Positions 1 through 64,000 of a stretch of 64,000 nt of DNA are shown piece by piece; the first letter of the stretch is position 1; every line of letters begins with the position of its first letter. The DNA is taken from sequence record MH051335.1; one strand, written 5' to 3'. This stretch comes from Escherichia phage vB_EcoM-Ro157lw. A model generated the notes under the pieces. That model worked only from the letters and a program-made list of their open reading frames with translations. It made no database searches and had not been told where the DNA came from. The position numbers were made by a program, and so were the translations under genes.

Positions 1-50
1 TCCAGATTAGCAGTTGTGATAAAGTATTGTTCATGATAACCTCTTTAATT

Positions 51-71
51 CCCTTCCCATATCGGGAAGGG
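51..71 (+). terminator. GC-rich hairpin CCCTTCCC-ATATC-GGGAAGGG followed by A/T-rich tract; possible intrinsic terminator
   Basis: Perfect 8-bp inverted repeat with 5-nt loop read directly; downstream CAAATATTATTTT. Confidence 0.35.
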
Positions 72-229
72 CAAATATTATTTTACGCGAAAGAATAGGC
101 GCGTGCCACACAGCGAGTCCCAACGGCCCTCACCATCCCATATCGACCCAACACCAGCAGCGATTGGTCCAGCAGAATTGGCGGCATTGGCCCAGGCGAG
201 TCGTTTAAGCTTCCAACTGCACCAACGAT

Positions 230-463
230 TCACAGTTCGCCTCCAGACTTCAAAATTAATCCCGCATAGATTATTGCCAGAGCTAAAGGCGCACCGTCGC
301 CAGCCTCTCTATTCTCTTTGATTTGAAGAGTATCTTTTAGGAATTGAAGCTGAACGTTGAATTCATTTTCAATTCCAAGCACTCCAGCTAATCCTTTTAC
401 AGAATCTGCATATGCCTTGTCTATCACTTCTTTTGGCACCGTTAAGGTTAATTCATTTGCCAT
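230..463 (-). CDS. hypothetical protein (77 aa)
   Basis: ORF with GGAG-containing RBS upstream of ATG at 463; no recognisable motif. Confidence 0.4.
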   Translation of the reverse strand: MANELTLTVPKEVIDKAYADSVKGLAGVLGIENEFNVQLQFLKDTLQIKENREAGDGAPLALAIIYAGLILKSGGEL

Positions 464-674
464 TTTCTTTCCACTCCACAAATGTACTGCTACTTGTTTC
501 TCTATTTAGCAGGTATCTGCCGCGCATTCCACGAAGGCTGAATTCAACCGTCGATGGATTAGATTTTGAAAGCCACATCACTTGACCGTCGAACGGTCCG
601 CCAACGCATGTGTATTTGGCCTTTGGCTCACTCCTTTTGGGCCTCTTTGCCCGCTCTTTGATTGATAGTCTCAT
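453..674 (-). CDS. hypothetical basic protein (73 aa)
   Basis: ORF in six-frame track; Lys/Arg-rich N-terminus; overlaps neighbours by a few nt as in an operon. Confidence 0.35.
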   Translation of the reverse strand: MRLSIKERAKRPKRSEPKAKYTCVGGPFDGQVMWLSKSNPSTVEFSLRGMRGRYLLNRETSSSTFVEWKENGK

Positions 675-889
675 CAGTCTTCACCTTGAGATTCAAGACA
701 AGTAAGAACAAGCCACGTCATCGGAAGAATCAAAACCAGAGAAATAAGTGACCAAATGGACCAACACAAGATGACAGACTTGAATGTGTGAACGTCGCCA
801 AACGCAGCAGTGAAACAAAATCCCATTACGAAAGCAATCGCTGTGGAGTGATTATCAATGGCTTTGATGGCGCGGTCGATGAGTTTCAT
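674..889 (-). CDS. small membrane protein with two predicted transmembrane helices and charged C-terminus; holin-like
   Basis: 71 aa; hydrophobic stretches AIAFVMGFCFTAAFG and VILCWSIWSLISLVLILPMTWLVL; acidic C-terminal tail; size and topology as in class II holins. Confidence 0.4.
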   Translation of the reverse strand: MKLIDRAIKAIDNHSTAIAFVMGFCFTAAFGDVHTFKSVILCWSIWSLISLVLILPMTWLVLTCLESQGED

Positions 890-1037
890 ATTACCTCCGG
901 TTTTGAGTTAATATGATTATAATGCAGAATTTCAGAAAGGCAAACTTTTTGTGAATTTAAATTAAAAAAATGGCCAGAAATAATCTGGCCAAAAAGATCA
1001 CCCTTTATCCACTACTAAGCTGGAATCATAATTTTAC

Positions 1038-1067
1038 TTGATATAGCTGTCTCAAGCAAACTATAAT
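1038..1067 (+). promoter_or_regulatory. sigma70-like promoter candidate (TTGATA-18 nt-TATAAT) upstream of terminase gene
   Basis: Hexamers read directly; -10 abuts ATG 1068, so the true start codon may be the in-frame ATG at 1101. Confidence 0.3.
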
Positions 1068-2528
1068 ATGAATAAAATATTAACACATAATTGGAAAGTC
1101 ATGTACCAGTTGAATCCTGCTTTAAGAGAAGTCTGGAAGACGAAAGCGCGATACAAAGTCATATACGGCGGTCGTGCATCTTCCAAATCGCACGATGCCG
1201 CTGGTTTTGCTATTTATTTGGCGGCAAACTTCAAATTAAAATTCCTTTGCGTTCGACAATTCCAGAACAAGATTTCTGAATCAGTATATACGCTATTAAA
1301 AGATAAAATAGAGATTTCTGATTTTAAAGACGAGTTCAACTTATTAAAGAACTCTATTGAACACAAAAGAACAAAATCTGAATTTTTATTTTACGGTATC
1401 GCACGCAACGTTGACGAAATCAAATCAACAGAAGGTGTTGATGTTCTTTGGCTTGAAGAAGCGCATGCACTGACTGAAGAGCAATGGGACATCATTGAGC
1501 CGACAATTCGTAAGGAAGGGTCCGAAATATGGATCATATTTAACCCTGATGAAGAGGCTGATTTTGTCTACCAGAACTTTGTCATGCGACCGCCGAAGAA
1601 TGCCATCGTTAAGAAGATTAACTGGCAGGACAACCCATTCTTGTCGCAAACAATGCTGGATGTTATAGCTGGCATGTATGAGCGCGACCCGAAAAAGGCA
1701 GAACACGTTTATGGCGGAGTACCGAAGACTGGCGGCGACAAGTCGGTCATCAACCGTGCATTTGTCAAGGCCGCGCTAAACCTCCACAAACACCCTACGC
1801 TGGGGTGGAGCTTGTCAGGGTCTAACCGTATAGGCTTCGACGTGGCGGACGACGGCGACGACTTAAACGCCACAGCGTTTGTCACAGGCAACGTATTACG
1901 TGGCATCAAGACATGGGAAGGTCTGGAAGATGAATTGCTTAAGTCCGCAAGCGGAGTTTGGAAAGACGCATTGACATTCGGCGCATCAATCACCTATGAC
2001 GCCATCGGTGTTGGTGCATTTGCTGGTTCAAAATTTGATGAGCTTAATGAGTATGCAATCCATGAAAATCCAACATTCCCAAGAATCGAATTTAATGCGT
2101 TCAACGCGCAAGGTGCTGTTGATGATCCTGATGACGTTTTCCTTGAGTTACCACACGTTGAAATACTCAATAAAGACCATTTCGCAAACATAAAAGCGCA
2201 AAAATGGACTGAGATTGCCGAACGATTCAGAAAGACATATGAGTATGCGACAGGGCAAGCCGTATATCCGACCGATGAGTTGATTTCCATCGACACAGAC
2301 GGCATCCCAGAACTTGGTATTCCCGCTTGGTCTGCCGAAGAAATTGAGACGTTTCTTTTTGAGATGTCAGCACCGCGCAAAGACACGTCTGTTCTTGGTA
2401 AGTTCAAAGTTGAATCGAAAAAAGATATGGCAAAGCGTGGAGTCAAATCGCCTAACAAAGCGGACGCAGCAATCATGGCATTGATGAAACCAATTGTTGC
2501 AGCATCCGGCTTCTTCTCTAACCTTTAA
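1068..2528 (+). CDS. terL: terminase large subunit (ATPase plus nuclease)
   Basis: Walker A-like GGRASSKS near N-terminus, Walker B-like VLWLEEAH, acidic nuclease-type C-terminal half; first gene of the structural module. Alternative start at 1101. Confidence 0.85.
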   Translation: MNKILTHNWKVMYQLNPALREVWKTKARYKVIYGGRASSKSHDAAGFAIYLAANFKLKFLCVRQFQNKISESVYTLLKDKIEISDFKDEFNLLKNSIEHKRTKSEFLFYGIARNVDEIKSTEGVDVLWLEEAHALTEEQWDIIEPTIRKEGSEIWIIFNPDEEADFVYQNFVMRPPKNAIVKKINWQDNPFLSQTMLDVIAGMYERDPKKAEHVYGGVPKTGGDKSVINRAFVKAALNLHKHPTLGWSLSGSNRIGFDVADDGDDLNATAFVTGNVLRGIKTWEGLEDELLKSASGVWKDALTFGASITYDAIGVGAFAGSKFDELNEYAIHENPTFPRIEFNAFNAQGAVDDPDDVFLELPHVEILNKDHFANIKAQKWTEIAERFRKTYEYATGQAVYPTDELISIDTDGIPELGIPAWSAEEIETFLFEMSAPRKDTSVLGKFKVESKKDMAKRGVKSPNKADAAIMALMKPIVAASGFFSNL

Positions 2529-2531
2529 CAA

Positions 2532-2771
2532 TTAAAGCATTCCGTGCTGAAGGTCGAGCTTTCTTGCGGCAAACGACCTGGCACGGAATCGCTTACCCGC
2601 CCTTACTGCCTGTCGAATTTTCTTTTGCAAACACTTACGGTCAAAATCGTTGCGGTCGACGGCTTCGAGTAAATCGCGACGCAGTGCACCCAGTGTCGAC
2701 TTATCGGAGACTTCGACGCCGAGCGCGGCTGCAACATCTTTCAAAACATCGAGTTCGGTTAAAGTTCTCAT
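2532..2771 (-). CDS. hypothetical protein (79 aa) with SAP/HeH-like N-terminus and basic C-terminus
   Basis: ORF antisense to the structural operon; N-terminal LTELDVLKDVAAALGVEVSDKSTLGALRRDL resembles a helix-extension-helix DNA-binding motif. Confidence 0.35.
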   Translation of the reverse strand: MRTLTELDVLKDVAAALGVEVSDKSTLGALRRDLLEAVDRNDFDRKCLQKKIRQAVRAGKRFRARSFAARKLDLQHGML

Positions 2772-3184
2772 TTAATAATCCCCTTGATGTCTGATTCTGC
2801 CATGAAGATTGGAGTGCCGCCGCCAGGAACAATCGAGCGCGTAACTTTGTCAAACATATCGTTTTCTTCAACTTGAATACGATAAAATTTATTTTTGGAT
2901 GAAGATGGGCACAATCCCATAAATTTGCCGATTCCGCGAACGCATTCATCTTCAAAGTATACTGTTTCACCTTGAATGGAGTCGATATTGTCTACTGGAT
3001 AGACTTTGCGACCCAACAACCACTCATCCAAAGTCGCCTGCAAGACGTTTCGCGCATCTAAAATCCACGGGTCAATAGTAGCACCTTCGTATCGCGCAGC
3101 AGTGGCCTTTGCCAGTTCTTCATATTCGCATACGTTAACGACTTCGCCGTTGTGTAGGACGACAAATACAATTGTTGTGCTCAT
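2768..3184 (-). CDS. hypothetical protein (138 aa)
   Basis: ORF with 4-nt ATGA overlap to the downstream gene; AT-rich promoter region upstream at 3185-3313. Confidence 0.45.
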   Translation of the reverse strand: MSTTIVFVVLHNGEVVNVCEYEELAKATAARYEGATIDPWILDARNVLQATLDEWLLGRKVYPVDNIDSIQGETVYFEDECVRGIGKFMGLCPSSSKNKFYRIQVEENDMFDKVTRSIVPGGGTPIFMAESDIKGIIK

Positions 3185-3279
3185 TTCAATCTCCTTTCGT
3201 TTGGTTAACTAAAATATAACTCAAAATGATACAAAAGCAAAATATTTTATGAACTATTTATGATCACCATACATATCAT

Positions 3280-3308
3280 TTGCTTACAAACACATGAATA
3301 TTTATAAT
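3280..3308 (+). promoter_or_regulatory. sigma70-like promoter candidate (TTGCTT-17 nt-TATAAT) upstream of portal gene
   Basis: Hexamers and spacing read directly in a divergent intergenic region. Confidence 0.35.
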
Positions 3309-3346
3309 ATAGATTGATTCCCTTTCACTGTCAGGTGGCGTTAACA

Positions 3347-5722
3347 ATGAAAATTCTTGGCATAAAACTCTGGGAGAAGACGCAACCAGAAGCCGAACCA
3401 GCGGAGATGCCGCCAGGCGACCCATTGGCACCGTTTGAACGCCTTGAAAGGCGCGGCAGCGGTCAACGCTGGGAAAAGACTGAAAGCAATCGACCGACCT
3501 TTAAAACGGTTGATGACTTCCCTTTATATGAGCCTGATATTAATGGCGATGGTGTTGCAATCATAAAAGGTCGTTCAGTCGATTCCGCAACAGTATCCAA
3601 AAAGGTTATGGATAATGCCTTAAAGAACATCAGTTCAGAAGGGCAAGTCAACCCATACACAGTACCTATTCAACTTCAAAACTGGTATTTGTCACAGTCA
3701 TTCATCGGCTATCAAGCTTGCGCAATTATAGCGCAGCACTGGCTGGTGAACAAGGCTTGTTCCATGGTAGGCCGCGATGCGGTCCGTAAAGGCTGGGAAG
3801 TTAAATCCAGTTCTGAGTCAGAATTGTCAGTACAAGCCAGCGAACGCCTAAAGCAAATTGATAAAGAATTTAATATCAAAGAGCACTTAGTTGAAGCCGA
3901 ACGATTCAAAAATATTTTTGGTATCCGCGTCATCATATTTGATGTGCGTAGCGATGACCCAGAATATTACAGCAAGCCTTTTAACATTGATGGTGTGACA
4001 AAGGGGTCTTATAAGGGAATCATTCAGGTTGACCCTTATTGGATGATGCCATTTTTGACGTCTGAAAACACCGCCGACCCTGCATCACAGCACTTCTATG
4101 ATCCAGAATACTGGGTGATCAGTGGACAACGTTATCATCGAAGTCACCTCATCATCTTGCGCAATGATGAGCCAGCTGATATTCTCAAGCCAACTTATAT
4201 TTACGGCGGCATTCCTCTGACTCAGCAGATTTATGAACGCATCTATGCCGCTGAACGTACCGCTAACGAAGCGCCATTGCTGGCGATGTCCAAGCGTACA
4301 ACCACGCTGCGGACCGACGTTGACAAGGCTATTGCCAATGAGCGGTCTTTTGCAGAACGTCTGATGATGTGGATCAAGTACCGCGACAACTATGCAGTCA
4401 AAGTGCTTGGCCAAAAAGAAGAGATGGACCAGTTTGACATCAACTTGTCAGACTTCGACAGCATCATCATGAACCAGTACCAGCTTGTGGCCGCAATCGC
4501 AAAAGTTCCGTCGACCAAACTGCTTGGGACTTCGCCAAAAGGCTTTAACGCCACTGGTGAATTCGAGATGGTCAGCTATCACGAAGAGTTGGAAACGTGC
4601 CAGCAGCATGACCTGACAAAAATTCTCGACCGCCATTACAAAATCCTTCTCAAATCAGAAGGGGTGGATGTCGATGTTAAGGTTGCATGGGAACCAGTTG
4701 GCTCACTTACTGCTACTCAACTTGCAGAAATCAATGATAAGCGAGCCAACACTGGCAAAACTCTTATTGATGCTGGCGTCATTTCTCCTGATGAAGAGCG
4801 CGACCGCATCAAAGACGACAAAAACAGCGGCTACAACCGTCTGCCGGAAGACGCAGCAGAAGAAACCCCAGGGATGTCTCCAGAGAATATGGCATTGCTT
4901 GGCAAGTCTGCTGGTGAAGTCCTGCAAGGTAAGGCCGATATTGAACAGGCGAAAGCTGATGTCGTTAAGATGGGCGGCCAGTTCTATAGCGAAACAGGTA
5001 TTATGCCAGAGGGTGCCGCGCGTGGTGAGTTGGCGGAAAACCCTGACAAGGCGCCTGTCGAAATCAACATGGACGATACCGATGATGAATCAAGCCATCA
5101 GGTTGATGTCCTAACGCAGTTGAAAGAAGGGCTGGAGGGTATTGCGGATTACTACCTGAAAGAAGGTCAGGATGTGGATTTTGACCCTCAAAAAGATTCA
5201 CGGTCGGTGCAACCGTCTACCCTTCCAAGCGTTAAAGGACACGTCGTCAACTTACGCCACAACGTGGGTAAAATGGACGCAGCATCATTACCTAAGATGA
5301 AGTTGCACGGAATGATTCTTGGCATTGAGAATCCGCGAAACAGCATTCGTAGAGGAAACAGCCTTGACGGTGAATGGGCCGTGAAGATGCCGCACCACTA
5401 CGGATTCATCAAGGGCACCAAGGGCGCAGACGGTGATGAAGTCGACTGCTTTGTGGGTCCAAATCTGAAGTCGCCGAAAGTCTTTATCGTGAACCAAAAC
5501 GATAACTACTCTGGCGAGTTTGATGAACACAAGTGTATGCTTGGATTCGATTCAGCAGAAGAAGCGAAAGAAGCTTATCAAGCATCATTTGGTAACGGTT
5601 GGAACGGATTCGACTCAATCCACGAATTAGATGTGAACTCATTCAAGGAGTGGTTGAAGGGTGATTGCTCTCAAGCATACGGAGCACTCAATAATCCTAC
5701 TAATTCACCGAAGCAAGGTTGA
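3347..5722 (+). CDS. portal protein with C-terminal inorganic-pyrophosphatase-like extension
   Basis: About 790 aa immediately after the terminase; RBS AGGTGG before ATG 3347; C-terminal 130 aa carry the DGDEVDC motif matching the family I pyrophosphatase signature. Confidence 0.75.
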   Translation: MKILGIKLWEKTQPEAEPAEMPPGDPLAPFERLERRGSGQRWEKTESNRPTFKTVDDFPLYEPDINGDGVAIIKGRSVDSATVSKKVMDNALKNISSEGQVNPYTVPIQLQNWYLSQSFIGYQACAIIAQHWLVNKACSMVGRDAVRKGWEVKSSSESELSVQASERLKQIDKEFNIKEHLVEAERFKNIFGIRVIIFDVRSDDPEYYSKPFNIDGVTKGSYKGIIQVDPYWMMPFLTSENTADPASQHFYDPEYWVISGQRYHRSHLIILRNDEPADILKPTYIYGGIPLTQQIYERIYAAERTANEAPLLAMSKRTTTLRTDVDKAIANERSFAERLMMWIKYRDNYAVKVLGQKEEMDQFDINLSDFDSIIMNQYQLVAAIAKVPSTKLLGTSPKGFNATGEFEMVSYHEELETCQQHDLTKILDRHYKILLKSEGVDVDVKVAWEPVGSLTATQLAEINDKRANTGKTLIDAGVISPDEERDRIKDDKNSGYNRLPEDAAEETPGMSPENMALLGKSAGEVLQGKADIEQAKADVVKMGGQFYSETGIMPEGAARGELAENPDKAPVEINMDDTDDESSHQVDVLTQLKEGLEGIADYYLKEGQDVDFDPQKDSRSVQPSTLPSVKGHVVNLRHNVGKMDAASLPKMKLHGMILGIENPRNSIRRGNSLDGEWAVKMPHHYGFIKGTKGADGDEVDCFVGPNLKSPKVFIVNQNDNYSGEFDEHKCMLGFDSAEEAKEAYQASFGNGWNGFDSIHELDVNSFKEWLKGDCSQAYGALNNPTNSPKQG

Positions 5723-5723
5723 T

Positions 5724-6575
5724 ATGGCTTTTAAAGCTTCGAAAAAACGTGAACGCCGCTCACCCGATAGAATCGGGCGCGGCAGTCCGATAATCCCATC
5801 AAACGCTATTGCGATGGCCTACCGTCGTGAGATGAAAGGTCTTTGCTATGCGATGATTGATGACTATCAGGCAGGAATTTCAGAGTGGCTTGAAAAGAAG
5901 CAGGTGCAGAAGTTCTTTGCGCAAGACTCTGCTGATTCAACATTCCAAACTCTTATGAAACGTCTGCAGCTGAAATGGGCAAAGGCGTTTGCTCGTGTTG
6001 GGTCGAAGATTGCCGCTGATTTTATCAAGTCGGTTGAAAAGGGTGCTACTTCTGCTACATTCGCCAGCCTTAAGTCCGCAGGCATAGAAGCGCCAAAGGC
6101 CACATATAACAAATTCGTTGAGAACACTCTTAGAACAAGCGAGACGTTTAACACGACTCTAGTGACTAAGGTCGGCGAGGATATTCACAACAGAGTGTAC
6201 GAAGCAGTCATGCTTTCGCTGACTTCGCCCGACCCAGCCCAGCAAGGCACGTCAGGCATTCAGGCGGCGCTGCGAAACGTAAAACACTTCTCTGCAAAGA
6301 GAGTCGACTTAATCGCTAAAGACCAGACAAGCAAATTGTATTGCGTTCTAAGCGATGAAAGGATGCGCCAGAATGGAGTTGAAGAATTTGAATGGGCGCA
6401 CTCAGGAGCAGGAAAGGAGCCGCGAATCTCTCATGAACACGTCGACGGAATGAGATTTAAACTTGATGACAAGCGCCTATGGGAAGTTGGCGGAGAATTG
6501 AAGTTCAAAAAGGGTGACATCGGTCCTCCTGGATGGGCAATACACTGCAAGTGCAGGAAAATACCAATCATTTGA
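5724..6575 (+). CDS. head morphogenesis protein (SPP1 gp7 / Mu gpF-like minor head protein)
   Basis: Position directly after portal; basic N-terminus; C-terminal ...GWAIHCKCRK typical of this family. Confidence 0.55.
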   Translation: MAFKASKKRERRSPDRIGRGSPIIPSNAIAMAYRREMKGLCYAMIDDYQAGISEWLEKKQVQKFFAQDSADSTFQTLMKRLQLKWAKAFARVGSKIAADFIKSVEKGATSATFASLKSAGIEAPKATYNKFVENTLRTSETFNTTLVTKVGEDIHNRVYEAVMLSLTSPDPAQQGTSGIQAALRNVKHFSAKRVDLIAKDQTSKLYCVLSDERMRQNGVEEFEWAHSGAGKEPRISHEHVDGMRFKLDDKRLWEVGGELKFKKGDIGPPGWAIHCKCRKIPII

Positions 6576-6582
6576 GGTCATT

Positions 6583-7503
6583 ATGACGATACCAATCAGC
6601 ACGTTTCCTATATCTGGACAAACGCCAGTATTACCTGCTGTATATGCGAACGGTTTGGCGATTGTTTCAGAATTTACATCCGATAAAAATTTGATTGTTC
6701 CATTGAGTCCGCCATTGGCATCTGGATACAATTCAGTCGGCCAATTCTTTATGATCGGTAATGATGGCGATTCTACCAGCAAGCCGAATCTGACACTTTC
6801 AGTTCCCAAAATGGACATAACAGACGTGCAGACTGGTTTAACTGCATCTACAATCACCATCGCTTTTGGAGAAGCGGTGATTATAGGCATGGAGTCTGGA
6901 GGGTCCAAGAATGCTGTCGCCGTTAAGGTAGTCAAATCCAGCGGCAACCAATACACGTTACCAGCGGCAACGGCTTCTGTTCTCGGCGGCGTCAAGATAG
7001 GAAGTGGCATAAGTGTTGCAGGTGACGGTACAATTAGTGTTACTCAATACTCGTTACCGATTGCATCAGCATCAACCTTGGGTGGCGTAAAAGTAGGAAC
7101 GACACTATCAATTGATGGTTCTGGCGTCCTTAATGCTGCTGCAAGCACTGTGCAGAACGCAAGCAACAGCGTAAGCAATCCTCCGACAACTCTGGTGAAT
7201 CTGGCAACCTTAAACCTGCCTGCAGGGAAATGGCTTGTGACAGCAAGTCAGTTGACTGTCGCGACAGAAGGAGTTCAAGCGAATACCGGAATTACAGTAA
7301 AATTGTCAACAAGTAATTCAGATATTACGGATGATGCATTCACGATGTCTGCTGGCATTCGGGCTGCAGGTCGTTTCGGCGGCAATATTCCAACAAAGAT
7401 AATTACTCTTGCCGCGCCTGGCAACGTGTATCTAAACTATCAATGCACAGACGCATTGACATCTACCGTTTACGGACAGATCACCGCAATTAAGTTGAAC
7501 TAA
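6583..7503 (+). CDS. virion structural protein with internal S-x-LGGVK-x-G repeats (fibre or decoration-like)
   Basis: Repeats ASVLGGVKIGSGISVAGDGTISV and ASTLGGVKVGTTLSIDGSGVLNA; Gly/Ser/Thr-rich composition. Confidence 0.45.
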   Translation: MTIPISTFPISGQTPVLPAVYANGLAIVSEFTSDKNLIVPLSPPLASGYNSVGQFFMIGNDGDSTSKPNLTLSVPKMDITDVQTGLTASTITIAFGEAVIIGMESGGSKNAVAVKVVKSSGNQYTLPAATASVLGGVKIGSGISVAGDGTISVTQYSLPIASASTLGGVKVGTTLSIDGSGVLNAAASTVQNASNSVSNPPTTLVNLATLNLPAGKWLVTASQLTVATEGVQANTGITVKLSTSNSDITDDAFTMSAGIRAAGRFGGNIPTKIITLAAPGNVYLNYQCTDALTSTVYGQITAIKLN

Positions 7504-7513
7504 AGAGGAAGTT

Positions 7514-7651
7514 ATGCAAAAGATTATTCAGTCACGTTACGTTAAAGTGCGAAATATTAATTGCAACTCTTTGCTTTCTTGGAAATGGGCTGTTTACGAC
7601 TCGATGCTGATTGGCGTTTTAGTTGCTGGAGTGCTTTTTAATATTCACTGA
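7514..7651 (+). CDS. small hydrophobic protein (45 aa)
   Basis: Good RBS AGAGGAAG before ATG; hydrophobic stretch MLIGVLVAGVLF; below the length cutoff of the ORF track. Confidence 0.3.
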   Translation: MQKIIQSRYVKVRNINCNSLLSWKWAVYDSMLIGVLVAGVLFNIH

Positions 7652-7689
7652 ATCGCCTGGCAATGGATTGCCGCAGGATTTTACGCGTA

Positions 7690-7965
7690 TAATGACGTAT
7701 CATCCGTATCAAGTAAGTAGTTGTTTTCAAAAGAATCTTACGGATGATACGGATGATACGCGTTGCCGCGATAATTTATAGGAATTCAAATAAATTAATT
7801 TAAAATTATATATCTAATTTAATTTTATTTTTTTATAAACTCTTATATATGAAAAGTATCCGTATCATCCGTATCATCCGTAGCACACCAGTGATAGCGC
7901 GGCTTATACACCGATACGGATAAAAATACGCCTCATTTTATCCGTATCATCCGTATCACACTAAT
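7690..7965. repeat. iteron-like direct and inverted repeats of ATCCGTATCATCCGTATCA flanking an extremely AT-rich core
   Basis: Copies at 7695-7713, 7741-7760 (inverted), 7857-7884, 7911-7921 and 7937-7960; AT-rich core 7770-7856. Confidence 0.7.
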
Positions 7966-8073
7966 TAAGGCGCGGCTATATCGGTTGTTATACATATTCA
8001 AACCATAATTATTGTTTGCCTAAGTTTTTTTCATTAGATATAATACACAATACTTATTTGAGGGTGGATGCGA

Positions 8074-9486
8074 ATGCAAACGGCACGCGAAATTGACAAA
8101 AATGGATTCTTGACGATTGTGGGTTGTCCCATTTCGTCATTTGGCATTTTTGATTATTCTGCAGGTCAGGTTGGACTTGATGGTGATCCGAATCGCATCG
8201 TAAAAGTTTATCGCCCAGAGTCAGCGGTGAAAGACCCCGAAGCGATAGATTCATTCAAAAATATCCCTTTCATCGACAATCACGAAATGCTTTCTGGATT
8301 CGAAGGTGATGAGGATAACACAGCACCCGAAGAGTATGGCGTTGATGGCGTTCTGACTGGCAATGTTTATTATGACAAGCCATGGATGCGCGGCGACCTT
8401 AAAGTTTTTAGCCGTCGTCTGAAGAAGGCCATCGATTCTGGAAAGGTTGACTTGTCTTTGGGCTATGACTGTGAATTCATCATACAGTCTGGAGAGTTTG
8501 ACGGGCAGCCGTATGAAGTGGTACAGACAACTCTTCGCGGCAACCACATTGCTCTCGTGGACGTTGGTCGAGTACCAGGTGCACGGGTGCTGGATGGTCG
8601 TTGCTTTGACCATCTTTGTTTGACGACTGTAACACCATCCAACGAGGATTTAGACATGCCAAAACCGTTAAAAGGTAAAGCGCGTGATAATGCTGTTGAA
8701 CAGCTGAAATCACTGATCCCTGCGCTCGAACAATTTCTGAATGAAGAGAGCACCGAAGCTGCTCATCAGGACGAAGTTGAAGTGAAAGCAGAAGAGAAGG
8801 ATTCAACCGAAGAACGTGAAGAAGTGATGGTTGATCCAGAAGTCAAAGCAGAAGCTGAAGAGACTCCAGAAGGTGAAGAGAAGTTTGAAGTTGAAACTGA
8901 ATCTCACGCTGGCGGCGAGCTTCCGCAACTGATCAGCCAAATCGAAGCACTTATTGCAAAACTGAAAGGTGGCGCGGTAGGTGATGAAGAAGAAGTTGAA
9001 GCCGAAGTCAAAGACGAAGAAGTTGAAGTCAAGGCTGAAGATGTATCACCTTGCGACAAAGCTGAAGATGTGGTTAGCGGCCTGCAAAACAGCAACGTAA
9101 AGGGGGCTTCGGTCGAAAAAGATGACAAACCGACAAAAGCGGCGAAAGCGTCGCCAGGTCCAGCAAAAGGGGAACACTCAATGGCATCTGATTCAGCAGT
9201 TGCTGCTTTCTACGCTGATTCTGCTCGTAAGAATAGCCTCTACCAGCGCCTGTCTAAAGTTGTTGGTGCCTTTGATCATGCAACTATGGACTCCAAGTCC
9301 GTAGCGAAATATGGCGCTAAAAAGTTAGGCTTGAAGTGCGTTGATGGTGCTGAGTTTGACGTGGTGGATAATTATCTGCGCGGCGTTGAACACGGTCAAA
9401 AACAGCGTGTAGTCGCAAAACAAAAGGCCGCTGCGGATTCTGCAGCAACTGACGAAGCATTTGAAGCTTGGTTGAAAGGGGAATAA
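8074..9486 (+). CDS. scaffolding protein with acidic coiled-coil central region; possible N-terminal prohead-protease-like domain
   Basis: Sits between portal/head morphogenesis and capsid genes; long Glu-rich low-complexity segment; ATG 8074 has better RBS spacing than 8068. Confidence 0.5.
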   Translation: MQTAREIDKNGFLTIVGCPISSFGIFDYSAGQVGLDGDPNRIVKVYRPESAVKDPEAIDSFKNIPFIDNHEMLSGFEGDEDNTAPEEYGVDGVLTGNVYYDKPWMRGDLKVFSRRLKKAIDSGKVDLSLGYDCEFIIQSGEFDGQPYEVVQTTLRGNHIALVDVGRVPGARVLDGRCFDHLCLTTVTPSNEDLDMPKPLKGKARDNAVEQLKSLIPALEQFLNEESTEAAHQDEVEVKAEEKDSTEEREEVMVDPEVKAEAEETPEGEEKFEVETESHAGGELPQLISQIEALIAKLKGGAVGDEEEVEAEVKDEEVEVKAEDVSPCDKAEDVVSGLQNSNVKGASVEKDDKPTKAAKASPGPAKGEHSMASDSAVAAFYADSARKNSLYQRLSKVVGAFDHATMDSKSVAKYGAKKLGLKCVDGAEFDVVDNYLRGVEHGQKQRVVAKQKAAADSAATDEAFEAWLKGE

Positions 9487-9488
9487 AC

Positions 9489-10106
9489 ATGACTTTCCAA
9501 ACTAGTGTAGGCCGTCAATATACAACTGGCTTTCCTGGCGACATCGTTCGCGACGGCCCACAGCGTGGGAAGCCAGGCCGAATTGCCAACGCTAACGAAG
9601 GCGCAAACGTAAACGCCATCAGCCGTGTGTTCGGTTTTAAGACTGACGTATCCTTAATGGGTACTGGTCAAACCAAAACTTTGGGCGCGCAGGACTTTGA
9701 AGTTGAGCTGGGCGGCACTAACTACTACGGCATCCTCGGCAATAGCAAGCGTTACGCGCTGTATGGCAACTCTACTGGTCCTTTGGGTGCCAGCATGGTT
9801 CTGCCTCAATATAGCGAAGGCGAGTTCTATGATATGTGCACGGGCCTCGTAGTTGAAGTATTCAACCCAAGCACCAGTCCGCAGACGCTTAACTATGGCG
9901 ACCTGCTTGCTTATGTACCTAAAGGCATTTCCAGCGGTAACAACCCGAACAACTTGCCTATTGGTGCAATTATCGCCTATACTGGCTCATTGCCAACTGG
10001 CATGGTTGCCATCCCAGGCGGTATTGTGATTGACCCGACGACTATTGCCCTTTCCGGCCCAAGCGTCCAGTCTTCCACTTATACCATTGTACAATTGACT
10101 CGTTAA
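9489..10106 (+). CDS. head structural protein (decoration or minor capsid candidate)
   Basis: Immediately upstream of the major capsid gene; Gly-rich; RBS AAAGGGG. Confidence 0.4.
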   Translation: MTFQTSVGRQYTTGFPGDIVRDGPQRGKPGRIANANEGANVNAISRVFGFKTDVSLMGTGQTKTLGAQDFEVELGGTNYYGILGNSKRYALYGNSTGPLGASMVLPQYSEGEFYDMCTGLVVEVFNPSTSPQTLNYGDLLAYVPKGISSGNNPNNLPIGAIIAYTGSLPTGMVAIPGGIVIDPTTIALSGPSVQSSTYTIVQLTR

Positions 10107-10120
10107 TAGGCAGGTGAATA

Positions 10121-11260
10121 ATGACTCGCATTAGCCAAACACACTCTCGCCTCCCAGCGAGCAAGGTGCGCCCTTTTGATATGCAATCCGTGACCGACGC
10201 GGCTGTTTCCCAGCTTGCGCGTATCGGTATTGTGTTTGATTCCGCGATTGTGCGTGATCAGATTGAGCACTTAAACCGTGCAGGCGCTTTCCGCGTAGGT
10301 GACGCCGCATTTACTGCGCCGCAGACCACGCCATCAATCCCGACCCCGCTGCAGTTCCTGCAACAGTGGCTGCCTGGCTTCGTCAAAATCATGACCGCTG
10401 CCCGTAAAATTGACGAGCTGGTTGGTATTGACACCGTTGGTCAGTGGGAAGATGCAGAAATCGTTCAGGGCATCGTTGAACCAGCTGGCACCGCAGTTGA
10501 ATATGGTGATTTCACCTCTATTCCTCTGGCAAGCTGGAACGTGAACTTTGAACGCCGTTCCATCGTTCGCGGTGAAATGGGCATGGCAGTCGGCATGCTG
10601 GAAGAAGGCCGCGCGTCTGCGATGCGTCTGAACTCTGCAGAGACCAAGCGCCAGCAGGCTGCTGTATCTCTGGAAATCATGCGTAACGCAATCGGCTTCT
10701 ATGGTTGGTATAACGGGAACAACCGCACGTTCGGCTTCCTGAATGATCCAAACCTGCCAGCGGCAATGACTTCAAACACCACTTCCGGCTGGGCTACTGC
10801 GACCTTCCAACAGGTGACTGCAGACATCCGTTTGATGGTTCGTCAAATCCGTGTCAACTCTCAGGACCAGATTGATCCAGAGAAGGTTGATATGACTCTG
10901 GCGCTGCCGACCAACTCTATTGATTGGCTGTCAAACACCACCGACTTCGGTATTTCTGTACGTGACTGGATCACCCAGACTTATCCGAAGATGAAGATCA
11001 AATCCGCACCGGAACTCAACGGCGCACTTGGCAGTGACCCGACTTTCCTGAACGTGGCATATCTGTACGCTGATCACATCGATTCCTCAATTGATGGCTC
11101 AAGCGATGATGGTTCCGTATTCAGTCAGCTGGTCCAGACTAAGTTTATGACTCTGGGCGTTGAGAAACGCGCTAAGAGCTACGTTGAAGACTACGCAAAC
11201 GCAACAGCAGGCGTTCTGCTCAAGCGTCCTTTCGCAGTCGTCCGTATGACTGGTATCTAA
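10121..11260 (+). CDS. major capsid protein
   Basis: 379 aa following scaffold; RBS AGGTGA; strong hairpin directly downstream, typical of highly expressed capsid genes. Confidence 0.7.
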
Positions 11261-11285
11261 TTGCTGTGATTACACAGTAAAACAC

Positions 11286-11315
11286 ATGGGGCGTGGTCGA
11301 AAGGCTTCGCCCCAT
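11286..11315 (+). terminator. stem-loop downstream of capsid gene (ATGGGGCG...CGCCCCAT)
   Basis: 8-bp perfect stem with 14-nt loop; U-tract weak, so may act as an attenuator or RNA stabiliser. Confidence 0.4.
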
Positions 11316-11375
11316 ATCAATAGACCTCAAGGGCTGTAGGGGCTTATCTGAGGCTTATATAAATAGGACTACAAA

Positions 11376-11840
11376 ATGCCAAAATACATCGTTTCAACTA
11401 TGTCTATGTCAGTCAACTACACTTTCTATACGGAAGTGAAAGAAAACCCGAATGCAAAAGCTGGTTCAGGCGCTCTTCCAAATATTCGCAAACAGATTCT
11501 GATCAAGGGCGGTGCTGGTCTTACTTCGGCAACTTCCGGCTTTGGTGAAATGGCAAAAGGCGCTGATGGTGCACCTTTGTGGACTCCTGAAGGAATCGTC
11601 ACCGTTGTAAGCGATGCTGATTTTGAACATTTAAAAGATCATCACGTATTCAAGCAGCACCTTGAAAAAGGTCTGGTTAAAGTGGTTAACCACGACATCG
11701 TTGGCAATCATAAAGCTGTCGCTAAAGAAGTGCGCGGCATGTCAGATGACCCGTTCGCACCTATGACGCGTGAGACGGCTGACAAGCGCATCAAGGTTAA
11801 ATTGAGCGGCGAACAAGAAGATGATTTGTTCCGCGTTTAA
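11376..11840 (+). CDS. hypothetical virion protein (154 aa)
   Basis: ORF in structural operon between capsid and sheath. Confidence 0.45.
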   Translation: MPKYIVSTMSMSVNYTFYTEVKENPNAKAGSGALPNIRKQILIKGGAGLTSATSGFGEMAKGADGAPLWTPEGIVTVVSDADFEHLKDHHVFKQHLEKGLVKVVNHDIVGNHKAVAKEVRGMSDDPFAPMTRETADKRIKVKLSGEQEDDLFRV

Positions 11841-11845
11841 ATAAG

Positions 11846-12310
11846 GTGAATGCCATGTCATTAGATTACGAAAAGTTCAGAATAAAATTTCCACAGTTTG
11901 CTGATCAGGTAAAATTCCCTGACACAATGCTTCAAGTATTCTATGACATGGCATGTGAATTTATTGAATCACAAGACAGTCCTTGTCGTGTTTTAAATGG
12001 CAGTAAATTGGAGCTGGCATTGGAATATATGACGGCTCATCTTTTATGCATAGCCACAGACCAACAGGTGTCTGTGTCTTCTGGTGACGGAGTTGAACAA
12101 GGCGGCTTCGTGACTGGTGCAACAATCGGTGACATCACCGTGAATAAGGTAGCGCCGCCTGCAAGTGATGGTTGGGAATACTGGCTTTCAAGCACTCCTT
12201 ATGGCATGGCGCTTTGGGCGCTTCTGCAAGCACTGGCTGTCGGCGGCTTGTCGTTTGGCGGTCTTCCAGAGCGCGAAGGATTTCGTAAAATTGGTGGGGT
12301 ATTCTGGTGA
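11846..12310 (+). CDS. head-tail joining protein candidate (154 aa)
   Basis: Gene order only; RBS AAGGTGA. Confidence 0.4.
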   Translation: MNAMSLDYEKFRIKFPQFADQVKFPDTMLQVFYDMACEFIESQDSPCRVLNGSKLELALEYMTAHLLCIATDQQVSVSSGDGVEQGGFVTGATIGDITVNKVAPPASDGWEYWLSSTPYGMALWALLQALAVGGLSFGGLPEREGFRKIGGVFW

Positions 12311-12693
12311 GGATTCCTGGCGTGAACTTATATCGAGTTGCGACAAAGGTCATCGGTCGCCAACCGATTCAATATTACATGTACAAGGGGCGCACTCTTG
12401 ATAAAATGCGCAACTACGTTACCACTTATGAAGAACCAATCACGCTACTTGCTTCGGTGCAGGCTGTTCTTCGAAATCAATACGTCGAGCTTGGATTGGA
12501 GCTTCAAAAGAACTATGTCAAAATCTGGGTAGACAAAGACATTGTTGACCTTGACCGCGACGCTTCCGGCGACTATTTTGTGTTTGGTGGGAAAACGTAT
12601 AAAATGGAAGATGAAACGACATGGTTTGACCAAGATGGTTGGACGACTTGCCTTGCCGTGGAAATAAAACAAAGCTTTCCAGTGTCTACTTGA
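12307..12693 (+). CDS. head-tail joining protein candidate (128 aa)
   Basis: Gene order only; overlapping stop/start with neighbours. Confidence 0.4.
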   Translation: MRIPGVNLYRVATKVIGRQPIQYYMYKGRTLDKMRNYVTTYEEPITLLASVQAVLRNQYVELGLELQKNYVKIWVDKDIVDLDRDASGDYFVFGGKTYKMEDETTWFDQDGWTTCLAVEIKQSFPVST

Positions 12694-12694
12694 G

Positions 12695-13276
12695 GTGTAT
12701 ATGACAGATGTCGACCTGATTGACATGCTGGCAACGCGAATTGAAGAAGGTCTGGCGGCGTATAGTCGTGCAGACCTTTCTGCTGTTCCGGTCCAGAAAA
12801 AGTATCAACCGACTCAACAGGGTATTCCGACTGGTGACCAAATTTGGTTTAACCTTTTATTCTCAGTTCCGTTTGGATGGTCCATGAGGAAAAGTGAATT
12901 TGTCAATGATGAGTCTCAATTTGTAAACGGAAAATTCAAAGATATTGAAGATCAAATATACGCTACACGTTTTCAAATCAGCGGCTTATTTCCAGAAGTT
13001 CCTGGCAATCCAGAAAAGCCTACTGCTAATGACGTATTGACTTATTTGGCAAGATTCATAACTCATAAAGCGAATTTGAGGGATTGGTTCAAAAAGCATC
13101 AGGCATCAGTATATCGAATCGACATGAATAATAATGAAAAGTTTTATGATGACATGTCGCAATTTGAATCATTCCCTTCTTTTGATTTGGTAATACTTCA
13201 CAGAAACGCAATTTCAATTGATACTCCTGCTGTTGCAAGAGCTGTTAATAATGATTTGGGTGATATTCCGGTGTAA
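12695..13276 (+). CDS. hypothetical virion protein (193 aa)
   Basis: Gene order only. Confidence 0.4.
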   Translation: MYMTDVDLIDMLATRIEEGLAAYSRADLSAVPVQKKYQPTQQGIPTGDQIWFNLLFSVPFGWSMRKSEFVNDESQFVNGKFKDIEDQIYATRFQISGLFPEVPGNPEKPTANDVLTYLARFITHKANLRDWFKKHQASVYRIDMNNNEKFYDDMSQFESFPSFDLVILHRNAISIDTPAVARAVNNDLGDIPV

Positions 13277-13277
13277 T

Positions 13278-13763
13278 ATGACAAAATCAAAAATGATAGA
13301 AAAACAGATTAAGGCGCTTCAGTCTATGAAGGGTCTTACTGTTGAGGCAGGATGGTTTGATTCTACCAGATACCCTTCAGAAACTGGTGGAGAAGGAATA
13401 CTGGTGTCAGAAGTCGCGCGGCTTAACGAGTTTGGTCACATAGCCGTTTTGAACTTTGGACAAGGCCCAGTCAGGGTAGAAGTGCCACCCAGACCATTCA
13501 TGAGATATGCCTATGAATTATTCGTTAGTGAGCGCAGTGAAATAGAGAATAAAATTGCTAAAAAGATTTTTTCCGGTAAAATAGACGCTAGACAGGCATT
13601 GGGTCAAATTGGGCTTGCGATGGAAGCAAAGATTGTCGAATCAATTAAAAACGGACCGTGGCAACCAAATGCCAGATATACTGTACGTGTGAAGGGATTC
13701 GACAAGCCTTTGATTCACACTAGCCTCATGTGGCAATCTGTCAGCAGCCAAGTCATTAAATAA
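13278..13763 (+). CDS. tail completion / virion morphogenesis protein candidate (161 aa)
   Basis: Gene order just before the sheath; ATG 13278 follows the upstream stop at 13276. Confidence 0.4.
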   Translation: MTKSKMIEKQIKALQSMKGLTVEAGWFDSTRYPSETGGEGILVSEVARLNEFGHIAVLNFGQGPVRVEVPPRPFMRYAYELFVSERSEIENKIAKKIFSGKIDARQALGQIGLAMEAKIVESIKNGPWQPNARYTVRVKGFDKPLIHTSLMWQSVSSQVIK

Positions 13764-13775
13764 GAGGACACCGAC

Positions 13776-15314
13776 GTGATCAGTCAATCTCGTTATATTA
13801 AAATTGTATCAGGGGTCGGAGCAGGCGCGGCTGTTGCAGTTCGCAAACTGTCGCTTCGCGTCATGACTTCTAATACAGTTCTGCCGCCGGGCATTGTAGC
13901 AGAATTTTCAACGGCTGATGCTGTTGGATCATATTTCGGTTATTCTTCCGAAGAATATAAGCGCGCAGCATTATATTTTGGATTCATCAGCAAGCAAATT
14001 AACTCGCCTGATTCAATCAGCTTCTCGCGTATTGTTTCAACTGCGATTCCAGCAATGGTAATCGGTGATACTGAGCCTAAAGTGCTTGCTACGTTTCAAG
14101 CATTCACTGGCGCTATTTTAAGCATCACTTATGATGGCACAGACTACCTGACTGACGCAATTAACCTTTCAGCGGCAACAAGTCTGGCGAATGTGGCTGA
14201 ACTTCTGGAAACGGCAATCAATACTAAATTTGCAGCAGAAGGTGGCACGTCGGTGCCTGCACTTGCTGATGCAGAAGTGTATTGGAACGCTAATACTCAG
14301 CAGTTCACGCTGGAAGCAGCGCCGTCGACCGCTGGCGCAGGCAACCTGTCTATCAACGTCACAGGCCAACCGACCGACCCGTCTCAAGCATTGGGTTGGA
14401 CCACCACTGGCACCGTAACCGTTGCAGGCCAGGGCGTTTCAAGTCCGGTAGAAGCAATCGCAGCATCTGTGGAAATCTCCAACAACTTCGGCTCATTCCT
14501 TTTTGCTGGGGCTGACCGAACTCTGGAAGAAATTACCGCTGTGGCAGCGTGGAATCATTCGCAGAATAATATGTACATGTATTTATTCTCGACTTCGTTC
14601 GCTAATATCGGGTCATACTACACCGCTCTGAAAGGGTACTCAGGCGTTGGCATGATGATTCGCGCCACTAACCTTGCAAACGATTACATCGACCAAGCGC
14701 CTGCTGAAATCCTCGCGGCGACGAACTATAATACTGTGAATGCGACTCAAAACTACATGTATTATCAGTTTGATACTCGCAACGTGACTGTTTCAACTGA
14801 CTCTCGCGCAGATACTGCTGATCAAAATCGTGCTAACTACATCGGTGCAACTCAGCAGGCCGGACAAACCTTGGCATTCTTCCAGCGCGGCGTATTGATG
14901 GGCGGGTCTACCGCAGCAGTTGACATGAATACTTATGCCAACGAGATGTGGCTTAAATCTGCTATCACTTCTCAGCTGTTCAGCATGTTCTTGAATCTTG
15001 GTCGCGTGCCTGCAAACGAAGAAGGTAAAGCGACTGTACAAGCCATGATTCAAGTTGCTGTTGACAATGCGAAGGTTAACGGCACCATCTCTGTTGGCAA
15101 GGCGCTGACTGAGATTCAGAAACAATACATCACGCAAACTTCCGGTGACAACACTGCTTGGCGGCAGGTTGAAACTATCGGTTACTGGCTGACTGTAGAT
15201 TTTGATACTGAAACCACTTCCGATGGGCGCACCGAATACTATGCAACATACACGCTAATCTACTCTAAAGATGATGCTGTGCGTCGCGTTGAAGGTCGTG
15301 ACGTCCTTATCTAA
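13776..15314 (+). CDS. tail sheath protein
   Basis: 512 aa, GTG start with RBS AAGAGGA; followed by a 155-aa tube-like gene, as in contractile-tail modules. Confidence 0.55.
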   Translation: MISQSRYIKIVSGVGAGAAVAVRKLSLRVMTSNTVLPPGIVAEFSTADAVGSYFGYSSEEYKRAALYFGFISKQINSPDSISFSRIVSTAIPAMVIGDTEPKVLATFQAFTGAILSITYDGTDYLTDAINLSAATSLANVAELLETAINTKFAAEGGTSVPALADAEVYWNANTQQFTLEAAPSTAGAGNLSINVTGQPTDPSQALGWTTTGTVTVAGQGVSSPVEAIAASVEISNNFGSFLFAGADRTLEEITAVAAWNHSQNNMYMYLFSTSFANIGSYYTALKGYSGVGMMIRATNLANDYIDQAPAEILAATNYNTVNATQNYMYYQFDTRNVTVSTDSRADTADQNRANYIGATQQAGQTLAFFQRGVLMGGSTAAVDMNTYANEMWLKSAITSQLFSMFLNLGRVPANEEGKATVQAMIQVAVDNAKVNGTISVGKALTEIQKQYITQTSGDNTAWRQVETIGYWLTVDFDTETTSDGRTEYYATYTLIYSKDDAVRRVEGRDVLI

Positions 15315-15320
15315 ATAATT

Positions 15321-15338
15321 GCCGCCGTAACTGGCGGC
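15321..15338 (+). other. short GC hairpin GCCGCC-GTAACT-GGCGGC between sheath and tube genes
   Basis: 6-bp perfect stem read directly; no U-tract. Confidence 0.3.
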
Positions 15339-15361
15339 CATCTCTCTGAGAGGAATCTGTA

Positions 15362-15829
15362 ATGATTAACGTTTCCGGTTTTGGCGCTTCGATTCGTTTA
15401 GTGGCATCAAACACTTTTCCAAATGGTGTAACTCTTTCTGATTTCGCAGATGATGCTGATCCGATTGACGCGCCTGATCTTCAAATCTCTGAAGCCGCAA
15501 TGGGGTTGAACGGTGACCTGGTAGTCTGGAACCGTGCCAACCCTCTTGAAGTAGGCGTCAACATCATCCCTACTTCTGAAAGCGATGTAAACTTAGATGT
15601 TCTGGCAGCGGCTAACCGTGTAGGCAAGCGCAAGAACTCTGCGAAAGACGTGATCACCCTTATTCTGACCTACCCTTCTGGCATGGTCATCACACTGAAC
15701 AAGGGAACTTTGACGACTGGTTCAGTGATTCCTGGCATCCAGTCTCAGGGTCGTGTAAAAACACGTCAATATCGCTTTAAGTTTGAGAACGTAGTCAAAA
15801 CTGGCGTGAGCAACCAAGAGATTTTATAA
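15362..15829 (+). CDS. tail tube protein
   Basis: 155 aa directly after the sheath; paralogous to 16780-17277. Confidence 0.5.
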   Translation: MINVSGFGASIRLVASNTFPNGVTLSDFADDADPIDAPDLQISEAAMGLNGDLVVWNRANPLEVGVNIIPTSESDVNLDVLAAANRVGKRKNSAKDVITLILTYPSGMVITLNKGTLTTGSVIPGIQSQGRVKTRQYRFKFENVVKTGVSNQEIL

Positions 15830-16158
15830 TGTATCAAATACCACTTGACAGCGTACCTAACCAGAATATCAGCTTTAACGTTGACGGTGCTTATTGGCAG
15901 CTGCACATATTCGCCGCAATTGAGCACATGTGCGCAGATGTTTACCGCAATGGCGAATTGTTGATTCAGGGGGTACGTTGTTTTGGTGGTATACCAATGG
16001 TGCCTTATAAATATCTCATGATTGGGTACGGCAACTTTATTTTTGACAGCGTACCCGATTATGAGCATTTTAACTCTGGCGGCTGTAATTTATATTACAT
16101 GTCAGAATCTGAGTTGGCTGAATTCCAGAAAACTGCTGAAGCGGAGTTTGCAATTTGA
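15829..16158 (+). CDS. hypothetical tail protein (109 aa)
   Basis: Gene order; overlapping start/stop. Confidence 0.4.
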   Translation: MYQIPLDSVPNQNISFNVDGAYWQLHIFAAIEHMCADVYRNGELLIQGVRCFGGIPMVPYKYLMIGYGNFIFDSVPDYEHFNSGGCNLYYMSESELAEFQKTAEAEFAI

Positions 16159-16511
16159 CAACTCTAACGATTGAAGTTAATGATAACAATGACCTGTTTC
16201 TGCCTGATGGAAGAAATTTGAATATTCTGTCAGGAGAAAAGGCCATGGTACAAGTTATCAAGGCGGCGCATCAAATGCGACTTGGTGAAGACTTGTACGA
16301 TGTTGAAAACGGAGTCGATTATTTAGGCACTGTTTTCAAATCGCCCGTTGATGAAGACGGTGCGAGAAAGTCGATTGCAGATGCTATTCTGAAGAAAGCA
16401 GACGTTGCCGGAATCGACTCATTGACTGTCACCATCCAAAACGGTATTCTTGGATTCACCGCTGAAGTGGTGACTATTTATGGCGAACGTATAAAGGTGA
16501 GTAATCAATAA
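16155..16511 (+). CDS. hypothetical tail protein (118 aa)
   Basis: Gene order; overlapping start/stop. Confidence 0.4.
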   Translation: MTTLTIEVNDNNDLFLPDGRNLNILSGEKAMVQVIKAAHQMRLGEDLYDVENGVDYLGTVFKSPVDEDGARKSIADAILKKADVAGIDSLTVTIQNGILGFTAEVVTIYGERIKVSNQ

Positions 16512-16777
16512 TGGCACAAGTAATTCATTTTGCTAATGGCGTCATGAAATTTGGCGAAAAATTTGAAGACGCATCGGAATTATTCAAAAAGACTTCAAAC
16601 CCTGTTGCGGAGAAGAAAGAACAGGTTGAAGAGAAGGCAGTAGAATCGAAAGTTGATTTTGATTCAATGAGCGTCTCTGAATTGAAGGCTTATGCAAAGG
16701 AACATGAGATTGACATCAAAGGTCTTTCTTATAAGGATGAAATTCTTGCAGCAGTTAAATCTGCATCTGCGGAGTAA
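16511..16777 (+). CDS. small protein with C-terminal SAP/Rho-N-like helix-extension-helix motif
   Basis: SVSELKAYAKEHEIDIKGLSYKDEILAAV resembles SAP/Rho_N motifs. Confidence 0.4.
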   Translation: MAQVIHFANGVMKFGEKFEDASELFKKTSNPVAEKKEQVEEKAVESKVDFDSMSVSELKAYAKEHEIDIKGLSYKDEILAAVKSASAE

Positions 16778-16779
16778 AC

Positions 16780-17277
16780 ATGGTCAATATTAGTGGATTT
16801 GGCACAAGCATTAGAATTGTCGCTCTCCAATCTTTTCCTGTTGGGCTGAATATCAGTTCTTTGTCTGATGACCAGGATTCGCTAATTATTGAGGAAGTTG
16901 AATCAGTAGGCTATCAACTTACTTATGACGGCGGCATTTGTATTTATGACAAGGCCGCCGTCGTTCGCGTATCCATTGCAGTGATCCCAAACACTGAAGA
17001 CGACATAAACCTAAAGCTTTTGCTTTCCGCTCGTAAAGGCGGATTCAAGTGGCTTCCTATACAGGATGTCACATCAATGCTTATTACATATCCTGATGGC
17101 GGCAGAGTAGCATTTTCGAACGGGACCATAATCAGCGGTCCGCTTGGCGACTCCATTGAGCAATCCGGTCGTCGTAAGACAAACAGATATACATTTGTGT
17201 TTGCCAGCTACGGCGGCGCACAGAGCACATCACAAATTGCAAAAGGCGTGGTGCAGAGCATATTGGGGTCAATTTAA
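16780..17277 (+). CDS. tail tube-like protein, paralog of 15362-15829
   Basis: N-terminus MVNISGFGTSIRIVALQSFPVGL aligns with MINVSGFGASIRLVASNTFPNGV of the upstream tube gene; similar length. Confidence 0.5.
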   Translation: MVNISGFGTSIRIVALQSFPVGLNISSLSDDQDSLIIEEVESVGYQLTYDGGICIYDKAAVVRVSIAVIPNTEDDINLKLLLSARKGGFKWLPIQDVTSMLITYPDGGRVAFSNGTIISGPLGDSIEQSGRRKTNRYTFVFASYGGAQSTSQIAKGVVQSILGSI

Positions 17278-17810
17278 TGGCTATCGATTTATTGTCATAT
17301 AGTCTTTCCAACAGAAGCTTCACAATAAGAAGCTTCAACCTTGGGGAAGTGTCAACGCTTGGTTGGGCGATTGTTAACGTTAAAATAAGACTCCAAGCAA
17401 AGATATTCAAGAACCAAAGGGAGGATGGAAGCTATATTGTCGATGGCAGGGTCAAAATGCCTAGAATATTGACTGTGACTGTAATAGCACAGACAAAAAG
17501 CGCGTCCGAAGCAATCGCAAAGATGCTGCAAAATAGGTCCACTATATACACAATAAATTCTCGTGGGCTAATATTTGAACGTATGGTGCTGCAAAATAAC
17601 AATTTCAGCCAAGATGCTGACAATATAACTTCACAACCCATACAACTGGTCTTCCACGAGATATTAACACAGCAGGATGTGTCTATTCAAACAGCGCAAG
17701 CAGCCGACTCCACTGTCATTGAGCGCGGCATCGCTTATATAAAAGAGACTACTGCCAGCGTCACTGGCGTTGCAACAAAGGTGATGAATGGCATCAAGGG
17801 GATGCTCTGA
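17277..17810 (+). CDS. hypothetical tail protein (177 aa)
   Basis: Gene order. Confidence 0.4.
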   Translation: MAIDLLSYSLSNRSFTIRSFNLGEVSTLGWAIVNVKIRLQAKIFKNQREDGSYIVDGRVKMPRILTVTVIAQTKSASEAIAKMLQNRSTIYTINSRGLIFERMVLQNNNFSQDADNITSQPIQLVFHEILTQQDVSIQTAQAADSTVIERGIAYIKETTASVTGVATKVMNGIKGML

Positions 17811-18370
17811 TGGACTTTGTTTCGATTCTGCTTTCTGGTCAATCTCTGACCATAACGAATGAGTCGACAGGGCTTCCTGTCTGGACAAGGCTTTCTCCAG
17901 TGTCTGCAGAAATAACATCACCAGCAGAAACTACTCAATTTCCACTTGCTGGAACGGCGATGCAGGTGGTGGAAGTATCAAGCACATCCTCAGTAAGTAA
18001 TTTACAGGCGGCAAAAGTAATAATGCCAGCGCACATGGCGCTAAACGTAATTTGCAACGACCAATCGACTATTGAAAACATAATTAATACATTCGACAAT
18101 GATGAAGTCACATTTTCAATAACTTCTCGAAGCATAATTGCAAGCAAAATGTCGATGTCTGATGTCGAAATAACTCAGTCAGAAGAAAACCTGAATGGAG
18201 TCTCAATTGTAATAACATTTGAACAGACGTCATTTAGTATTCAAGGAAGCTTTGACCCTAAACAGTCCGCAGATGAATCGTCAAATGGCGTGGCTATTAA
18301 AGAGCCAGTCAGTTTGACTACAACTGTGAGTTCGTTATATAATAAAATAAAATCAACAGTAGGAATATAA
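17810..18370 (+). CDS. hypothetical tail protein (186 aa)
   Basis: Gene order. Confidence 0.4.
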   Translation: MDFVSILLSGQSLTITNESTGLPVWTRLSPVSAEITSPAETTQFPLAGTAMQVVEVSSTSSVSNLQAAKVIMPAHMALNVICNDQSTIENIINTFDNDEVTFSITSRSIIASKMSMSDVEITQSEENLNGVSIVITFEQTSFSIQGSFDPKQSADESSNGVAIKEPVSLTTTVSSLYNKIKSTVGI

Positions 18371-18371
18371 A

Positions 18372-18788
18372 ATGAAGATCACCAATAAACAAACCGGTCG
18401 TAAAGTAGAAATTAAAATCAGCAAAATGACTGCGATGGAAGGCTGGAACATCCAGCGCCGATTTATCGAATTTGCAATGTCAAAAGACCCTGCATTCCGT
18501 TCAGAATACACAATGGAAGTATTAAGCTTTGCAAAGGTTGAACTTGATGTCGGGCAAGAAATTCCGCTGAGCACTGGCGCACTTATTGACAACCATCTTG
18601 GCGACTGGGAAAACTTGAAATTGGTTTTCGAAGCGGTGTTGATGGAAAACGGAATCAACCCAGAGACTCACGCTGAACGTGAAGGATACTGGGAACAAGC
18701 CGGCGGCGAAATGGCTGCAGCATTTATTGGCGAATCGATGCGATTAATCGCGCCATTCCTCAGCGGCGAGACTCCAAACAAGGGGTAA
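18372..18788 (+). CDS. tail assembly chaperone candidate
   Basis: 138-aa acidic protein immediately upstream of the tape measure gene; positional inference only. Confidence 0.4.
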   Translation: MKITNKQTGRKVEIKISKMTAMEGWNIQRRFIEFAMSKDPAFRSEYTMEVLSFAKVELDVGQEIPLSTGALIDNHLGDWENLKLVFEAVLMENGINPETHAEREGYWEQAGGEMAAAFIGESMRLIAPFLSGETPNKG

Positions 18789-18791
18789 ACT

Positions 18792-20972
18792 GTGTCTGAC
18801 TCATTAGAAAAATTTGTTCTTCAATATACGGTGGACTTGAAAGAGTCCATCAATCGTCTTGAGCAATTGCAAGATAAGGTTGATCAGACAAATAAAAAGG
18901 CAAAGGCCGCTGGTAAGGACTTCACCGGAGCATTCAAAGATGTGTTTGGTGAGCTGAAGCCTCTCACAGCTGAACTGGGGTCCATTGACGGAATCCTTGC
19001 GCGGCTTACTTACCGCTTTGCCGCGCTCGTTCCTGTTGTCGCAGGATTGGCCGTCGTCGTCAAATCCATTGTTGATGTTCGAAAAGAATATGAAGCGCAA
19101 AGGAAGCTGGGATTTGAAGCAGGTCTTTCACCAATTGGCGTGGAGCAATTACAGCGACAATTGAATGAAAGTTCAGGTGGCATTCTTGGTGCGCAGGGGT
19201 CAAGGGATTTGATCAGCAAAGCTTCTAATCTCGCATTCAACGCATACACCAACCCAGATGTGATGAACAAGGACAACTTGTTACTGAACAAGATGGGCAC
19301 TAGTCCTTTCAACAGTAACGGCGGCATCAAAGACACAAACCAGCTTCTTGATGAAATTGGCACAAAGCTGAGAAGTGTGAATGAGCAAACCGCTCGTGCT
19401 ATTGGTGCTCTGGCAGGTTTTACCGCCGATGAAGTCCGTGCGCTTCGTGAGCGAAATCAATCAGTCAAAGAAAGCACCCGTATAAGCGACGAAGAAACCG
19501 CGAAGCTGCAAAGACAGCAGGCCGCTCTTGAAACGATACGAAACAGCATGGGCCAAATTCAAGAAGACTGGCGACGCATTGAACTGGTAATCGGTGAGAA
19601 CGTGATGCCTGCATTCTCGACGCTTGTCAGCAAAACCGCCGATACAGTCGAAGGATTCCAGATGATGTTCCAAAGAATGTCTGATGGATGGTCCGAATTT
19701 GTCGACAATTTCATTGCTGACTTGAAGCACCCGTTTGATAAACAGGCGGCTGTCAACGAGCGCCACGAGCGTGCCGTTGACAGATGGATCACTCAGATGG
19801 CTGACGGCGATGTGAAACGCCAGAGGAATCAGGAGCAAAACGCGGCTGAACAACGTTCTGCGCAAGCACTTTTCACTCGCGATATAAACCTGTTTTCAAG
19901 CGCCGTTTCAACCTTTGCTGGTGTTATTGATGAGCGACAAGCGTGGGCTGCATGGGCTGGTGAGATAGGACGAAGCGCAGGCCAATCCGCAATGCCTGGC
20001 ACGCCAGCACTAAGCACTGGTGCGACCGTAGGCAACAACTTGGGGTCAGGAAATCCGACTGCATATGACTCAATCTATGAGGAAGCCTCCAAGCGTTATG
20101 GAATCCCTGTTGCGATGATGAAGGCCGTCACAGAAGTCGAATCTGGATTCAACCCTAATGCCGTAAGCGGAGCAGGCGCGACCGGACTGATGCAAATAAT
20201 GCCTTCCAACTTCAAGGGACTTGGTATCACAGACGGTAATGACCCAAGACAAAACATTATGGGCGGCGCTCAACTTCTCAAGGAATATTTAACTGCTGCC
20301 AATGGCGATTGGAATCTTGCACTGACTATGTATCACGGCGGATATGACCGCAGCGGATGGGGAAAGAACACCCGTGCATACCCTGGCAAGGTGATGGCCG
20401 CTCTCGAACGACAGGCGAATGGAGAATACGCCACGGGAGCGCCGCAAGGTGCACCAGTTACTCCAGTGCTTAGCGGTAGCGGAGTAGAAGCGCCAAAAGG
20501 CAGCTACGCTCCAGTACAGGGCCAATCCCGCCAAACGGTGCAATACAGACAGTTGCAAGAAGCAATTGCAGGATACCTAAACGTGCCAGTTGAGCAGCTG
20601 ATGCAAGGACAAGTCAACAAAGGTGATATTGACTTTGCTCAAACTTACCTTAAACTTGGAACGCAAAGGGATTATATTAAAAACATGCAGCTGGCTTCAA
20701 CTCCAGGTGTAAGGCCGAACATTCAGGCCGAAGCCATGAAGAATGCTCGTCTCGCGGCATTCCAGCTTGAAGCATTCCAGAAATACGGCGGCGACCTTTC
20801 CGCGAATAGTCGACCTGGTGGGCGTGATATTACTATGGGTCAGAAAAACGTTGTCATCAACGTCAACGGCGCTCAAGACCCAAGAAGCACGGCGATTGAG
20901 ACTAAGCGTGTGCTTGAACAAGATGATATCAACGACATAAACAACCTTACTGCTACACCTTTGAAGTGGTGA
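18792..20972 (+). CDS. tail tape measure protein with soluble lytic transglycosylase (SLT) domain
   Basis: 726 aa, coiled-coil-rich N-terminal half; SLT motifs TEVESGFNPNAVSGAGATGLMQIMPS and GGAQLLKEYL. Confidence 0.8.
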   Translation: MSDSLEKFVLQYTVDLKESINRLEQLQDKVDQTNKKAKAAGKDFTGAFKDVFGELKPLTAELGSIDGILARLTYRFAALVPVVAGLAVVVKSIVDVRKEYEAQRKLGFEAGLSPIGVEQLQRQLNESSGGILGAQGSRDLISKASNLAFNAYTNPDVMNKDNLLLNKMGTSPFNSNGGIKDTNQLLDEIGTKLRSVNEQTARAIGALAGFTADEVRALRERNQSVKESTRISDEETAKLQRQQAALETIRNSMGQIQEDWRRIELVIGENVMPAFSTLVSKTADTVEGFQMMFQRMSDGWSEFVDNFIADLKHPFDKQAAVNERHERAVDRWITQMADGDVKRQRNQEQNAAEQRSAQALFTRDINLFSSAVSTFAGVIDERQAWAAWAGEIGRSAGQSAMPGTPALSTGATVGNNLGSGNPTAYDSIYEEASKRYGIPVAMMKAVTEVESGFNPNAVSGAGATGLMQIMPSNFKGLGITDGNDPRQNIMGGAQLLKEYLTAANGDWNLALTMYHGGYDRSGWGKNTRAYPGKVMAALERQANGEYATGAPQGAPVTPVLSGSGVEAPKGSYAPVQGQSRQTVQYRQLQEAIAGYLNVPVEQLMQGQVNKGDIDFAQTYLKLGTQRDYIKNMQLASTPGVRPNIQAEAMKNARLAAFQLEAFQKYGGDLSANSRPGGRDITMGQKNVVINVNGAQDPRSTAIETKRVLEQDDINDINNLTATPLKW

Positions 20973-20976
20973 TAAT

Positions 20977-21849
20977 TTGAAAAAGAGAATCCTTAAGGTC
21001 ACCTTATCTATGCCGGATGGCACAAGCCAAGTTCTTGATGAAGGATTGATGCTCAGATGCCGAATCAAAAAGGCAGCACTTTCCGTTCAGAATAAGGCCA
21101 CGATTGAAGTCGCAGGATTAACAGGGTACTTGAGAGAGTACCTGCTTTCCAACTTCACGGCATTCAACAAACGTCTGCGTGATCAAGGTCAGTTGGCGGC
21201 GAACTACGTTAATGTGACTATTGAAGCTGGATACAGAGAAGGGAGCGTAATCAGCAGCAACTTGGTATACAAGGGACAGGTGACTACGGTGGAGATAACA
21301 GCGCCGCCGCCGAATATCGTCATCAGAATCACGTGTTATACAAACCAAATAAACAGAACGAAGTTCATAACTCAAGCCGCGCCATCCAACCCGACTTTCA
21401 AAGAGTTTGTGGAATGGTCTGCAAAGCAAATGGACATTGATACTGTTATTTGCGACACGTCGATTAACAATCAGCGCCTTGTAAACCCAGGAAGAACGAC
21501 ATATGTTGCTGCTGCGCTGCTGCTTGAGATCCAGAACTATCAACGCAACTCCATCGCGGCATACATTGATGACGATACGTTAATTGTTAAGGATAAAGAC
21601 AAAATTCTAAATCCAGACCAGATTACGGTCATTGAGGAATTTGTCGGAATACCGATGTGGAACGAGTGGGGTGCAGACTTCACTTGTATGTATAACGCAG
21701 ATTTGAAGCTTGCACAAGGTGTTAAATTCAAATCAGTCTTAAACCCAAGCTTGAACGACACCACATTTGTCATCATGCAACTTGAATATGATTTAGCGAG
21801 TCGTGATGACATATTTACGGTGACGGGCGGCGTTGCACCATCGGCATAA
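20977..21849 (+). CDS. baseplate / distal tail protein candidate (290 aa)
   Basis: Gene order after the tape measure; TTG start with RBS. Confidence 0.4.
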   Translation: MKKRILKVTLSMPDGTSQVLDEGLMLRCRIKKAALSVQNKATIEVAGLTGYLREYLLSNFTAFNKRLRDQGQLAANYVNVTIEAGYREGSVISSNLVYKGQVTTVEITAPPPNIVIRITCYTNQINRTKFITQAAPSNPTFKEFVEWSAKQMDIDTVICDTSINNQRLVNPGRTTYVAAALLLEIQNYQRNSIAAYIDDDTLIVKDKDKILNPDQITVIEEFVGIPMWNEWGADFTCMYNADLKLAQGVKFKSVLNPSLNDTTFVIMQLEYDLASRDDIFTVTGGVAPSA

Positions 21850-21851
21850 AT

Positions 21852-22373
21852 ATGAGAAAGAATAAAATAATCGACTTGTTTGGCGTAACTTATGAAATTC
21901 ATCAATTCAGCGCAATAGATGCATTTGAAATGGTCGATGACATAAGTATATTAACCCCACTTGAATTATTGAGTGAATGTTATGTAATAAAATACGACGG
22001 GTCCAAAGTAAGGCTTAATTCTGAAAAAGTAATTAGTGAAGAAGTGAAAAGTATTCCTAATCACTTGCCGCCTAATCTTGTGTTGAAAGTGTTAATGGAA
22101 GCCGTTAAAAAGCACAACTTTGGATTCCTTAGCGATTGGAAAAGCACCAAAATTCCAAATAGATTCTTGGCGGATGCACCGACAGTAGAGCCTAATTATC
22201 TTGAGCCAATGGTTGCAAGTCTAATAAATAACGGCCTTGCATCTTTAAAGGAGTTGGAAGAATACTATTCACTGCGTGATGCATTTGCTATGTTTGATGG
22301 TTTAATAGCAAAATCACTTAATGAAGCCTACTCAAACGAAGCTGCCATTAAAGAATCAAAGTCAAATCGCTAA
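21852..22373 (+). CDS. hypothetical baseplate-region protein (173 aa)
   Basis: Gene order. Confidence 0.4.
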   Translation: MRKNKIIDLFGVTYEIHQFSAIDAFEMVDDISILTPLELLSECYVIKYDGSKVRLNSEKVISEEVKSIPNHLPPNLVLKVLMEAVKKHNFGFLSDWKSTKIPNRFLADAPTVEPNYLEPMVASLINNGLASLKELEEYYSLRDAFAMFDGLIAKSLNEAYSNEAAIKESKSNR

Positions 22374-22383
22374 AATATTGCTT

Positions 22384-22432
22384 ATAGACTCCTTATAGAT
22401 TATAATTTGTTGATCAGATATAAGGAGTCTAT
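22384..22432 (+). promoter_or_regulatory. 14-bp perfect inverted repeat whose right arm contains the Shine-Dalgarno and start codon of the next gene
   Basis: ATAGACTCCTTATA at 22384-22397 and TATAAGGAGTCTAT at 22419-22432; loop contains TATAAT. Confidence 0.4.
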
Positions 22433-23159
22433 GATGGCAGAAAAGTTAACCCAACTTACAAGCCCCAACCAAACTGACAAATCAAGTATGTTTGCCGCGC
22501 TTCAGGGAATGCTGGACCGTGGCAAGTATACCACTGATGGCATGATTCCTGCGCAAGTAATATCTTATGACCGCAAGAAAAATTTAGCAGTCATAAAACC
22601 TGTTATTCATTTCGTAAGTCTTGATGATAAGCCAGTGGAGCGTCAACCTTTGGTGTCAATTCCGGTACTGGCAATCGGCGGCGGCGGATTCGTGATCAAC
22701 TTCCCTTTGAAGGAAGGCGACTTGGGCTGGATATTCGCTGGCGACCGCGAGTTGTCGACATTCCTTGAAGAATTGAAGCCGACCGCGCCTACCAATGGCC
22801 GTGTAAAAACTTTCGCTGATGGACTGTTCATACCGGATGTATTCCGAAAATACACCATAAGCGGAGAGGATGCAGGGTCAATGGTAATTCAATCCCTCAG
22901 CGGCGCTGTGAGAATTGCACTAAGCGATGACTCAATAAACATAACTGCGTCTTCTGGAGTAAACGTCAAGACCCCGATAACCACTATCGATCAACAACTG
23001 ATAGTAAATGGAAAGGCAACATTCAATGGTGGGATAGAAGGCAAAGAAGGAACGACGGCAACGCTTCCGACTGGCACAACGGTCGGCGGCATTGATGTAT
23101 CCACTCACGGGCATATCGGTAACGGGCCTGGAAACAGAACTGGGAATATGATAGAATGA
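22431..23159 (+). CDS. baseplate hub / spike protein candidate (gpV-like)
   Basis: Gene order; Gly-rich C-terminus with HGHIGNGPGN; RBS AAGGAG. Confidence 0.45.
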   Translation: MMAEKLTQLTSPNQTDKSSMFAALQGMLDRGKYTTDGMIPAQVISYDRKKNLAVIKPVIHFVSLDDKPVERQPLVSIPVLAIGGGGFVINFPLKEGDLGWIFAGDRELSTFLEELKPTAPTNGRVKTFADGLFIPDVFRKYTISGEDAGSMVIQSLSGAVRIALSDDSINITASSGVNVKTPITTIDQQLIVNGKATFNGGIEGKEGTTATLPTGTTVGGIDVSTHGHIGNGPGNRTGNMIE

Positions 23160-24427
23160 GTGCACAATATTCTTACATAGTAAGCACTGGTGTGATCACC
23201 ATTGACACGGCAGATTTATTGGCTGATGTTCAAGGTGAATGGATTGAGTCTTTAGGGGTCGGGCTTGATGTTGATGCTTCGACGCCGCAAGGCACGCTAA
23301 TCGCAACAGAGACGTTGGCAAGAACTTCAGTGATGAAGAATAATGCCGAATTGGGAAGTCTCATCAACCCTAACTACTCATATGGAGTATACCTTGATGC
23401 AATCGCGGCGCTTCTTGGCATCGAGCGCACAAAGAATGTAAGCACAATGTTGAAAGGTGTGACTGCAGAGGGAACGCCGCTGCTGGAAATTCCTGCTGGA
23501 AGTCTTCTTACTGATTCAAATGGTACATACTGGTATGTGCTGGAAGACGTTCAAATCACTTCGACTGGCAAGACAAGCAACATGACTCTTGCGTCAAAAG
23601 ATTATGGCTCATTTACCGTTGCGCCTGATGAAGAGTTTACAGTGGTGCAAGGTTATGACGTCATCGGATGGTCAAGAACGTATTCAACATCAGCAACGAC
23701 GACCGTGCCAGGCACCCAATACATGGGCGACGGAGCATTAAAGGCCGCTCGCGTTAAGCGTCTTTACCAGCAGGGCATCGCATCACTTGGTGCCATCCGC
23801 GCTCGCGCCATGTCTGTCGACGGTGTAGAGTCTGTGATGGTCGTGGAGAATGACACAGGAGCGCCTGGAACGGTGCGCGGCATTACCTTCTCAACGCCTA
23901 ACGGTGTTTGGGTATGCGCAAGCGGAACATTTGACAAGCAAGTGTTTGCGGAGACGATATTCAAGGCGAAGATGGGTGGTCAACCTTGGGACTTTGGCGC
24001 TACTAATCAAGGAAATCCGGTAAACTCGCCTGATGGAATCGAAGTGGTCGATGCAGAATCACAGTTGTCTTATTTCGTCAAATTTAACACTGCAGTGATA
24101 TATGATTTGTATGTTGACATAACCGTTTCAAGAGGAACGGCGACCGCTGATGCAGAGTCCATTATTGCCGCTGTACTAAATTACGGAAATGGCAATTTTA
24201 ACGGTGAGCAGGGATATACAGTAGGCCAATCTCAATCTTCTTTTGAAATTGCTTCGGCAGTATCCTGCGAATATCCAGGACTTTATATCAAAGATTGCAA
24301 AATTGCAGCAGTTAAAAGCGGACAGGCAGCGCCAACTTATCCTTCCGATTATGGCAGCGAGTGGATTGCCAATCCTTGGGACAAGGCCAATACTATGCGC
24401 GGCTTCATCAACGTTAAATTTGTGTGA
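23156..24427 (+). CDS. baseplate wedge protein candidate (gpJ-like)
   Basis: 423 aa, overlapping start with upstream gene; gene order. Confidence 0.45.
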   Translation: MSAQYSYIVSTGVITIDTADLLADVQGEWIESLGVGLDVDASTPQGTLIATETLARTSVMKNNAELGSLINPNYSYGVYLDAIAALLGIERTKNVSTMLKGVTAEGTPLLEIPAGSLLTDSNGTYWYVLEDVQITSTGKTSNMTLASKDYGSFTVAPDEEFTVVQGYDVIGWSRTYSTSATTTVPGTQYMGDGALKAARVKRLYQQGIASLGAIRARAMSVDGVESVMVVENDTGAPGTVRGITFSTPNGVWVCASGTFDKQVFAETIFKAKMGGQPWDFGATNQGNPVNSPDGIEVVDAESQLSYFVKFNTAVIYDLYVDITVSRGTATADAESIIAAVLNYGNGNFNGEQGYTVGQSQSSFEIASAVSCEYPGLYIKDCKIAAVKSGQAAPTYPSDYGSEWIANPWDKANTMRGFINVKFV

Positions 24428-24433
24428 GGAACT

Positions 24434-27172
24434 ATGCAAAAGTTTGACACAAACCTGTTGCAAAACCTTAAGTGGATGCAGAACAACGCGCCAAACATCA
24501 CATCTTTGGTTCAGAAGAAGAGTGATTGGTATGAGCGATATCAAGATCAGTTTTGGATTGACTGGTACAAAAACATATTCAACATTGATACTTGTGATGC
24601 AATGGGCATCTATATTTGGTGCGACATCCTATGCATACCAAGAGACTTTGTTGACTTAAGTAACTATGAGCACAACTGGGCATTCGGGCCAACACGCGAC
24701 AACTTTGAAGGGCCGGACAATATCGGCGGCAACTTCTTTGGTGCTGGCGGAAAGGTTGTGAAAAACATTGAAGAAGCGCGCATCCTTCTGAAGCTTCGTT
24801 ATCTGACGCTTACAAGTGATGGCCGCATCGAAAGCATCAACCGTATGCTTAAGTGGATTTTTAACCGTGGGGAAGCTTGGGATTACTCTTCATCCAGATA
24901 CGCATATGTGACAGACAATACTCAAGGCGCGGTGTCTTCTTCTGAATCAACAAACGGTTCATTCCTTCTGTATGACTGGCAGGGGTCGACTGAGATTCAG
25001 CACGATTATAAACAAATTCTTTTGAGTCACGGCAACAACGCAGGACTTACCATAAGTGGGGTGGCAGGGACTGTTTCGCGAATGGCACACCCAGACTGGT
25101 ATTCATGGGGTAATGGCTCCGGCGCTGGTATTGTCGGCGGTGATACGCGCCAATATGGCGGCCCTGACTATTACGGCCAACTGTGTGGTGATTACCCAGG
25201 AGAGGCCATAGAGAATTTCGCCAACGCAGTACGGGTCATCAAGACCGCTTCCAGCGGCGAGCCTGTGTATTCTTTGGCCAGTAATCCAAGCGCCCAATCT
25301 ATTGCGCTTCCTTCTCAGGCTGGTGTCAATGTTTGCTATAGCTTCTACATAAAAGTGCTTTCTGAAAACGTGGCTTCTGTTTCCGTAACAGAGAACAGTG
25401 ATGCATCGAGTAATGGAAAACTTTTCGACCCAGTGACTGGGCAGTTCAACCTTGACTCTTCTTTGAGTTATTTCATCACAGGCAAGTTCGACGGTGTGAG
25501 AAGGGAATCAAACCGTGGTGGCATCAAGGCAATCGGCGGCGATTGGTACAGAATCTGGATTGTAGAACAAACTGCGAACGCGACAGCTGGGGTAAACACA
25601 AGCTTTTCAATTGAGTTGAAAGCAACTGCCGCTGGATCAACTCAGACTCGCGAATTGCCTGAAGGGTCTGATGCGCTTCTTTTTGGATACTCAATTTGTG
25701 TTTGCGACCCTGTTCAGAATCCTAATGGGCCTGAGCCTTATTTCTATGGGACTCAAAATCCGCCTGCAGATGGCACAGCAATTTTGTCTGTTACGGCAGG
25801 AACGCTCAACAACATTTCTTGCGCAAACGGTCCGTTGACGACAAGAAATGGCGTGGTGGGCGAGTCATTTATGCAGCCTGGGTCATCACTTGCGTACTCT
25901 GGTTCAATCGGCGGCTACCCGTACCCAGGAAACGCCACTCTAATCGCAGAAACAGACGGAATCAGACGCTCATGGAACGTTAGCCGATTGGACGGAGTAC
26001 CGCCGCCGCCGACCGCTGACTATTACATGGAATATGTCATCGGGCCTTATTTCGCCAACAACTTGTCTGATAACTTTAAGACGCTAGTTGGCGACAGGAA
26101 TGAAGGATTCTTGCCAGCCAATGCCGGAATACGTTGGCAGCTTTACCAAGAAGTCGCAGACTTATCCGATATTGATTTGACTGTCAGCAACATAACAGAC
26201 ACGCGAGTAGGATTCGAAACGGAAGGTGTCGCATGGATTAACACTGACGGGATCATCAGAGTTGGCGGCATAAACGAGTGGCCGTTGAACAACTTTAATG
26301 GTGTTATAAGACAGCTTGAATCTCTGAAAGGTGTGAACCAAGTCATCGACGGCGCACTTGTCAACGACTATTCAATCTCAAAAGCTTCAAGAGATGACTT
26401 TGGTCGTGAAATTCCACGCGCGGCAATCACTAACTACTGGCGATACACACAGCCCAATGACGGCACATCTTTTGGCAATATCGTCAAGGACGGAGCTAAC
26501 ACGGTAACGGCGACGCCAATCAGCGGTGTGCCCAACCAGTTCCCATCATTCAAGCTTTCCGCTACAATAGGGACTGTGCCAGCGTCCGGTTATGCACGCG
26601 CTGTACTTGCTACTAAATACACTGGCACCTTGACTGGTCCTTTGTCATTTATCGCAATAGTTAAAAACAACACGGTAAACGGTCAAAAACTTTTCGTAAC
26701 CGTACCGGATGGTATGGGCGGCTATATCCCTAAATTCTACAGCATAGGCGCAGGTGATTTGCAACGTATCGAAATTGACCTTGCTGCTGAGATTGTTGCA
26801 GGAACGACTTGGGATGGTTCGACAGGTGGAATCAGCATTGGTTTGATATCAGGGAAAGACTTGCCGACCGAAGTTGGTACGACTCTTGAACTTGATATTT
26901 TAAGCTTGATGCTTGTTTCTGGTAATACGATGAATGCGCTTGCGATTTCAACAAGCGAAGACTTTACAAAGAAAACTGCAACTTCTATATACATCAAAAA
27001 CCCAGGGTCACTGGCGACTGGAGTTCAATTGATAGCTTCGAATGGGGATGTTGTAGCGACAGTAAACTTTCCAAGAAGTGCTGCTGGCGGTTATGTTTCA
27101 AGCATGAATATAACTGACTTAACTGGTGATTGGGCATCAACCCTTTTATCAAAAATTAAATACATCGTGTAG
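24434..27172 (+). CDS. large tail fibre / baseplate-associated receptor-binding protein
   Basis: 912 aa, Gly/Ser/Thr/Asn-rich; located between baseplate genes and the distal fibre. Confidence 0.5.
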   Translation: MQKFDTNLLQNLKWMQNNAPNITSLVQKKSDWYERYQDQFWIDWYKNIFNIDTCDAMGIYIWCDILCIPRDFVDLSNYEHNWAFGPTRDNFEGPDNIGGNFFGAGGKVVKNIEEARILLKLRYLTLTSDGRIESINRMLKWIFNRGEAWDYSSSRYAYVTDNTQGAVSSSESTNGSFLLYDWQGSTEIQHDYKQILLSHGNNAGLTISGVAGTVSRMAHPDWYSWGNGSGAGIVGGDTRQYGGPDYYGQLCGDYPGEAIENFANAVRVIKTASSGEPVYSLASNPSAQSIALPSQAGVNVCYSFYIKVLSENVASVSVTENSDASSNGKLFDPVTGQFNLDSSLSYFITGKFDGVRRESNRGGIKAIGGDWYRIWIVEQTANATAGVNTSFSIELKATAAGSTQTRELPEGSDALLFGYSICVCDPVQNPNGPEPYFYGTQNPPADGTAILSVTAGTLNNISCANGPLTTRNGVVGESFMQPGSSLAYSGSIGGYPYPGNATLIAETDGIRRSWNVSRLDGVPPPPTADYYMEYVIGPYFANNLSDNFKTLVGDRNEGFLPANAGIRWQLYQEVADLSDIDLTVSNITDTRVGFETEGVAWINTDGIIRVGGINEWPLNNFNGVIRQLESLKGVNQVIDGALVNDYSISKASRDDFGREIPRAAITNYWRYTQPNDGTSFGNIVKDGANTVTATPISGVPNQFPSFKLSATIGTVPASGYARAVLATKYTGTLTGPLSFIAIVKNNTVNGQKLFVTVPDGMGGYIPKFYSIGAGDLQRIEIDLAAEIVAGTTWDGSTGGISIGLISGKDLPTEVGTTLELDILSLMLVSGNTMNALAISTSEDFTKKTATSIYIKNPGSLATGVQLIASNGDVVATVNFPRSAAGGYVSSMNITDLTGDWASTLLSKIKYIV

Positions 27173-27182
27173 AGGAACGGCA

Positions 27183-28970
27183 ATGCCAACACTTATTAAC
27201 AGACCTTTCGCGCAAAGCGGTGATGTATCCGTGGTGCCGGATGCAAGCCCAAGCGGTTATGTAAACTTCCAGCGCGGCTACACCCCTGACTATGCGCTTG
27301 CTCTGGAGGCCGGAAACGTCGCCGCGAAAGCTGTTGAGCGCGAATCGATGAACTGGTTGCTGAATTTGATTACAGACAACCTTATGTTTATTCAAGATCA
27401 TGGTGCTCAACAATATTTCTCTTCTGACTTGAAGCCGGATGGATACCCGAAAAATGCCATTGTTGTCAGCAACTCTGGAACGCCTTCAGCGCCTGAGTGG
27501 CGCATCTTTCAAAGCGTGGTCGACGGCAACACAAGCGCCGTACCAGCTAACGGAGAAACGGAATCTTGGCAGGAATTAACGCTGCCCAGCGAAGCGCGAA
27601 AATACATTCCGATGCCTGCCGGAGGCGATGCGCAAAACCCGTACTTCGTTCGCGGATTGATTTCAAGCTTTGTGGACTTCGATAATATTACGACTTCCAC
27701 AACTATCGTCATTCAATCCGATGCCGTCGCCGCTCTGTGCTCTAACATCCCGAATGCGGTTGGCGCGACGAAGGTTGCAGGTCGCCTTCAGGTTTGCGCT
27801 TGGCAGGTCGATGCGCAAACCTTTGCCTTGCAGCAATATACATCAATGAATGGCTATTTGTTTACCCGCTCTTACACTTCTGGTGCTTGGAGTGCTTGGA
27901 TTCAAAATGCCACTGTTCAAGACGTGCAAATTGGAACGCCGAATCTTGCATCAGGTAAAGGAGCGCAAGACATAATCCTTACCGTCCCAGCAGGTTATTC
28001 ATGGCCTCCGTCAGCAGGTAGTCGCCTGACAATCGTCAATGATGTAACGACTACCGGACCTGTCACCGTGACCATTGGTGTAAACAAAGTTGCCGTTCTT
28101 GGATTCGACGGCGGCGAGTTGCCAGCTGGCGCTATCGTAGGCTTGCTGCCATTCACCATCATTTATGACGGCACTGTTTGGCGTCTCCTTCAGGCGTTTG
28201 GCGCGGCGCAAATCGGCGTTGATGCTACTGAGGCGCAACAGTTTGTTACAAAGCGCCAACTCGATGCTTTGGCTGCGAAATTGATCACTATGGGCGACGT
28301 ATTCGAAGTCGGTGAGACTCGATTCCTCACCAACGGAACAGACCCGAATACTAAACTGGGCGCTTACGGCCAGGTATGGACACGACTTCCTGATAACATG
28401 GTCATCAGAACATCTGGCACGGCGCGAAACGGTCTTGCCACTGGCGGCGCGGACTCTGTTACTCTCACCGCTGCAATGCTTCCTCTCCACAATCACAGCG
28501 TGAACATTACCACGCGACAAAGTGGTCCATGGTCTAATACCACTGGAGATGCTGGAAATCACAACCACACAGGTGATACAAGTCAAAACGGTGCTCACGT
28601 GCATGGAATGGATACGGCAGGCAACCATCACCATGACAGCAGCTGGGGTGAAGCCAATACTAGCGATGCGCGGTACGGCGTTTATGATGGGACACACAAC
28701 AACTTCGGAAGTCGCAAAGGCGGCGACTGGGATAACTACAAATACAACACTTCGACTAACGGCAACCACGTCCATAATATTCAATCTTCTGGATCACACA
28801 CCCATGGGTTGAATATAAATTACGCTGGCAATCACAGCCACAGTTATACCCTTCCCGCTCACACTCATGATGTGGTCGGTAACACTGGCGATGCAGGACA
28901 GTCGGTGCCAACGGCTGTTGCGACTTTGCCGCGATACGTTGTTTTGAATGGCTGGTACAGAAGCGCATAA
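27183..28970 (+). CDS. tail fibre protein with His-rich HxH repeat region near the C-terminus
   Basis: Repeated HNH, HNHT, HVHG, HHHD, HVHN, HTHG, HSHS, HTHD motifs around residues 440-560, like metal-binding HxH fibre tips. Confidence 0.55.
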   Translation: MPTLINRPFAQSGDVSVVPDASPSGYVNFQRGYTPDYALALEAGNVAAKAVERESMNWLLNLITDNLMFIQDHGAQQYFSSDLKPDGYPKNAIVVSNSGTPSAPEWRIFQSVVDGNTSAVPANGETESWQELTLPSEARKYIPMPAGGDAQNPYFVRGLISSFVDFDNITTSTTIVIQSDAVAALCSNIPNAVGATKVAGRLQVCAWQVDAQTFALQQYTSMNGYLFTRSYTSGAWSAWIQNATVQDVQIGTPNLASGKGAQDIILTVPAGYSWPPSAGSRLTIVNDVTTTGPVTVTIGVNKVAVLGFDGGELPAGAIVGLLPFTIIYDGTVWRLLQAFGAAQIGVDATEAQQFVTKRQLDALAAKLITMGDVFEVGETRFLTNGTDPNTKLGAYGQVWTRLPDNMVIRTSGTARNGLATGGADSVTLTAAMLPLHNHSVNITTRQSGPWSNTTGDAGNHNHTGDTSQNGAHVHGMDTAGNHHHDSSWGEANTSDARYGVYDGTHNNFGSRKGGDWDNYKYNTSTNGNHVHNIQSSGSHTHGLNINYAGNHSHSYTLPAHTHDVVGNTGDAGQSVPTAVATLPRYVVLNGWYRSA

Positions 28971-28978
28971 GGTGATTT

Positions 28979-29623
28979 ATGATTAACGCAAACGTAATAT
29001 CTAAAGGGACCGGATGCAGCATGGATGTTGCAGAGAAATGGGTGGACCCTTTCAAGCAGGCTTGTGAGCACTACGGAATCAAAAGCAAGAGTGCCATCGC
29101 GGCATTCCTTGCAAACGTAGGAGTAGAGACAGGCAGCTTGAAAACATTTGTGGAAAATCTCAACTACTCTGCACAGGGTCTTGCCAACACGTGGCCTAGT
29201 CGTTACAGCGTCAACGGTCGCTCTGGAAGTTCCCCGAACTCATTGGCCCTGTCGATTGCCCGTAAACCAATGGAAATCGCCAATAATACATATGCAAACC
29301 GCATGGGAAATGGTTCGGTAGCATCTGGCGACGGCTGGAAGTACCGTGGCCGTGGTGCCATTCAGCTGACTGGCAAGGCGAACTATGCGGAATATACGCG
29401 CCAATCAGGCTATGATGCGTTGAACAATCCTGATATTCTGACTGAACCAAAATACATTGCCGACAGCGCGGCATGGTTCTTTAAGAATAGCGGTTGTATC
29501 CCTCTTGCGGATGCAGGAAATTTTGATTCAACCGTTAAGCGAATTAACGGGGCCGCGCCGAACGCAGCAAACCACGGTGAGTTGCGAAGAAAGCGTTACA
29601 AAGATGCACTAGCAGTTATGTAA
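28979..29623 (+). CDS. endolysin, glycoside hydrolase family 19 (chitinase class I-like)
   Basis: GH19-type motifs including YRGRGAIQLTGKANY and AAFLANVGVETG; no signal peptide. Confidence 0.75.
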   Translation: MINANVISKGTGCSMDVAEKWVDPFKQACEHYGIKSKSAIAAFLANVGVETGSLKTFVENLNYSAQGLANTWPSRYSVNGRSGSSPNSLALSIARKPMEIANNTYANRMGNGSVASGDGWKYRGRGAIQLTGKANYAEYTRQSGYDALNNPDILTEPKYIADSAAWFFKNSGCIPLADAGNFDSTVKRINGAAPNAANHGELRRKRYKDALAVM

Positions 29624-29629
29624 GAAAAA

Positions 29630-29643
29630 GGCCCATATGGGCC
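29630..29643. terminator. bidirectional intrinsic terminator between convergent genes
   Basis: Perfect palindrome GGCCCATATGGGCC flanked by A-run upstream and T-run downstream. Confidence 0.6.
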
Positions 29644-29648
29644 TTTGT

Positions 29649-29879
29649 TTATTTTACGGCTTCAACTTGGACGGGCGGAGCGGAACTTGTATCAATGTCT
29701 GGCAAGTCGAAGTAATACCCCGCCATACCAATCACACCCACAATCGCGGCCCGTGCCACCTTGCTGCTAATTGACTCCCCAATAAGCTTTACCAACAGGG
29801 ATAAGATTTGAGACGTCAAAGCCTTTTTCAGCCTTTTGTTTTCTTCCAAATCTTTCTGCATAACTACCACCCATGTCAA
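29649..29879 (-). CDS. small protein with one C-proximal hydrophobic helix; holin or antiholin candidate
   Basis: 76 aa; AAIVGVIGMAGYYF hydrophobic segment; convergent with the endolysin. Confidence 0.35.
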   Translation of the reverse strand: MTWVVVMQKDLEENKRLKKALTSQILSLLVKLIGESISSKVARAAIVGVIGMAGYYFDLPDIDTSSAPPVQVEAVK

Positions 29880-30418
29880 CGCACTTCCTGTGTCTTAACA
29901 TTACCTGAAGCATCTCTCAAGGGCAGTGGATAGTAGGCCATTTGGTAGTCTGATACGCCTTCAATGTGATAAAACACGATTACGTCTTTGCTGTTGATGA
30001 GCATGTTAACGACATCTGATTTATCTTCTGGAGTGAGTATTAGTGCGCCGCCTGTCCTGCTGTCTACTGCAACAGGGTATGTCTTGTCGACAAGGCCGCT
30101 GTCCAATGTATTATACCTGACAACGATTTCAGGGGCATCAACTTTTGCCATTGACATTCCGAACACAAACGACACTACTTGTCGACCGCGATCATTCATT
30201 ACGCACATCTTTTCTTTGTCAAATCTTTCTTTTATTACGTCGTATTTGTTCCAGCAGAACTCAAAGGATTGCCCATTGTTGAAATATCTTGTCAAAACTT
30301 TTGCACTTCCATTCGGCGGCGTAAACATATTTTCAGCCGATGCAGTCTTGGTGAAGAATATAACTGTCAGCATAGCCATGATGATGATCAAAACAATCTT
30401 TAATTTGTTCGCTTTCAT
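29876..30418 (-). CDS. secreted or membrane-anchored protein (180 aa) with N-terminal signal sequence
   Basis: N-terminus MKANKLKIVLIIIMAMLTVIFFTKTASA (basic n-region, hydrophobic core, ASA cleavage-like site). Confidence 0.5.
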   Translation of the reverse strand: MKANKLKIVLIIIMAMLTVIFFTKTASAENMFTPPNGSAKVLTRYFNNGQSFEFCWNKYDVIKERFDKEKMCVMNDRGRQVVSFVFGMSMAKVDAPEIVVRYNTLDSGLVDKTYPVAVDSRTGGALILTPEDKSDVVNMLINSKDVIVFYHIEGVSDYQMAYYPLPLRDASGNVKTQEVR

Positions 30419-30502
30419 TATAATTCACCTTTTGATTATGAATATTAATAGTATAGGCTCAAGGTTTTGAAAGTAAATACGCCGAAAGTAAATAAAAGAA
30501 AA

Positions 30503-30518
30503 GCCGGAAATTTCCGGC
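30503..30518 (-). terminator. intrinsic terminator downstream of the ligase gene
   Basis: Perfect palindrome GCCGGAAATTTCCGGC followed on the minus strand by TTTTCTTTTATTT. Confidence 0.55.
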
Positions 30519-30593
30519 TTTATGTATACACTGTATATTAAATTCTAGAAAACAGCGCGATAGATTATACGCACCAATTATTTATCCAGTGTG

Positions 30594-31571
30594 TTAAAAA
30601 TACTCCATATCGGTGATATCACGGAAGCACTTATACAAGGCAGAGCGCGGCACGTCAACTATGCCAAAGTTAAAGAATTTATATGTCAGATACTTGTTTC
30701 GATAATTCTCGCGATTCTCCCAAAGCATTTTTCTCTCTGCCATAGGCATTGAACCAGCGGAGACGCGGAAGGGAATCATTTCACCTTTCTCATCAACATA
30801 TTTTGGATTGACAACCACAAATGATCCAAGGTATCCTTTTGCAACTAAGCCTTCAGCCTCTTTCGAACGCTTAGTGCGACCCAGCTCATCAATGAATGCT
30901 TCGTTGTTGTTCTCCATCATCTCAACGAAGTCTATGATCAGTCCTTCTTCATCGGTCCACGGCTTGTCCTTCCACACATCACGTGACTTTGGCGTCGCGC
31001 GGCCATGCTTGTATTTGCCCGTCCAAGACTTGCCATACAAGCCTTCATAGCCAAGCTGGTCTGCTTCGATTTGCATCGCCGCGTACTGTTCCATATTTTC
31101 GATGTTTCGATATTCGAGAGCGCGAAGGAATGGGCGTCGACCATGGTTGATGAGGTGCTGATTGACTTCAGCAACTCTAGCGCGATAGTTTGCATAACGT
31201 TTTTCAAAAGGCAAATCAGGGTCGCTGAAGTCATCAAACACCCACCATGTAAAGTTAGTGATTGCATCAGTGTTCATGCATGCAGTATAGGCCTGTTGCA
31301 TGACGTTCTTGTCGTTCGGATTGCCGTCAATTAGCTCTCCATCAAGGCCGTGAATCAATTCACCCAAAAAGAGGAACTCTTTCTTGATTTGAATGTTGCG
31401 CAACGCCATGCCGGACGTGCCCATTGGCAAATTGTCATATGCCATCGCGCGTATGCCATCGACCTTGAATGACAGTCCGCAAGGCAGCGGCACATCTTCG
31501 CCGCGCTCGATGATTTGTTTACGCTGGCACCCTTTCATTGGTTTTAATGCTTTGATTTCTCCTGCCATCAC
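30594..31571 (-). CDS. ATP-dependent DNA ligase
   Basis: Adenylation motif I KVDGIRA (KxDGxR) with Lys nucleophile; size about 325 aa. Confidence 0.8.
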   Translation of the reverse strand: MMAGEIKALKPMKGCQRKQIIERGEDVPLPCGLSFKVDGIRAMAYDNLPMGTSGMALRNIQIKKEFLFLGELIHGLDGELIDGNPNDKNVMQQAYTACMNTDAITNFTWWVFDDFSDPDLPFEKRYANYRARVAEVNQHLINHGRRPFLRALEYRNIENMEQYAAMQIEADQLGYEGLYGKSWTGKYKHGRATPKSRDVWKDKPWTDEEGLIIDFVEMMENNNEAFIDELGRTKRSKEAEGLVAKGYLGSFVVVNPKYVDEKGEMIPFRVSAGSMPMAERKMLWENRENYRNKYLTYKFFNFGIVDVPRSALYKCFRDITDMEYF

Positions 31572-32161
31572 TCAAACTCCTTATTCATCACTTGTTCCAT
31601 TGCATAGGCGTAAGCCTGATCAGTCGATTTGATAAACGTTCCGTTGTACATCACTCCTTTACGGTCCTTGATGTCTTCATAGGCGGCTTGAGCGCAATCA
31701 GACAGTCGAAGTCCATAATCATGCGCTACGCCGGAAAGATAATCGACTGCGGCCATGATGGTGACATCAATATCCATACTCTGATTTTTAGCAATGGCGT
31801 CACCAAGCCGTCCGAGAGTCTTTGCCAAGCGAAGGATAAACGAGTGAGGGTGGGCACCTTTGTCAGCGCAACCGCCGCCGTTGATGTCTTCGATTTTTGC
31901 ACCATTTTGCGCGGCAAGAATAGTTAACACAACAAGGCAATCGCCGATGTCATCCTTGATTGCGGCTTGTAAATCACAGATGGCCTGCTCTGTATATCCG
32001 ATTTCAGGGTCAAAGAACACAAGGTCATGTAATTGATCAATGTGGTCGGTCAACTCCCCAAACTCGCTAATAAGCTTCGGGTATTGGTCCTTAAGGTCGC
32101 AGCCTTGGATGATGTTACGGTCAGAAGCCCACTGGCGAATGTTTGCATAAATCTGGTTCAT
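31568..32161 (-). CDS. mazG: MazG-like nucleoside triphosphate pyrophosphohydrolase
   Basis: EFGEL and DDIGDCLVVL motifs typical of all-alpha NTP pyrophosphohydrolases. Confidence 0.6.
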   Translation of the reverse strand: MNQIYANIRQWASDRNIIQGCDLKDQYPKLISEFGELTDHIDQLHDLVFFDPEIGYTEQAICDLQAAIKDDIGDCLVVLTILAAQNGAKIEDINGGGCADKGAHPHSFILRLAKTLGRLGDAIAKNQSMDIDVTIMAAVDYLSGVAHDYGLRLSDCAQAAYEDIKDRKGVMYNGTFIKSTDQAYAYAMEQVMNKEFE

Positions 32162-32676
32162 TTATTTTCCTTTGATGCATTGAATTGATCGATTTTAATT
32201 TTAGCCTGATTATAAGTATCAATCAAGCTATTAACCTTCTCTTTTAATCGGTTTGTTTCTGCGGCGAACTGAACAAGAAAACTGACATCTTCTTCTGATA
32301 GTCCACAGTTTCCTTCTGGGATAGAGAGGCGTCCAGTGGTCGCAGAGTCGGGCATACTCCTGAGTAATTCACGGGAGCAGCTGAGTTGCTCGCGCAGCTT
32401 GATATTCCCAGACTTGTAACGAGCAATAGTGTCATCAGCAACCAGTTGCGCTTCCTGGCGACCCTTCTCATATGCCGATGCCGATTCAACCTGTAAAGAT
32501 GCAATTTGCTCTTCGAGTGCATTTATCTTGTCCTTACGCTCATTGAGCGATGTCAGATATTGATTATCCTTGGCCAGTGATGCGTTGGTTTGCTGAAGGT
32601 CTTCAACGTATGATCCAGCGGCGAACGCGCCAACAAGGGCCAGAATCTTCAGAAGCGGCACAATTCTTTCTATCAT
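32158..32676 (-). CDS. i-spanin (Rz-like inner-membrane spanin)
   Basis: N-terminal transmembrane helix IVPLLKILALVGAFAAGSYV, then coiled-coil periplasmic domain; a lipoprotein ORF is embedded in the +1 frame. Confidence 0.5.
   Translation of the reverse strand: MIERIVPLLKILALVGAFAAGSYVEDLQQTNASLAKDNQYLTSLNERKDKINALEEQIASLQVESASAYEKGRQEAQLVADDTIARYKSGNIKLREQLSCSRELLRSMPDSATTGRLSIPEGNCGLSEEDVSFLVQFAAETNRLKEKVNSLIDTYNQAKIKIDQFNASKENK
32244..32435 (-). CDS. o-spanin (Rz1-like outer-membrane lipoprotein) fully embedded in the i-spanin gene
   Basis: 63 aa; signal MTLLLVTSLGISS followed by lipobox Cys; Pro-containing short mature peptide; different frame inside 32158-32676. Confidence 0.4.
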   Translation of the reverse strand: MTLLLVTSLGISSCASNSAAPVNYSGVCPTLRPLDASLSQKETVDYQKKMSVFLFSSPQKQTD

Positions 32677-32733
32677 GATGCACCAGATAAATAAAAGGCC
32701 GCCAATCGGCAGCCTTGTTGATTTGATTGTCGA

Positions 32734-33594
32734 TTAAAACTCTTCTGCGTCGGTCGGAGTTTCATTAACAGGGCCAGCGGCACCGCTTGCTTCTTCCTGC
32801 TTGCTGCGGTCAATGTTAACGTTGCCGCCAACTACATCGTTGTGGAATGCTTTGGCGACTTCATACAGACCTTTGTCCTGCACCAGACCTTCCAGCTCAA
32901 ACTTCAGAACTGACCAGGTGTTGCCATCTTTAGACTGAGACGCAGTACCCATGCGAACGATGTTCATGAAGGTCGGCGGAGTTTTCAGGCCCTGCGGAGT
33001 CTGAACTTTCTTCTGCTGCAGAGCGGTCATCAGCATGCGAGACGGCTTGATCATGGAAGAAGTCAGAGACAGCATTGCGCTACCAAATTCACCAGTTTCT
33101 TCGTTCAACAGGATCACAAAGTGGTTACGTGTATCTGCGTAGTAAGGTGATTTCTTCTCGTGCACCTTGCCGTTTTCGTCTGGCACAAACACCTTACCGT
33201 TGATTTCAACAGCGCGGCCTGCTGCGACTTCTGCATCAACGTGCTCTTTGGTGAATTCACCTTTAAAGCCTTTATCGTCGGACTCGCGACCGCCCCAAAG
33301 GATGAAGGTGCGTTTGAATGCGCAAGGGATGATCTGCACACCTTTCTTGCCGTCATACAATTCACCAGTAACGGTGTTGTACAACATACCAGCTTTTGCG
33401 CCAGGAACGTGTTTTGGATCATCTTCGTCGACCATCGGAGACATCTTTTGCAGTACGACGATAAAAGGAATGGCATAAGCGTCGGCATCGGCACCTTCAA
33501 AGCCAGCGCCAAAATCGGTCATGTCGACAAAATCAGCCATAGCGGACATCTGGGTGTTTTTCACTGCAACTTCGGTAGTTTCTTTCTTAGACAT
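32734..33594 (-). CDS. single-stranded DNA-binding protein candidate (T7 gp2.5-like) with acidic C-terminal tail ending in Phe
   Basis: C-terminus ...ETPTDAEEF; location in replication module. Confidence 0.45.
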   Translation of the reverse strand: MSKKETTEVAVKNTQMSAMADFVDMTDFGAGFEGADADAYAIPFIVVLQKMSPMVDEDDPKHVPGAKAGMLYNTVTGELYDGKKGVQIIPCAFKRTFILWGGRESDDKGFKGEFTKEHVDAEVAAGRAVEINGKVFVPDENGKVHEKKSPYYADTRNHFVILLNEETGEFGSAMLSLTSSMIKPSRMLMTALQQKKVQTPQGLKTPPTFMNIVRMGTASQSKDGNTWSVLKFELEGLVQDKGLYEVAKAFHNDVVGGNVNIDRSKQEEASGAAGPVNETPTDAEEF

Positions 33595-33653
33595 TTGATG
33601 TTTTCCTATAGTATCAAGTTTCGTGGCAACCTGATTTCAAGATAAAGGTTAAA

Positions 33654-34211
33654 TTACTTTTTGCTTTTAGGCAAGGTTATTTTAGCTTCTTTATACTCAA
33701 AAACGCTAATATCTTCACTAACTGGATTACCCGCTTCCAGCTGTTCTTTTACAAATGACTTCAGTGTAGCAGAGTGAACGCCTTGTTTCAACGTGGCTTC
33801 AACACCATCTTCACGCAGCGCGGCAACAATCTCTTGCGCTTGCTCGATTTCTTCGCGACCGAACTCAGCCGTGACGCTGGACTTGATCAAGCCGCCGTAA
33901 CCGTTGTTGACAAGCCAATCGAATACCTTCAATTCATTTTCTTTCTTGATTGAAGCATTGACTTTTGACTCGACCTTGATTTTGGTCTTGTCTTCAAGCT
34001 TGATTTCGGACACGCCAAGCTCATCCATGACGCCAGGAAGCAGAACAGTTTTGATTTCACTGATGCGCTGCTTTTGCATATCAGCTTCATCTTCAAGCTC
34101 TGTCAAAGCTTCTTGGCGCTCTGCCAATTCCGATACTAAGCGCGCAAGGCGCTCTTGGATGCTCTCAGGAGCGACCTGCGGCAAATCATCTTCCCAATTA
34201 ATATTGCTCAT
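33654..34211 (-). CDS. hypothetical coiled-coil protein (185 aa), possible recombination or replication accessory
   Basis: Acidic, predicted long helices; adjacent to SSB-like gene; no diagnostic motif. Confidence 0.4.
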   Translation of the reverse strand: MSNINWEDDLPQVAPESIQERLARLVSELAERQEALTELEDEADMQKQRISEIKTVLLPGVMDELGVSEIKLEDKTKIKVESKVNASIKKENELKVFDWLVNNGYGGLIKSSVTAEFGREEIEQAQEIVAALREDGVEATLKQGVHSATLKSFVKEQLEAGNPVSEDISVFEYKEAKITLPKSKK

Positions 34212-34471
34212 ATTTTACCTTCTTGCATTAGCCCTTCAACACGGGTCATTTGATAACGTTCAGGTTTCCAAGCCGCCAAAGCCTTCTCAGCGCCTTTTAA
34301 GGTTTTATATGCCTTGATGCCAGGCATAATAACGGTATTCACCCCAGCACCGTTGCCATAATCAAACTCTTTTACAACGCGGAACATGCCGTCAATTTCT
34401 TTGACCAAAAGACGTTTGAACGCGATTGCGCCAGTAGCTTCATTTTTGTAACGTTCAAGGATGCGTACCAT
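34208..34471 (-). CDS. hypothetical protein (87 aa)
   Basis: ORF with overlapping stop/start in operon. Confidence 0.4.
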   Translation of the reverse strand: MVRILERYKNEATGAIAFKRLLVKEIDGMFRVVKEFDYGNGAGVNTVIMPGIKAYKTLKGAEKALAAWKPERYQMTRVEGLMQEGKI

Positions 34472-34545
34472 TTTGTATTCCTCTATTTCGTTTCGATGAA
34501 GTAATTATGACTCATCTTCCGTGACAAGTCAAATTATTTTTGATA

Positions 34546-36069
34546 TTAATTCATCTTTTTGCCGTCGAGGATGTGATCAGCAAGCATTGACTTCATACTG
34601 AGTGAACGCTGAATTTCTTCGTCGATGGTATCAACACCAATAAAATCAACATACAACACGCTTGATTTGGTGCCGATGCGGTGATTTCGGTCTTCGGATT
34701 GCTTGCGCAACTCGTTATCGTAGTTGCAAGAATAATAAATTGCCAAGTCGGCGGCGGTAAGCGTGATGCCGATGCCTGCCGCTGCAGCGTGGCAAACCAA
34801 GACTTGCGTTCCGCCGTTCTCGACTGTATTCTTCTGGAAGTCATCAATTAAGAACTCTCGCTGCTCTTTGGACGTTTCACCATTGTATACACCAGTGACC
34901 ACGCCTTCAGACTCAAGCCAGTCCTTAATCTGGTTCATCTCTTCCTTAAAGATGGCCCAAACGATGAATTTGCGCTCTGGGTCGTCTTCCAGCACACCTT
35001 CCACATAATCCTTAAAGGCCGTGAATCGTGGGTTGTCTTCCATGTAGACCATCTCATCATACACCTTAACAAAGCCGGATGTAACCTGCTTCATCTTAGT
35101 GCGAGACGCGATCATCTCAAACTTGACGTTTTCTTCTTCGCCCTTGTATTCCATCAAATAGTTGTACTCATTCTTGAGTTCATCGTAAACATCACGTTGT
35201 TTAGGCGACAACTCGAAGTCGATAAACTTGTACACCTTCTCTGGAAGGTCCGGCAAGTATTCCGCTTTTGTCGCACGAAAATAGTGCGGTTCCATCAGCC
35301 GGATAAGCTTGTCAAGGTTTTTGTACATCGGTCGACCAAACTGGTCTTTGCGCGGCACTTGCGGAATCCCATAACCATTGCCGCCGATTTTCTTGAGGAT
35401 GGCTTGCATCTCTGGGTCGTGCGCTTCAAGTAGCACTGTAAATTCAGAGTTAAAGGCACGGAATGATTTGGTGCCGAGCAATCCTGCTTCAAGGAAGTGG
35501 TATTGCATGTAAATATCCGCAGGCGAGCGCGGCAACGGCGTGCCAGAAAGGATTCGACGGGCCTTTGCCAGCCGTCCCAATTCCACAACCTTGATGGAGC
35601 GTTTGGCTGTGTTATTCTTGATGCGCGTTGATTCGTCGATGATCATCAGGCAGCGGTACTTCTTCAAGACCGACTCGATGTGTTGATAACCGACTGGTGT
35701 GTTGACAGTATCGATGTTGAATGAGAAGATGCGCGCAGGCACTTCGCCTTCGGGGTAGTGATCAGCAAACATCTTCTCCCAAAGCGCCTTGCCCTTTTTA
35801 GTTTTCATCTTATCGTTGCCGCACCAGTAGTGCCCAATCCACTTGATGGAAAGGTGCTCTGGCGCTTCACGACGAATCCAGTTTGAGTGGACCCCGTTTG
35901 GAGCGATGACGACCATGGCGTCGAAAGCGCCAGCGGTGAAGTGCTTTTCAAACTCTGCCAAAGCGGTCCAAGTTTTACCAAGACCCTGTTCCATGAAATA
36001 GGCAAAGTATTTTCTGCGGCCTGCTTTATCAAGCGCCAGAAGCTGGTGGCGCATCCCTTGTGTTTTCAT
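34546..36069 (-). CDS. SNF2-family (SF2) DNA helicase / translocase
   Basis: Motif I GLGKT, motif II DESTRIKN, C-terminal helicase domain; followed by VRR-NUC gene as commonly seen in phages. Confidence 0.75.
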   Translation of the reverse strand: MKTQGMRHQLLALDKAGRRKYFAYFMEQGLGKTWTALAEFEKHFTAGAFDAMVVIAPNGVHSNWIRREAPEHLSIKWIGHYWCGNDKMKTKKGKALWEKMFADHYPEGEVPARIFSFNIDTVNTPVGYQHIESVLKKYRCLMIIDESTRIKNNTAKRSIKVVELGRLAKARRILSGTPLPRSPADIYMQYHFLEAGLLGTKSFRAFNSEFTVLLEAHDPEMQAILKKIGGNGYGIPQVPRKDQFGRPMYKNLDKLIRLMEPHYFRATKAEYLPDLPEKVYKFIDFELSPKQRDVYDELKNEYNYLMEYKGEEENVKFEMIASRTKMKQVTSGFVKVYDEMVYMEDNPRFTAFKDYVEGVLEDDPERKFIVWAIFKEEMNQIKDWLESEGVVTGVYNGETSKEQREFLIDDFQKNTVENGGTQVLVCHAAAAGIGITLTAADLAIYYSCNYDNELRKQSEDRNHRIGTKSSVLYVDFIGVDTIDEEIQRSLSMKSMLADHILDGKKMN

Positions 36070-36488
36070 GACAATTCCTCTAAATACTTGATGATGTGAT
36101 GGATGGACCCGCTCGCGGCGACCATATCCAAAATCTCACCCTTAGTATATTCTTTTAATCGCAATGAAGGGTGAACTAAATAATAAGCCTTTTCAGAATC
36201 TACCTTCAGCAGCACAAATGACGAGAACTTCCAATCATTCCAAGAAGTCAAAAAGCTTTGTTGGCCTTTCTCAAATGCACTTTTAAAAGGAAGAGTGGTG
36301 GCCCTTGCAGGCCACGATTCAAAAAACTTCATTTCAAGCCAAAAGCCGCGCCCTTTCCGGTTGGTGCCGATTACATCCGGCACACCATCACCCGTCATGG
36401 ATTCGATTCTTTGAAGCTTCAGTACTGATTCTGAATGCTTCTTCAAAGGAACGAAAATGTATTTTTGTTCACGGTTATTTGTTGCCAT
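36066..36488 (-). CDS. VRR-NUC domain nuclease (PD-(D/E)xK fold)
   Basis: GVPDVIG...GFWLEMK matches the D...E-x-K catalytic pattern; adjacent to SNF2 helicase. Confidence 0.55.
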   Translation of the reverse strand: MATNNREQKYIFVPLKKHSESVLKLQRIESMTGDGVPDVIGTNRKGRGFWLEMKFFESWPARATTLPFKSAFEKGQQSFLTSWNDWKFSSFVLLKVDSEKAYYLVHPSLRLKEYTKGEILDMVAASGSIHHIIKYLEELS

Positions 36489-37131
36489 CTGGATACACCT
36501 GTTTGATCACGTCGACTATAAACATGTCAATGCCTTCAAGCTTTCGACCTTTCATCAGGAAGAATGCACCGTTCCCGACGTTCTCTGCAATGTATTTCCC
36601 GTATTTCTGGAACTTCTCTGGACGAATCCTGAAGCGCATTGGCGAGTCGGTCGAGTCGTCCTTGCACATAAGGTCGATGAACTGAGTTTCAAGCTTGTTT
36701 CCATACTGATCAAACTCTGCGTAGCGGCCATCGGCCTGAAGACCCTTTTTAAGCTTGCCGTGCTTTGTATAAATGCCGCGCTCAAGACGTTTACGGATGC
36801 GTGTTGCTTCGTTCTCGTCAGCCAGCACTTTCTTGGTCAACTTGCCGATTACTATTGCACGCTCGTCATCGCCGACTTCCTTCATCTGACGTATTGAAGC
36901 ACCGGAAGTAACGCCAATCAGATAGGGGTCATTATACGCCCAGCCAAACTTGGTGTGCATCTCTGTAAGGTCGCCGTATTTGACTTCAGCATTGGCCAAT
37001 GCATCCTTTTGTTTTTGCGTTAAGGTTCCGGCTTCACGTGCTTCGATGTACTTCATCGCTTTCACCATTCCGTACCCTTTAGCGTTCATGATGCCGCCAA
37101 TTAGCTTTCCGTTAGCGATTGGCCAATGCAT
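36475..37131 (-). CDS. dnaE: DNA polymerase III alpha-like protein, C-terminal fragment (separated from the N-terminal ORF by a frameshifting 127-bp duplication)
   Basis: First 45 residues duplicate the last 45 residues of the upstream ORF 37112-39499; removing one copy of the duplication fuses both ORFs in frame. Confidence 0.6.
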   Translation of the reverse strand: MHWPIANGKLIGGIMNAKGYGMVKAMKYIEAREAGTLTQKQKDALANAEVKYGDLTEMHTKFGWAYNDPYLIGVTSGASIRQMKEVGDDERAIVIGKLTKKVLADENEATRIRKRLERGIYTKHGKLKKGLQADGRYAEFDQYGNKLETQFIDLMCKDDSTDSPMRFRIRPEKFQKYGKYIAENVGNGAFFLMKGRKLEGIDMFIVDVIKQVYPDGNK

Positions 37132-37246
37132 CCTTTTGTTTTTGCGTTAAGGTTCCGGCTTCACGTGCTTCGATGTACTTCATCGCTTTCACCATTCCGT
37201 ACCCTTTAGCGTTCATGATGCCGCCAATTAGCTTTCCGTTAGCGAT
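36991..37246. repeat. perfect tandem duplication, unit 127 bp (two copies, 36991-37117 and 37118-37244, identity extends 2 nt further)
   Basis: seq[i] equals seq[i+127] across the whole span, read directly; lies inside the polymerase coding region. Confidence 0.9.
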
Positions 37247-39499
37247 GGTCCAGTTCATTGAAGAGTGATCAGGGTCGATTGGCACATAATCCACGCCTTC
37301 CTTTGCAAGTTCACGTAATATCGCAATCGTCTGGTCTTCGTCCTTGGCAGCGCGTAAGCAAGCAGCGGCAAATTCCAACGGATAGTGTCGTTTAAGCCAC
37401 AAGGTCCAGTAGGTCACGACCGCGTATGATACGGAGTGTGACTTGTTAAATCCCCATGACCCGAACGTCGCCATTGCTTGCCAAAGCTTTCTTGCATCAG
37501 CTTCCGGTACGCCGTTATTTATTGCGCCTGCAACGAAGTCTTCGCCAAGCTTGTTAAAGTATTCCTCACCCTTACGGCCTGACATCGCCTTACGTACAGC
37601 GGATGTCTTCGCCCAGTCAAATGAACCAATCTCTTTAACCACGGCCATGATTTGCTCTTGGTAAAGAAACACGCCGTAAGTCTCTTTTAAGTACGGCTCA
37701 AGCTGCGGCACGTCGTACTCAATCGGCGCACGTCCTGCCGCGCGTTCGATGTATTTCTGGGCCATACCGGATGACAACGGGCCAGGTCGGCCAAGTGCTG
37801 TCAGGTTATCGATTTTGTTAAAGTTATCAACGTGCACAAAGTTGGTTACTGAGCGTACAGCGTCGCCTTCGAACTGGAAGATTCCTGACATCTTATTTTC
37901 GTTAAGGATGTCAAGGACGCTTTGATCATTGAGCTTGATTCCGTACAGTGTTTCAGCATCTATCACGCCAGTATCAGAAATGATGCCGAGGGTACGAAGG
38001 CCCAATGCATCAAGCTTCAAAAGGTTAAGGTATTCGCTGTCAGGCTTATCAATTTGTGCAATCCCTTCCGCCGTTACCGTACAGTAATCAGAGATTGGAT
38101 CATTACACACGATGATTCCCGCTGCGTGAACGCCAGTGTGGGAAGGGTGAATTTCAAGGTCACCCATGCATCGCGCGGCATCAGGATATTTAGCCACAAA
38201 CTCTTGGCCCGTGGTCGTTGTTGCAAAGGTGTCCTCCAGGCCGTGGCCATAACGGGCGTCACCGGATGAGTATTCAAGCAATGCGTTTTTAATGTTGGCC
38301 GTTTCGTGATATCCAATGTTGAATTTCTTACCAACCTGAGCCATTACTGAGTTGGCCTTAAGCGTGTTGATGTTGCCAAGCTTTGCAACGTTCATTTCGC
38401 CGTATTTTTCTTTAAGGTAATCAAACACCATATAGCGTTTGGTATCCTCAAAGTCAATATCAATATCAGGAAGGTCTGCGCGGCTTACGTCAATGAATCG
38501 GGCAAACAGTAGCTTATACGGGATTGGGTCAACTTCCGTGATGCCGAGGCAATAACAAACCAGTGAACCAGCCGATGAGCCGCGAGCGGGTCCGACGAGC
38601 ATTTTTGTTTTTGCGAATCGTACAAGGTCCGCTACCACCAGAAAGTATGAGTCGAAATCTTTCAGCTGAATCTGGTGAATCTCTTCGTTGAATCGGTCCT
38701 CATATTCCTGAGTCCATTCTTTGATGTGGCCTGCCTTAAGGCGGTACTCCATCCCCTCACGAGCAAGCTTTACCATGTCACCAGCAAGGTGGATAATCGG
38801 TGCCTTGCGCAGCTTCAGGTCAAGTCCCACGATTCCGTTTGCAATGTCAACTGCATTGGCCGTTGCTTGATTCAACTCATCTTCGGTCAATATTCCTTTA
38901 AGCTGTTTGCGCAAGTCTTCCGCGTCAACGATACAGTGCGGCTTGACCGTGTCGCGCACTTCCCAAGCATAAGCAAAGTCAACGTGCTCAGGTGAAGGCA
39001 TGTGGTTGTATCCGGTTAAAACCAGCGGCCTTCCGTTGCTGCGGTGAGCCAATACCTGGCGCTTGGCCAAAAGGAACGATGATGGGTTGACGTCTATATA
39101 ATCGTAGTCCTCTGGCCGCAGCAACTCCACGGCCCCGCCACAGAATTTAACGACGCCATCGAGCGCCCCGAACTCTGCACGGGTCAGTCCGCCGCGCTGT
39201 GTTGCAAGCGTGGTCGCGTTGTAAAAGGATTTCAGGTCAAGCGCCAATATCCAAGCCTTCGGTTTGAATCCCTTTTTCGGGTCCGCATCAGGGTCGATGA
39301 TTGGAATTTCCATGCCGAACATAGGCTTAATATCATTTTTCTGGCACTCCTTTTCCCATCGAACGTGACCCCATGTATTGTTATCAACTAATGCCGCGAC
39401 TTCGCAGCCCAACTCTTTGAGCCGTGCTATAATTTCAGGATGCCGTCCATATACTTCTTTGAACGTGTAACCGCTGCGAACTCTCAATTGTGGAAACAT
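37112..39499 (-). CDS. dnaE: DNA polymerase III alpha-like replicative polymerase (PHP plus polymerase core), N-terminal 795 aa
   Basis: N-terminal PHP-like domain and large polymerase core; TAATG overlap with the upstream exonuclease gene. Confidence 0.75.
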   Translation of the reverse strand: MFPQLRVRSGYTFKEVYGRHPEIIARLKELGCEVAALVDNNTWGHVRWEKECQKNDIKPMFGMEIPIIDPDADPKKGFKPKAWILALDLKSFYNATTLATQRGGLTRAEFGALDGVVKFCGGAVELLRPEDYDYIDVNPSSFLLAKRQVLAHRSNGRPLVLTGYNHMPSPEHVDFAYAWEVRDTVKPHCIVDAEDLRKQLKGILTEDELNQATANAVDIANGIVGLDLKLRKAPIIHLAGDMVKLAREGMEYRLKAGHIKEWTQEYEDRFNEEIHQIQLKDFDSYFLVVADLVRFAKTKMLVGPARGSSAGSLVCYCLGITEVDPIPYKLLFARFIDVSRADLPDIDIDFEDTKRYMVFDYLKEKYGEMNVAKLGNINTLKANSVMAQVGKKFNIGYHETANIKNALLEYSSGDARYGHGLEDTFATTTTGQEFVAKYPDAARCMGDLEIHPSHTGVHAAGIIVCNDPISDYCTVTAEGIAQIDKPDSEYLNLLKLDALGLRTLGIISDTGVIDAETLYGIKLNDQSVLDILNENKMSGIFQFEGDAVRSVTNFVHVDNFNKIDNLTALGRPGPLSSGMAQKYIERAAGRAPIEYDVPQLEPYLKETYGVFLYQEQIMAVVKEIGSFDWAKTSAVRKAMSGRKGEEYFNKLGEDFVAGAINNGVPEADARKLWQAMATFGSWGFNKSHSVSYAVVTYWTLWLKRHYPLEFAAACLRAAKDEDQTIAILRELAKEGVDYVPIDPDHSSMNWTIANGKLIGGIMNAKGYGMVKAMKYIEAREAGTLTQKQKDALANR

Positions 39500-40041
39500 T
39501 ATTTACTCCAGATGTCATATACGCCAATTTGTTGGCAGACTTTGTGCAGTAATATTACGTCGTCTAATGCACGGTGCTTCTGTTCATATTTTCCGAAATA
39601 TAATTCATACAGCTCTTGAAGCTTAACTCTTCGGCCAAAAATAGGCAAGGTTTGCTCGACTGTACAAATGTTTATTTCTGGAAAATTAACATCACCAAGT
39701 GTAAGACCTTCGCGCTGTAATGCATAATCAAGGATGTTCTTATCGAATGCATGGTTGTGCGCGATAGTGGCATCAGTCTTCTTGAAGATGTCTTTTAGTT
39801 GCGGAACGAAATGAATAAAGGGTGGATTGCACTCAAGGTCTTCATTGGTTAATCCGGTAATCTTTGTGATGATTTCTTCAATCACAATTTCAGGATTAAT
39901 TATGAACTCGAACGTTTCAAGAATCTCTTTGCCGTCCGTCAACAGGCCTGCAAATTCAATAGGGCGCGGCTGCATCCCAAGCGGTGCTTTCGGGTGCACG
40001 GTTAATCCGGTTGTTTCGAAGTCATAAGGGAGAAATAACAC
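39499..40041 (-). CDS. dnaQ: DnaQ-like 3'-5' proofreading exonuclease (DEDDh)
   Basis: Exo I DFETTGL, Exo II HNHAFD, Exo III HRALDD. Confidence 0.75.
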   Translation of the reverse strand: MLFLPYDFETTGLTVHPKAPLGMQPRPIEFAGLLTDGKEILETFEFIINPEIVIEEIITKITGLTNEDLECNPPFIHFVPQLKDIFKKTDATIAHNHAFDKNILDYALQREGLTLGDVNFPEINICTVEQTLPIFGRRVKLQELYELYFGKYEQKHRALDDVILLHKVCQQIGVYDIWSK

Positions 40042-40094
40042 ATTGGCCTCCTACAAAAGGCCGCCCATTAGGACGGCCACAGATTCAAGATTCG

Positions 40095-40646
40095 TTATGC
40101 AGTGTACGGAGTACCATCTTGATTCAACCGCACGATGAACTTAAGGTCGACGCCGATGATTTCACGCGTATCAAAGATCACATAGTTGTAACGACGCTGA
40201 CCAGCAATATTTGGGTTGGTGTGAGAGTCAGTTACAACTTCCTGCGCAACCTGAATGCCTTCTTCTTTAAAGAACTTGCGCCATTCAGCGAGTTCAGCGG
40301 CAGTCACGTGCATACCAAGATGGCTAACCTGATTGTCGTGTGCATCAATATATTCGATGTTTTCGTTAATCCAGTTGCGACCTTTCGTGTAGTCAAGAAT
40401 TTCAAGTTCAAGAGGCTTACCAGCGCCGCCATCGGTGCCGTTGCCAGCTTGATAGTTGAAGCGCAAGTCAGCTTCGTTGGTGCAATCGCCGCGCTGACCT
40501 TTAAAGTCATCAGCTTCAAATACGCGACCAGTAGCAACAACATGATCATGGAACCATTCTGTCAGGCCGATTTTAGCCAGAAAATCCTGTGCGCGCTGAG
40601 CATCTGGAATTGACAGGGCGATTTGTTCAATTTTAAAGTGTGGCAT
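40095..40646 (-). CDS. VOC-family (glyoxalase/bleomycin-resistance/dioxygenase fold) protein
   Basis: Two beta-alpha-beta modules with IEQIALSIPD and SHLGMHV metal-site-like patterns; motif-level only. Confidence 0.4.
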   Translation of the reverse strand: MPHFKIEQIALSIPDAQRAQDFLAKIGLTEWFHDHVVATGRVFEADDFKGQRGDCTNEADLRFNYQAGNGTDGGAGKPLELEILDYTKGRNWINENIEYIDAHDNQVSHLGMHVTAAELAEWRKFFKEEGIQVAQEVVTDSHTNPNIAGQRRYNYVIFDTREIIGVDLKFIVRLNQDGTPYTA

Positions 40647-40666
40647 TTTGTTTCCTTAATTAAATA

Positions 40667-40837
40667 TTATTGATTAATTACTGTGTTGCCTTCGATGGAA
40701 TAAGTCTCAATGGAACCGACGCGCTCGTGGTTAATCTTTGCGTTTTCGATTCTTATTACTTCAAATCCAACGCCTTCTTGATCAATCTTCACTTCTGCCA
40801 CGTCGCCAATCACTTCTACAACAACTTTGATAGTCAT
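40667..40837 (-). CDS. small hypothetical protein (56 aa)
   Basis: Translated by hand: MTIKVVVEVIGDVAEVKIDQEGVGFEVIRIENAKINHERVGSIETYSIEGNTVINQ; fills the gap between VOC and SDR genes. Confidence 0.3.
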   Translation of the reverse strand: MTIKVVVEVIGDVAEVKIDQEGVGFEVIRIENAKINHERVGSIETYSIEGNTVINQ

Positions 40838-40840
40838 GAT

Positions 40841-41524
40841 TTATTTCCCAAATGGAATATCAGTACCAGACATAAAGCGCCATGCGCCCGTAATTAAGAT
40901 ATGGCGAATGAAGTCAGCAATTACTTGCGGCTCAGTCTCCAATCCGTTCATCAATGCCTTTTTCTGGTATTCAGCGGCATACTCAGGAGTCCAGCCGCGA
41001 GTCGCGCAAACAGCATCTTCAATCTGTTTGGACATGCCAGTACCACGTAGCTTGTTAGGACTAATAGAGAATACCGTGATCCCGTATTTAGGCGTAAGCT
41101 CGTGAGCCATCTGCTTGCTAATCATAAGCGCAGCAGCCTTGGATGCATTATAACACAAGCTGGACGTCATAGGAATATGCGCAGCATTAGAAACGATATT
41201 GATCACAAAACCTTTGTTGTCGATAAGACTTTTCAGCGCGGCCTGAGTCGTGTTGACGAAAGAGAAGGCGTTGGTGTGCATAACGCGATTGAACTCTTCG
41301 TAGTTAACATCTTCGAACCAGTTGTTGGAGTTGACGCCAGCGCAGTTGATCAAGCCTTCTACGTCGTATTGAGAGAGAAGCTCTTTCATCTGTTTCGCGT
41401 TACGGATGTCATAGCCGTTCTCCAAATCAATACCGACAACTTCATGACCGTAAGCGCCAAGGGTGTCAAAAATGGATTTACCAAGACCGGAATTGCAGCC
41501 AGTTACAACAATTACTTTTTTCAT
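40841..41524 (-). CDS. short-chain dehydrogenase/reductase (SDR)
   Basis: Cofactor motif VTGCNSGLGK (TGxxxGxG) and catalytic YNASK (YxxxK). Confidence 0.7.
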   Translation of the reverse strand: MKKVIVVTGCNSGLGKSIFDTLGAYGHEVVGIDLENGYDIRNAKQMKELLSQYDVEGLINCAGVNSNNWFEDVNYEEFNRVMHTNAFSFVNTTQAALKSLIDNKGFVINIVSNAAHIPMTSSLCYNASKAAALMISKQMAHELTPKYGITVFSISPNKLRGTGMSKQIEDAVCATRGWTPEYAAEYQKKALMNGLETEPQVIADFIRHILITGAWRFMSGTDIPFGK

Positions 41525-41589
41525 TTATTTATCCTTTTTGGACTTCGTTTCGATGAGATAAATATAACTCATCGAAACGCACAAGTAAA

Positions 41590-42462
41590 CTATTTATTGA
41601 AATTAATATTATGGGTGTTAACAAGACGTTCACACATGGCGCTGTAAACACCATCATCGTGTATAGAGTCTTCGTGCTTCAGGCCGCTGATTGCGAAGCG
41701 TGTAAGCTTGACAATCTTAAGCTCGAACAGATGCCACATGTGGTAGTCTTCCGGCGTTTTCAACGTCACGCCATTAGGGAAAAGCACTTGCATAACCTGA
41801 CCTACCATCACAGCGTTATCGCCATAGACAGCGTTGCGCTCACGGAAGGTTGCTGCCATTGCATCAAGAATATCGGCGGCAGTTGCCGGAGATTGTTCAA
41901 CTTCCACAGCCTTAGTCTCTTCTTGCCCTGTTGCGCTTGGATCAATTGCTAATTGTTGCACCACTTCACCTGCCTTGCAAAGATTAAATGTAAAAGCGAT
42001 TTTATTTTGAGCAACGGAATTATAATACAATGCTTCATCTTGCATCCGCGCGAGTACGTCTTGTCGGTCGTCGAATACATTGATGATTCGATAATCGCCG
42101 TGCCGCAATGCGTGCGATAGCCATGCAGATTTCATAATAGTTGATGGACGTTTGTCGCCATAGTCTCTCATCTTGATTGTAAATTCATCAAAAGGAAAAA
42201 CATTATCCAGACGTTCAAAAGTCACTTGTCTGTATTTTTCTGGCCTTGCAGTCCAATATTCAACCGCCTCACCGCGAAGAGATGCCGACTCTACTGCTGA
42301 TGCAATGTGAGGATAGAACTGATCATAACCAATACCGCTGTGATAGTCATCATAGTCTGACGACGGACCTGCCACCTTTATGCGGTCTAAGCGCCAACGG
42401 TCATCAAACAGCGTTCCGTCAAGGTCGAATACATTTAAGATTTCGCTGTTTTTAATGCTCAT
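41590..42462 (-). CDS. HAD-family phosphatase domain fused to a C-terminal domain of unknown function
   Basis: Motif I FDLDGTL (DxDGT), later NVFDDRQD; C-terminal 140 aa alpha-helical with acidic patches. Confidence 0.5.
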   Translation of the reverse strand: MSIKNSEILNVFDLDGTLFDDRWRLDRIKVAGPSSDYDDYHSGIGYDQFYPHIASAVESASLRGEAVEYWTARPEKYRQVTFERLDNVFPFDEFTIKMRDYGDKRPSTIMKSAWLSHALRHGDYRIINVFDDRQDVLARMQDEALYYNSVAQNKIAFTFNLCKAGEVVQQLAIDPSATGQEETKAVEVEQSPATAADILDAMAATFRERNAVYGDNAVMVGQVMQVLFPNGVTLKTPEDYHMWHLFELKIVKLTRFAISGLKHEDSIHDDGVYSAMCERLVNTHNINFNK

Positions 42463-43289
42463 CCTTTTGATACTCCATCTTTAGCAACTGGATTGTTGGT
42501 GATTGGCATCGCACTCCAAAACTGGATGCGCAACTCTTCTTGCTGTGCCGTGGTATCCATCCAATCACGATACCAAGGGCAATGGGCTTTGCCATGACGA
42601 GGAAACGCGCATTTACCCATACCGATGCATTGCGGCTGTAATAATGGATTTGCCCACGGGTGCACCTTGAGGACTTCCGCAACCATTGCGCGGAATACTT
42701 CTTGATACTCGCCTTGAGTGCGCGTGCACAAGCGGTTTGACGCCATCTGCTGCAGCGTGCGCAAGTTGAACTTTGCCATGATATGCGTTTGCATATTAGA
42801 AGGCAACACGGCACGTGCATCTTGAATCTCTGCGCCAGCCGCGCGAAGCTCTTGATACAAAGCATCGATAGTCGCCATCGCATCATCCCACTTCTCTGCT
42901 AAGTATTGCTTTTGAAGTAAAGATTGGTGCTCTTCATCAGTCCCAAACGCTTCACATTGATCAATCAACTCTGGATTTTGGTGTGAGAATGCCTTCGGAC
43001 GAATCGCATCAAATGCAGACGACTCCTGAGCGCGGCTGGTACGTTCTTGATATGCGCCTGTGCGTGTGCGCACCATCTGATGGGTCATGTTCTTTGAAAC
43101 ATCGGTGATGTCAAAGATATAGTCCACAAAGTCAAAAGGCGACTTGATTGTATCAAGCATGTAGCGCCAGTGCTCTTGCTTCTCTGATTCCGTCATCTCA
43201 GAGACAGGCTTGCCAGTCATGCGCGTGTTCTTTGTTTCCAGCAAAAGGTCAAGTGCATCTTGGGTGTATCGAATTAATTTAACTTTCAT
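42459..43289 (-). CDS. thyX: flavin-dependent thymidylate synthase ThyX-like, with Cys-rich C-terminal extension
   Basis: RTRTGAYQERTSR aligns with ThyX motif RHRxxxYxQxSxR; VLPSNMQTH...PW matches the conserved ThyX C-terminal block; extra CIGMGKCAFPRHGKAHCPW tail. Confidence 0.65.
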   Translation of the reverse strand: MKVKLIRYTQDALDLLLETKNTRMTGKPVSEMTESEKQEHWRYMLDTIKSPFDFVDYIFDITDVSKNMTHQMVRTRTGAYQERTSRAQESSAFDAIRPKAFSHQNPELIDQCEAFGTDEEHQSLLQKQYLAEKWDDAMATIDALYQELRAAGAEIQDARAVLPSNMQTHIMAKFNLRTLQQMASNRLCTRTQGEYQEVFRAMVAEVLKVHPWANPLLQPQCIGMGKCAFPRHGKAHCPWYRDWMDTTAQQEELRIQFWSAMPITNNPVAKDGVSKG

Positions 43290-43302
43290 TTTAATTATCC
43301 TA

Positions 43303-43749
43303 TTAACGGTAGTTCACTAGTTGCTGATCACCAGAGAAGGTGCAATGATAAACAAATTGTGCATTATAAAGCAACTGAAAACTTTTCTTTGGTTCACTAT
43401 TAGCACTCATCGATGTGAATACTTCTGCACCGGAACGGTTTTCACCGATTAAGTTGACAAAGCCGCCAGTTGTGCGAGGTTGAACGAAAGTGAAACGTTG
43501 CATCCACGGAGTCCGGTTGACACCTTTTCCGGTGAATCCTTGAATCTGAATATTCAGACCTTCTTGCTCATTCACACCGATGTAAGTGGTAATCTTCGCA
43601 CCAGTCGTTGCTGCGGTCTTACCGTCCATCGCTTCGCAATCATAAACAGCGATTGAATCGGAAGTACGGATGGCAGCTTCAGTCGCTTCCATATACATGG
43701 TGCCGAGAATAGCAGTTGCGGCAAGCGCGATTCCAGTGATTCGTTTCAT
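43303..43749 (-). CDS. secreted protein (148 aa) with N-terminal signal peptide
   Basis: MKRITGIALAATAILGTMYMEATEA signal-like N-terminus. Confidence 0.45.
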   Translation of the reverse strand: MKRITGIALAATAILGTMYMEATEAAIRTSDSIAVYDCEAMDGKTAATTGAKITTYIGVNEQEGLNIQIQGFTGKGVNRTPWMQRFTFVQPRTTGGFVNLIGENRSGAEVFTSMSANSEPKKSFQLLYNAQFVYHCTFSGDQQLVNYR

Positions 43750-43814
43750 TTTCGTTTCCTCTATGAGTTCTGCTTCAATGATTAAAGTATACGCCCATTG
43801 AAGCAGAAAGCAAA

Positions 43815-44810
43815 TTATTTATTAGCAATATAAGCAAATTTTTGATAGTTATTTGCTTTGATGAGTTTTTCAACTTCAACAAGATCATGAGCGACGTCAT
43901 CAAGCAAAATGTTTCGCCAGGTAGCAAATCGACCGACACTAAACACGTTCAAATCCATAGTCAGCTGCAGGAGTAAGGCGTGTCGCAAGTCTTTCGGAAT
44001 GTCGACAATCTTTCCATATTTCTGGTCGACCTTTTCAACTTCTTCAAGAGCGATGTCACTCCATGAGAGGCCAAATGCCGTCAGCACCTCGTCGACTTCT
44101 GCGCGCAGCTTGATGTCACGGTAACGAGTGATGCCGCCAGCGGCTTCAACTGCAGCTTCACTTACGCTGACCAAAGGAATTGTTTCAATGATAAGCGTGT
44201 CACCAGTAATTGATGCGCGGTAAGTTCTGACGGAGTAGTCAGGGAAGTAAATTGTCTGATACAAATCACACTTACGTTTAATCTTAAAGCGGTAAACACG
44301 AATGTTTGCTTTATCAAATGAGAAATCAAGCTTTTGATCAATCCCAGCCAGCTTCATCATGACTGGCAGCGGCGACGTGTTGATGATTGGCGTCTCGCTA
44401 TAGCCGCAAAGAGTATCAACCGGAGTATTAAAGAATATGCGGTCACCCAGTTTGTCGACAAGCTGATCATAAAAGTCATCAGGCGCAATATAACGCGTTG
44501 CAGTCTTAAGATTCATGATTGAACGGCTGCCAAACTGATTGGTGACCTTCATGGAATACATATTGGCAAGGTTGATTGGGCAATGGTCGTGGTAGTAGTT
44601 GCCGCGAAAATACACAGCCTTGTCAACTGTCACTGCCTTAAAAGGGATTCCGGTAATACGGCTTACTTCTTCGCCACGGAAGCGTAGCAGCGCCTTGTGC
44701 TGTTGCGCTCGCTCCCCTGCTTCGTACACAACAGAGTTCGGGAAGTGACACGCTGTGATAAGTCCTGCCAATCCGCCGCCGATAATCATTACAGGTTGTT
44801 TCATGTTCAT
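43815..44810 (-). CDS. FAD/NAD(P)-binding Rossmann-fold oxidoreductase
   Basis: N-terminal dinucleotide-binding motif VMIIGGGLAGL; family not assignable by eye. Confidence 0.5.
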   Translation of the reverse strand: MNMKQPVMIIGGGLAGLITACHFPNSVVYEAGERAQQHKALLRFRGEEVSRITGIPFKAVTVDKAVYFRGNYYHDHCPINLANMYSMKVTNQFGSRSIMNLKTATRYIAPDDFYDQLVDKLGDRIFFNTPVDTLCGYSETPIINTSPLPVMMKLAGIDQKLDFSFDKANIRVYRFKIKRKCDLYQTIYFPDYSVRTYRASITGDTLIIETIPLVSVSEAAVEAAGGITRYRDIKLRAEVDEVLTAFGLSWSDIALEEVEKVDQKYGKIVDIPKDLRHALLLQLTMDLNVFSVGRFATWRNILLDDVAHDLVEVEKLIKANNYQKFAYIANK

Positions 44811-44942
44811 TTGTCCTTTGTGGGTGATATGAGAAGTATAATAGCTAAATTATTTTACAGCAACAAGTCATTTTATTTAGTACAGATGAAAAAAGACCCA
44901 CAACAAGTGTGGGTCAATTACCGCTGCATAACCGTCCTAAGG

Positions 44943-45782
44943 TTATTCCGCTTGATCACCGTCTTCGGCATCTTCGTTGGATTCAACATCGACAAACTCG
45001 ATGTGGCCCATCTCTTCCAGCTTGCTCAGGTAGGAGCGAACGGAAGCGCCAAACAGTTGATCTTTAACTTTTTCGCCCAGCTCATCGATAGACTGCGCCA
45101 CGCCAACTTCGCCTTCTTTGATCGCCGCCAGAACGCGTCCACGGGTGGAATGCTCTTGCGGCTGGCTCAGGCCATTGCCAGTGTAGATGAAGTGGGTTGC
45201 TTTTGCGCGACGCTGACCGTTTGCCTTTTTAGCAGCCTTACGTTCTGCGATGGCTTTGCGACGTTCTTCAGCTTCTTTCTTACGCTGTTCTTTCTGCTTT
45301 TCTGCAGCTTCTTTAGCCGCAATCTTAGCAGCTTCACGCTCTGCCTTGCGTTTCGCTTTAGCTTCTTCTTTGGCCTTCTCTTTTTCGGCCTTCGCTGCAG
45401 CACGGGCTTGATCACGCTCTGCTTTCTTAGCAGCAGCTTGTTCAGCTTTCAGGCGCTTGGCTTCTTCTTTGGCCTTTGCCTTTTCGATTTCTTTTGCTGC
45501 TTTAGCGGCTTCACGCTCTGCTTTCTTAGCAGCTGCTTTTTCTGCACGCTCTTTGGCTTTCTTCGCTGCTTCTTCAGCACGTTTCTGTGCTTTCTCATCA
45601 GCGGCCTGCTTGCGTTTCAGTGCAGCTTCTTCACGCTTGGCTTGTTTTTCCTGCTCACGCTTCTGGCGTTTTTCTTCGGCTTCTTTCTTTTTAGCCAGGC
45701 GTTTTTCTTCAGCCACGCGACGACGTTCTGCTGCAGCTGCTTGTTTTTCTTCTTTAGATAATACTTTGATTGCTTCGGCCAT
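44943..45782 (-). CDS. Lys/Ala/Glu-rich low-complexity protein with small globular C-terminal domain
   Basis: About 200 residues of KxAExxAK-type repeats, then about 80 non-repetitive C-terminal residues. Confidence 0.5.
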   Translation of the reverse strand: MAEAIKVLSKEEKQAAAAERRRVAEEKRLAKKKEAEEKRQKREQEKQAKREEAALKRKQAADEKAQKRAEEAAKKAKERAEKAAAKKAEREAAKAAKEIEKAKAKEEAKRLKAEQAAAKKAERDQARAAAKAEKEKAKEEAKAKRKAEREAAKIAAKEAAEKQKEQRKKEAEERRKAIAERKAAKKANGQRRAKATHFIYTGNGLSQPQEHSTRGRVLAAIKEGEVGVAQSIDELGEKVKDQLFGASVRSYLSKLEEMGHIEFVDVESNEDAEDGDQAE

Positions 45783-45941
45783 ATTCACAGTCCTTAAATA
45801 AATTAGTTTATTTTATATTCCCCGTTTGGGATAACTTAATTATGCCTTCAGTCGCCGCCAGTAGCAACTAAAAACTCTGGCGGCAATGCCACTTTAATTA
45901 AACTGATTTTCAGTTTTATTTTTCGTAAATTTACGTCAACA

Positions 45942-47126
45942 TTAACGCGCTTTCAAATCACGGTACACAGTCAGATTCTTCTTAGCGCGGGTAATAGCTG
46001 TATACATCATCTTGGCATACGGAACGCCGCGCAAGATTTCTTCCAGCACGCACACATTGTCCCACTCGCTGCCTTGAGATTTGTGCACCGTTATGACATA
46101 GCCATAGTCCATTCCTCCAACAGCGCGTTGGGCCTCTTTGCGCACTTCCTGATCAGTAGAGAAGGAAAGAGGATTTATCTTAACCTTTATATCTTTGCCA
46201 TCGGTAAGCGAGCGCAAATTTACATACATTATTTCATTGGACTCATCTTCATCCCTTTCAAAGTCCGGTACTGGCTCATAACTAATAACAATCCCTTGCT
46301 CGCCATTACAGAATCCTGGACCGTGTTGGTTGAATGTACAAATAACTTTCTCGCCGATTCCTGGCATTGGCGTTATACGTCCGCTCACTTGTCGCAATAA
46401 TGAATTCCATTTATCTTTAGTGCTATTATATGAGCAAATAATTTGATCATCTTCGCCCATGAATTTCTTCAGTGCGGTAACGCGCGGCGATTCAGCCAAC
46501 ACCTTTACGTCATCGTATTCACGCGGAGGAAGTCGGTTGCCCTGTCGCACGAAGAAGGAAGCGCGGATTATGTTGGACTCTTTTCCCTGCCGCATGATTT
46601 CGGTTAACAGTACGTCAACGGCATCTTCAGTAAAGTAGGCGGCGGCTTTTACCGGAGGGACTTGCCCAATGTCGCCTAATGCCAGCACAGGGATGCGGTG
46701 ATCAAGAAGGCGCTCTGTGTCCCACTCGCCAACCATTGAAGCTTCATCAAGGACTACAAGATGCGGCTTTTCGTCCAGCTTTGACTTTCTCGAAAATATT
46801 GGCTCATTGTCGTCATTTACGCCGCGAACGTTATAGATGAACTGGTGAAGGGTCTTCGCGCCACGACACCCTTTCTGCTTCAATCGGCTGGCGGCCTTTC
46901 CGGTCGGCGCAATATAAATGGCACCGTACTCACCGACACAACGGCGCACAATCTCACGCGCAATAGAGGTTTTACCTGTTCCTGCATAGCCAGCGATGAA
47001 AAACACGCGCTTCGTCGTTTTACCGTCCTGCAATCGCTTGTACCATGCAACGGCCTTTTCGATGGCATCAATCTGTTGCGCGTTAAACTGAATCGCTGGC
47101 TCATTATTAAATTCTGGAATGTTCAT
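45942..47126 (-). CDS. SF1 DNA helicase (Dda/RecD-like)
   Basis: Walker A AGYAGTGKT, Walker B VLDEASM, VITVHKSQGSEWDNV and YTAITRAK motifs. Confidence 0.75.
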   Translation of the reverse strand: MNIPEFNNEPAIQFNAQQIDAIEKAVAWYKRLQDGKTTKRVFFIAGYAGTGKTSIAREIVRRCVGEYGAIYIAPTGKAASRLKQKGCRGAKTLHQFIYNVRGVNDDNEPIFSRKSKLDEKPHLVVLDEASMVGEWDTERLLDHRIPVLALGDIGQVPPVKAAAYFTEDAVDVLLTEIMRQGKESNIIRASFFVRQGNRLPPREYDDVKVLAESPRVTALKKFMGEDDQIICSYNSTKDKWNSLLRQVSGRITPMPGIGEKVICTFNQHGPGFCNGEQGIVISYEPVPDFERDEDESNEIMYVNLRSLTDGKDIKVKINPLSFSTDQEVRKEAQRAVGGMDYGYVITVHKSQGSEWDNVCVLEEILRGVPYAKMMYTAITRAKKNLTVYRDLKAR

Positions 47127-47452
47127 TATAACTCCACTACGCTTTCAAGGTCCAGATATACTGGAATAAAATGGCAATCTTCTTTTCGTTCAAACATCTC
47201 ACCGTCAACGTGACTGAAGAAAACAGTCGTGTTTGGTATCTTCCACCCTTGCTCGTCTCGCACCAGGTACGCCATGGATTCAACAGGGATGTAAAGCGAT
47301 ACCGGATTTGCGGCAAAGATGAATTTGATTCTGTCTGGTTGACCCAGGAATCGCATAATTGTAAGACTTGAATTCAGTCTTGTATTAAGGAAGGACTCAA
47401 CGATGCCGACGTGTGTTGCACGTTCGCGTTGCTTCGTATCTTTTTCGTTCAT
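47126..47452 (-). CDS. hypothetical protein (108 aa)
   Basis: First gene of the minus-strand operon; promoter region upstream. Confidence 0.4.
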   Translation of the reverse strand: MNEKDTKQRERATHVGIVESFLNTRLNSSLTIMRFLGQPDRIKFIFAANPVSLYIPVESMAYLVRDEQGWKIPNTTVFFSHVDGEMFERKEDCHFIPVYLDLESVVEL

Positions 47453-47555
47453 TTCAGGCGACCTTTGTTAGTGCGGAAATATTTTTTGATAGTATAATTG
47501 CAGATATAGTATAAAGCAAAGTAAATCGAAATTGTGAACTAAATGGTAAATATTG

Positions 47556-47583
47556 TTGACTTTGCATCACTCAATATTATACT
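47556..47583 (+). promoter_or_regulatory. sigma70-like promoter (TTGACT-16 nt-TATACT) for the plus-strand early operon
   Basis: Near-consensus hexamers read directly; RBS GGAAAGAAAG then ATG 47613. Confidence 0.45.
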
Positions 47584-47612
47584 GCAGGTATTGATCACCG
47601 AAGGAAAGAAAG

Positions 47613-48695
47613 ATGGCTAGTTTAAGAGAAGAAGCAAAAATAATCGAAGAGTTTTTGACGGAACTCCAAAGAGGCATTCCAGAAGATGAACGCGTCATGA
47701 CCGTGTTTGCGCCTGAAGCAACGGTGCAGACCGACGAGCGCGGCAAAAAGATTAACAGCAGCTTCTGGCCTAAGCCTTGGAAGCTTGGCAAGCCGCTGAT
47801 GCAACATCAGAACGGTTACGCCTGCATAAGTTCAATGCGTAAGTCTCCCAACCCAAAGACAGGCGAGATGCGATACTGGCGCACGGAATCGGCTTTCGGT
47901 CATGGCATGGCGATGATGGTCGACGACATCGGACACGGTAAAGGGTCAAAGGGCGATTTAGATTTGGAGTTCTTTTTCGAGCGCCTAAAACCAACCGTCA
48001 TCGTCGAGACTTCGCCGAACAACCATCAGCTGTGGTACTTCTTTAAAGAACCGATTGACCATCTTATTCAGTTCAAAGCATTCCTTGGGTCTTTCGTAAA
48101 CATGGTACTCAAGAAGGGCGGCGACAACACGATTAAAGACGTGACGCGCGTGGGCCGTGTTCCTGGGTGCATCAACAACAAGCGTGTGACTCACGACGGC
48201 CCCTATAAATATGTCGATGAGAACGGCGACCCGTTCCGCTGCCGACTTGTCCATGCAGACTATTCCTTGCGCTACACAATCGAAGAGATTTGCCAAGCCT
48301 TCGGTTTCCACGTCGTTATGCCGCAAAAGCGTGAAATTCAAATCGACGTTGACGAATACAAATATGACGCTGTTTGGTATAAGATAGCCCAGCAAATCCT
48401 TGCGCGCAATAAGATGGGCGAAGGGTCAGATGGCGATGTGGTTGAAAACATGTCAGGTAAATGTCGCATCATCTGTCCTTGGGGTGAAGAGCACACCAAC
48501 GGCGACCCATACGGCGCTTATTTTCGCGGCCCAATCCCTGGCGCTGAACATGAATTCGTTTTCGGTTGCGCTCACGACTGTCACCGGAAAGGGGAAGGCA
48601 AGAAAGGATGGACCGCTTTTGTTGAAGCAGTAGTCATGCCTTATATTGAGAATCAACTTGATATGATAAATCGTCGCGCAGGTGGCATAAAATAG
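47613..48695 (+). CDS. putative primase-polymerase (AEP-like) with C-terminal Cys/His zinc-binding cluster
   Basis: Acidic MMVDDIGHG segment, C-terminal CRIICPWGEEH...FGCAHDCH cluster, paired downstream with VirE/D5-like NTPase. Confidence 0.45.
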   Translation: MASLREEAKIIEEFLTELQRGIPEDERVMTVFAPEATVQTDERGKKINSSFWPKPWKLGKPLMQHQNGYACISSMRKSPNPKTGEMRYWRTESAFGHGMAMMVDDIGHGKGSKGDLDLEFFFERLKPTVIVETSPNNHQLWYFFKEPIDHLIQFKAFLGSFVNMVLKKGGDNTIKDVTRVGRVPGCINNKRVTHDGPYKYVDENGDPFRCRLVHADYSLRYTIEEICQAFGFHVVMPQKREIQIDVDEYKYDAVWYKIAQQILARNKMGEGSDGDVVENMSGKCRIICPWGEEHTNGDPYGAYFRGPIPGAEHEFVFGCAHDCHRKGEGKKGWTAFVEAVVMPYIENQLDMINRRAGGIK

Positions 48696-48753
48696 TTTGC
48701 TTTTATTTTTCTAGCAACTATAATCATTTTATGAACTGAAGCAGAGGTTATTT

Positions 48754-48900
48754 ATGCAAAGCGAAGAATTGAACATCGAGCTTGAAGGTCTGTTAAATTC
48801 GTTAGAACCTAAGCACGTAGAGCTTCCCACCCTTGAAGGTGTCATGGCTCACCACCAATCGGCTGCGGCCAAACAATACTCTGAATTTGTTAAGGAATAA
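48754..48900 (+). CDS. small hypothetical protein (48 aa)
   Basis: ATG with RBS GAGGT; below ORF-track cutoff. Confidence 0.3.
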   Translation: MQSEELNIELEGLLNSLEPKHVELPTLEGVMAHHQSAAAKQYSEFVKE

Positions 48901-48902
48901 AA

Positions 48903-49193
48903 ATGAACGAACCAAAAATGATGACCACTGAAGAAGCGCAAAAACTTCGCGTGGAGAACGAGCTGAAGCTTGTCAATGAAATTCTTCCTCTGTTTAAAGG
49001 CTATGCGGTTGAAGAAGTTGTTGGCGCAATCCTTAATGTTTCGACTCACGTGGCGATGAATCTGAATGCAGAGCGTTTCAATACTTTGCTGACGATTAAC
49101 AACTTCACTGTCAGTGCAACGTTTACCGTTGAGCCAGTGAATTTTGAAGAAGCTGCAGCCGCGATTCAACAACGGCGAGATCAAGAGGTGTAG
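48903..49193 (+). CDS. hypothetical protein (96 aa)
   Basis: ORF in early operon. Confidence 0.4.
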   Translation: MNEPKMMTTEEAQKLRVENELKLVNEILPLFKGYAVEEVVGAILNVSTHVAMNLNAERFNTLLTINNFTVSATFTVEPVNFEEAAAAIQQRRDQEV

Positions 49194-49194
49194 C

Positions 49195-49458
49195 ATGGGT
49201 GCTTTCCGCAACGAGTTTGTTTGGAACGTCACAAGCAGTCTTTCGACTTGTCCTAACTGTGCAAGCGATGTGATCAAGGTGCGGCAGCATCGCAATGCAG
49301 AGGAAGGTGCCTGGGAGGACGGCGACCTTGTAGAGTGCCAGTGTTGCTCTCACGAAGGCGTGGTGGAGCTTTACGCCGGAGAAGGTTGTCCACCAGCAGA
49401 ACGTACAGCACGCGTTGAATGGGATGCGACAGACTCCATCGGTGATCCTCAACAGTAA
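49195..49458 (+). CDS. small zinc-ribbon-like protein (two CxxC pairs)
   Basis: CPNC ... CQCC spacing; RBS AAGAGGTG. Confidence 0.4.
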   Translation: MGAFRNEFVWNVTSSLSTCPNCASDVIKVRQHRNAEEGAWEDGDLVECQCCSHEGVVELYAGEGCPPAERTARVEWDATDSIGDPQQ

Positions 49459-49470
49459 ATTTAGGTATAG

Positions 49471-49581
49471 ATGCATATGAAAGCCGTAAAGAAATACACA
49501 TTAATCATTTCCCTTGTTATCATCCTGGGGCTATTATATGTATTGGATATGGCATATTATTTGGCAGGGGTGAGTAAATGA
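49471..49581 (+). CDS. small hydrophobic peptide (36 aa)
   Basis: Single hydrophobic helix LIISLVIILGLLYVL; overlaps next start (ATGA). Confidence 0.25.
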   Translation: MHMKAVKKYTLIISLVIILGLLYVLDMAYYLAGVSK

Positions 49582-49868
49582 ATATTGTAATTCTTTATGG
49601 TGAGAATATCAGCGATGACGACATCGAAGTTGCCGTTGATGTTTACGGTATCGATGAGGTGAAACGTGTTGAAGAAATTAATGGCTCAAATCTTAATGAG
49701 ATTGCCAAAGAAGCTGGTTGCCCTTCGGAAGAGATTCTGGTGGTTACTAACGATGACCTGTCTTCTATGGATTGTTTGCGCCGCATCTTCACCGATTGCC
49801 AATACCTTCATTCTGTTCAGTCAGTAAACAAATTGAGAAAGGCATACGCTGACCAATTTCCTTGCTGA
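49578..49868 (+). CDS. hypothetical acidic protein (96 aa)
   Basis: ORF in early operon. Confidence 0.4.
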   Translation: MNIVILYGENISDDDIEVAVDVYGIDEVKRVEEINGSNLNEIAKEAGCPSEEILVVTNDDLSSMDCLRRIFTDCQYLHSVQSVNKLRKAYADQFPC

Positions 49869-49919
49869 TAGTTCACCAGTTATATTGCTTTAAACTGAGT
49901 TTTACTATATTAATATACA

Positions 49920-49944
49920 ACGCCAGATTTCTGGCGTTTATTTA
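49920..49944 (+). terminator. intrinsic terminator (ACGCCAG-ATTT-CTGGCGT then TTTATTT)
   Basis: 7-bp stem, 4-nt loop and U-tract read directly. Confidence 0.5.
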
Positions 49945-50004
49945 CCGCACCCTGAAAGGATATATCCATGCAACAATATAACAAAGCCGTATCAGGAGGA
50001 TTAA

Positions 50005-51675
50005 ATGTCAATTGAACATGACAATCTTCCAGAGGATACAGGTGATGAATTTGGTGCAATCTTTGACGAAATTCAAGACGCTGGTGTTTCAGAAGAGATG
50101 CAAGCGGCAGAGCAGCAAGGCACCAGAGCTAAAATCAGCCTCCAGCATAAGGCTGTTGAGAAAGATGCAGAGCGCATGGAGTGCTACGGTGAAGAAGACT
50201 TGGTTGAAAGAGCACGTTTGCTCGCCTCACTTCAGGTAATCAAGTTCCCTCACTACAAACCGACGAAAGATGATTTTGTTCTTCAGGCGGACCGGACGAG
50301 TGACATGAACCGTTATGCGGTTTTCGACGCGTTGTTTGATAAGGGAAGCGGCATTGTCCCATTCCCTCACAAAGATACTTTTCGTGGACGCTTAGTCGAC
50401 CATCGCGGCGAAACATTCACCGACCGGACGTTGGAAGTCACAGAGATAGTTGCCGCTGTAGACGCAGCAGGTCTGTCCAACCCAAACTCACGTCAGGTCG
50501 CTCAATCCTATAAGGAATGGGCTATGCGTTATCAGCGCGACGACCTGATGGACTTCTTCTACAAGAAGCTGCCTGAATGGGACGGTACTGCGCGCATTGA
50601 AAAATACCTTATCGAGCTATTCCGACCGTTCGATACAGAGTTAAACCGACAAATCGGTGTGTATTTTTGGCTATCGCTCTATAACCGCCTGACCAATCCT
50701 GGCTGTCAAGCGCCAATCTCCATTGCGCTCATCGGCGGCCAGAACGCAGGGAAGAGTTATTTTAGTAAGCTGCTTTGCGAAGCTATTATGAACGACCGCC
50801 ACGCAACACCGATTCCGTTGAACTTGGCCGCGCAGAACTTCAACCCGTTCTTGCGAGCTATTACGGGTCGCTCAATTATCGCGAACGTTGGTGAGATGAC
50901 AGGCTTTAAAAAGGCCGACATCGAAAACATGAAAGCATTCCTGACTAAGACGGAAGATGACCTGGACTTCAAATTTGAAGATACGCAGGTTAAACCACGC
51001 CAGTGGATTGCTATCATGGACGGCAACGAATACGCAGGCATGCAGCGTGACGATACGGGCAACCGTCGTGTGTATCCTATCTTTGTTGGCCAACTCGCCG
51101 ACAAGGACGGGCAACCGAACTGGTCGAAAGACTTCCAAGCTGACCTTTCCACTTTGAAAGAAGACGTTTGGCAACTGATGGCTGAGTGTGCTGCGTGGAT
51201 GGAGAAGCACGGCGAAGCAGGTTACAACGCGTTTGTCGGTGAAACATCTCGCATGCTTACTGAGTTCAGCAAGAACGAAATGGAACGCGCTCGCGGCGTT
51301 ATCCGTGATGAGATGGTCGACAACGACCTTGTTGAAGTCGTCATCACCGCGCCTTATGACCGACATCACAGCGGACGCTGGCACATCACCAGTGGTGCAA
51401 TCGCTATGGGATTCAGAGCTAAGTGCGGCAAGTCGCCTTTCTCACGTACCCTTGCGCCGCACATGTCGAAGCTTGGATTTGAGCCTGCAACCTATCGCAA
51501 CCAGCGTGGCTACTTTACGCCGCTGATTAAGAATGAAGCAGGGGAATACATTTCTGACTTGATGACTATCTTAGCGTATCTTATCCGCGACGAGTCTGAC
51601 CCTGAAGATATTGAATTCTTGAAGAAGGTTATTGAACGCAAACGTTCTTTAGGAAGAGATAAGGATGAATTCTGA
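50005..51675 (+). CDS. VirE/D5-like P-loop NTPase (primase-associated helicase)
   Basis: Walker A LIGGQNAGKS; 556 aa; shortly downstream of the primase-polymerase candidate. Confidence 0.6.
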   Translation: MSIEHDNLPEDTGDEFGAIFDEIQDAGVSEEMQAAEQQGTRAKISLQHKAVEKDAERMECYGEEDLVERARLLASLQVIKFPHYKPTKDDFVLQADRTSDMNRYAVFDALFDKGSGIVPFPHKDTFRGRLVDHRGETFTDRTLEVTEIVAAVDAAGLSNPNSRQVAQSYKEWAMRYQRDDLMDFFYKKLPEWDGTARIEKYLIELFRPFDTELNRQIGVYFWLSLYNRLTNPGCQAPISIALIGGQNAGKSYFSKLLCEAIMNDRHATPIPLNLAAQNFNPFLRAITGRSIIANVGEMTGFKKADIENMKAFLTKTEDDLDFKFEDTQVKPRQWIAIMDGNEYAGMQRDDTGNRRVYPIFVGQLADKDGQPNWSKDFQADLSTLKEDVWQLMAECAAWMEKHGEAGYNAFVGETSRMLTEFSKNEMERARGVIRDEMVDNDLVEVVITAPYDRHHSGRWHITSGAIAMGFRAKCGKSPFSRTLAPHMSKLGFEPATYRNQRGYFTPLIKNEAGEYISDLMTILAYLIRDESDPEDIEFLKKVIERKRSLGRDKDEF

Positions 51676-52322
51676 TGAATAAAGCAATCAACATCGCTAA
51701 ATTCTTTCAACATCTTGGTGAACTGAACAAAGAGAGTGACGTTCACGGAGAAGAAATGAACCGGATGATTTCAACCGTGTTGCGTGGTTTTGGTTACGAT
51801 AAGGACTCCATCAACTGTAAGCGCACGAAGCTTGTCGATGAGACATACCTTTACTATGTTGAATTGCGCGTAGGCAAAGATTTGATGATCATCGACCCAA
51901 AACTGGAAGGGGCGCACTGCTTTGGTGCTCACCCTCGTGCGAGTGAATTCAAGGGTCGCGGTCGCAACCGACTCCAGAAGCTTGATGATGCAGGCGACCT
52001 GAACATCTCGATGTTCCTCAAAGAGTTCCTTGCTCTGCCGAAGGTTGCATCTTCAACGGGCCGTGATGACCTGTGCAAGATTGGATTCAGAACTAAAGAT
52101 TTGCGCAATGCGCTACGCAAGAAGGGATTTGTGCCTTCTTATGATAACGTCGCCGCGCTGATGGCTTCCATGGAGGAAGCTGAAGCAATGGACAAGGTGC
52201 GCGGCTATTTCCTGAATACAGGCTACACAATGTATGAGTGGCACACCAAAGGATTGACGGTCGCCGACTTCATCTATTCATTAGAGCAGAAGTATGTACG
52301 CAATATGCAGGCCACAGGATAA
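51675..52322 (+). CDS. hypothetical protein (215 aa)
   Basis: ORF with overlapping start. Confidence 0.45.
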   Translation: MNKAINIAKFFQHLGELNKESDVHGEEMNRMISTVLRGFGYDKDSINCKRTKLVDETYLYYVELRVGKDLMIIDPKLEGAHCFGAHPRASEFKGRGRNRLQKLDDAGDLNISMFLKEFLALPKVASSTGRDDLCKIGFRTKDLRNALRKKGFVPSYDNVAALMASMEEAEAMDKVRGYFLNTGYTMYEWHTKGLTVADFIYSLEQKYVRNMQATG

Positions 52323-52361
52323 TTATCATCAAAATATTTGCTTTTCTGACGAGGTGATATT

Positions 52362-52586
52362 ATGATTAATTTAGACAGGATTGAGTTAGCACTTAGTACC
52401 TTAATCAAATATTACCAGTTTGCTTTTAAGGCTAGTTTGTTTGGCTTGTTCAATCCTCATCAAGCAGCAAAGGCGCGAAGCAATGCAAACCGTCTTCGCT
52501 GTGCTGGTATAGTCATCCACGACCGGATATTGACAGAGGGTAGATTCAGCCATGAATACACAAGGGAGAATAACAAAGCAACGTAG
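52362..52586 (+). CDS. hypothetical protein (74 aa)
   Basis: RBS GAGGTG before ATG. Confidence 0.35.
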   Translation: MINLDRIELALSTLIKYYQFAFKASLFGLFNPHQAAKARSNANRLRCAGIVIHDRILTEGRFSHEYTRENNKAT

Positions 52587-52757
52587 AGCTTTACAAGTTC
52601 TCATCCACTACCTGACACGCCTTTATCCAACGGCGCACGAGCAGAATCCATCAACGGGTCACCTGTTTAAGCGCCGTAACCTTTCGTTGAAAACATTCGC
52701 TTTAATCCAATACGACCGCTACCTGGACGGGCGCTACTGCGGCCCGAAGGACTCACT

Positions 52758-53036
52758 ATGATTACTACATACAAAGTGTTCTTTGTCAAGTGCACGTCAT
52801 CGATTGATGACCAGTTTACTGCTGGAAAGAATTATCCCGTGATTTCTGAGTCAAGAATAGATATAATCTTGAACGATCATGAAATCTATGAGCCGATGCC
52901 AGCGACTGCGTTTGATGTTATCGGTCACGTTCGGATTAAGACGAATGTTGAAACGATGCATGACCCGTTGTTCAAGAAGCAAATTAAGAATGCCATGCAG
53001 GACTTTTGCGCGGCTATGTTTAAATACTATAAGTGA
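52758..53036 (+). CDS. hypothetical protein (92 aa)
   Basis: ORF in early operon. Confidence 0.4.
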   Translation: MITTYKVFFVKCTSSIDDQFTAGKNYPVISESRIDIILNDHEIYEPMPATAFDVIGHVRIKTNVETMHDPLFKKQIKNAMQDFCAAMFKYYK

Positions 53037-53043
53037 GTTGAAG

Positions 53044-53265
53044 ATGAGAAAGAAAACTCTTAAGGCTGGGGACCGCATCCGTTGGATGTCAGGACAGAAT
53101 ATGCGCGCAGGCACCATCCTTGAGCTGGATCAATACCTTACTGATTCGCGTGGTCGCAATCACTATCGCGTTCGAATCGATACGGTAAAAGAAGATGACA
53201 AGTCAATTGTTGGTGAAGTGGTCATCGTTACTCCACATCAAATTAAGGCGGCTTGTGAAGCATGA
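53044..53265 (+). CDS. hypothetical protein (73 aa)
   Basis: ATG 53044 directly after the upstream stop. Confidence 0.4.
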   Translation: MRKKTLKAGDRIRWMSGQNMRAGTILELDQYLTDSRGRNHYRVRIDTVKEDDKSIVGEVVIVTPHQIKAACEA

Positions 53266-53525
53266 ACAGCAAATTCGGAATCAAAGATAAATGCCAATTA
53301 CTTTTTGAAATGAGAGTTGCTGAGAAAGAGCGTTTAGATTTTGAAGCAGAATTGAGAGAAGAGGAAGAGATGAATAAATTTCAGTTCAACGATAAAAAGA
53401 TCAGTAAAGCAGACGCAATCAAGCAGCTTCGCCGCGTACTTGAAGCCAGCGGCCATACGAAAGAGCGTGCACGCGTCCTGGCCAAAGAACATTATAAACG
53501 TTTTGTGTCACAAATCAGAGGTTAA
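53262..53525 (+). CDS. hypothetical protein (87 aa)
   Basis: Overlapping stop/start. Confidence 0.4.
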   Translation: MNSKFGIKDKCQLLFEMRVAEKERLDFEAELREEEEMNKFQFNDKKISKADAIKQLRRVLEASGHTKERARVLAKEHYKRFVSQIRG

Positions 53526-53527
53526 TT

Positions 53528-54019
53528 ATGATCATCCATCGCCCTTTAATGTTAAACAGAGAAGAGTGTGAAGAAATTTTACACGCATTGAGACGTGCAG
53601 AGGCAGATGTCAACATTCGTGTAAAGGTAAGAAACTTTATCATGAATGAGTTTAAAAGTGATGATGTTGGCTATGCCATCGATGAATTACTGAAGCGAAA
53701 CGTCAAGGGTGCAACAAGACCTATTCACCATCAATCACGTTGCGTAAGAGTTCCTATTCAAACTTATGTTGATAAAAAGCCGCGCCTTAAGCCAATTGAC
53801 ATATTTGACATCAAGAACGGCGACTCAATCATAAGCAAGGACGCGGAAGAGGGCGCAATTCCTATTAATGGCCGGGTGATTTACGTGTCGCACGATGCTG
53901 ACCAGACTTTAATTCAATGGGTAAGGTTTGATAAAACTGCCGGCGGCAAGTATCGCTACTATGGCGATGAGCGATTCACCACTAAATTCTATAAGGTACT
54001 CGATCATGGCTCATGTTAA
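53528..54019 (+). CDS. hypothetical protein (163 aa)
   Basis: ORF in early operon. Confidence 0.45.
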   Translation: MIIHRPLMLNREECEEILHALRRAEADVNIRVKVRNFIMNEFKSDDVGYAIDELLKRNVKGATRPIHHQSRCVRVPIQTYVDKKPRLKPIDIFDIKNGDSIISKDAEEGAIPINGRVIYVSHDADQTLIQWVRFDKTAGGKYRYYGDERFTTKFYKVLDHGSC

Positions 54020-54353
54020 AGATGAAACGCTGTATGGCGCAGAGATTAAGAAGCGCGTGCGTGAGATGGCTGAAGGCGGTACGTTGATACCGTCGCGAGT
54101 CCGTTGCGACCACGTGATTGGCGTATCCGGTACGAAGGAGATGGGTGTGTTGGTAAAAGACATTCGCGTTGGGGATGTCATGGTCATCGACCGACAAGCG
54201 CGAGTCGTTATCCAGGTGCAACCGAACGATGATGAAGGATGTGTCCTATTGAAGCTGAAGAAGCTTTCATCCAGCCCAGCAAAAGCCGTCATCAAGAAGG
54301 TCTGGCCCGAAGGATTACGCAAACTCATTCGTCGACCCGTGGAAAATGTATAA
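54006..54353 (+). CDS. hypothetical protein (115 aa)
   Basis: ATG 54006 in frame of ORF 53928-54353. Confidence 0.4.
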   Translation: MAHVKDETLYGAEIKKRVREMAEGGTLIPSRVRCDHVIGVSGTKEMGVLVKDIRVGDVMVIDRQARVVIQVQPNDDEGCVLLKLKKLSSSPAKAVIKKVWPEGLRKLIRRPVENV

Positions 54354-54589
54354 TGGAAGATTATATCAATGCGATGTACATGGCATTCTATGTCGTGCAG
54401 CTTCCCAATGGCGCGGTATTTTATGGCGAGTACACCTTTGACGTTCAATATGACGTCTCAGAGCGTACAGTGTTAACAAGGGAGTTGATTGCGGACCTTA
54501 AGGACGACATCAAGCGCGTCGCGCGGCAGCAGTTCAATTTGGATGACACCGTAATTGTTCGCATCACCGGAATAACAGAGGTGCAGTGA
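54353..54589 (+). CDS. hypothetical protein (78 aa)
   Basis: TAATG stop/start overlap. Confidence 0.4.
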   Translation: MEDYINAMYMAFYVVQLPNGAVFYGEYTFDVQYDVSERTVLTRELIADLKDDIKRVARQQFNLDDTVIVRITGITEVQ

Positions 54590-54918
54590 TGACCCGTGAT
54601 CAGATACTCGCCGCGCATGAGCGTGAAAAGGTTAAAGATATTTGTAAAAGGCACAGATTATTTGCTGACTCTTACGTCTTCTTAAAGTCCTGCATCAAGC
54701 AAAACGCAAGGATGGATAACACCGTATTGACATTCAACCTTTTGTCTAACGGAGCAAAGCTTGATGCGATATGCGGATGCAGAATTGCCAGCAATAACTT
54801 CGCCCAAAGAGAGAGGAAAGATGCATTCATCTACCGATTCTCTTACCGGATTGGAGACACAAAGATAACAAGGACAAGGCACGAGATAGAGATTGACCTA
54901 CTCCACTATGTAAAATGA
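54586..54918 (+). CDS. hypothetical protein (110 aa)
   Basis: Overlapping start. Confidence 0.4.
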   Translation: MMTRDQILAAHEREKVKDICKRHRLFADSYVFLKSCIKQNARMDNTVLTFNLLSNGAKLDAICGCRIASNNFAQRERKDAFIYRFSYRIGDTKITRTRHEIEIDLLHYVK

Positions 54919-54921
54919 ATA

Positions 54922-54951
54922 TCAAAAAGGTGAGCTAAATGCTTGCCTTTT
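54922..54951 (+). repeat. 30-bp element TCAAAAAGGTGAGCTAAATGCTTGCCTTTT, copy 1
   Basis: Identical 30-mer recurs at 56462-56491; contains AAGGTGA plus ATG. Confidence 0.7.
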
Positions 54952-55003
54952 CTTTTATCAATACTTATACTCTTTTCATCAAGACTGACAAGCGAGGTGA
55001 ATT

Positions 55004-55321
55004 ATGATTTACTTAGGCATCGACAAGGAACAAGACGAGCGGTTAGGAAGCGTGTTAAACTTAGACTTGAACACAGCTGTACACACCAAGCCTTGGCCAG
55101 AGGCGCACCCCGACGTAGTTGTACCCGTTGCACCTTGGGCGCGTTACGTTGCCATTGACGATAACGGCCTTGTCCATTGTTATTCAGAAAGGCCAACGTA
55201 TTTCGAGCTTCACCGCGAATGGCTGATGACTGGATGGGCAAAGGTGCGCTGCTGCGGCGAAGTCGGTCTGGAAGGATGGGGATTCAAGGCTAGTGAATCG
55301 TGTGTCGAGGTGCAATTATGA
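55004..55321 (+). CDS. hypothetical protein (105 aa)
   Basis: RBS GAGGTG. Confidence 0.4.
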   Translation: MIYLGIDKEQDERLGSVLNLDLNTAVHTKPWPEAHPDVVVPVAPWARYVAIDDNGLVHCYSERPTYFELHREWLMTGWAKVRCCGEVGLEGWGFKASESCVEVQL

Positions 55322-55536
55322 ATGCCGCGCTGGGTAAGTTGTCTTTTAACAAGCGCAATGAGTTGCGCATGGTGTCTCGTTTTCAGTTTTTATTAAATGC
55401 TATGTCAAGCGTTGCCATAACAATGCTTCGCGCCGATTGCCCTGCTGAAAAGCGTGAGACTTTATTTGAACGTCATAAACAATTACAAAAGGCTGCGTTT
55501 AAGCTGCAGCAATACGCTATGGAGTATGCAAAATGA
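55318..55536 (+). CDS. hypothetical protein (72 aa)
   Basis: Overlapping stop/start. Confidence 0.4.
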   Translation: MNAALGKLSFNKRNELRMVSRFQFLLNAMSSVAITMLRADCPAEKRETLFERHKQLQKAAFKLQQYAMEYAK

Positions 55537-55817
55537 AGGTGCAACGCTGCCCACATTGCTTGTTAACTATGCGACTTCCTGTTGAAGAATATTTACATCA
55601 CGTTAATGTTTGTGAAGCTAATCCTGAAAATTCGACGCGTTACTATTATCACTATCACGCAGAAGCGGAAGATGGATCAGGCGCAACAGGAATCGTTACC
55701 ACGAAAGAAATGGTTATCACCAAAAAGGCGTATGAAAGCCTGCTGGATACAATAAAGGAAGTATCTGGAAAAGAAATAATCTGCATCAAATCTTTGTCTT
55801 TCTTACACGAGGTGTAA
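55533..55817 (+). CDS. small zinc-finger-like protein (CPHC...H...C)
   Basis: N-terminus MKVQRCPHCLLTMRLPVEEYLHHVNVCEANPEN; paralog of the next gene. Confidence 0.45.
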   Translation: MKVQRCPHCLLTMRLPVEEYLHHVNVCEANPENSTRYYYHYHAEAEDGSGATGIVTTKEMVITKKAYESLLDTIKEVSGKEIICIKSLSFLHEV

Positions 55818-55818
55818 A

Positions 55819-56202
55819 ATGAGAATGAAACGTTGTCCGTATTGCCACGATGTGATGCATCTTCCGCATGAAGAGTTCGTGCAGCACATGGCTAATTGCG
55901 ATAAGAATCCTAATAGCGAGAGTCAGCTTGAAGAAAGAATGTTCTTGGTGTCATTCAAGTATTCAGCTTACGATACACAGCCTGCTTATGGTGCACAAAG
56001 TGCTGCTTACAGACCGATGACATTGAGAAGTGACATTGACTCGATGCAGCTTGCGGCCTGGATTAACGTTAAGGAAGGCATCACATGGCACTTTATCGCG
56101 CGCATCCAATCCCAGATTCTACAAATCAAGCGCGAATACAACCGTGACATCACTGAAGTGAAGGTGCTTTCCATTACGCCGATGAATAAGGAGTTGCCGT
56201 GA
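55819..56202 (+). CDS. small zinc-finger-like protein (CPYC...H...C), tandem paralog
   Basis: N-terminus MRMKRCPYCHDVMHLPHEEFVQHMANCDKNPNS aligns residue-by-residue with the previous ORF. Confidence 0.45.
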   Translation: MRMKRCPYCHDVMHLPHEEFVQHMANCDKNPNSESQLEERMFLVSFKYSAYDTQPAYGAQSAAYRPMTLRSDIDSMQLAAWINVKEGITWHFIARIQSQILQIKREYNRDITEVKVLSITPMNKELP

Positions 56203-56513
56203 ACAAGGGTCCGATGACTAAGCTGGCCGTTGCCGCGCGGAAGCTTCGACAAGCCGTTAATGGGTCGCGGCCCGTGGTGTTAACACTCGACGATGCAAAG
56301 GCACTGGTAGAGCTACTCGACGAGCACAACCGACGCAAGAATCTGGAGAACACATTACGCTGGCGCGTCACCCCCAGCAGGGCGGGAGAGCGAGAAGAAA
56401 GCTTACTTGCGACGCAAACTAAGGTCGGTCGGCCTCCACGAAGAGGCGAAGAAGATTTGATTCAAAAAGGTGAGCTAAATGCTTGCCTTTTTATTTGCCT
56501 GTATTATACTTAG
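56199..56513 (+). CDS. hypothetical protein (104 aa); 3' end runs through the 30-bp repeat
   Basis: ORF in six-frame track; true stop uncertain. Confidence 0.3.
   Translation: MNKGPMTKLAVAARKLRQAVNGSRPVVLTLDDAKALVELLDEHNRRKNLENTLRWRVTPSRAGEREESLLATQTKVGRPPRRGEEDLIQKGELNACLFICLYYT
56462..56491 (+). repeat. 30-bp element TCAAAAAGGTGAGCTAAATGCTTGCCTTTT, copy 2
   Basis: Identical to 54922-54951. Confidence 0.7.
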
Positions 56514-56538
56514 TTCATCAAGCAAAGGAGATTTGATT

Positions 56539-56844
56539 ATGAGTACCGAAGCAATGAAGAAAAAGGTTTTGAACGCTTTGCAAGAAGCCGTGAATTGTGG
56601 TGCTATTAAAGCCTTCAAGGAGACTCAAGAAGGCGGTGAGCCAGTATTCTTCTTCAAGAATAAAAAGGACGGCGTTGCAGCAATCATGCTGTTAAAGAAT
56701 AGTGCTGACACATTTATCCTTTGCGTCGGAGGGTATGACCTTATCGTTAATGATGTATTTATCAATTGTGCCGACGGCCTTGACCCTATGTTGACATTTG
56801 AGCGTCGCGCCATCCGTGTTGCGACATTTGGAGGGAAGTTATGA
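56539..56844 (+). CDS. hypothetical protein (101 aa)
   Basis: Strong RBS AAAGGAG before ATG 56539; N-terminal region related to N-terminus of 57301-57804. Confidence 0.4.
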   Translation: MSTEAMKKKVLNALQEAVNCGAIKAFKETQEGGEPVFFFKNKKDGVAAIMLLKNSADTFILCVGGYDLIVNDVFINCADGLDPMLTFERRAIRVATFGGKL

Positions 56845-57134
56845 GACTAAGCCTAGCGCAAATTCAAACATTGTACCGAATGGAAGACGGCACGCCATAC
56901 ATGCTGCGCGGCGACCGCAAGAAGGCTTATGAAAAGCGGCCATCACTGTTCCACGACATCAATGCGCCATCAATCCCTGTCTTATTCCGGTTGGGCCTTG
57001 TTGATTGGGCGGTGCCAGGAGAGAAAGACCCGACGCGCTATTCATCCGTGGTGATGACAAAAGCAGGTCGCGCGGCATTAAAAGAAATTAAAGAGAATAT
57101 GACTGGAGGTAAATATTATGACATCCAACCTTAA
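56841..57134 (+). CDS. hypothetical protein (97 aa)
   Basis: Overlapping stop/start. Confidence 0.4.
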   Translation: MRLSLAQIQTLYRMEDGTPYMLRGDRKKAYEKRPSLFHDINAPSIPVLFRLGLVDWAVPGEKDPTRYSSVVMTKAGRAALKEIKENMTGGKYYDIQP

Positions 57135-57282
57135 AGCCCGTTTATTATTCACCAAGCCGCATGTGCCGTATAAGATTAGCAAGCGCACCTGGCTTAACAT
57201 TTACAACCGCAGCGGCGACCGTTGTTTGTACAAGGCAAAGCGGCGCAAGAAGGTATATTCTTACACGACATCCATCAAATAA
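57118..57282 (+). CDS. small basic protein (54 aa)
   Basis: RBS GGAGG before ATG 57118; Lys/Arg-rich. Confidence 0.3.
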   Translation: MTSNLKARLLFTKPHVPYKISKRTWLNIYNRSGDRCLYKAKRRKKVYSYTTSIK

Positions 57283-57300
57283 GACTAGGAGAAGACAACA

Positions 57301-57804
57301 ATGAAAATCGAACAACTCGAAGCAGTATTGGAAATGGCCGTAAAGGCAGGCGCAATCAAAAGCTATCGCCGCGAGAAGTCTGAGGGTGTTGCGCACTTTT
57401 GTCGCAACTTCTATATCGTCGGCAACCTTAACGACCACTACACCATCGAGTGGTATATCAATATCATGACACTTAAGTCGCGCACCATGGAGCTTTGGTG
57501 CGATGACATCTGCTTATCTAAAACCAATCCATCCTACGACGTTGCATTGGCATTCTATTACGGAAGCCGTCAGCCTGTCGCCCACATAGGCGAGAAGCAT
57601 GAGCATCTTAAGGCACGACCAGAGGAATCAATGGAAGGCTGGATTGAATGGGCTGGAGGAAAGAATCCGGTGCCTGGTAAGAAGGTCATGCTGATGTGGA
57701 GGAATGAAGCAAAGTCGTCGTATTCGTCCAATTCAGAGGGATGGCTATGGCAGCACAACGGAAGCGTTTATGACATCATTGCATATCGCGTCGTGGAGGA
57801 ATAA
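57301..57804 (+). CDS. hypothetical protein (167 aa) sharing C-terminal domain with 59007-59432
   Basis: C-terminus ...W..WAGGKNP..G..V...DIIAYRVVEE aligns with ...WFGGDNPAAGEMV...DIIAYRVVKEG. Confidence 0.45.
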   Translation: MKIEQLEAVLEMAVKAGAIKSYRREKSEGVAHFCRNFYIVGNLNDHYTIEWYINIMTLKSRTMELWCDDICLSKTNPSYDVALAFYYGSRQPVAHIGEKHEHLKARPEESMEGWIEWAGGKNPVPGKKVMLMWRNEAKSSYSSNSEGWLWQHNGSVYDIIAYRVVEE

Positions 57805-58145
57805 TGGAAGAGCAAGAAGGCCGTGAGCTAACTTTCGACGAGCAAATGAAAGAGCTTCAGCGCACATCGCCGCTGCGCGGTAAGGTTATTGACATCGAGG
57901 CGAGCGACTCCAATCTCACCCAGTGGCGTCTCAAATGCATCAGCACAAGCAAGGATATGTTAAGCTTCAAAGTCGGTCAGACTTATTTGCTTTATGAGGC
58001 AAAAGGACTTATTATTGATGGAAGGCAAATTGTCTTCACGGTCGTCAACGGGATGCGTTGGTTCGTGAAGCGTGATGTCGAGGGTCGTGACATGTTTGTC
58101 GCAGGCTTTCCAGAAGCAAGATTCCAATTGGAGAAGGTTAAATGA
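57804..58145 (+). CDS. hypothetical protein (113 aa)
   Basis: Overlapping start. Confidence 0.4.
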   Translation: MEEQEGRELTFDEQMKELQRTSPLRGKVIDIEASDSNLTQWRLKCISTSKDMLSFKVGQTYLLYEAKGLIIDGRQIVFTVVNGMRWFVKRDVEGRDMFVAGFPEARFQLEKVK

Positions 58146-58460
58146 AAACTCTTCACTTGCATGCGCAATCGCTTGCATCTAAGTTTGGATTCATGGACGG
58201 TGACATCGTGTCACTTTTCTGTGAAGAAATAATATTGAATCAGAATTAAAAGATAAGGACTCGCACGACGTTTTAATCAAATTAGTAAGGAAGCACCTTT
58301 TGCCTTTGGTGAGTCATGTTAAGGTATTTGAAATATTAACGATGCACAACCCGATACGCTGTGAAGATGACTTCATTGATGAGATGCGTCACAGCGATGT
58401 TCAAGTTGAAGTGGGCCTTGAAGAAGTGTTACAGTGCATTAAAGAAACGGAGAAATTCGA

Positions 58461-58793
58461 ATGAAATTGAAATGGTACGTGGACCCTGAGCCAACAGGCC
58501 AATACAGGTCATTCCAACGTCGCGGCTGGCCGACTTGTTACAGCGGCAATCCCGATAAAGAAGATTGCGAGCTTCTCGCGCAAATCGTAAGCCTCGACCA
58601 TCACGGCTATGAAGGCCACTACGCGAGAGCAACCAACCTTCGGCTCAAGGTGCGCATCCATTTCAAGGTCGCAGGCGAGGACCGCACCGGACTCTCCAAG
58701 GAAGAGTTCAGCAGCATCGCCGAAGCAAAGGCATGGCTCAAGGCATTCTATAAGAACAACCCTAAATTCTATCCAACTAAGGATGCATCATGA
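58461..58793 (+). CDS. hypothetical protein (110 aa)
   Basis: ORF in early operon. Confidence 0.4.
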   Translation: MKLKWYVDPEPTGQYRSFQRRGWPTCYSGNPDKEDCELLAQIVSLDHHGYEGHYARATNLRLKVRIHFKVAGEDRTGLSKEEFSSIAEAKAWLKAFYKNNPKFYPTKDAS

Positions 58794-59023
58794 CCGATAA
58801 ACAATACGCAGTCGGGCAGCGTGACATCGAGCAACTCGACGAGGGCGGCTATTATACGCGCCACATCTTTGCCATGACGCATGAAGGACTTTACAGCAAG
58901 TCGGACATCGCCGCTGAACTGGCCCACCGTGACTTGCAAATTGACATGTTGCGTATCGCTCTTGAAAAGCAAACGCAAATCGCTATTGAAATTTTGGAGA
59001 AGTTAAATGATACAACGTTATGA
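58790..59023 (+). CDS. hypothetical protein (77 aa)
   Basis: Overlapping start. Confidence 0.4.
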   Translation: MTDKQYAVGQRDIEQLDEGGYYTRHIFAMTHEGLYSKSDIAAELAHRDLQIDMLRIALEKQTQIAIEILEKLNDTTL

Positions 59024-59432
59024 CCTGACATACGATGTGGCGACAGAAGATTTCGACATCACTCCTGTTCCAGAAAGTCACGAAGGACGTTTTGTTGCAT
59101 ATGAGGACTATGCCGCGCTGGAAGCGAAATGCAGTGAAGCGCAACGCGAGTTGGTTGCATTACGCTCACAGGTCCGTGATGCGTCGGCGCTCGTTAAGCA
59201 GTTGCATGACGTTGTTGCTACTATAGGCGTGGATGTTGATGCGCCGAAGGAGGAAGCGTGGACCGTGTGGTTTGGTGGCGATAATCCGGCGGCTGGGGAA
59301 ATGGTTGAATACAAGCTGCGCAATGGAGGAGATAAAGTGCTGTCAAGAATCTCCGACCATCTTCACTGGGGTCATATAGGCGCGTTAAAGGGCAGCGACA
59401 TCATTGCTTATCGGGTCGTTAAGGAGGGGTGA
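59007..59432 (+). CDS. hypothetical protein (141 aa), C-terminal domain paralogous to 57301-57804
   Basis: Shared C-terminal block ending DIIAYRVV. Confidence 0.45.
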   Translation: MIQRYDLTYDVATEDFDITPVPESHEGRFVAYEDYAALEAKCSEAQRELVALRSQVRDASALVKQLHDVVATIGVDVDAPKEEAWTVWFGGDNPAAGEMVEYKLRNGGDKVLSRISDHLHWGHIGALKGSDIIAYRVVKEG

Positions 59433-59968
59433 TGGGTGGCTTTTGGCGTAAATCAAAATACTCTAAAGAGTTGCATTACTTTCTTAAGGGTGAAGGCATA
59501 AGCATTTGCGGAAGATATAAAATGGATGGCAATTCAAATTTGCAAAGTGACAAGAAGACTCACTGGCTGCTCAAGGAAGAGTGCCATGTTTGCCGCGAAA
59601 GGCTAGACAAGAAAACGAAAATGGTCGACTACATAAAGGAGCTTCAAAGCAGGTGCAAAAGTCCGCAGGAGTTCGCCATTGCTCTTTGGGATGATCACCC
59701 TGAATTAAGAAAGGAATGGTTAAAGACTGACGCAATCAACTCTATATTTAAAATGAAATACAGGACCACTGCAAGATATAAAATGGATAGCAAAATAATT
59801 CAGAAGGTATTTTCTTATTGGAGGGATACAGTTGATATCGTGAAAATAAAGAAATACCAAAAGGAAGTGCTGCTGGAATTGGAAAGGATTGGCTATAAAG
59901 TCACCAATAAAATGATAGAGGGAGAGATAAAAAGACGGGCTGACAAAGGATTTATGCCTAAATTATAG
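59429..59968 (+). CDS. hypothetical protein (179 aa) with Cys/His pairs near the N-terminus
   Basis: CGRYK...CHVCRERL; Lys-rich. Confidence 0.4.
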   Translation: MMGGFWRKSKYSKELHYFLKGEGISICGRYKMDGNSNLQSDKKTHWLLKEECHVCRERLDKKTKMVDYIKELQSRCKSPQEFAIALWDDHPELRKEWLKTDAINSIFKMKYRTTARYKMDSKIIQKVFSYWRDTVDIVKIKKYQKEVLLELERIGYKVTNKMIEGEIKRRADKGFMPKL

Positions 59969-60240
59969 TGGATAAAAGAACAATTGTTTACGTGTTTTGA
60001 ATAATGGGATGTGTACAATGGGTCGCTTTACGCGGCCTTTTGTTGTTTTGGTCGTGTTTCTTGATGGAATAATTATGAGGCGATGTTTTATTTATTAATT
60101 GTGCGGAAATATTTAGAAATATATATAAACAGGATTGTTAATATTTTAATAGCGTATGACTATTGGTCCGTGGTGTTTGTTAGGAATTATCTATGGATTG
60201 AAATTTTAGTGTCGTGAAACGTGGTGTTTGAACACATTTG

Positions 60241-60600
60241 ATACGCGTAAAATACGGCTAAAAATTAAGCGTATCATGGCTGCAGGCCGCGCCGTTCCTG
60301 GATTCATCCTTTCCAAATTGGTACACCCTTACGTCATGATACGTCATGGTTTTTTATCCGTATCAGTGTACAGCCCTTGCCGCGCCTGGCTTGTACATTA
60401 ATCTTACGGATGATACGGATAAAACTGGGCATCGTTATATATATAATTTGAAAAATTAATTAACTCCATTTTGAATTAATTTAAATTAATTTTTTCTACA
60501 TCCTCATACTTATGTTAATTTATATATTTAACGTATTATCCGTAAGATATAAGTAAAAACAAAGACTTGCGGCAATACGGATGATACGTCATGATACGCT
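60241..60600. repeat. second iteron-like region: ATCCGTATCA-family repeats flanking an AT-rich core
   Basis: TTATCCGTATCAG, CTTACGGATGATACGGATAAAA, TTATCCGTAAG, ATACGGATGATACGTCATGATACG read directly; AT-rich core 60431-60520. Confidence 0.7.
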
Positions 60601-60826
60601 TCAACCAGCCAGCAGCGGCTAAGTCATTGATTTGCATAACACGCGGCGAAAGGGATGGATTTCTTTTATACGTATCAAACAGTACACCAAGCACCACGGT
60701 CCGCTATTCATTAAGCATTGTGATTTATGTACGTTTACAGCCAATTTGAACATCAATCTGCACTTGAATATAATGTTCAATCATTGTATAATTCACACTA
60801 TTAATTTGCACTATGGGATTTGCACT

Positions 60827-61300
60827 ATGAGTCAAGATTATGTAGCAATGCCTGAAGACTTTGAAGACCCGCGATTTGCAGAGCATAATCAGGCATTATT
60901 CGATGAGTTCATTGACCTTGTTATTCAGGGCCATGACATGCGCGCAGCTTTTGCACTAGTATTTGGCATGGAGGTTGCGACCGATAACTACACTGGCCAG
61001 CGAATCCTCTGCACGCAACGCAATCCGTACTACAAGATGCGCTACAAAAAGCGTATGGAAGAGATGCCATTGAAGGAATTGTGGAGCGTAAAGAGTTCCA
61101 TCCACAATTTAGTGAAGCTTGTGCGTGATCCAGAAGTCGCGGCATCAGCCAAGCTTAATGCCATTCGTGAACTGAATATCATCTACGGCATTACGATGAT
61201 TGATGAAAACGGCAATAGTAAAATGGGCCGTTCCATGGATGATTTCTACAAGGATTTTGGAGAGGCGGCCAAAGAGGGTGAGCAATTCTCCCGCCACTAG
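60827..61300 (+). CDS. hypothetical protein (157 aa); start codon lies inside an ATTTGCACTATG motif
   Basis: ATG 60827 in frame of ORF 60632-61300; no conventional RBS spacing. Confidence 0.4.
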   Translation: MSQDYVAMPEDFEDPRFAEHNQALFDEFIDLVIQGHDMRAAFALVFGMEVATDNYTGQRILCTQRNPYYKMRYKKRMEEMPLKELWSVKSSIHNLVKLVRDPEVAASAKLNAIRELNIIYGITMIDENGNSKMGRSMDDFYKDFGEAAKEGEQFSRH

Positions 61301-61319
61301 CCAATTTGCACTATAAAAC

Positions 61320-61353
61320 GGCCCTAGAACACATTTTCTCCACTTCTAGGGCC
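61320..61353 (+). other. stem-loop GGCCCTAGA...TCTAGGGCC (9-bp stem, 16-nt loop)
   Basis: Perfect inverted repeat directly after the stop at 61300; no U-tract. Confidence 0.3.
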
Positions 61354-61728
61354 ATCGGTAATACGACGGGGAAGGCTGCAACCATAAACGCGTTAGAAAG
61401 TGTATTATTATAAGTCATCTTTTAGTCACTTTACGTAACAATTTACGACCTTCAGCCGTCCAGTCGAACGACTCCACCAGCAGATTTGCACTATAACCTA
61501 AGACGATGCGCCCTTTCTCGTTATCAACCCGCCAACAAGTCTCGAATAGCATTCGATTTGCACTATTAACTATCGCCGCAGCGCGCGTTGGGTAAGCGCA
61601 ATTTGCACTATGGTCGTAAAGGGATAAGGTGCGACCACTTCCGATGGACAACGTAGCGATGAGAATAAGCGTATTCATAAGCCACCAATTTGCACTATGA
61701 AAAGCGACCCCGAAGGGCCGCCATTCGA

Positions 61729-62355
61729 TTAGATGATCTGGAAGGTGTAGGACTTGTTGCCGAACTCAAAGTTTAAGCGCCCAGCTTCCTTGAGCTTCAT
61801 ACGGAAGCGAATGTGCTTGCTATCCGGTAAGCCCAGCGCGGCGAACGCTACGCGGACTGATTTGAACTCGCCTACACCCTCGACCATAACGGCGTTACGC
61901 GTGAGACGCTTTTGCGCCACTTCCTTGTTATCCCAACTTTTTGCAATACCTTCGCTATTCGAACGGCGATGGGAAGGACTGGCAATTTTATCCGCGCCAA
62001 CCGGAGTATCATTCAGGCCGCTCTTGACGAATGCTTCATACTCTTCGTCGGTCATCGCGTCGAGTTCTTCCTGAGTCGGCTCGGCCTTTTTAACGACCGC
62101 ACGCGCCTTATGCGTTTTTACATCGCTGGACACTTCCTCGCACGGCTTCGCGTCTGGAATGGGCGATTCGTTGGACGGCTCATCGAGCGCGTTTAAGGAC
62201 TCGATTAACGCGATGACGCGAGTCTCAGCGGTGCGACGGTCCGCAAACTTCTTAATCGGTTTTGAGCCGGAGTTAGCGTTATAGAACGCAACGAGGTCGG
62301 CGGTCTTAGTTGCGATAACGTCGCCGCTAGTAGAGAAACGATTCAAGCTAACCAT
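61729..62355 (-). CDS. hypothetical protein (208 aa)
   Basis: RBS AGGAG upstream on the minus strand; divergent from the downstream plus-strand genes. Confidence 0.45.
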   Translation of the reverse strand: MVSLNRFSTSGDVIATKTADLVAFYNANSGSKPIKKFADRRTAETRVIALIESLNALDEPSNESPIPDAKPCEEVSSDVKTHKARAVVKKAEPTQEELDAMTDEEYEAFVKSGLNDTPVGADKIASPSHRRSNSEGIAKSWDNKEVAQKRLTRNAVMVEGVGEFKSVRVAFAALGLPDSKHIRFRMKLKEAGRLNFEFGNKSYTFQII

Positions 62356-62496
62356 AATAAACTCCTAGTTTGGGAGCGGCGTTAACGACCTATTCGCTAA
62401 CTCATCCCGTCCCGATATGAGTACATTATAATATAGTGTAGAAAAAAGTAAAGCACTTTTTCGATAAAAATGCGATAAATTATTTTATCTTTTTTC

Positions 62497-62524
62497 TTTA
62501 CTTCTTCGTACACTCGCGTATACT
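62497..62524 (+). promoter_or_regulatory. sigma70-like promoter (TTTACT-16 nt-TATACT), copy 1 of a duplicated promoter-leader module
   Basis: Shares TTCGTACACT spacer core and downstream TTTATATCGAGA with the copy at 62894-62922. Confidence 0.4.
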
Positions 62525-62579
62525 TGTTTATATCGAGACGGGCGATGGCCTTCCTTCTACTAGCATCGGGAGCTTTATT

Positions 62580-62882
62580 ATGACTACTTTAATCTCTTCC
62601 ATCCTTACTTACGACGAAGACCGTTTAACCGTTCGCTCTCTTATCGCCGCCGTTAACGCGGAACTAGAATCCAGCGCCATTAAGGTCCGCGCGGTCGCCT
62701 TCGTCGGCCTCTCCTTCGACGAAATTAAATACGCCGAACGTAGCGCCATCCGCTTCGCGAAGACCGACGACGAAGCCGTCACCCTTATCGAGACGGTTAC
62801 GCCGCGCGACGAAGCGTTAATTATCGTCGAGTATATCGACGTAGAAGGCGATAATGCTTATAAATATTTTATCGCAAAATAA
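62580..62882 (+). CDS. hypothetical protein (100 aa)
   Basis: RBS GGGAG; CG-dinucleotide-rich codon usage distinct from the upstream genome. Confidence 0.45.
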   Translation: MTTLISSILTYDEDRLTVRSLIAAVNAELESSAIKVRAVAFVGLSFDEIKYAERSAIRFAKTDDEAVTLIETVTPRDEALIIVEYIDVEGDNAYKYFIAK

Positions 62883-62893
62883 CGAAAAAGTGC

Positions 62894-62922
62894 TTTACTT
62901 ATTCGTACACTAAGACTATAAT
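62894..62922 (+). promoter_or_regulatory. sigma70-like promoter (TTTACT-17 nt-TATAAT), copy 2
   Basis: Hexamers read directly; same flanking sequence as copy 1. Confidence 0.4.
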
Positions 62923-62989
62923 GTTTTATATCGAGAGGGGATGAGGTAGCGAATAGGTCGCTACCCTCCCGACTAACTAGGAGAATATT

Positions 62990-63280
62990 ATGATTACTTT
63001 ATCCGCTATCCGTTCCGCTCGCGTCGAAACTTCCGAAAACTCTAACGTATTTGGCGAAACCTTAGAGAGCGTTTATCTCTCTAACGTAGACGCGATTATC
63101 GAGTCTATTTATGAGCCGATCAACTTTCTCGACCTTTACAAGTATCGCGACGAGGACATCGTATCCTACCGCGTAACGATTAACGGCTTCGTCTATACGA
63201 TTACCGAAATCGGCGGCGAATATATCGCTGTACCGCAACTCGGCGGCGAAGTAACTTACTTTAAAATCGTAAGCCTTTAA
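62990..63280 (+). CDS. hypothetical protein (96 aa)
   Basis: RBS AGGAG; same leader architecture as 62580-62882. Confidence 0.45.
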   Translation: MITLSAIRSARVETSENSNVFGETLESVYLSNVDAIIESIYEPINFLDLYKYRDEDIVSYRVTINGFVYTITEIGGEYIAVPQLGGEVTYFKIVSL

Positions 63281-63291
63281 GGAGAAGAAAG

Positions 63292-63501
63292 ATGACTAAT
63301 ATGAATAACTCTCTTAACGCGCGCGCCCATCGCACCGCCGTAATCGATATGTTTCGCGAGCTTAAGGAATTATGCGATAATATGAACGCGATGTTATCCA
63401 TCGGCGGCTGGGGATACGAAGAAGAAGTTAAATACGCGGTTATGCGTCGCCGTCGCGATAACGTCCTTGGGCAAATTAAACGCGCCGGATTATTCCTTTA
63501 A
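63292..63501 (+). CDS. hypothetical protein (69 aa)
   Basis: RBS AAGGAG; terminator follows. Confidence 0.4.
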   Translation: MTNMNNSLNARAHRTAVIDMFRELKELCDNMNAMLSIGGWGYEEEVKYAVMRRRRDNVLGQIKRAGLFL

Positions 63502-63527
63502 TTATAATCACCCACCGTTACTAATAG

Positions 63528-63550
63528 GCCGCGCTTAGTCGCGGCTTTTC
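63528..63550 (+). terminator. intrinsic terminator (GCCGCG-CTTAGT-CGCGGC then TTTTCTTCG)
   Basis: 6-bp GC stem plus U-rich tract read directly. Confidence 0.5.
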
Positions 63551-63671
63551 TTCGTCCCTATCTCGATGCGCTTCTCCTCGAAAACTCCTTTATCCTTCCC
63601 TTCTTCGTCGCATAATCTTCGTCGAGATGCGCCTTAGTTCGCATAACAGGTATTACGTTAAATGGAGAACA

Positions 63672-63745
63672 TCGCGTAAGTCGTTGTTTTATATAGACAC
63701 CTATATCGGAACGTTAAGGCGGGTCGCGTAAGTCGTTGTTTTATA
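63672..63745 (+). repeat. two direct copies of TCGCGTAAGTCGTTGTTTTATA spaced 52 bp apart in a non-coding stretch
   Basis: Copies at 63672-63693 and 63724-63745; a further direct repeat AATCATTCGCTTTC occurs at 63871 and 63916. Confidence 0.6.
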
Positions 63746-64000
63746 AAGGCGCAAAACTTTCCCTTCGTTCCGAACTAAAACGAGAAATATGCCGACCCTT
63801 CGCCCGAAAATAGTACGCATGCGAAATTACCGACATCTAGAATAATCCCCACCGATATTATTCTGCGCGCAATCATTCGCTTTCGAACTATTATGCTTCA
63901 TATTATTATGCGTCGAATCATTCGCTTTCTAATTGTAACGCTGGAAACTGTAACGGCGATTGATTATTGCGTTCGTGTGGTTTTTAGGGCATGGGTCTTT

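What the first reader, a model, noticed from the sequence alone, without database searches (positions are those of the whole stretch)
29876..30418. Signal-peptide proteins encoded by a lytic phage
The 180-aa protein here and the 148-aa protein at 43303-43749 both begin with clear signal-peptide-like segments. Exported phage proteins are often superinfection-exclusion factors, receptor-masking proteins or periplasmic lysis modulators.
Basis: inference. Interest (0 to 1): 0.4.

Follow-up and report, generated by a model that had tools for sequence, protein, structure and literature searches.

The report
Two unannotated exported phage proteins
Two "hypothetical" genes of this E. coli Wifcevirus phage almost certainly encode proteins exported to the periplasm; one founds a small, previously undescribed family that always sits with a lysis-related membrane protein next to the endolysin gene, but neither has a known function.

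Summary
The window is a Wifcevirus (E. coli myovirus). Both ORFs exist, are under purifying selection and start with Sec-type signal peptides. Every public record calls them "hypothetical".

Protein A (29876-30418, minus strand, 180 aa):
- It has the most hydrophobic N-terminus in the window and a predicted cleavage site ASA|E.
- In relatives the leader diverges but keeps its charged/hydrophobic/small-x-small layout. The mature part keeps two cysteines 17 residues apart.
- A confident AlphaFold model (pLDDT 84) is a beta-rich domain closest to two periplasmic docking modules, Bartonella IalB and probably Vibrio MotY-N. The similarity is moderate.
- The family occurs in Wifcevirus, Kylevirus, Serratia phage MTx and metagenomic relatives. 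It is always placed ligase | A | small ORF | convergent endolysin, in its own promoter-terminator unit.
- The small ORF is a homologue of PA1-LRP, an experimentally lysis-related protein. Pbunavirus has that ORF but not A.

Protein B (43303-43749, minus strand, 148 aa) is a Wifcevirus-only orphan with a weaker but plausible signal peptide and two cysteines. It lies in a nucleotide-metabolism operon. Kylevirus has unrelated secreted proteins in the same slot.

Function is not established. A periplasmic partner of the lysis-related protein is the best guess for A; superinfection exclusion is not excluded. Interest is moderate.

The parts
30335..30418 (-). Signal peptide of protein A (codons 1-28, MKANKLKIVLIIIMAMLTVIFFTKTASA, predicted SPase I cleavage ASA|EN)
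   Evidence: n-charge +3, 16-aa uncharged core, A at -3/-1. The layout is conserved in all homologues although the sequence diverges. It forms a separate low-confidence helix in the AF2 model.
29876..30334 (-). Mature protein A (residues 29-180 plus stop): beta-rich periplasmic domain with conserved C55 and C72 and motifs MFxxPN, RYNTLDxG, PEDxxD, YYPLPxR
30450..30477 (-). Sigma-70-type promoter of the A/LRP unit (TTTACT-16 nt-TATACT)
   Evidence: The -35 and -10 elements are invariant in relatives whose coding dS is saturated. The motif occurs 4 times in the window against 0.04 expected.
30490..30521 (-). Intrinsic terminator ending the upstream ligase operon (AAAGCCGGAAATTTCCGGCTTT plus T-tract)
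   Evidence: Annotated in Mansfield. Conserved in L003-L005.
29649..29861 (-). 70-aa small ORF co-transcribed with A: homologue of Pantoea phage PA1-LRP (lysis-related protein) and of Pbunavirus gp47/gp48. Basic N-terminus, weakly hydrophobic helices, Pro-rich tail.
   Evidence: phrog_5165 E 3.4e-8. tblastn to 328 phage records including Pbunavirus and Pantoea phages. The PA1 ORF matches the paper's primers. Hydropathy.
29627..29646 (.). Bidirectional terminator between the A/LRP unit and the convergent endolysin gene
   Evidence: annotated on both strands in Mansfield.
28979..29623 (+). Endolysin (GH19), convergent neighbour; context only
   Evidence: Pfam PF00182 E 1.2e-7; annotations.
43675..43749 (-). 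Predicted signal peptide of protein B (codons 1-25, MKRITGIALAATAILGTMYMEATEA, predicted cleavage TEA|AI)
   Evidence: n-charge +2, 17-aa uncharged core, T at -3 and A at -1. Residues 1-26 are invariant across Wifcevirus.
43303..43674 (-). Mature protein B (residues 26-148 plus stop), with Cys at 38 and 136
   Evidence: dN/dS 0.02-0.13. Present in all 28 Wifcevirus records and nowhere else.
43815..44810 (-). Glf-like FAD enzyme, first gene of the operon that contains B; context only
   Evidence: Mansfield annotation: HHpred 100% to E. coli UDP-galactopyranose mutase. Terminator at 44895-44915 and a weak promoter upstream.
42459..43289 (-). ThyX thymidylate synthase immediately downstream of B; context only

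Best explanation
Both genes encode Sec-dependent proteins whose signal peptides are cleaved by signal peptidase I, releasing soluble, probably disulfide-bonded proteins into the host periplasm during infection.

Protein A is the founding member of a small, unannotated phage family. Its mature part is a beta-rich domain of about 150 aa resembling periplasmic docking modules (IalB, probably MotY-N). It is made from an autonomous sigma-70-driven two-gene unit together with a small, basic, weakly hydrophobic membrane-active protein, a homologue of PA1-LRP, which is toxic, permeabilises membranes and enhances endolysin-dependent lysis. The most likely role is that mature A acts from the periplasmic side on this LRP-like protein, or on the envelope site where it works, and so tunes when or how the envelope is breached. 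That would make it a periplasmic lysis modulator, analogous in logic but not in ancestry to T4 RI acting on holin T.

Protein B is a genus-restricted periplasmic accessory protein co-expressed with nucleotide-metabolism genes. Its role is unknown; it probably targets the envelope.

Shown: gene reality, leader features, family distribution, synteny, promoter and terminator conservation, fold. Inferred: export, cleavage, the disulfide, and every functional statement.
For: Export:
- Leader features and their conservation despite sequence turnover.
- A conserved Cys pair in the mature part.
- The AF2 model has a detached leader.
- The nearest folds are periplasmic envelope proteins (PMC7327166; bioRxiv 10.64898/2025.12.04.692373).
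- Carpasina gp33 carries the A-like domain behind an N-terminal membrane anchor and a Pro-rich linker, which again places it in the periplasm.

Lysis link:
- The order ligase | A | LRP-like | convergent endolysin is kept in Wifcevirus, three metagenomic lineages at 40-63% identity, Kylevirus and MTx. Meanwhile the endolysin type changes: GH19, GH108 or an unassigned 150-aa protein.
- The small ORF is a homologue of PA1-LRP, whose expression is toxic, permeabilises cells and boosts endolysin killing (PMC11538084).
- The unit has its own terminator-promoter-terminator frame with invariant -35 and -10 elements.
- In Pbunavirus 14-1 the orthologous LRP gene gp48 is an experimentally mapped monocistronic transcription unit (PMC10914365).
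- No canonical holin is annotated in this phage group.

Not a virion component: neither protein was detected in the vB_Eco4M-7 or ECML-117 proteomes, which did detect the endolysin and several enzymes.
Against: - No experiment addresses A or B.
- Pbunavirus has the LRP-like gene without A, so A is not required for LRP function.
- LRP-like proteins are only weakly hydrophobic and are not proven holins. The PA1 phenotypes are modest and come from overexpression.
- The promoter resembles three promoters in a putative early region at 62.4-62.9 kb. That would fit an early function such as superinfection exclusion better than lysis.
- B's c-region has two acidic residues, and B has no structure model.
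- No SignalP-type predictor was run.
Confidence: 0.4

Rival explanations
1. A and/or B are superinfection-exclusion or envelope-protection factors. They would be made early from host-type promoters, exported to the periplasm, and there block genome entry or the tail-associated lytic transglycosylase of incoming phages, comparable in logic to T4 Sp or Imm.
For: - The conserved sigma-70 promoter of A belongs to the same motif family as three promoters in a probable early region.
- A is dispensable in the sister genus Pbunavirus, which is typical of accessory genes.
- A's G+C content is slightly low: 41.8% against 46.1%, the 12th percentile.
- B is genus-specific, and Kylevirus carries different secreted proteins in the same slot, the kind of turnover seen for host-interface genes.
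- Neither protein was found in the phage proteomes.
Against: - No similarity to any known exclusion protein or PADLOC/PHROG family.
- A's strict linkage to the LRP-like gene and the endolysin over large evolutionary distances is not explained by this model.
- B is under strong purifying selection within the genus (dN/dS about 0.07) and shows no sign of an arms race.
Confidence: 0.25
2. A is a periplasmic adaptor that rewires a host envelope machine unrelated to lysis or exclusion, such as Tol-Pal, peptidoglycan synthesis or another periplasmic complex. It would use an IalB/MotY-N-like docking fold. Its position beside the endolysin would be a historical accident of insertion at an operon boundary.
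For: - The nearest folds are docking modules of periplasmic assemblies: IalB-domain RgsG at the growth pole with Tol-Pal, and MotY-N on the flagellar P ring.
- The insertion site lies between two terminators, a permissive location.
- Phage 14-1 gp48 was flagged as a moron-like independent unit.
Against: - Fold similarity is moderate and sequence identity is 4-7%.
- No host partner is suggested by any data.
- The same gene order in at least four genera, plus Carpasina, argues for a functional coupling.
Confidence: 0.2
3. The N-terminal segment of A is an uncleaved signal anchor, so A stays tethered to the inner membrane. B's segment is not a functional export signal, so B is cytoplasmic.
For: - A's hydrophobic core is unusually hydrophobic: KD15 is 3.27 against 1.5-2.4 for reference signal peptides.
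- Carpasina gp33 appears to be a tethered version.
- B's hydropathy is at the low end and its c-region is acidic.
- B sits among cytoplasmic enzymes.
Against: - A's uncharged core is only 16 residues and is followed by a canonical A-x-A site kept in all homologues.
- Kylevirus and MTx leaders are much less hydrophobic.
- B has the full n/h/c layout, two cysteines placed like those in other secreted proteins of this slot, and an invariant leader.
Confidence: 0.1

Closest known systems
Bartonella invasion-associated locus B protein (IalB; PDB 3dtd; Pfam PF06776 / COG5342) and IalB-domain proteins such as Sinorhizobium RgsG
   Different: 7% identity. No Pfam hit for any family member even at E <= 1. 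Foldseek does not recover it. IalB proteins are bacterial, mainly alphaproteobacterial, and have no known mechanism.
N-terminal domain of Vibrio MotY (T-ring of the polar flagellar motor; PDB 8z5n chain A; chain identity inferred from its length and name)
   Different: 4% identity. MotY has an additional OmpA-like peptidoglycan-binding domain that A lacks. There is no flagellar context here.
Phage T4 RI antiholin (periplasmic regulator of holin T)
   Same: A small phage protein exported to the periplasm that, in the proposed model, would control a membrane lysis protein from the periplasmic side. It is encoded by a lytic myovirus.
   Different: No sequence or fold similarity was found. RI uses a signal-anchor-release domain, whereas A has a classical cleavable leader. 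The partner here is not a proven holin. No lysis-inhibition phenotype is known for Wifcevirus.
Phage T4 Sp (spackle) and Imm superinfection-exclusion proteins
   Same: Exported or membrane proteins of a lytic myovirus, made from host-type promoters, that act in the envelope.
   Different: No similarity in sequence. Sp is helical (my own knowledge) while A is beta-rich. No exclusion phenotype has been tested.
Pantoea phage PA1-LRP (lysis-related protein; PMC11538084) and Pbunavirus gp47/gp48
   Same: These are homologues of the 70-aa ORF immediately downstream of A, in the same position next to the endolysin. PA1 and Kyle also encode A homologues directly upstream.
   Different: They are the partner gene, not A itself. 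The paper did not examine the A homologue. Pbunavirus lacks A.

Membership tests
Sec-type signal peptide cleaved by signal peptidase I | Positively charged n-region | tested here: met
   A +3, B +2; all full-length A homologues +1 to +3, except the N-terminally shortened P0005.
Sec-type signal peptide cleaved by signal peptidase I | Uninterrupted hydrophobic h-region shorter than a typical membrane anchor | tested here: met
   A has 16 uncharged residues (KD10 3.54) and B has 17 (KD10 2.27).
Sec-type signal peptide cleaved by signal peptidase I | Small neutral residues at -3 and -1 followed by a polar mature N-terminus | tested here: met
   A has ASA|E. Homologues have ARA|A, AKA|D, ASA|E, SRA|Q, VRA|A, AVA|Q and ADA|S. 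B has TEA|A, with Glu at -2 and -5, which is less typical.
Sec-type signal peptide cleaved by signal peptidase I | Actual translocation and cleavage | not testable with these tools
   Needs fractionation, PhoA fusion or N-terminal mass spectrometry. No SignalP-type predictor was available.
Bacterial lipoprotein (signal peptidase II) | Lipobox ending in Cys at +1 | tested here: not met
   There is no Cys in or just after the leaders of A or B. By contrast the embedded o-spanin has ...LGISSC.
Tat signal peptide | Twin-arginine motif in the n-region | tested here: not met
   The leaders MKANKLK and MKR contain no RR.
IalB family (Pfam PF06776) | Significant match to the family HMM | tested here: not met
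   No Pfam hit at E <= 1 for the window protein or five other members. No PDB sequence-profile hit to 3dtd.
IalB family (Pfam PF06776) | Shared fold | tested here: inconclusive
T4 RI-type antiholin | Homology to RI, or an N-terminal signal-anchor-release domain | tested here: not met
   No PHROG lysis-inhibition family hit. The window leader is strongly hydrophobic with a canonical cleavage site and is not SAR-like.
T4 RI-type antiholin | Binds the periplasmic domain of the holin and delays lysis | not testable with these tools
   Needs genetics or an interaction assay. Only co-transcription with the LRP-like gene is shown.
Known anti-phage defence or superinfection-exclusion proteins | Match to PADLOC or PHROG models of such proteins | tested here: not met
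   No PADLOC hits. PHROG hits are insignificant and are to families of unknown function.
PA1-LRP / phrog_5165 family (applies to the downstream 70-aa ORF) | Sequence homology and position next to the endolysin | tested here: met
   phrog_5165 E 3.4e-8. tblastn to Pbunavirus and Pantoea phages. The shared motif IGE[ST]VKD[KR]xxR is visible. Synteny.
Holin (applies to the downstream 70-aa ORF) | At least one bona fide transmembrane domain and hole-forming activity | tested here: inconclusive
   19-aa hydropathy reaches 1.6 only in the MTx homologue (window 1.23-1.34; below 1.2 in PA1 and KTN6). The match to a holin PHROG is E 0.094. PA1-LRP permeabilises cells when overexpressed.

The most novel reading that the evidence does not exclude
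A and the LRP-like protein together form a previously unrecognised two-component lysis-control module of the Pbunavirus-like phage supergroup. In it, a weakly hydrophobic, non-canonical membrane-disrupting protein would replace the missing classical holin. In the enterobacterial and Xanthomonas branches, a periplasmic IalB/MotY-N-like domain would regulate it; that domain is secreted in Wifcevirus, Kylevirus and MTx and membrane-tethered in Carpasina. This could relate to the very fast lysis reported for Wifcevirus.
Probability: 0.2. Interest if true: 0.65.

Novelty: new member of a known kind. Interest (0 to 1): 0.4.

Why it matters
Wifcevirus and its Pseudomonas relatives (Pbunavirus) are used or proposed for phage therapy and biocontrol. 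Their holin and lysis control are still unidentified, and Wifcevirus is reported to lyse unusually fast (PMC11990801; PMC7048862).

This work shows that two universally "hypothetical" genes encode periplasmic proteins. One belongs to a conserved unit with an experimentally lysis-related protein beside the endolysin. That gives concrete, cheap targets for deletion and expression experiments, and the BASEL isolates Bas98-101 now allow them in E. coli K-12. It also defines a new phage protein family with a confident structural model.

If the proteins turn out to act in superinfection exclusion instead, that matters for designing phage cocktails.

Tried and rejected
- Pfam, PHROGs, PADLOC and NCBIfam scans of A and B gave no usable family.
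- PDB sequence searches gave nothing for B and only noise for the A profile.
- The first AlphaFold run, with a four-sequence alignment, was unusable (pLDDT 42.7). It was superseded by the nine-sequence run.
- Foldseek against the PDB gave only noise (best E 0.015, TM 0.23). The afdb50 library was unavailable.
- The exhaustive profile search of 1.84 billion representatives added few members. It also returned one spurious Ig-like-repeat protein, P0011, which I rejected as repeat-driven and borderline.
- A and B are not related to each other (hhalign E 0.39).
- B is not detectably related to the Kylevirus secreted proteins in the same slot (BLASTP and hhalign), so I claim only a positional and architectural parallel.
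- Carpasina gp33 is not supported as an A homologue at sequence level, only by structure and synteny.
- A as a specific inhibitor or chaperone of the endolysin: rejected as unlikely, because the endolysin family changes (GH19, GH108, other) while A is retained.
- A or B as virion proteins: rejected as unlikely, because both are absent from two proteomes that detected even non-structural proteins.
- No supplementary transcript tables were available to date the orthologous promoter in phage 14-1.
- The simple sigma-70 scan found no promoter upstream of Pbunavirus gp47.

Full report
**Identity of the window.** The region around both genes is 91-99.5% identical to 28 GenBank records of the genus Wifcevirus, E. 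coli/Shigella myoviruses of about 68 kb. The best match is RCIP0363. The exact protein sequences occur in phages WFH and Ro157lw. Wifcevirus are virulent, O-antigen-dependent relatives of the Pseudomonas genus Pbunavirus (PMC11990801).

**The observation.** Both ORFs exist as described on the minus strand: A at 29876-30418 (180 aa) and B at 43303-43749 (148 aa). Each has a Shine-Dalgarno sequence at the right distance.
- Both are under purifying selection. dN/dS is 0.11-0.17 for A, including a comparison with a relative whose synonymous sites are saturated, and 0.02-0.13 for B.
- Every record and every public copy calls them "hypothetical".
- The vB_Eco4M-7 record notes a signal peptide for the spanin but not for these genes.

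**Signal peptide of A.** The leader is MKANKLK / IVLIIIMAMLTVIFFT / KTASA|ENMF.
- It has a +3 n-region, a 16-residue uncharged core and Ala at -3 and -1. There is no lipobox Cys and no twin arginine.
- Its hydropathy is the highest of about 100 ORFs in the window.
- In eleven homologues at 33-63% identity the leader sequence is almost entirely replaced. The charge, the 16-21 aa core and a small-x-small site remain (ARA|A, AKA|D, ASA|E, SRA|Q, VRA|A, AVA|Q, ADA|S).
- Between the window and Bas99 the leader accumulates non-synonymous changes about six times faster than the mature part (dN 0.133 against 0.021).
- All full-length members keep exactly two mature cysteines 17 residues apart. In the model these lie on neighbouring antiparallel strands. 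A disulfide is therefore plausible, but I did not measure it.

**Signal peptide of B.** The leader is MKR / ITGIALAATAILGTMYM / EATEA|AIRT. Charge is +2, the core is 17 aa and hydropathy is 2.27. The two Glu in the c-region make the call less secure. The mature part has one Cys 13 residues after the predicted site and one 12 residues before the C-terminus. The leader is invariant across the genus. No SignalP-type tool was available, so export remains a strong inference for A and a good one for B.

**Distribution of A.** No Pfam, PADLOC or NCBIfam family matches, and PHROG hits are insignificant.
- Searching 5.8 billion proteins found only five clusters.
- An exhaustive HMM search of 1.84 billion representatives found six proteins, one of them spurious.
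- A broadened profile found twelve.
- tblastn against phage genomes adds Pantoea phages Kyle and PA1 (Kylevirus; 33-37% identity, E about 1e-30).
- Serratia phage MTx CPT_MTx_059 is the best hit of the structural search (Foldseek E 6e-8) and is confirmed by profile comparison (hhalign 92.9%, E 3.8e-7, 143 columns).
- Xanthomonas phage Carpasina gp33 (253 aa) matches by structure only (E 4e-3), not by sequence. It has an N-terminal hydrophobic anchor, a Pro/Ala-rich linker of about 55 residues and then the A-like domain.

**Structure of A.** With four sequences AlphaFold failed (pLDDT 42.7). With nine diverse sequences it gave pLDDT 84.1 and pTM 0.75, with the mature domain mostly above 90. The model has a detached leader helix (3-21), a disordered linker (19-31) and a beta-rich domain with one helix (130-141).
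- From its name and 270-residue length that chain is most likely MotY, whose N-terminal domain docks onto MotX, FlgI and FlgT in the periplasm. I could not verify the chain assignment.
- IalB-domain proteins are periplasmic or inner-membrane-associated, with unknown mechanism.
- Foldseek against the PDB found nothing significant, so the similarity is moderate. It supports an envelope location and a docking-type domain, not a specific function.

**Genomic context of A.** Reading along the minus strand, the ligase gene ends at 30594 and a strong intrinsic terminator follows (30521-30500). Next come a sigma-70-like promoter (TTTACT-16-TATACT, 30477-30450), gene A and a 70-aa ORF (29861-29649) whose start lies 14 nt after A's stop. 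A bidirectional terminator (29627-29646) is shared with the convergent endolysin gene.
- The terminator, the -35 TATTTACTT, the -10 TATA(C/A)T and the Shine-Dalgarno are invariant in metagenomic relatives whose coding sequences are saturated at synonymous sites.
- The promoter motif occurs four times in the window against 0.04 expected. The other three copies are in a divergent intergenic cluster at 62.4-62.9 kb in front of small genes, probably an early region.
- The order ligase | A | small ORF | convergent endolysin is kept in L003, L004 and L005 (63-40% identity), in Kyle, PA1 and MTx, and with extra genes in Carpasina. The endolysin itself is GH19, GH108 or an unassigned 150-aa protein.
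- Pbunavirus (phiKTN6, 14-1) has ligase | terminator | about 200-280 nt | small ORF | endolysin, and no A.
- In 14-1 that small ORF (gp48) was mapped experimentally as a monocistronic transcription unit and flagged as possibly moron-like (PMC10914365).
- A's G+C content is mildly low: 41.8% against 46.1%, the 12th percentile.

**The partner gene.** The 70-aa ORF matches phrog_5165 (E 3.4e-8) and only weakly a holin PHROG (E 0.094). It has homologues in 328 phage records, mostly Pbunavirus.
- The PA1 homologue (73 aa, MVRRRR...KVEQQK, hydrophobic part RTILISCIGAFGYYYDLAPA) corresponds exactly to the primers given for "PA1-LRP" in PMC11538084.
- That paper reports growth inhibition, beta-galactosidase leakage and cell death on expression, and stronger killing with the endolysin. 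A bacterial two-hybrid assay showed no direct LRP-endolysin interaction.
- The family has a very basic N-terminus, a conserved IGE(S/T)VKD(K/R)xxR motif between two short hydrophobic stretches, and a Pro-rich, variable C-terminal tail.
- Its hydropathy is below a usual transmembrane threshold in most members. It is therefore lysis-related and membrane-active, but not a demonstrated holin.
- No holin is annotated in Mansfield, Bas99 or MTx.
- A 71-aa ORF with two hydrophobic segments (one above the 19-aa transmembrane threshold) at 674-889 is an untested alternative candidate.

**Protein B.** B occurs in all 28 Wifcevirus records at 93% identity or more. It occurs in no other phage, and in only one 90% cluster among 5.8 billion proteins. 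It has no family or PDB match and is unrelated to A.
- It is the second gene of an operon that starts after a terminator (44915-44895) and a weak sigma-70-like element. The operon contains a Glf-like FAD enzyme, B, ThyX, a phosphatase/kinase, a short-chain dehydrogenase and a glyoxalase-like protein.
- In Kylevirus the same slot holds other small proteins with signal peptides and N- and C-proximal cysteines: KYLE_77 and KYLE_76 in Kyle, and a 138-aa KYLE_76 homologue in PA1. They have no detectable similarity to B.
- MTx has an 86-aa protein without a signal peptide there.
- My last structure job went to A, so B has no model.

**Proteomics.** Mass spectrometry of vB_Eco4M-7 and ECML-117 preparations detected structural proteins and also the endolysin, a helicase, the glyoxalase-like protein and a reductase. 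It did not detect A (gp66/gp64), the small ORF or B (gp81). This is weak negative evidence against a virion role.

**Interpretation.** Export of A to the periplasm is very likely (about 0.9 in my judgement). Export of B is likely (about 0.75).
- For A I favour a periplasmic modulator acting with the LRP-like protein at the lysis step. The coupling of the two genes beside the endolysin persists over distances at which sequence similarity is lost and the endolysin family is exchanged. The partner also has experimental lysis-related phenotypes.
- Three points count against this. Pbunavirus lacks A. The promoter is host-type and possibly early. There is no functional data at all.
- Superinfection exclusion and host-envelope rewiring therefore remain live rivals.
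- For B only "secreted accessory protein" can be said.

**Novelty.** The A family is undescribed and now has a confident model. As a kind of thing, an exported accessory protein of a lytic phage, it is not new.

Noticed in passing
window 674-889 (-): A 71-aa ORF with two hydrophobic segments (about residues 16-31; and 39-57, the latter above the 19-aa transmembrane threshold) and no PHROG match. It is a more classical-looking holin candidate than the LRP-like ORF, and no holin is annotated in any Wifcevirus record examined.
   Followed up: partly
window 62425-62452 (-), 62497-62524 (+), 62894-62922 (+): Three promoters of the same TTTACT-N16-18-TATAMT type as the gene A promoter, sharing an extended TTTACTTnTTyGTACACT motif. 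They sit in a divergent intergenic cluster in front of small genes, probably the early region.
   Followed up: partly
window 43815-44810 (-): A Glf-like FAD enzyme (the Mansfield record reports HHpred 100% to E. coli UDP-galactopyranose mutase) lies directly upstream of secreted protein B. BASEL Wifcevirus isolates require the O16 O-antigen, which contains galactofuranose (my own knowledge). A link to surface-glycan biology or to DNA modification is possible but untested. The window protein has no NCBIfam match; it was not scanned against Pfam here.
   Followed up: no
window 43770-43806: An 11-bp perfect inverted repeat (CTGCTTCAATG ... CATTGAAGCAG, 15-nt loop containing TATACT) between the Glf-like gene and B, with no T-tract after it. 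It could be an RNA processing or attenuation element.
   Followed up: no
window 61415-61678 (-): An 87-aa ORF starting MNTLILIATLSIGSG, with two cysteines. The N-terminus is weakly signal-like (no positive charge, KD15 1.48) and there is no PHROG match. It may be a third small exported protein or may have a mis-called start.
   Followed up: partly
window 32158-32676 (-) and embedded 32244-32522 (-): An i-spanin (phrog_1327, E 9e-27) with an embedded o-spanin carrying a lipobox (…LGISSC). These are the other envelope-targeted proteins of this phage and lie two genes upstream of the ligase, so the lysis genes are scattered over about 3.7 kb on two strands.
   Followed up: yes
L018 (Xanthomonas phage Carpasina NC_047962) about 3430-3677 (+), and 2325-2663 (+): An unannotated LRP-like ORF (…LIKLVGESVKGRLLRAALIG…) lies between gp33 and the endolysin. 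gp34 (112 aa, phrog_4915, unknown function) has several hydrophobic segments and looks holin-like, so gp34, gp33, the LRP-like ORF and the endolysin may form a lysis cassette.
   Followed up: partly
P0003 (148 aa) and P0007 (96 aa), metagenomic copies of protein A: A frameshifted copy and a truncated copy of A on otherwise long Wifcevirus contigs (32.7 kb and 68.6 kb). They are either assembly errors or naturally inactivated alleles. The latter would indicate that A is dispensable.
   Followed up: no
window 44943-45788 (-): A 281-aa Lys/Glu/Ala-rich protein annotated as 'TolA protein' in vB_Eco4M-7. It was detected by mass spectrometry in both published proteomes (score 1197 in vB_Eco4M-7), and its function is unknown.
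   Followed up: no

What the first reader, a model, noticed from the sequence alone, without database searches (positions are those of the whole stretch)
32158..32676. Embedded Rz/Rz1-like spanin pair located in the replication module, away from the endolysin
A 172-aa protein with an N-terminal transmembrane helix and coiled-coil periplasmic domain fully contains, in another frame, a 63-aa lipoprotein ORF (32244-32435) with a lipobox. The pair lies about 3 kb from the GH19 endolysin and between mazG and SSB. No canonical holin lies beside the endolysin; the candidates are the 76-aa ORF at 29649-29879 and the two-helix 71-aa ORF at 674-889.
Basis: partly seen in the sequence, partly recalled or inferred. 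Interest (0 to 1): 0.45.

Follow-up and report, generated by a model that had tools for sequence, protein, structure and literature searches.

The report
Known embedded spanin pair, Wifcevirus phage
The two overlapping genes are real and almost certainly encode the inner- and outer-membrane halves of a spanin, the complex that breaks the host's outer membrane at the end of infection, but this exact pair is already catalogued and annotated in near-identical E. coli phages, so the finding is ordinary.

Summary
The window is a Wifcevirus-type (PB1-like) E. coli myophage. ORF 32158-32676(-) encodes a 172-aa Rz-like i-spanin: an N-terminal membrane helix, a long helix, a linker and a second helix. 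Its +1 frame holds a lipoprotein ORF (32244-32522) with lipobox GISS|C.

The overlap is not chance. Four relatives at 52-65% identity keep the embedded ORF, the lipobox and a conserved mature core. Third-codon-position divergence in the i-spanin frame falls from 0.49-0.59 outside the overlap to 0.23 inside it.

- The 63-aa start is the least likely. The ATGs at 32522 (92 aa, with a ribosome-binding site) and 32471 (75 aa) are the ones conserved. All three give the same 50-aa mature lipoprotein.
- "SSB" for the upstream neighbour is only weakly supported.
- The position away from the endolysin is typical of the lineage.

It is already known. The 98.8%-identical ECML-117 pair is in the Kongari et al. 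2018 spanin catalogue, and phages Mansfield and Bas98-101 carry i-/o-spanin annotations. No experiment has tested it.

Side results: PB1-group relatives carry a holin-like membrane protein in this slot instead, and the 76-aa holin candidate is homologous to the tested lysis-related protein PA1-LRP.

The parts
32158..32676 (-). i-spanin gene (Rz-like), 172 aa
   Evidence: ORF. phrog_1327 'Rz-like spanin', E 9e-27. hhalign to Mica Rz: 97.3% probability. 98.8% identical to the annotated i-spanins of Mansfield and ECML-117.
32608..32664 (-). N-terminal transmembrane helix of the i-spanin (about residues 5-23, IVPLLKILALVGAFAAGSY)
   Evidence: Kyte-Doolittle 19-residue mean 1.8. Helical in the AF2 model. 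G16 and A17 are invariant in relatives.
32359..32607 (-). First periplasmic helix of the i-spanin (residues 24-106); contains invariant Cys100
   Evidence: AF2 helix 5-106, pLDDT 86-93 over residues 31-90. C100 invariant.
32296..32358 (-). Unstructured linker of the i-spanin (residues 107-127); contains invariant Cys124
   Evidence: No secondary structure and lower pLDDT in the model. N123, C124, G125, L126 and S127 invariant.
32167..32295 (-). Second periplasmic helix of the i-spanin (residues 128-170)
   Evidence: AF2 helix 128-170. The FAAETNRL motif is invariant.
32244..32522 (-). o-spanin gene embedded in the +1 frame, longest form (92 aa; start used in the Mansfield and Bas101 records)
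   Evidence: ORF. The ATG is conserved in 5 lineages while the overlapping i-spanin codon varies AAT/TAT/CAT/GAT. Annotated as o-spanin in MK903282 and PQ850631.
32531..32535 (-). Shine-Dalgarno-like AAGGA, 8 nt upstream of the ATG at 32522
   Evidence: Sequence read. AAGGA is present in all five lineages. Mansfield annotates a ribosome-binding site here.
32469..32471 (-). Alternative conserved o-spanin start (75-aa form, MRRVARKRNW...), the start used by Kongari et al. 2018
   Evidence: ATG conserved in all five lineages; gives a typical 25-aa lipoprotein signal. ECML-117 entry in PMC6139136 Table S1.
32397..32522 (-). o-spanin signal peptide, ending in the lipobox L-G-I-S-S before the Cys
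   Evidence: Hydrophobic core LLMTLLLVTSLGISS; lipobox pattern match. The ECML-117 signal peptide is recorded as ending GISS.
32247..32396 (-). Mature o-spanin, 50 aa (CASNSAAPVNYSGVCPTLRPLD...): lipid-modified Cys1, Ala at +2, conserved Cys15
   Evidence: Alignment of five lineages. Reduced divergence at i-spanin codon position 3 across this stretch.
32695..32716 (-). Terminator-like hairpin with T-run, between the Pam3_Gp34-like gene and the i-spanin start
   Evidence: 9-bp stem with 6 GC pairs. A terminator is annotated at the same place in Mansfield and, before the equivalent slot, in Burkholderia phage Maja.
31568..32161 (-). MazG-like pyrophosphatase gene; its start overlaps the i-spanin stop by 4 nt, suggesting translational coupling
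   Evidence: phrog_1992, E 6.6e-64. Coordinates.
28979..29623 (+). GH19-type endolysin with no N-terminal membrane segment; the peptidoglycan-degrading partner
   Evidence: PF00182, E 1.2e-7. phrog_181 endolysin, E 8e-70.
29649..29861 (-). 70-aa (76 aa from the TTG start) small membrane-active protein, convergent with the endolysin; best holin-like candidate
   Evidence: Homologous to PB1 gp49 (E 1.6e-8). Homologous to Pantoea phage PA1-LRP (52% identity, E 5e-9; the published primers map onto the same ORF). PA1-LRP is toxic and potentiates its endolysin (PMC11538084).

Best explanation
The locus encodes a two-component spanin with the embedded (lambda Rz/Rz1-type) gene architecture.

The parts:
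- The 172-aa product is an inner-membrane protein anchored by one N-terminal helix. Its two long periplasmic helices are joined by a flexible linker.
- The +1-frame product is exported, cleaved by signal peptidase II at GISS|C and lipidated. [quoted passage not shown]

How it works, by analogy with lambda: the two proteins bind through their C-terminal parts and are covalently dimerised through periplasmic cysteines. Here those would be Cys100 and Cys124 in the i-spanin and Cys15 of the mature o-spanin. The complexes span the periplasm and are held inactive by the peptidoglycan mesh. Once a holin releases the GH19 endolysin and the wall is degraded, the complexes collapse and fuse the inner and outer membranes, completing lysis.

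Expression: the genes sit after an attenuating terminator at the head of a spanin-MazG-ligase unit, on the strand opposite the endolysin. This position is fixed in this phage clade.

Shown here: gene structure, dual-frame purifying selection, topology signals, fold, and homology to Rz proteins.
Inferred: lipidation, complex formation, membrane fusion and timing of expression.
For: - ORFs and signals.
- phrog_1327 Rz-like spanin, E 9e-27, and a weak o-spanin PHROG hit, E 7e-4.
- Profile match to a PF03245 Rz, 97.3% probability.
- tblastn hits to Rz genes that sit in canonical holin-endolysin-Rz cassettes of Yersinia phage PY54 (E 3e-14) and Burkholderia phage Mica (E 2e-6).
- AF2 architecture of membrane helix, helix, linker, helix.
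- Embedded lipoprotein ORF, lipobox and Cys conserved at 52-65% i-spanin identity.
- Codon-position signature of dual coding.
- A lipoprotein-like alternative-frame ORF arises in only 0.06% of recodings.
- It is the only credible lipoprotein ORF among the three ATG-initiated candidates my pattern rule returned for the window.
- No homolog of the PB1 u-spanin gp08 in the window, so no evident redundancy.
- Independent annotation as i-/o-spanin in Mansfield and Bas101, and inclusion of the ECML-117 pair in the curated spanin set.
Against: - No experiment on this pair or on any Wifcevirus spanin was found.
- The i-spanin does not reach Pfam PF03245 itself; no hit at E <= 0.1.
- The o-spanin matches no Pfam family. 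It is only 8% proline, much less than lambda Rz1 as I recall it.
- No dedicated signal peptidase II predictor was available. The lipobox call rests on a pattern and on the catalogue's 25-aa signal-peptide and lipobox entry for ECML-117.
- The o-spanin start codon is unresolved.
- A strong terminator directly upstream and no recognisable promoter leave expression timing unknown.
Confidence: 0.9

Rival explanations
1. The embedded ORF is a by-product of the amino-acid composition of the 172-aa coiled-coil protein and is not translated. Only the large protein is functional.
For: Alternative-frame open stretches of 92 codons or more arise in 14% of synonymous recodings of this protein. Another lipobox-bearing alternative-frame ORF in the window (34593-34847, inside the helicase gene) is clearly chance.
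Against: - The ORF, its lipobox, both ATGs and a 24-residue mature core persist in lineages whose i-spanins are only 52-65% identical.
- Divergence at i-spanin codon position 3 drops to 0.23 in the overlap, against 0.49-0.59 outside it. Within the overlap the pattern fits coding in the +1 frame.
- The helicase alternative-frame ORF, by contrast, is broken by stops in relatives.
Confidence: 0.02
2. The 172-aa protein is a membrane-anchored coiled-coil protein of the replication module, for example a DNA-membrane tether or a superinfection-exclusion factor. Its resemblance to Rz is compositional.
For: - It lies among replication genes: helicase, DNA polymerase III alpha, ligase and MazG.
- It has no Pfam Rz hit.
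- Coiled coils attract spurious matches, such as the SbcC and GvpL hits.
Against: - The match to Rz proteins covers 150 columns and includes the non-coiled-coil motif SGN(I/V)(K/R)LR..C and the linker region.
- The homologs sit in canonical lysis cassettes.
- A conserved embedded outer-membrane lipoprotein is specific to spanins.
- Xanthomonas phage Carpasina carries a separated i-/o-spanin pair in the same slot.
Confidence: 0.04
3. The pair is a genuine spanin but is dispensable here. Outer-membrane disruption would be carried out mainly by another factor, such as a disruptin-like peptide or the 76-aa LRP-like protein.
For: - Kylevirus relatives (L017, PA1) have no recognisable spanin in either slot yet lyse their hosts.
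- The abstract of a preprint on phage phiKT states that about 15% of phages lack spanin genes.
Against: - Purifying selection acts on both frames across five lineages.
- No second lipoprotein or u-spanin candidate was found in 64 kb.
Confidence: 0.04

Closest known systems
Escherichia phage ECML-117 embedded i-spanin/o-spanin (JX128258, 45375-45894 and 45462-45689), entry in Kongari et al. 2018, BMC Bioinformatics 19:326 (PMC6139136, Table S1)
   Same: i-spanin 98.8% identical. Same embedded architecture, same lipobox GISS|C, same 50-aa mature o-spanin apart from a few substitutions, and same genomic position.
   Different: Essentially nothing. The catalogue starts the o-spanin at the 75-aa ATG and listed both proteins as singleton families. 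The four 52-65% relatives found here now make it a small family.
Escherichia phage Mansfield gp057/gp058 (MK903282) and BASEL phages Bas98-101, annotated i-spanin / o-spanin
   Same: Same genes at 97-99% identity, same neighbours, and the same upstream terminator.
   Different: These records start the o-spanin at the 92-aa ATG. The Mansfield genome announcement does not discuss lysis genes.
Phage lambda Rz/Rz1, the prototype embedded two-component spanin (Pfam PF03245 and the Rz1 lipoprotein family)
   Same: Same gene-within-a-gene +1 architecture. The i-spanin has the same layout: type II membrane anchor, two helices and a linker. The o-spanin is a short outer-membrane lipoprotein, and both have periplasmic cysteines. 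There is remote sequence homology of the i-spanin through Mica and PY54 Rz.
   Different: - The i-spanin is below the Pfam threshold.
- The o-spanin is unrelated in sequence and much poorer in proline.
- The o-spanin gene spans 0.30/0.40 to 0.83 of the i-spanin length, against 0.4-0.5 to 0.9-1.0 in about 70% of embedded pairs.
- The pair is not part of a holin-endolysin-spanin cassette.
Phage T4 pseT.3/pseT.2 spanins
   Same: Spanin genes that lie far from the endolysin and holin genes (my own knowledge). The architecture figure in PMC6139136 shows T4 as the 'separated' prototype.
   Different: The T4 genes are separate rather than embedded, and they are not homologous.
Lysis genes at the same position in PB1-like relatives: Xanthomonas phage Carpasina gp38/gp37 (separated spanins) and PB1 gp52, PS44 gp54 and Maja gp042 (201-aa membrane protein weakly resembling the GTA 3-TM holin)
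   Same: Same slot between the Pam3_Gp34-like gene and MazG, preceded by a terminator in Maja (annotated) as in the window and Mansfield, on the strand opposite the endolysin.
   Different: The genes in the slot differ. Pbunavirus, Bcepfunavirus, Kylevirus and a Citrobacter-associated clade carry the membrane protein there and place spanins elsewhere: PB1 u-spanin gp08 in the early region, and Maja i-/o-spanins next to the endolysin. The window has no homolog of gp52 or gp08.

Membership tests
Two-component spanin, embedded architecture (criteria of Kongari et al. 2018; Summer et al. 2007 from my own knowledge) | i-spanin with a single N-terminal transmembrane domain (type II, N-in/C-out) | tested here: met
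   Hydrophobic residues 5-23, Kyte-Doolittle 1.8. Helical in the AF2 model. No other hydrophobic segment. Orientation is inferred.
Two-component spanin, embedded architecture | Periplasmic domain of the i-spanin is largely alpha-helical, with two helical segments separated by a linker | tested here: met
   AF2: helix 5-106, coil 107-127, helix 128-170. The catalogue records 63% helicity and one predicted coiled coil for ECML-117.
Two-component spanin, embedded architecture | o-spanin with a signal peptidase II signal (lipobox followed by Cys) | tested here: met
   The pattern [LVI..][AST..][GAS]C matches as ISSC after a hydrophobic core. It is conserved as ISGC, ISSC or TSSC in relatives. No dedicated predictor was run here. 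The catalogue lists a 25-aa signal peptide and lipobox GISS for ECML-117.
Two-component spanin, embedded architecture | Outer-membrane sorting: residue +2 after the lipidated Cys is not Asp | tested here: met
   Residue +2 is Ala (Val in L011) in all five lineages. The +2 rule itself is established knowledge.
Two-component spanin, embedded architecture | o-spanin gene lies entirely within the i-spanin gene in another reading frame | tested here: met
   32244-32522 lies within 32158-32676, in frame +1.
Two-component spanin, embedded architecture | Periplasmic cysteines available for intermolecular disulfide bonds in both subunits | tested here: met
   i-spanin C100 and C124 are invariant. Cys15 of the mature o-spanin is conserved in five lineages. 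Disulfide formation itself was not tested.
Two-component spanin, embedded architecture | Typical relative position of the embedded gene (start at 0.4-0.5 L, end at 0.9-1.0 L in about 70% of cases) | tested here: inconclusive
   The start is at 0.30 L (92-aa form) or 0.40 L (75-aa form) and the end at 0.83 L. This is within the known range but outside the modal class.
Two-component spanin, embedded architecture | Both genes required for outer-membrane disruption (spherical-cell phenotype); subunits interact through their C-termini | not testable with these tools
   Needs genetics and biochemistry. No published test was found.
Pfam PF03245 Phage_lysis (Rz) | Sequence score above the family's gathering threshold (25.4 bits) | tested here: not met
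   No hit at E <= 0.1 for the window protein. The relative P0004 scores 18.7 bits. Remote homology is nonetheless supported: hhalign to the PF03245 member Mica Rz gives 97.3% probability, E 1.6e-11, and phrog_1327 matches at E 9e-27.
Lambda Rz1-type o-spanin sequence family | Sequence similarity to Rz1 lipoproteins | tested here: not met
   No Pfam family at E <= 0.1. Only weak PHROG o-spanin hits: phrog_4306 at E 7e-4 and phrog_1275 at E 0.01. Listed as a singleton o-spanin family in the catalogue. It is a functional analogue, not a sequence-family member.

The most novel reading that the evidence does not exclude
Two readings go beyond the known annotation.

(a) In the ancestor of the Wifcevirus clade, an embedded spanin cassette of enterobacterial-phage type replaced the 201-aa holin-like membrane gene that Pbunavirus, Bcepfunavirus and Kylevirus carry between the Pam3_Gp34-like gene and MazG. 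On this reading the slot is a swappable envelope-disruption position, and the small LRP-like 76-aa protein is left as the only holin.

(b) The two conserved in-frame ATGs of the o-spanin are both used, giving precursors with a 42-aa or a 25-aa signal peptide. The ATG at 32522 is preserved while the overlapping i-spanin codon cycles through AAT, TAT, CAT and GAT. This could tune export or timing, loosely like dual-start holins.

Either could bear on the very short latent period reported for Wifcevirus phages.
Probability: 0.2. Interest if true: 0.35.

Novelty: already known. Interest (0 to 1): 0.12.

Why it matters
It matters little beyond correct annotation. The pair is a routine embedded two-component spanin that specialists have already catalogued.

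Its modest value is practical:
- Many Wifcevirus records still label one or both genes 'hypothetical protein'.
- The o-spanin start is annotated inconsistently, as 75 aa in one source and 92 aa in others.
- Wifcevirus phages are candidates for therapy and biocontrol of E. coli O157 and Shigella, so a complete lysis-gene inventory is useful.

The comparative result is a small but usable observation on modular evolution of lysis functions: the same slot holds an embedded spanin, a separated spanin or a holin-like protein in different PB1-like genera. The link between the 76-aa ORF and the experimentally tested PA1-LRP points to where the missing holin should be sought.

Tried and rejected
- Pfam scan of both products: no spanin family reached. 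This was not taken as evidence against, because PHROG and profile-profile comparison do connect the i-spanin to Rz.
- IMG/VR locus search with the i-spanin: only four near-identical phages and one weak hit. It was replaced by the protein search, which gave the informative 52-65% relatives.
- ORF length as evidence: rejected, because 14% of recodings give 92 or more open codons.
- A second lipobox ORF at 34593-34847(-), which looked like a mini u-spanin: rejected as the alternative frame of the helicase gene, broken by stops in relatives.
- Search of the window for homologs of the PB1 holin-like gp52 and u-spanin gp08: none found.
- Promoter scan: no convincing sigma-70 promoter between the terminator and the i-spanin start. 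The number of promoter-like sites in the region equals the shuffle expectation.
- Literature search for experiments on Wifcevirus lysis genes: none found.
Full report
**What the window is.** The 3 kb around the finding is 97-98% identical to Escherichia phages ECP_WGS_SA1, RCIP0363, WFH, Mansfield and ECML-117, all of genus Wifcevirus. These are PB1-like myophages of about 68 kb.

**Checking the observation.**
- The 172-aa ORF lies at 32158-32676 on the minus strand. A 92-codon open stretch at 32244-32522 lies inside it in the +1 frame.
- The large product has one hydrophobic N-terminal segment (residues 5-23). An AlphaFold2 model (mean pLDDT 78) shows a continuous helix 5-106, an unstructured stretch 107-127 and a second helix 128-170.
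- The embedded product reads MHSKSKLHLYRLNRHRHMRRVARKRNWLLMTLLLVTSLGISS|CASNSAAPVNYSGVCPTLRPLD... It has a hydrophobic core, a lipobox, a Cys, and Ala at +2.
- Length alone is weak evidence. Synonymous recoding of the large protein gives an alternative-frame open stretch of 92 codons or more in 14% of trials. A lipoprotein-signal-like ORF arises in only 0.06%.

**Evolutionary test.** A protein search found four relatives at 52-65% identity (P0002-P0005). They lie on metagenomic phage contigs with the same gene order: Pam3_Gp34-like gene, i-spanin, MazG, ligase, a 180-aa ORF, a 75-aa ORF, then a convergent endolysin.
- All four keep the +1 ORF, a lipobox (ISGC, ISSC or TSSC) and a strongly conserved mature core, YSGVCPTLxPLDASLSQKETVDYQ.
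- In the i-spanin frame, pairwise divergence at codon positions 1/2/3 is 0.39/0.23/0.59 in the non-overlapping N-terminal part and 0.39/0.22/0.49 in the non-overlapping C-terminal part. Over the mature o-spanin overlap it is 0.31/0.11/0.23.
- The wobble position of the outer gene is therefore constrained, as expected if the inner frame is translated.

**Start codon of the embedded gene.** It has no ribosome-binding site and is not conserved.
- Two upstream ATGs are conserved in all five lineages.
- ATG 32471 gives the 75-aa form, with a textbook 25-residue signal peptide MRRVARKRNW... This is the start used in the spanin catalogue.
- ATG 32522 gives the 92-aa form and has AAGGA 8 nt upstream. 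GenBank records use this start.
- At 32522 the overlapping i-spanin codon is AAT, TAT, CAT, GAT and AAT in the five lineages (Asn, Tyr, His, Asp, Asn), always followed by G. The ATG is thus kept while the i-spanin residue changes. That suggests selection on the ATG itself.
- All starts give the same 50-residue mature lipoprotein, so the question affects annotation and perhaps expression, not the product.

**What it is.**
- The large protein matches phrog_1327 'Rz-like spanin' at E 9e-27.
- By tblastn it matches the Rz genes of Yersinia phage PY54 (E 3e-14) and Burkholderia phage Mica (E 2e-6). Both sit in canonical holin-endolysin-Rz cassettes.
- A profile of the window protein and its relatives aligns to Mica Rz, a PF03245 member at E 6e-17, with 97.3% probability over 150 columns. 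The alignment includes the SGN(I/V)(K/R)LR..C motif.
- The window protein itself does not reach the Pfam threshold. The o-spanin has no Pfam family and only weak PHROG o-spanin hits.
- Cys100 and Cys124 of the i-spanin are invariant, and Cys15 of the mature o-spanin is conserved. This fits the intermolecular disulfides described for lambda spanins (discussed in PMC6139136).
- Among ATG-initiated ORFs my pattern rule returned three candidates in the 64-kb window, and the embedded ORF is the only credible lipoprotein among them. There is no homolog of the PB1 unimolecular spanin gp08.

**Mechanism (inferred from the lambda paradigm).**
- The i-spanin is anchored in the inner membrane.
- The o-spanin is lipidated and sent to the outer membrane.
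- The two bind through their C-terminal parts and span the periplasm, restrained by the peptidoglycan.
- After the holin-released GH19 endolysin removes the wall, the complex collapses and fuses the two membranes.
- None of these steps has been tested for this pair.

**Genomic position.**
- The pair sits 2.5-3 kb from the endolysin (28979-29623, plus strand) on the opposite strand.
- It comes directly after a strong terminator-like hairpin (32695-32716). Mansfield annotates the same hairpin.
- Its stop overlaps the MazG start by 4 nt.
- This is a lineage trait rather than an oddity of this phage. Xanthomonas phage Carpasina carries a separated i-/o-spanin pair in the same slot.
- Pbunavirus (PB1 gp52, PS44 gp54), Burkholderia phage Maja (gp042), a Kyle-like Pantoea phage and a Citrobacter-associated clade carry a conserved 201-aa membrane protein there. 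It weakly resembles the 3-TM GTA holin (PF11351, E 0.018).
- Those phages place their spanins elsewhere. PB1 has the u-spanin gp08 in its early region. Maja has i-/o-spanins beside the endolysin. Aeromonas phage Gekk3-15 has a complete cassette.
- Spanins away from the endolysin are also known in T4 (my own knowledge).

**Side claims in the finding.**
- Holin candidates: the 76-aa ORF (70 aa from its ATG, 29649-29861) belongs to a family present in 324 phage records, including PB1 gp49. It is homologous to PA1-LRP of Pantoea phage PA1 (52% identity, E 5e-9), and the published primers map to that same ORF. Expression of PA1-LRP is toxic and potentiates the cognate GH19 endolysin (PMC11538084). 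That makes it the better candidate.
- The 71-aa ORF at 674-889 has two hydrophobic segments but no family match.

**Is it new?** No.
- The ECML-117 pair has an i-spanin 98.8% identical to this one. It is listed as an embedded two-component spanin in Table S1 of Kongari et al. 2018, with a 75-aa o-spanin, lipobox GISS and a 50-aa mature form. Both proteins were then singleton families.
- Phage Mansfield and the BASEL phages Bas98-101 carry explicit i-spanin and o-spanin annotations. RefSeq labels the large gene 'Rz-like spanin'.
- This analysis adds three things: independent evolutionary proof of dual coding, evidence on the start codons, and the comparative picture of the slot.
- I found no experimental work on Wifcevirus lysis genes.

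**Verdict.** The feature is already known. Interest is low.

Noticed in passing
window 29649-29861 (-); L021 (Pantoea phage PA1) 12149-12301: The small ORF convergent with the endolysin is homologous to PA1-LRP, a protein shown experimentally to be toxic and to potentiate a GH19 endolysin. It is also homologous to PB1 gp49. The family is annotated 'hypothetical' in 324 phage records. It is a likely holin-like component for the whole PB1-like group.
   Followed up: partly
window 32677-32733 versus L003 4204-4809, L016 3257-3865, L017 5923-6528, L018 6240-6848: In Pbunavirus, Bcepfunavirus, Kylevirus and a Citrobacter-associated clade, the slot that holds the spanin pair here is occupied by a conserved 201-aa membrane protein. 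It has an N-terminal glycine-zipper segment, a coiled coil and C-terminal hydrophobic segments, and weakly matches PF11351 (GTA holin). The window has no homolog of it anywhere.
   Followed up: partly
window 32520-32522 and the aligned positions in L011-L014: The upstream o-spanin ATG is preserved in five lineages while the overlapping i-spanin codon takes all four forms xAT (Asn, Tyr, His, Asp). A second in-frame ATG 17 codons downstream is also conserved. Use of both starts is possible.
   Followed up: partly
[not shown]
   Followed up: partly
window 29876-30418 (-): This 180-aa protein has a cleavable-looking signal peptide (...TASA|EN). It is conserved next to the 76-aa ORF in Wifcevirus, its metagenomic relatives and Kylevirus (34% identity to PA1). 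It has no family match and its role is unknown; it may be periplasmic.
   Followed up: no
L011 8065-8520 and L012 8078-8530 versus window 28979-29623: Two relatives keep the spanin pair, the 180-aa ORF and the 75-aa ORF, but carry a 150-aa endolysin in place of the GH19 enzyme. From my memory of the lambda R sequence it looks like lambda R (MLAWSEGT...). This would be an endolysin swap with the spanin retained.
   Followed up: no
window 34593-34847 (-): An 84-aa alternative-frame ORF inside the helicase gene has a lipobox-like ITSC and a short hydrophobic tail, superficially like a u-spanin. It is broken by stops in relatives and is judged to be chance.
   Followed up: yes
window 674-889 (-): This 71-aa ORF has two hydrophobic segments and sits in the small-gene cluster upstream of the terminase gene. 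It is annotated as hypothetical in Mansfield (gp019) and has no Pfam match below E 0.05 and no PHROG match at E <= 0.01.
   Followed up: partly
window 30500-30521 (-) and 29627-29646 (both strands): Strong terminator-like hairpins bound the spanin-MazG-ligase unit at its downstream end and lie between the convergent 76-aa ORF and the endolysin. With the hairpin at 32695-32716, they divide the minus-strand region into short transcription units.
   Followed up: no

What the first reader, a model, noticed from the sequence alone, without database searches (positions are those of the whole stretch)
36991..37246. Exact 127-bp tandem duplication splits the DnaE-like polymerase gene into two overlapping ORFs
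The sequence is identical to itself at an offset of exactly 127 bp over 36991-37246. Because 127 is not a multiple of 3, the second copy shifts frame, ending ORF 37112-39499 and creating a restart at 37131; the last 45 residues of the upstream ORF are the first 45 of the downstream ORF. Removing one copy gives a single in-frame polymerase of about 965 aa. 127 is the maximum default k-mer of SPAdes, whose circular contigs carry a k-length overlap at their ends, so the most economical explanation is an untrimmed circularisation overlap left in a re-originated genome. If real, the phage has a split or inactivated replicative polymerase, which would be remarkable.
Basis: partly seen in the sequence, partly recalled or inferred. 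Interest (0 to 1): 0.85.

Follow-up and report, generated by a model that had tools for sequence, protein, structure and literature searches.

The report
Untrimmed assembler overlap splits polymerase gene
A perfect 127-base tandem duplication breaks the DNA polymerase gene of this E. coli phage genome, and it is almost certainly leftover assembly overlap rather than biology, so the record needs fixing.

Summary
Window 36991..37246 is a 100% identical tandem repeat of period 127, and it is the only long repeat in the window. It splits a minus-strand DnaE-type polymerase gene into ORFs of 795 aa and 218 aa. Deleting one copy restores a 965-aa ORF, the length of the intact gene in the relatives checked.

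The window is a Wifcevirus, an E. coli myophage of the WFH/ECML-117 group. All 28 full-length GenBank relatives and two metagenomic relatives carry one copy. Both window copies share five private synonymous SNPs. The repaired gene is under very strong purifying selection (dN/dS 0.00-0.013). No other gene in the window is clearly frame-broken.

The window ends on the same base as the right end of phage WFH's 3.7-kb terminal repeat. The source record was therefore re-opened by hand after assembly.

127 is the largest k-mer SPAdes allows. [quoted passage not shown]

Best explanation (about 0.9): an untrimmed contig-end overlap was carried into the interior when the contig was re-opened. A genuine duplication giving a two-piece polymerase is not excluded without reads (about 0.04). 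Biological interest is low; the value is as a database error flag.

The parts
36991..37117 (.). Copy 1 of the exact 127-bp tandem duplication. The register is ambiguous by 2 nt.
   Evidence: 100% identical to 37118..37244. Relatives have no counterpart for one of the two copies.
37118..37246 (.). Copy 2 of the duplication (37118..37244) plus the 2-nt extension of self-identity (37245..37246).
   Evidence: Both copies carry the same 5 private SNPs relative to WFH.
37112..39499 (-). Upstream fragment of the DnaE-type polymerase gene: 795 aa, ending 'N R stop' two codons after the copy junction.
   Evidence: ORF. Pfam PHP, DNA_pol3_alpha (E 2e-63) and DNA_pol3_finger (E 1e-37); aligns to Pol III alpha structures of T. 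aquaticus and E. coli.
36475..37131 (-). Downstream fragment of the same gene: 218 aa. Its ATG lies in the tail of the upstream copy and reads MHWP across the junction. Residues 5-47 repeat the upstream tail, and the rest is the normal C-terminal 172 residues.
   Evidence: No Pfam hit on its own. Its counterpart is residues 746-966 of the WFH reading frame.
36475..39499 (-). The whole polymerase locus. With one 127-bp copy removed it is a single 2898-bp gene encoding 965 aa.
   Evidence: in-silico repair; 2898-bp intact genes in AV128 and WFH; dN/dS 0.00-0.013.
60468..64000 (.). Counterpart of the WFH direct terminal repeat. The window's last base equals the last base of the WFH record. This is evidence that the source record was re-opened after assembly.
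   Evidence: window 60468..64000 maps to WFH 1..3701 and 67583..71283. WFH DTR is exactly 3701 bp and the last 80 nt of window and WFH are identical. WFH described as 71,283 bp including a ~3.7-kb terminal repeat.

Best explanation
The duplication is a finishing artefact, not a feature of the phage.

The likely sequence of events is as follows. The genome is a Wifcevirus of about 68 kb unique sequence plus a terminal repeat of about 3.5 kb. It was assembled from short reads with SPAdes at its maximum k-mer size of 127. The terminal repeat collapses in such an assembly, so the genome comes out as one 'circular' contig. That contig's arbitrary break point happened to fall inside the polymerase gene, and its last 127 bases repeat its first 127 bases. 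The contig was then cut and re-opened to give the WFH-type linear layout ending at the terminal repeat. The old ends were joined without trimming the overlap, which placed two identical 127-bp copies side by side at 36991..37244.

Because 127 mod 3 = 1, the join shifts the frame. It turns one 965-aa DnaE-type polymerase gene into an apparent 795-aa ORF plus a 218-aa ORF.

Shown: the exact duplication, its period, the repair to 965 aa, single copies in all relatives, and the WFH-type end of the window. Inferred: the assembler and the order of the editing steps.
For: 1. The repeat is exact, tandem and of period 127. 127 is the largest k SPAdes allows (established knowledge). 127-bp overlaps at SPAdes contig ends are described as assembly artefacts to be removed in phage workflows (PMC5923482). 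One published E. coli phage genome was finished by removing exactly these 127 bp and then re-opening the contig to match a reference (PMC8104045).

2. The window ends on exactly the base that ends the WFH record and its 3701-bp terminal repeat. By chance this has odds of about 1 in 68,000. The record was therefore re-arranged after assembly, which is the step that moves a contig-end overlap into the interior.

3. All 28 relatives with full coverage in GenBank span 127 bp less than the query, or differ for an unrelated reason in the case of AV128. WFH, a second WFH assembly and AV128 align with a clean 127-bp gap. Two metagenomic relatives, L004 and L005, are single copy. The junction sequence is absent from IMG/VR.

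4. Removing one copy restores a 965-aa ORF equal in length to the relatives' genes.

5. The gene is under very strong purifying selection along its whole length. This includes the part downstream of the break, with 0 nonsynonymous against 34 synonymous differences to AV128 in codons 794-965. All 5 private changes in the duplicated unit are synonymous.

6. The window is otherwise clean. Only three small indels separate it from EC150 over 37 kb, none frame-breaking, and no other gene is clearly split.
Against: No reads, assembly metadata or source record could be obtained. The source is absent from the phage, plasmid and E. coli collections and from the IMG/VR and metagenome scans, and its exact proteins are not on record. 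The assembler and the editing history are therefore inferred.

The first ~8 kb of the presumed record lie outside the window, so the left terminal repeat copy was not seen.

A very recent genuine duplication would also give two identical copies sharing the private SNPs. The 2-nt identity at the repeat edge is compatible with microhomology-mediated slippage as well as with chance.
Confidence: 0.9

Rival explanations
1. The same class of artefact arose by a different route. Either two SPAdes contigs that overlap by k=127 in the assembly graph were pasted end to end. Or the 64-kb window itself was cut across the start/end of a 'circular' record whose ends still carry the 127-bp overlap.
For: An exact 127-bp overlap is also the signature of neighbouring contigs in a k=127 de Bruijn graph (established knowledge). 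The duplication sits in the interior of the window.
Against: A wrap-around window would make the coincidence of the window's end with the WFH terminal-repeat end pure chance, at about 1 in 68,000. A two-contig assembly normally breaks at repeats, and the polymerase gene contains no other repeat. A break at an arbitrary point fits a single circular contig better.
Confidence: 0.05
2. The duplication is genuine and very recent, for example from replication slippage or illegitimate recombination at 2-nt microhomology in the sequenced phage stock. The polymerase is then made as two polypeptides: residues 1-795, and a 218-aa C-terminal piece with a duplicated helix-hairpin-helix segment. The second piece would be expressed by re-initiation at the ATG that overlaps the upstream stop by 20 nt. 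Alternatively the sequenced genome is a defective variant.
For: The downstream ORF is intact and begins with an ATG created near the junction. The two ORFs overlap by 20 nt, which could allow translational coupling. All catalytic domains (PHP, palm, fingers) lie in the upstream piece. Two nucleotides of identity flank the unit.
Against: The length equals the SPAdes maximum k exactly, which has a prior of well under 1% for a biological duplication of arbitrary length (inference). There is zero divergence between the copies. No relative has the duplication. The gene is among the most constrained possible, dN/dS about 0.01 or less, and is the phage's replicative polymerase. The only Shine-Dalgarno-like element (AAGGA) abuts the ATG with no spacer. 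The record shows signs of manual re-opening.
Confidence: 0.04

Closest known systems
SPAdes k-mer (127-bp) contig-end overlap artefact in phage genome assemblies
   Same: Exact identity, a length of exactly 127 bp, absence from independent genomes, and a record that was re-opened after assembly. [quoted passage not shown] Removed before re-opening in the U136B genome (PMC8104045).
   Different: Here the overlap is not at the ends of the sequence. It sits as a tandem repeat in the interior because it was apparently not trimmed before the genome was re-opened. The assembler used for this record is not known to me.
DnaE-type (C-family, Pol III alpha) replicative polymerase of Wifcevirus phages, e.g. 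vB_EcoM_WFH gp060 (YP_009823508.1, 965 aa)
   Same: After removal of one repeat copy the window encodes a 965-aa protein. It has only 1 nonsynonymous difference from WFH gp060 over 965 codons. It has the same PHP, Pol III alpha NTPase and finger domains, and the same neighbours: an epsilon-like exonuclease gene upstream and helicase-region genes downstream.
   Different: As written in the window the gene is interrupted by the +127-nt frameshift.
Genuinely split polymerase genes (e.g. the intein-split dnaE of cyanobacteria) and programmed frameshifting (e.g. dnaX)
   Same: Only the superficial picture of a polymerase gene in two ORFs.
   Different: No intein or other inserted sequence is present. 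The only difference from intact relatives is a second copy of 127 nt of the gene itself. The split is not conserved in any relative. These comparisons rest on my own knowledge of those systems, and a slippery site was not searched for.

Membership tests
Assembler k-mer end-overlap artefact (SPAdes, k=127) | The two copies are 100% identical. | tested here: met
   100% matches, 0 indels over 127 nt (129 nt of self-identity).
Assembler k-mer end-overlap artefact (SPAdes, k=127) | Repeat length equals the assembler's final k-mer size (127, the SPAdes maximum). | tested here: met
   Period 127. 127-bp SPAdes overlaps are documented.
Assembler k-mer end-overlap artefact (SPAdes, k=127) | The sequence was rotated or re-opened after assembly, so that former contig ends are adjacent in the interior. 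| tested here: met
   The window's last base equals the last base of the WFH record and of its 3701-bp terminal repeat. This is indirect: the editing history itself was not seen.
Assembler k-mer end-overlap artefact (SPAdes, k=127) | The extra copy is absent from independent assemblies of related genomes. | tested here: met
   28 GenBank relatives are single copy. Alignment shows a clean 127-bp gap. L004 and L005 are single copy. The junction is absent from IMG/VR.
Assembler k-mer end-overlap artefact (SPAdes, k=127) | No sequencing reads span the copy1-copy2 junction, and the record's stated assembler is SPAdes or a wrapper of it. | not testable with these tools
   The source record and reads were not found in any collection.
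C-family replicative DNA polymerase (DnaE / Pol III alpha) | PHP domain, Pol III alpha palm/NTPase domain and finger domain, in that order. | tested here: met
   PF02811, PF07733 (E 2e-63) and PF17657 (E 1e-37). E about 1e-84 to solved Pol III alpha chains of T. aquaticus and E. coli.
Genuine tandem duplication fixed in a phage lineage | Present in more than one independent genome, or showing divergence between the copies. | tested here: not met
   No relative carries it. The copies are identical.
Genuine tandem duplication fixed in a phage lineage | Microhomology at the duplication boundaries. | tested here: inconclusive
   There are 2 nt of extra identity, expected by chance in about 16% of cases.
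Naturally split or recoded polymerase gene | The split or recoding site is conserved among relatives. | tested here: not met
   All relatives examined encode one uninterrupted gene of 965-967 aa.

The most novel reading that the evidence does not exclude
The duplication is real. This Wifcevirus isolate would then replicate with a two-piece DnaE polymerase: a 795-aa catalytic piece, plus a 218-aa C-terminal piece carrying a duplicated helix-hairpin-helix segment and expressed by coupled re-initiation. That would show that a C-family replicase tolerates a break at the fingers/HhH boundary.
Probability: 0.04. Interest if true: 0.5.

Novelty: not a real feature. Interest (0 to 1): 0.08.

Why it matters
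The biological significance is very small. The phage almost certainly has an ordinary intact 965-aa DnaE-type polymerase, like every other Wifcevirus.

It matters in practice for three reasons:
- The deposited sequence is probably 127 bp too long.
- Its essential polymerase will be annotated as two ORFs or as a pseudogene.
- Such k-length interior tandem repeats can mislead comparative genomics, pangenome counts, and safety or quality assessments of therapeutic phages.

An exact interior tandem repeat whose period equals an assembler k value (55, 77, 99, 127, 141) is a cheap, general screen for this class of error.

If the duplication were real, it would be a natural experiment in splitting a C-family replicase.

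Tried and rejected
**Finding the source record or an independent assembly of the same strain.** These all failed.
- The best phage-collection match was 98.4%.
- There was no match in plasmids or E. coli genomes.
- The junction 36-mer and a degenerate junction pattern were absent from IMG/VR.
- A 38-mer specific to this haplotype found only two relatives at 96% identity, both with one copy.
- Exact-protein look-ups for the 795-aa ORF, the 218-aa ORF and the neighbouring 507-aa helicase found nothing on record.

**AV128 as a second case.** Its match was 158 bp longer than the other relatives'. This was rejected: the excess is an extra 153-bp ORF between dnaE and the exonuclease gene, and its dnaE is an intact 2898 bp.

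**A generally error-prone assembly with many frameshifts.** Rejected. The window agrees with EC150 almost without indels. The many 1-nt indels seen against WFH are on the WFH side.

**Natural split, intein or programmed frameshift.** Rejected, because the only difference from intact relatives is a second copy of the gene's own 127 nt.

**Searches not run.** I did not run the genome-contig scan or the large protein-homology searches, because their outcome would not change the verdict.

Full report
**1. The observation**

Reading 36800..37500 and running Tandem Repeats Finder shows a single array at 36991..37246: period 127, 2.0 copies, 100% matches, no indels.

A direct check shows that the sequence equals itself at offset 127 for 129 consecutive positions, 36991..37119. 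This is a 127-nt unit duplicated in tandem plus 2 nt of extra identity at an edge. An extension of 2 nt or more is expected by chance about 16% of the time, so it says nothing either way.

The only other exact repeat of 25 nt or more in the window is a 30-mer. No other long-period tandem repeat exists. The repeat is therefore real and far beyond chance.

**2. Effect on the gene**

On the minus strand the duplication lies inside a polymerase gene. The ORF list gives 37112..39499 (795 aa) and 36475..37131 (218 aa), overlapping by 20 nt.

- The upstream ORF reads through the first copy it meets, crosses the junction out of frame and stops after two codons (...DALAN-R-stop).
- The downstream ORF starts at an ATG in the tail of that copy, reads MHWP across the junction, and is then in the normal frame.
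- The peptide shared by the two ORFs is 43 residues (upstream 752-794, downstream 5-47).
- Deleting 127 nt restores one ORF of exactly 965 aa.

**3. What the gene and the genome are**

The 795-aa piece carries Pfam PHP, DNA_pol3_alpha (E 2e-63) and DNA_pol3_finger (E 1e-37). The 218-aa piece has no Pfam hit on its own.

The repaired protein matches solved Pol III alpha structures at E about 1e-84. The duplicated residues 749-793 align to T. aquaticus alpha residues about 879-914. From my knowledge of that structure, this is the helix-hairpin-helix segment after the fingers domain.

The window as a whole is a Wifcevirus, an E. coli myophage of the WFH / WFC / ECML-117 / FEC19 group. It is 92-98% identical to about 28 GenBank genomes.

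**4. Comparison with relatives**

- All 28 relatives that cover the 3.2-kb query span 3074 bp (3071 for a query starting 3 nt in) against 3201 bp in the window. That is 127 bp less.
- The one exception, AV128, is longer because of an extra 153-bp ORF elsewhere. Its dnaE is an intact 2898 bp. WFH gp060 is also 2898 bp.
- A multiple alignment shows a clean 127-column gap in WFH, a second WFH assembly and AV128. Both window copies carry the same five differences from WFH.
- A 38-mer specific to the window's haplotype found one IMG/VR contig and one metagenome contig. Both are 96% relatives with a single copy.
- The junction itself, exact or degenerate, is absent from IMG/VR.

**5. Selection and overall quality**

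I compared the repaired gene with AV128, WFH and EC150 using Nei-Gojobori counts.

| Region (codons) | Result |
|---|---|
| 1-748 | dN/dS 0.005-0.013 |
| 749-793 (duplicated unit) | no nonsynonymous change; 4-10 synonymous |
| 794-965 | 0/34, 0/18 and 1/23 nonsynonymous/synonymous differences |

The part of the gene downstream of the break has therefore been under intense constraint in this lineage.

The rest of the window is clean. Against EC150 there are three small indels in 37 kb, none frame-breaking. A frame-by-frame comparison with WFH shows the polymerase as the only long gene clearly split in the window. The cluster of six 1-nt indels against WFH at WFH 20934-22055 is absent against EC150, so it probably lies in the WFH record.

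**6. Evidence that the record was re-opened**

Aligning the window to the full WFH record shows that window 60468..64000 corresponds to WFH 1..3701 and to 67583..71283. This is WFH's exact 3701-bp direct terminal repeat.

The window's last base is the last base of that repeat and of the WFH record. The last 80 nt are identical. [quoted passage not shown]

A chance coincidence has odds of about 1 in 68,000. The source record was therefore laid out as a linear genome with WFH-type termini, and the window is probably its last 64 kb. Short-read assemblers collapse such terminal repeats and return a circular-looking contig with an arbitrary break, so this layout requires cutting and re-joining the contig by hand.

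**7. The known artefact**

127 is the largest k-mer SPAdes permits, and its circular contigs repeat the last k bases at both ends (established knowledge). [quoted passage not shown] The phage U136B genome was finished by removing 'terminal repeats of 127 bp' and then re-opening the contig to match a reference (PMC8104045). Skipping the trimming step while doing the re-opening step produces exactly what is seen here.

**8. Verdict**

The most likely explanation (about 0.9) is an untrimmed 127-bp contig-end overlap carried into the interior on re-opening. The phage has a normal single 965-aa DnaE-type polymerase.

A variant of the same artefact takes about 0.05. This is either two contigs pasted together or a window wrapped across record ends. 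The wrap-around form is disfavoured by the terminal coincidence.

A genuine, very recent duplication yielding a two-piece polymerase takes about 0.04. In its favour are the intact downstream ORF and the 20-nt overlap. Against it are the exact match to the SPAdes maximum k, the lack of any relative with the duplication, the extreme constraint on the gene, and a Shine-Dalgarno-like AAGGA that abuts the ATG with no spacer.

The source record and its reads could not be found. The final proof, read mapping or PCR across 36900..37350, remains to be done.

**9. Novelty and interest**

This is not a real biological feature. Its value is as a database correction and as an example of a simple screen: interior exact tandem repeats whose period equals an assembler k.

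Noticed in passing
window 60468..64000: This stretch corresponds to the 3701-bp direct terminal repeat of phage WFH. The window ends on exactly the last base of the WFH record. The window is therefore probably the last 64 kb of a record of about 72 kb laid out with terminal repeats at both ends.
   Followed up: yes
window 12579..13697 (WFH NC_048194.1 20934..22055): Six single-base indels separate the window from WFH here, whereas the window and EC150 agree without indels. WFH's annotation in this stretch is fragmented: gp030, gp031 and gp032 are short and gapped, against three contiguous genes in EC150. The WFH reference record probably carries frameshift errors in these head/neck genes.
   Followed up: partly
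window 54922..54951 and 56462..56491: This exact 30-nt repeat, TCAAAAAGGTGAGCTAAATGCTTGCCTTTT, is the only other long exact repeat in the window. It contains a ribosome-binding site and the start (MLAF...) of two small hydrophobic ORFs in the early-gene region, which suggests paralogous small genes or a shared translation-initiation cassette.
   Followed up: partly
window 42902..42980: This short, highly divergent patch has a net +27 nt (in frame) relative to both WFH and EC150. It lies inside the gene annotated as ThyX-type thymidylate synthase in the relatives. It looks like a local replacement or mosaic segment.
   Followed up: no
window 36160..36166: A +1/-1 pair of indels lies 6 nt apart relative to both WFH and EC150, inside the 140-aa ORF (36066..36488, minus strand) just downstream of the polymerase gene. 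The result is a two-codon frame-shifted patch that restores frame.
   Followed up: no
L001 (AV128, OR352958.1) 3474..3626: AV128 has an extra 153-bp annotated ORF between dnaE and the epsilon-like exonuclease gene. The window, WFH and the other relatives lack it.
   Followed up: no
window 53266..60400: The early-gene region is the most variable part of the genome relative to WFH. Alignment falls into blocks of 80-95% identity separated by unalignable gaps, which is typical mosaicism of small early genes.
   Followed up: no
window 63194..63250 and 45532..45595: There are two imperfect short tandem repeats. One is 30 bp x2 at 83% identity, inside the terminal-repeat region. The other is 33 bp x1.9 at 81% identity, inside a coding region.
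   Followed up: no
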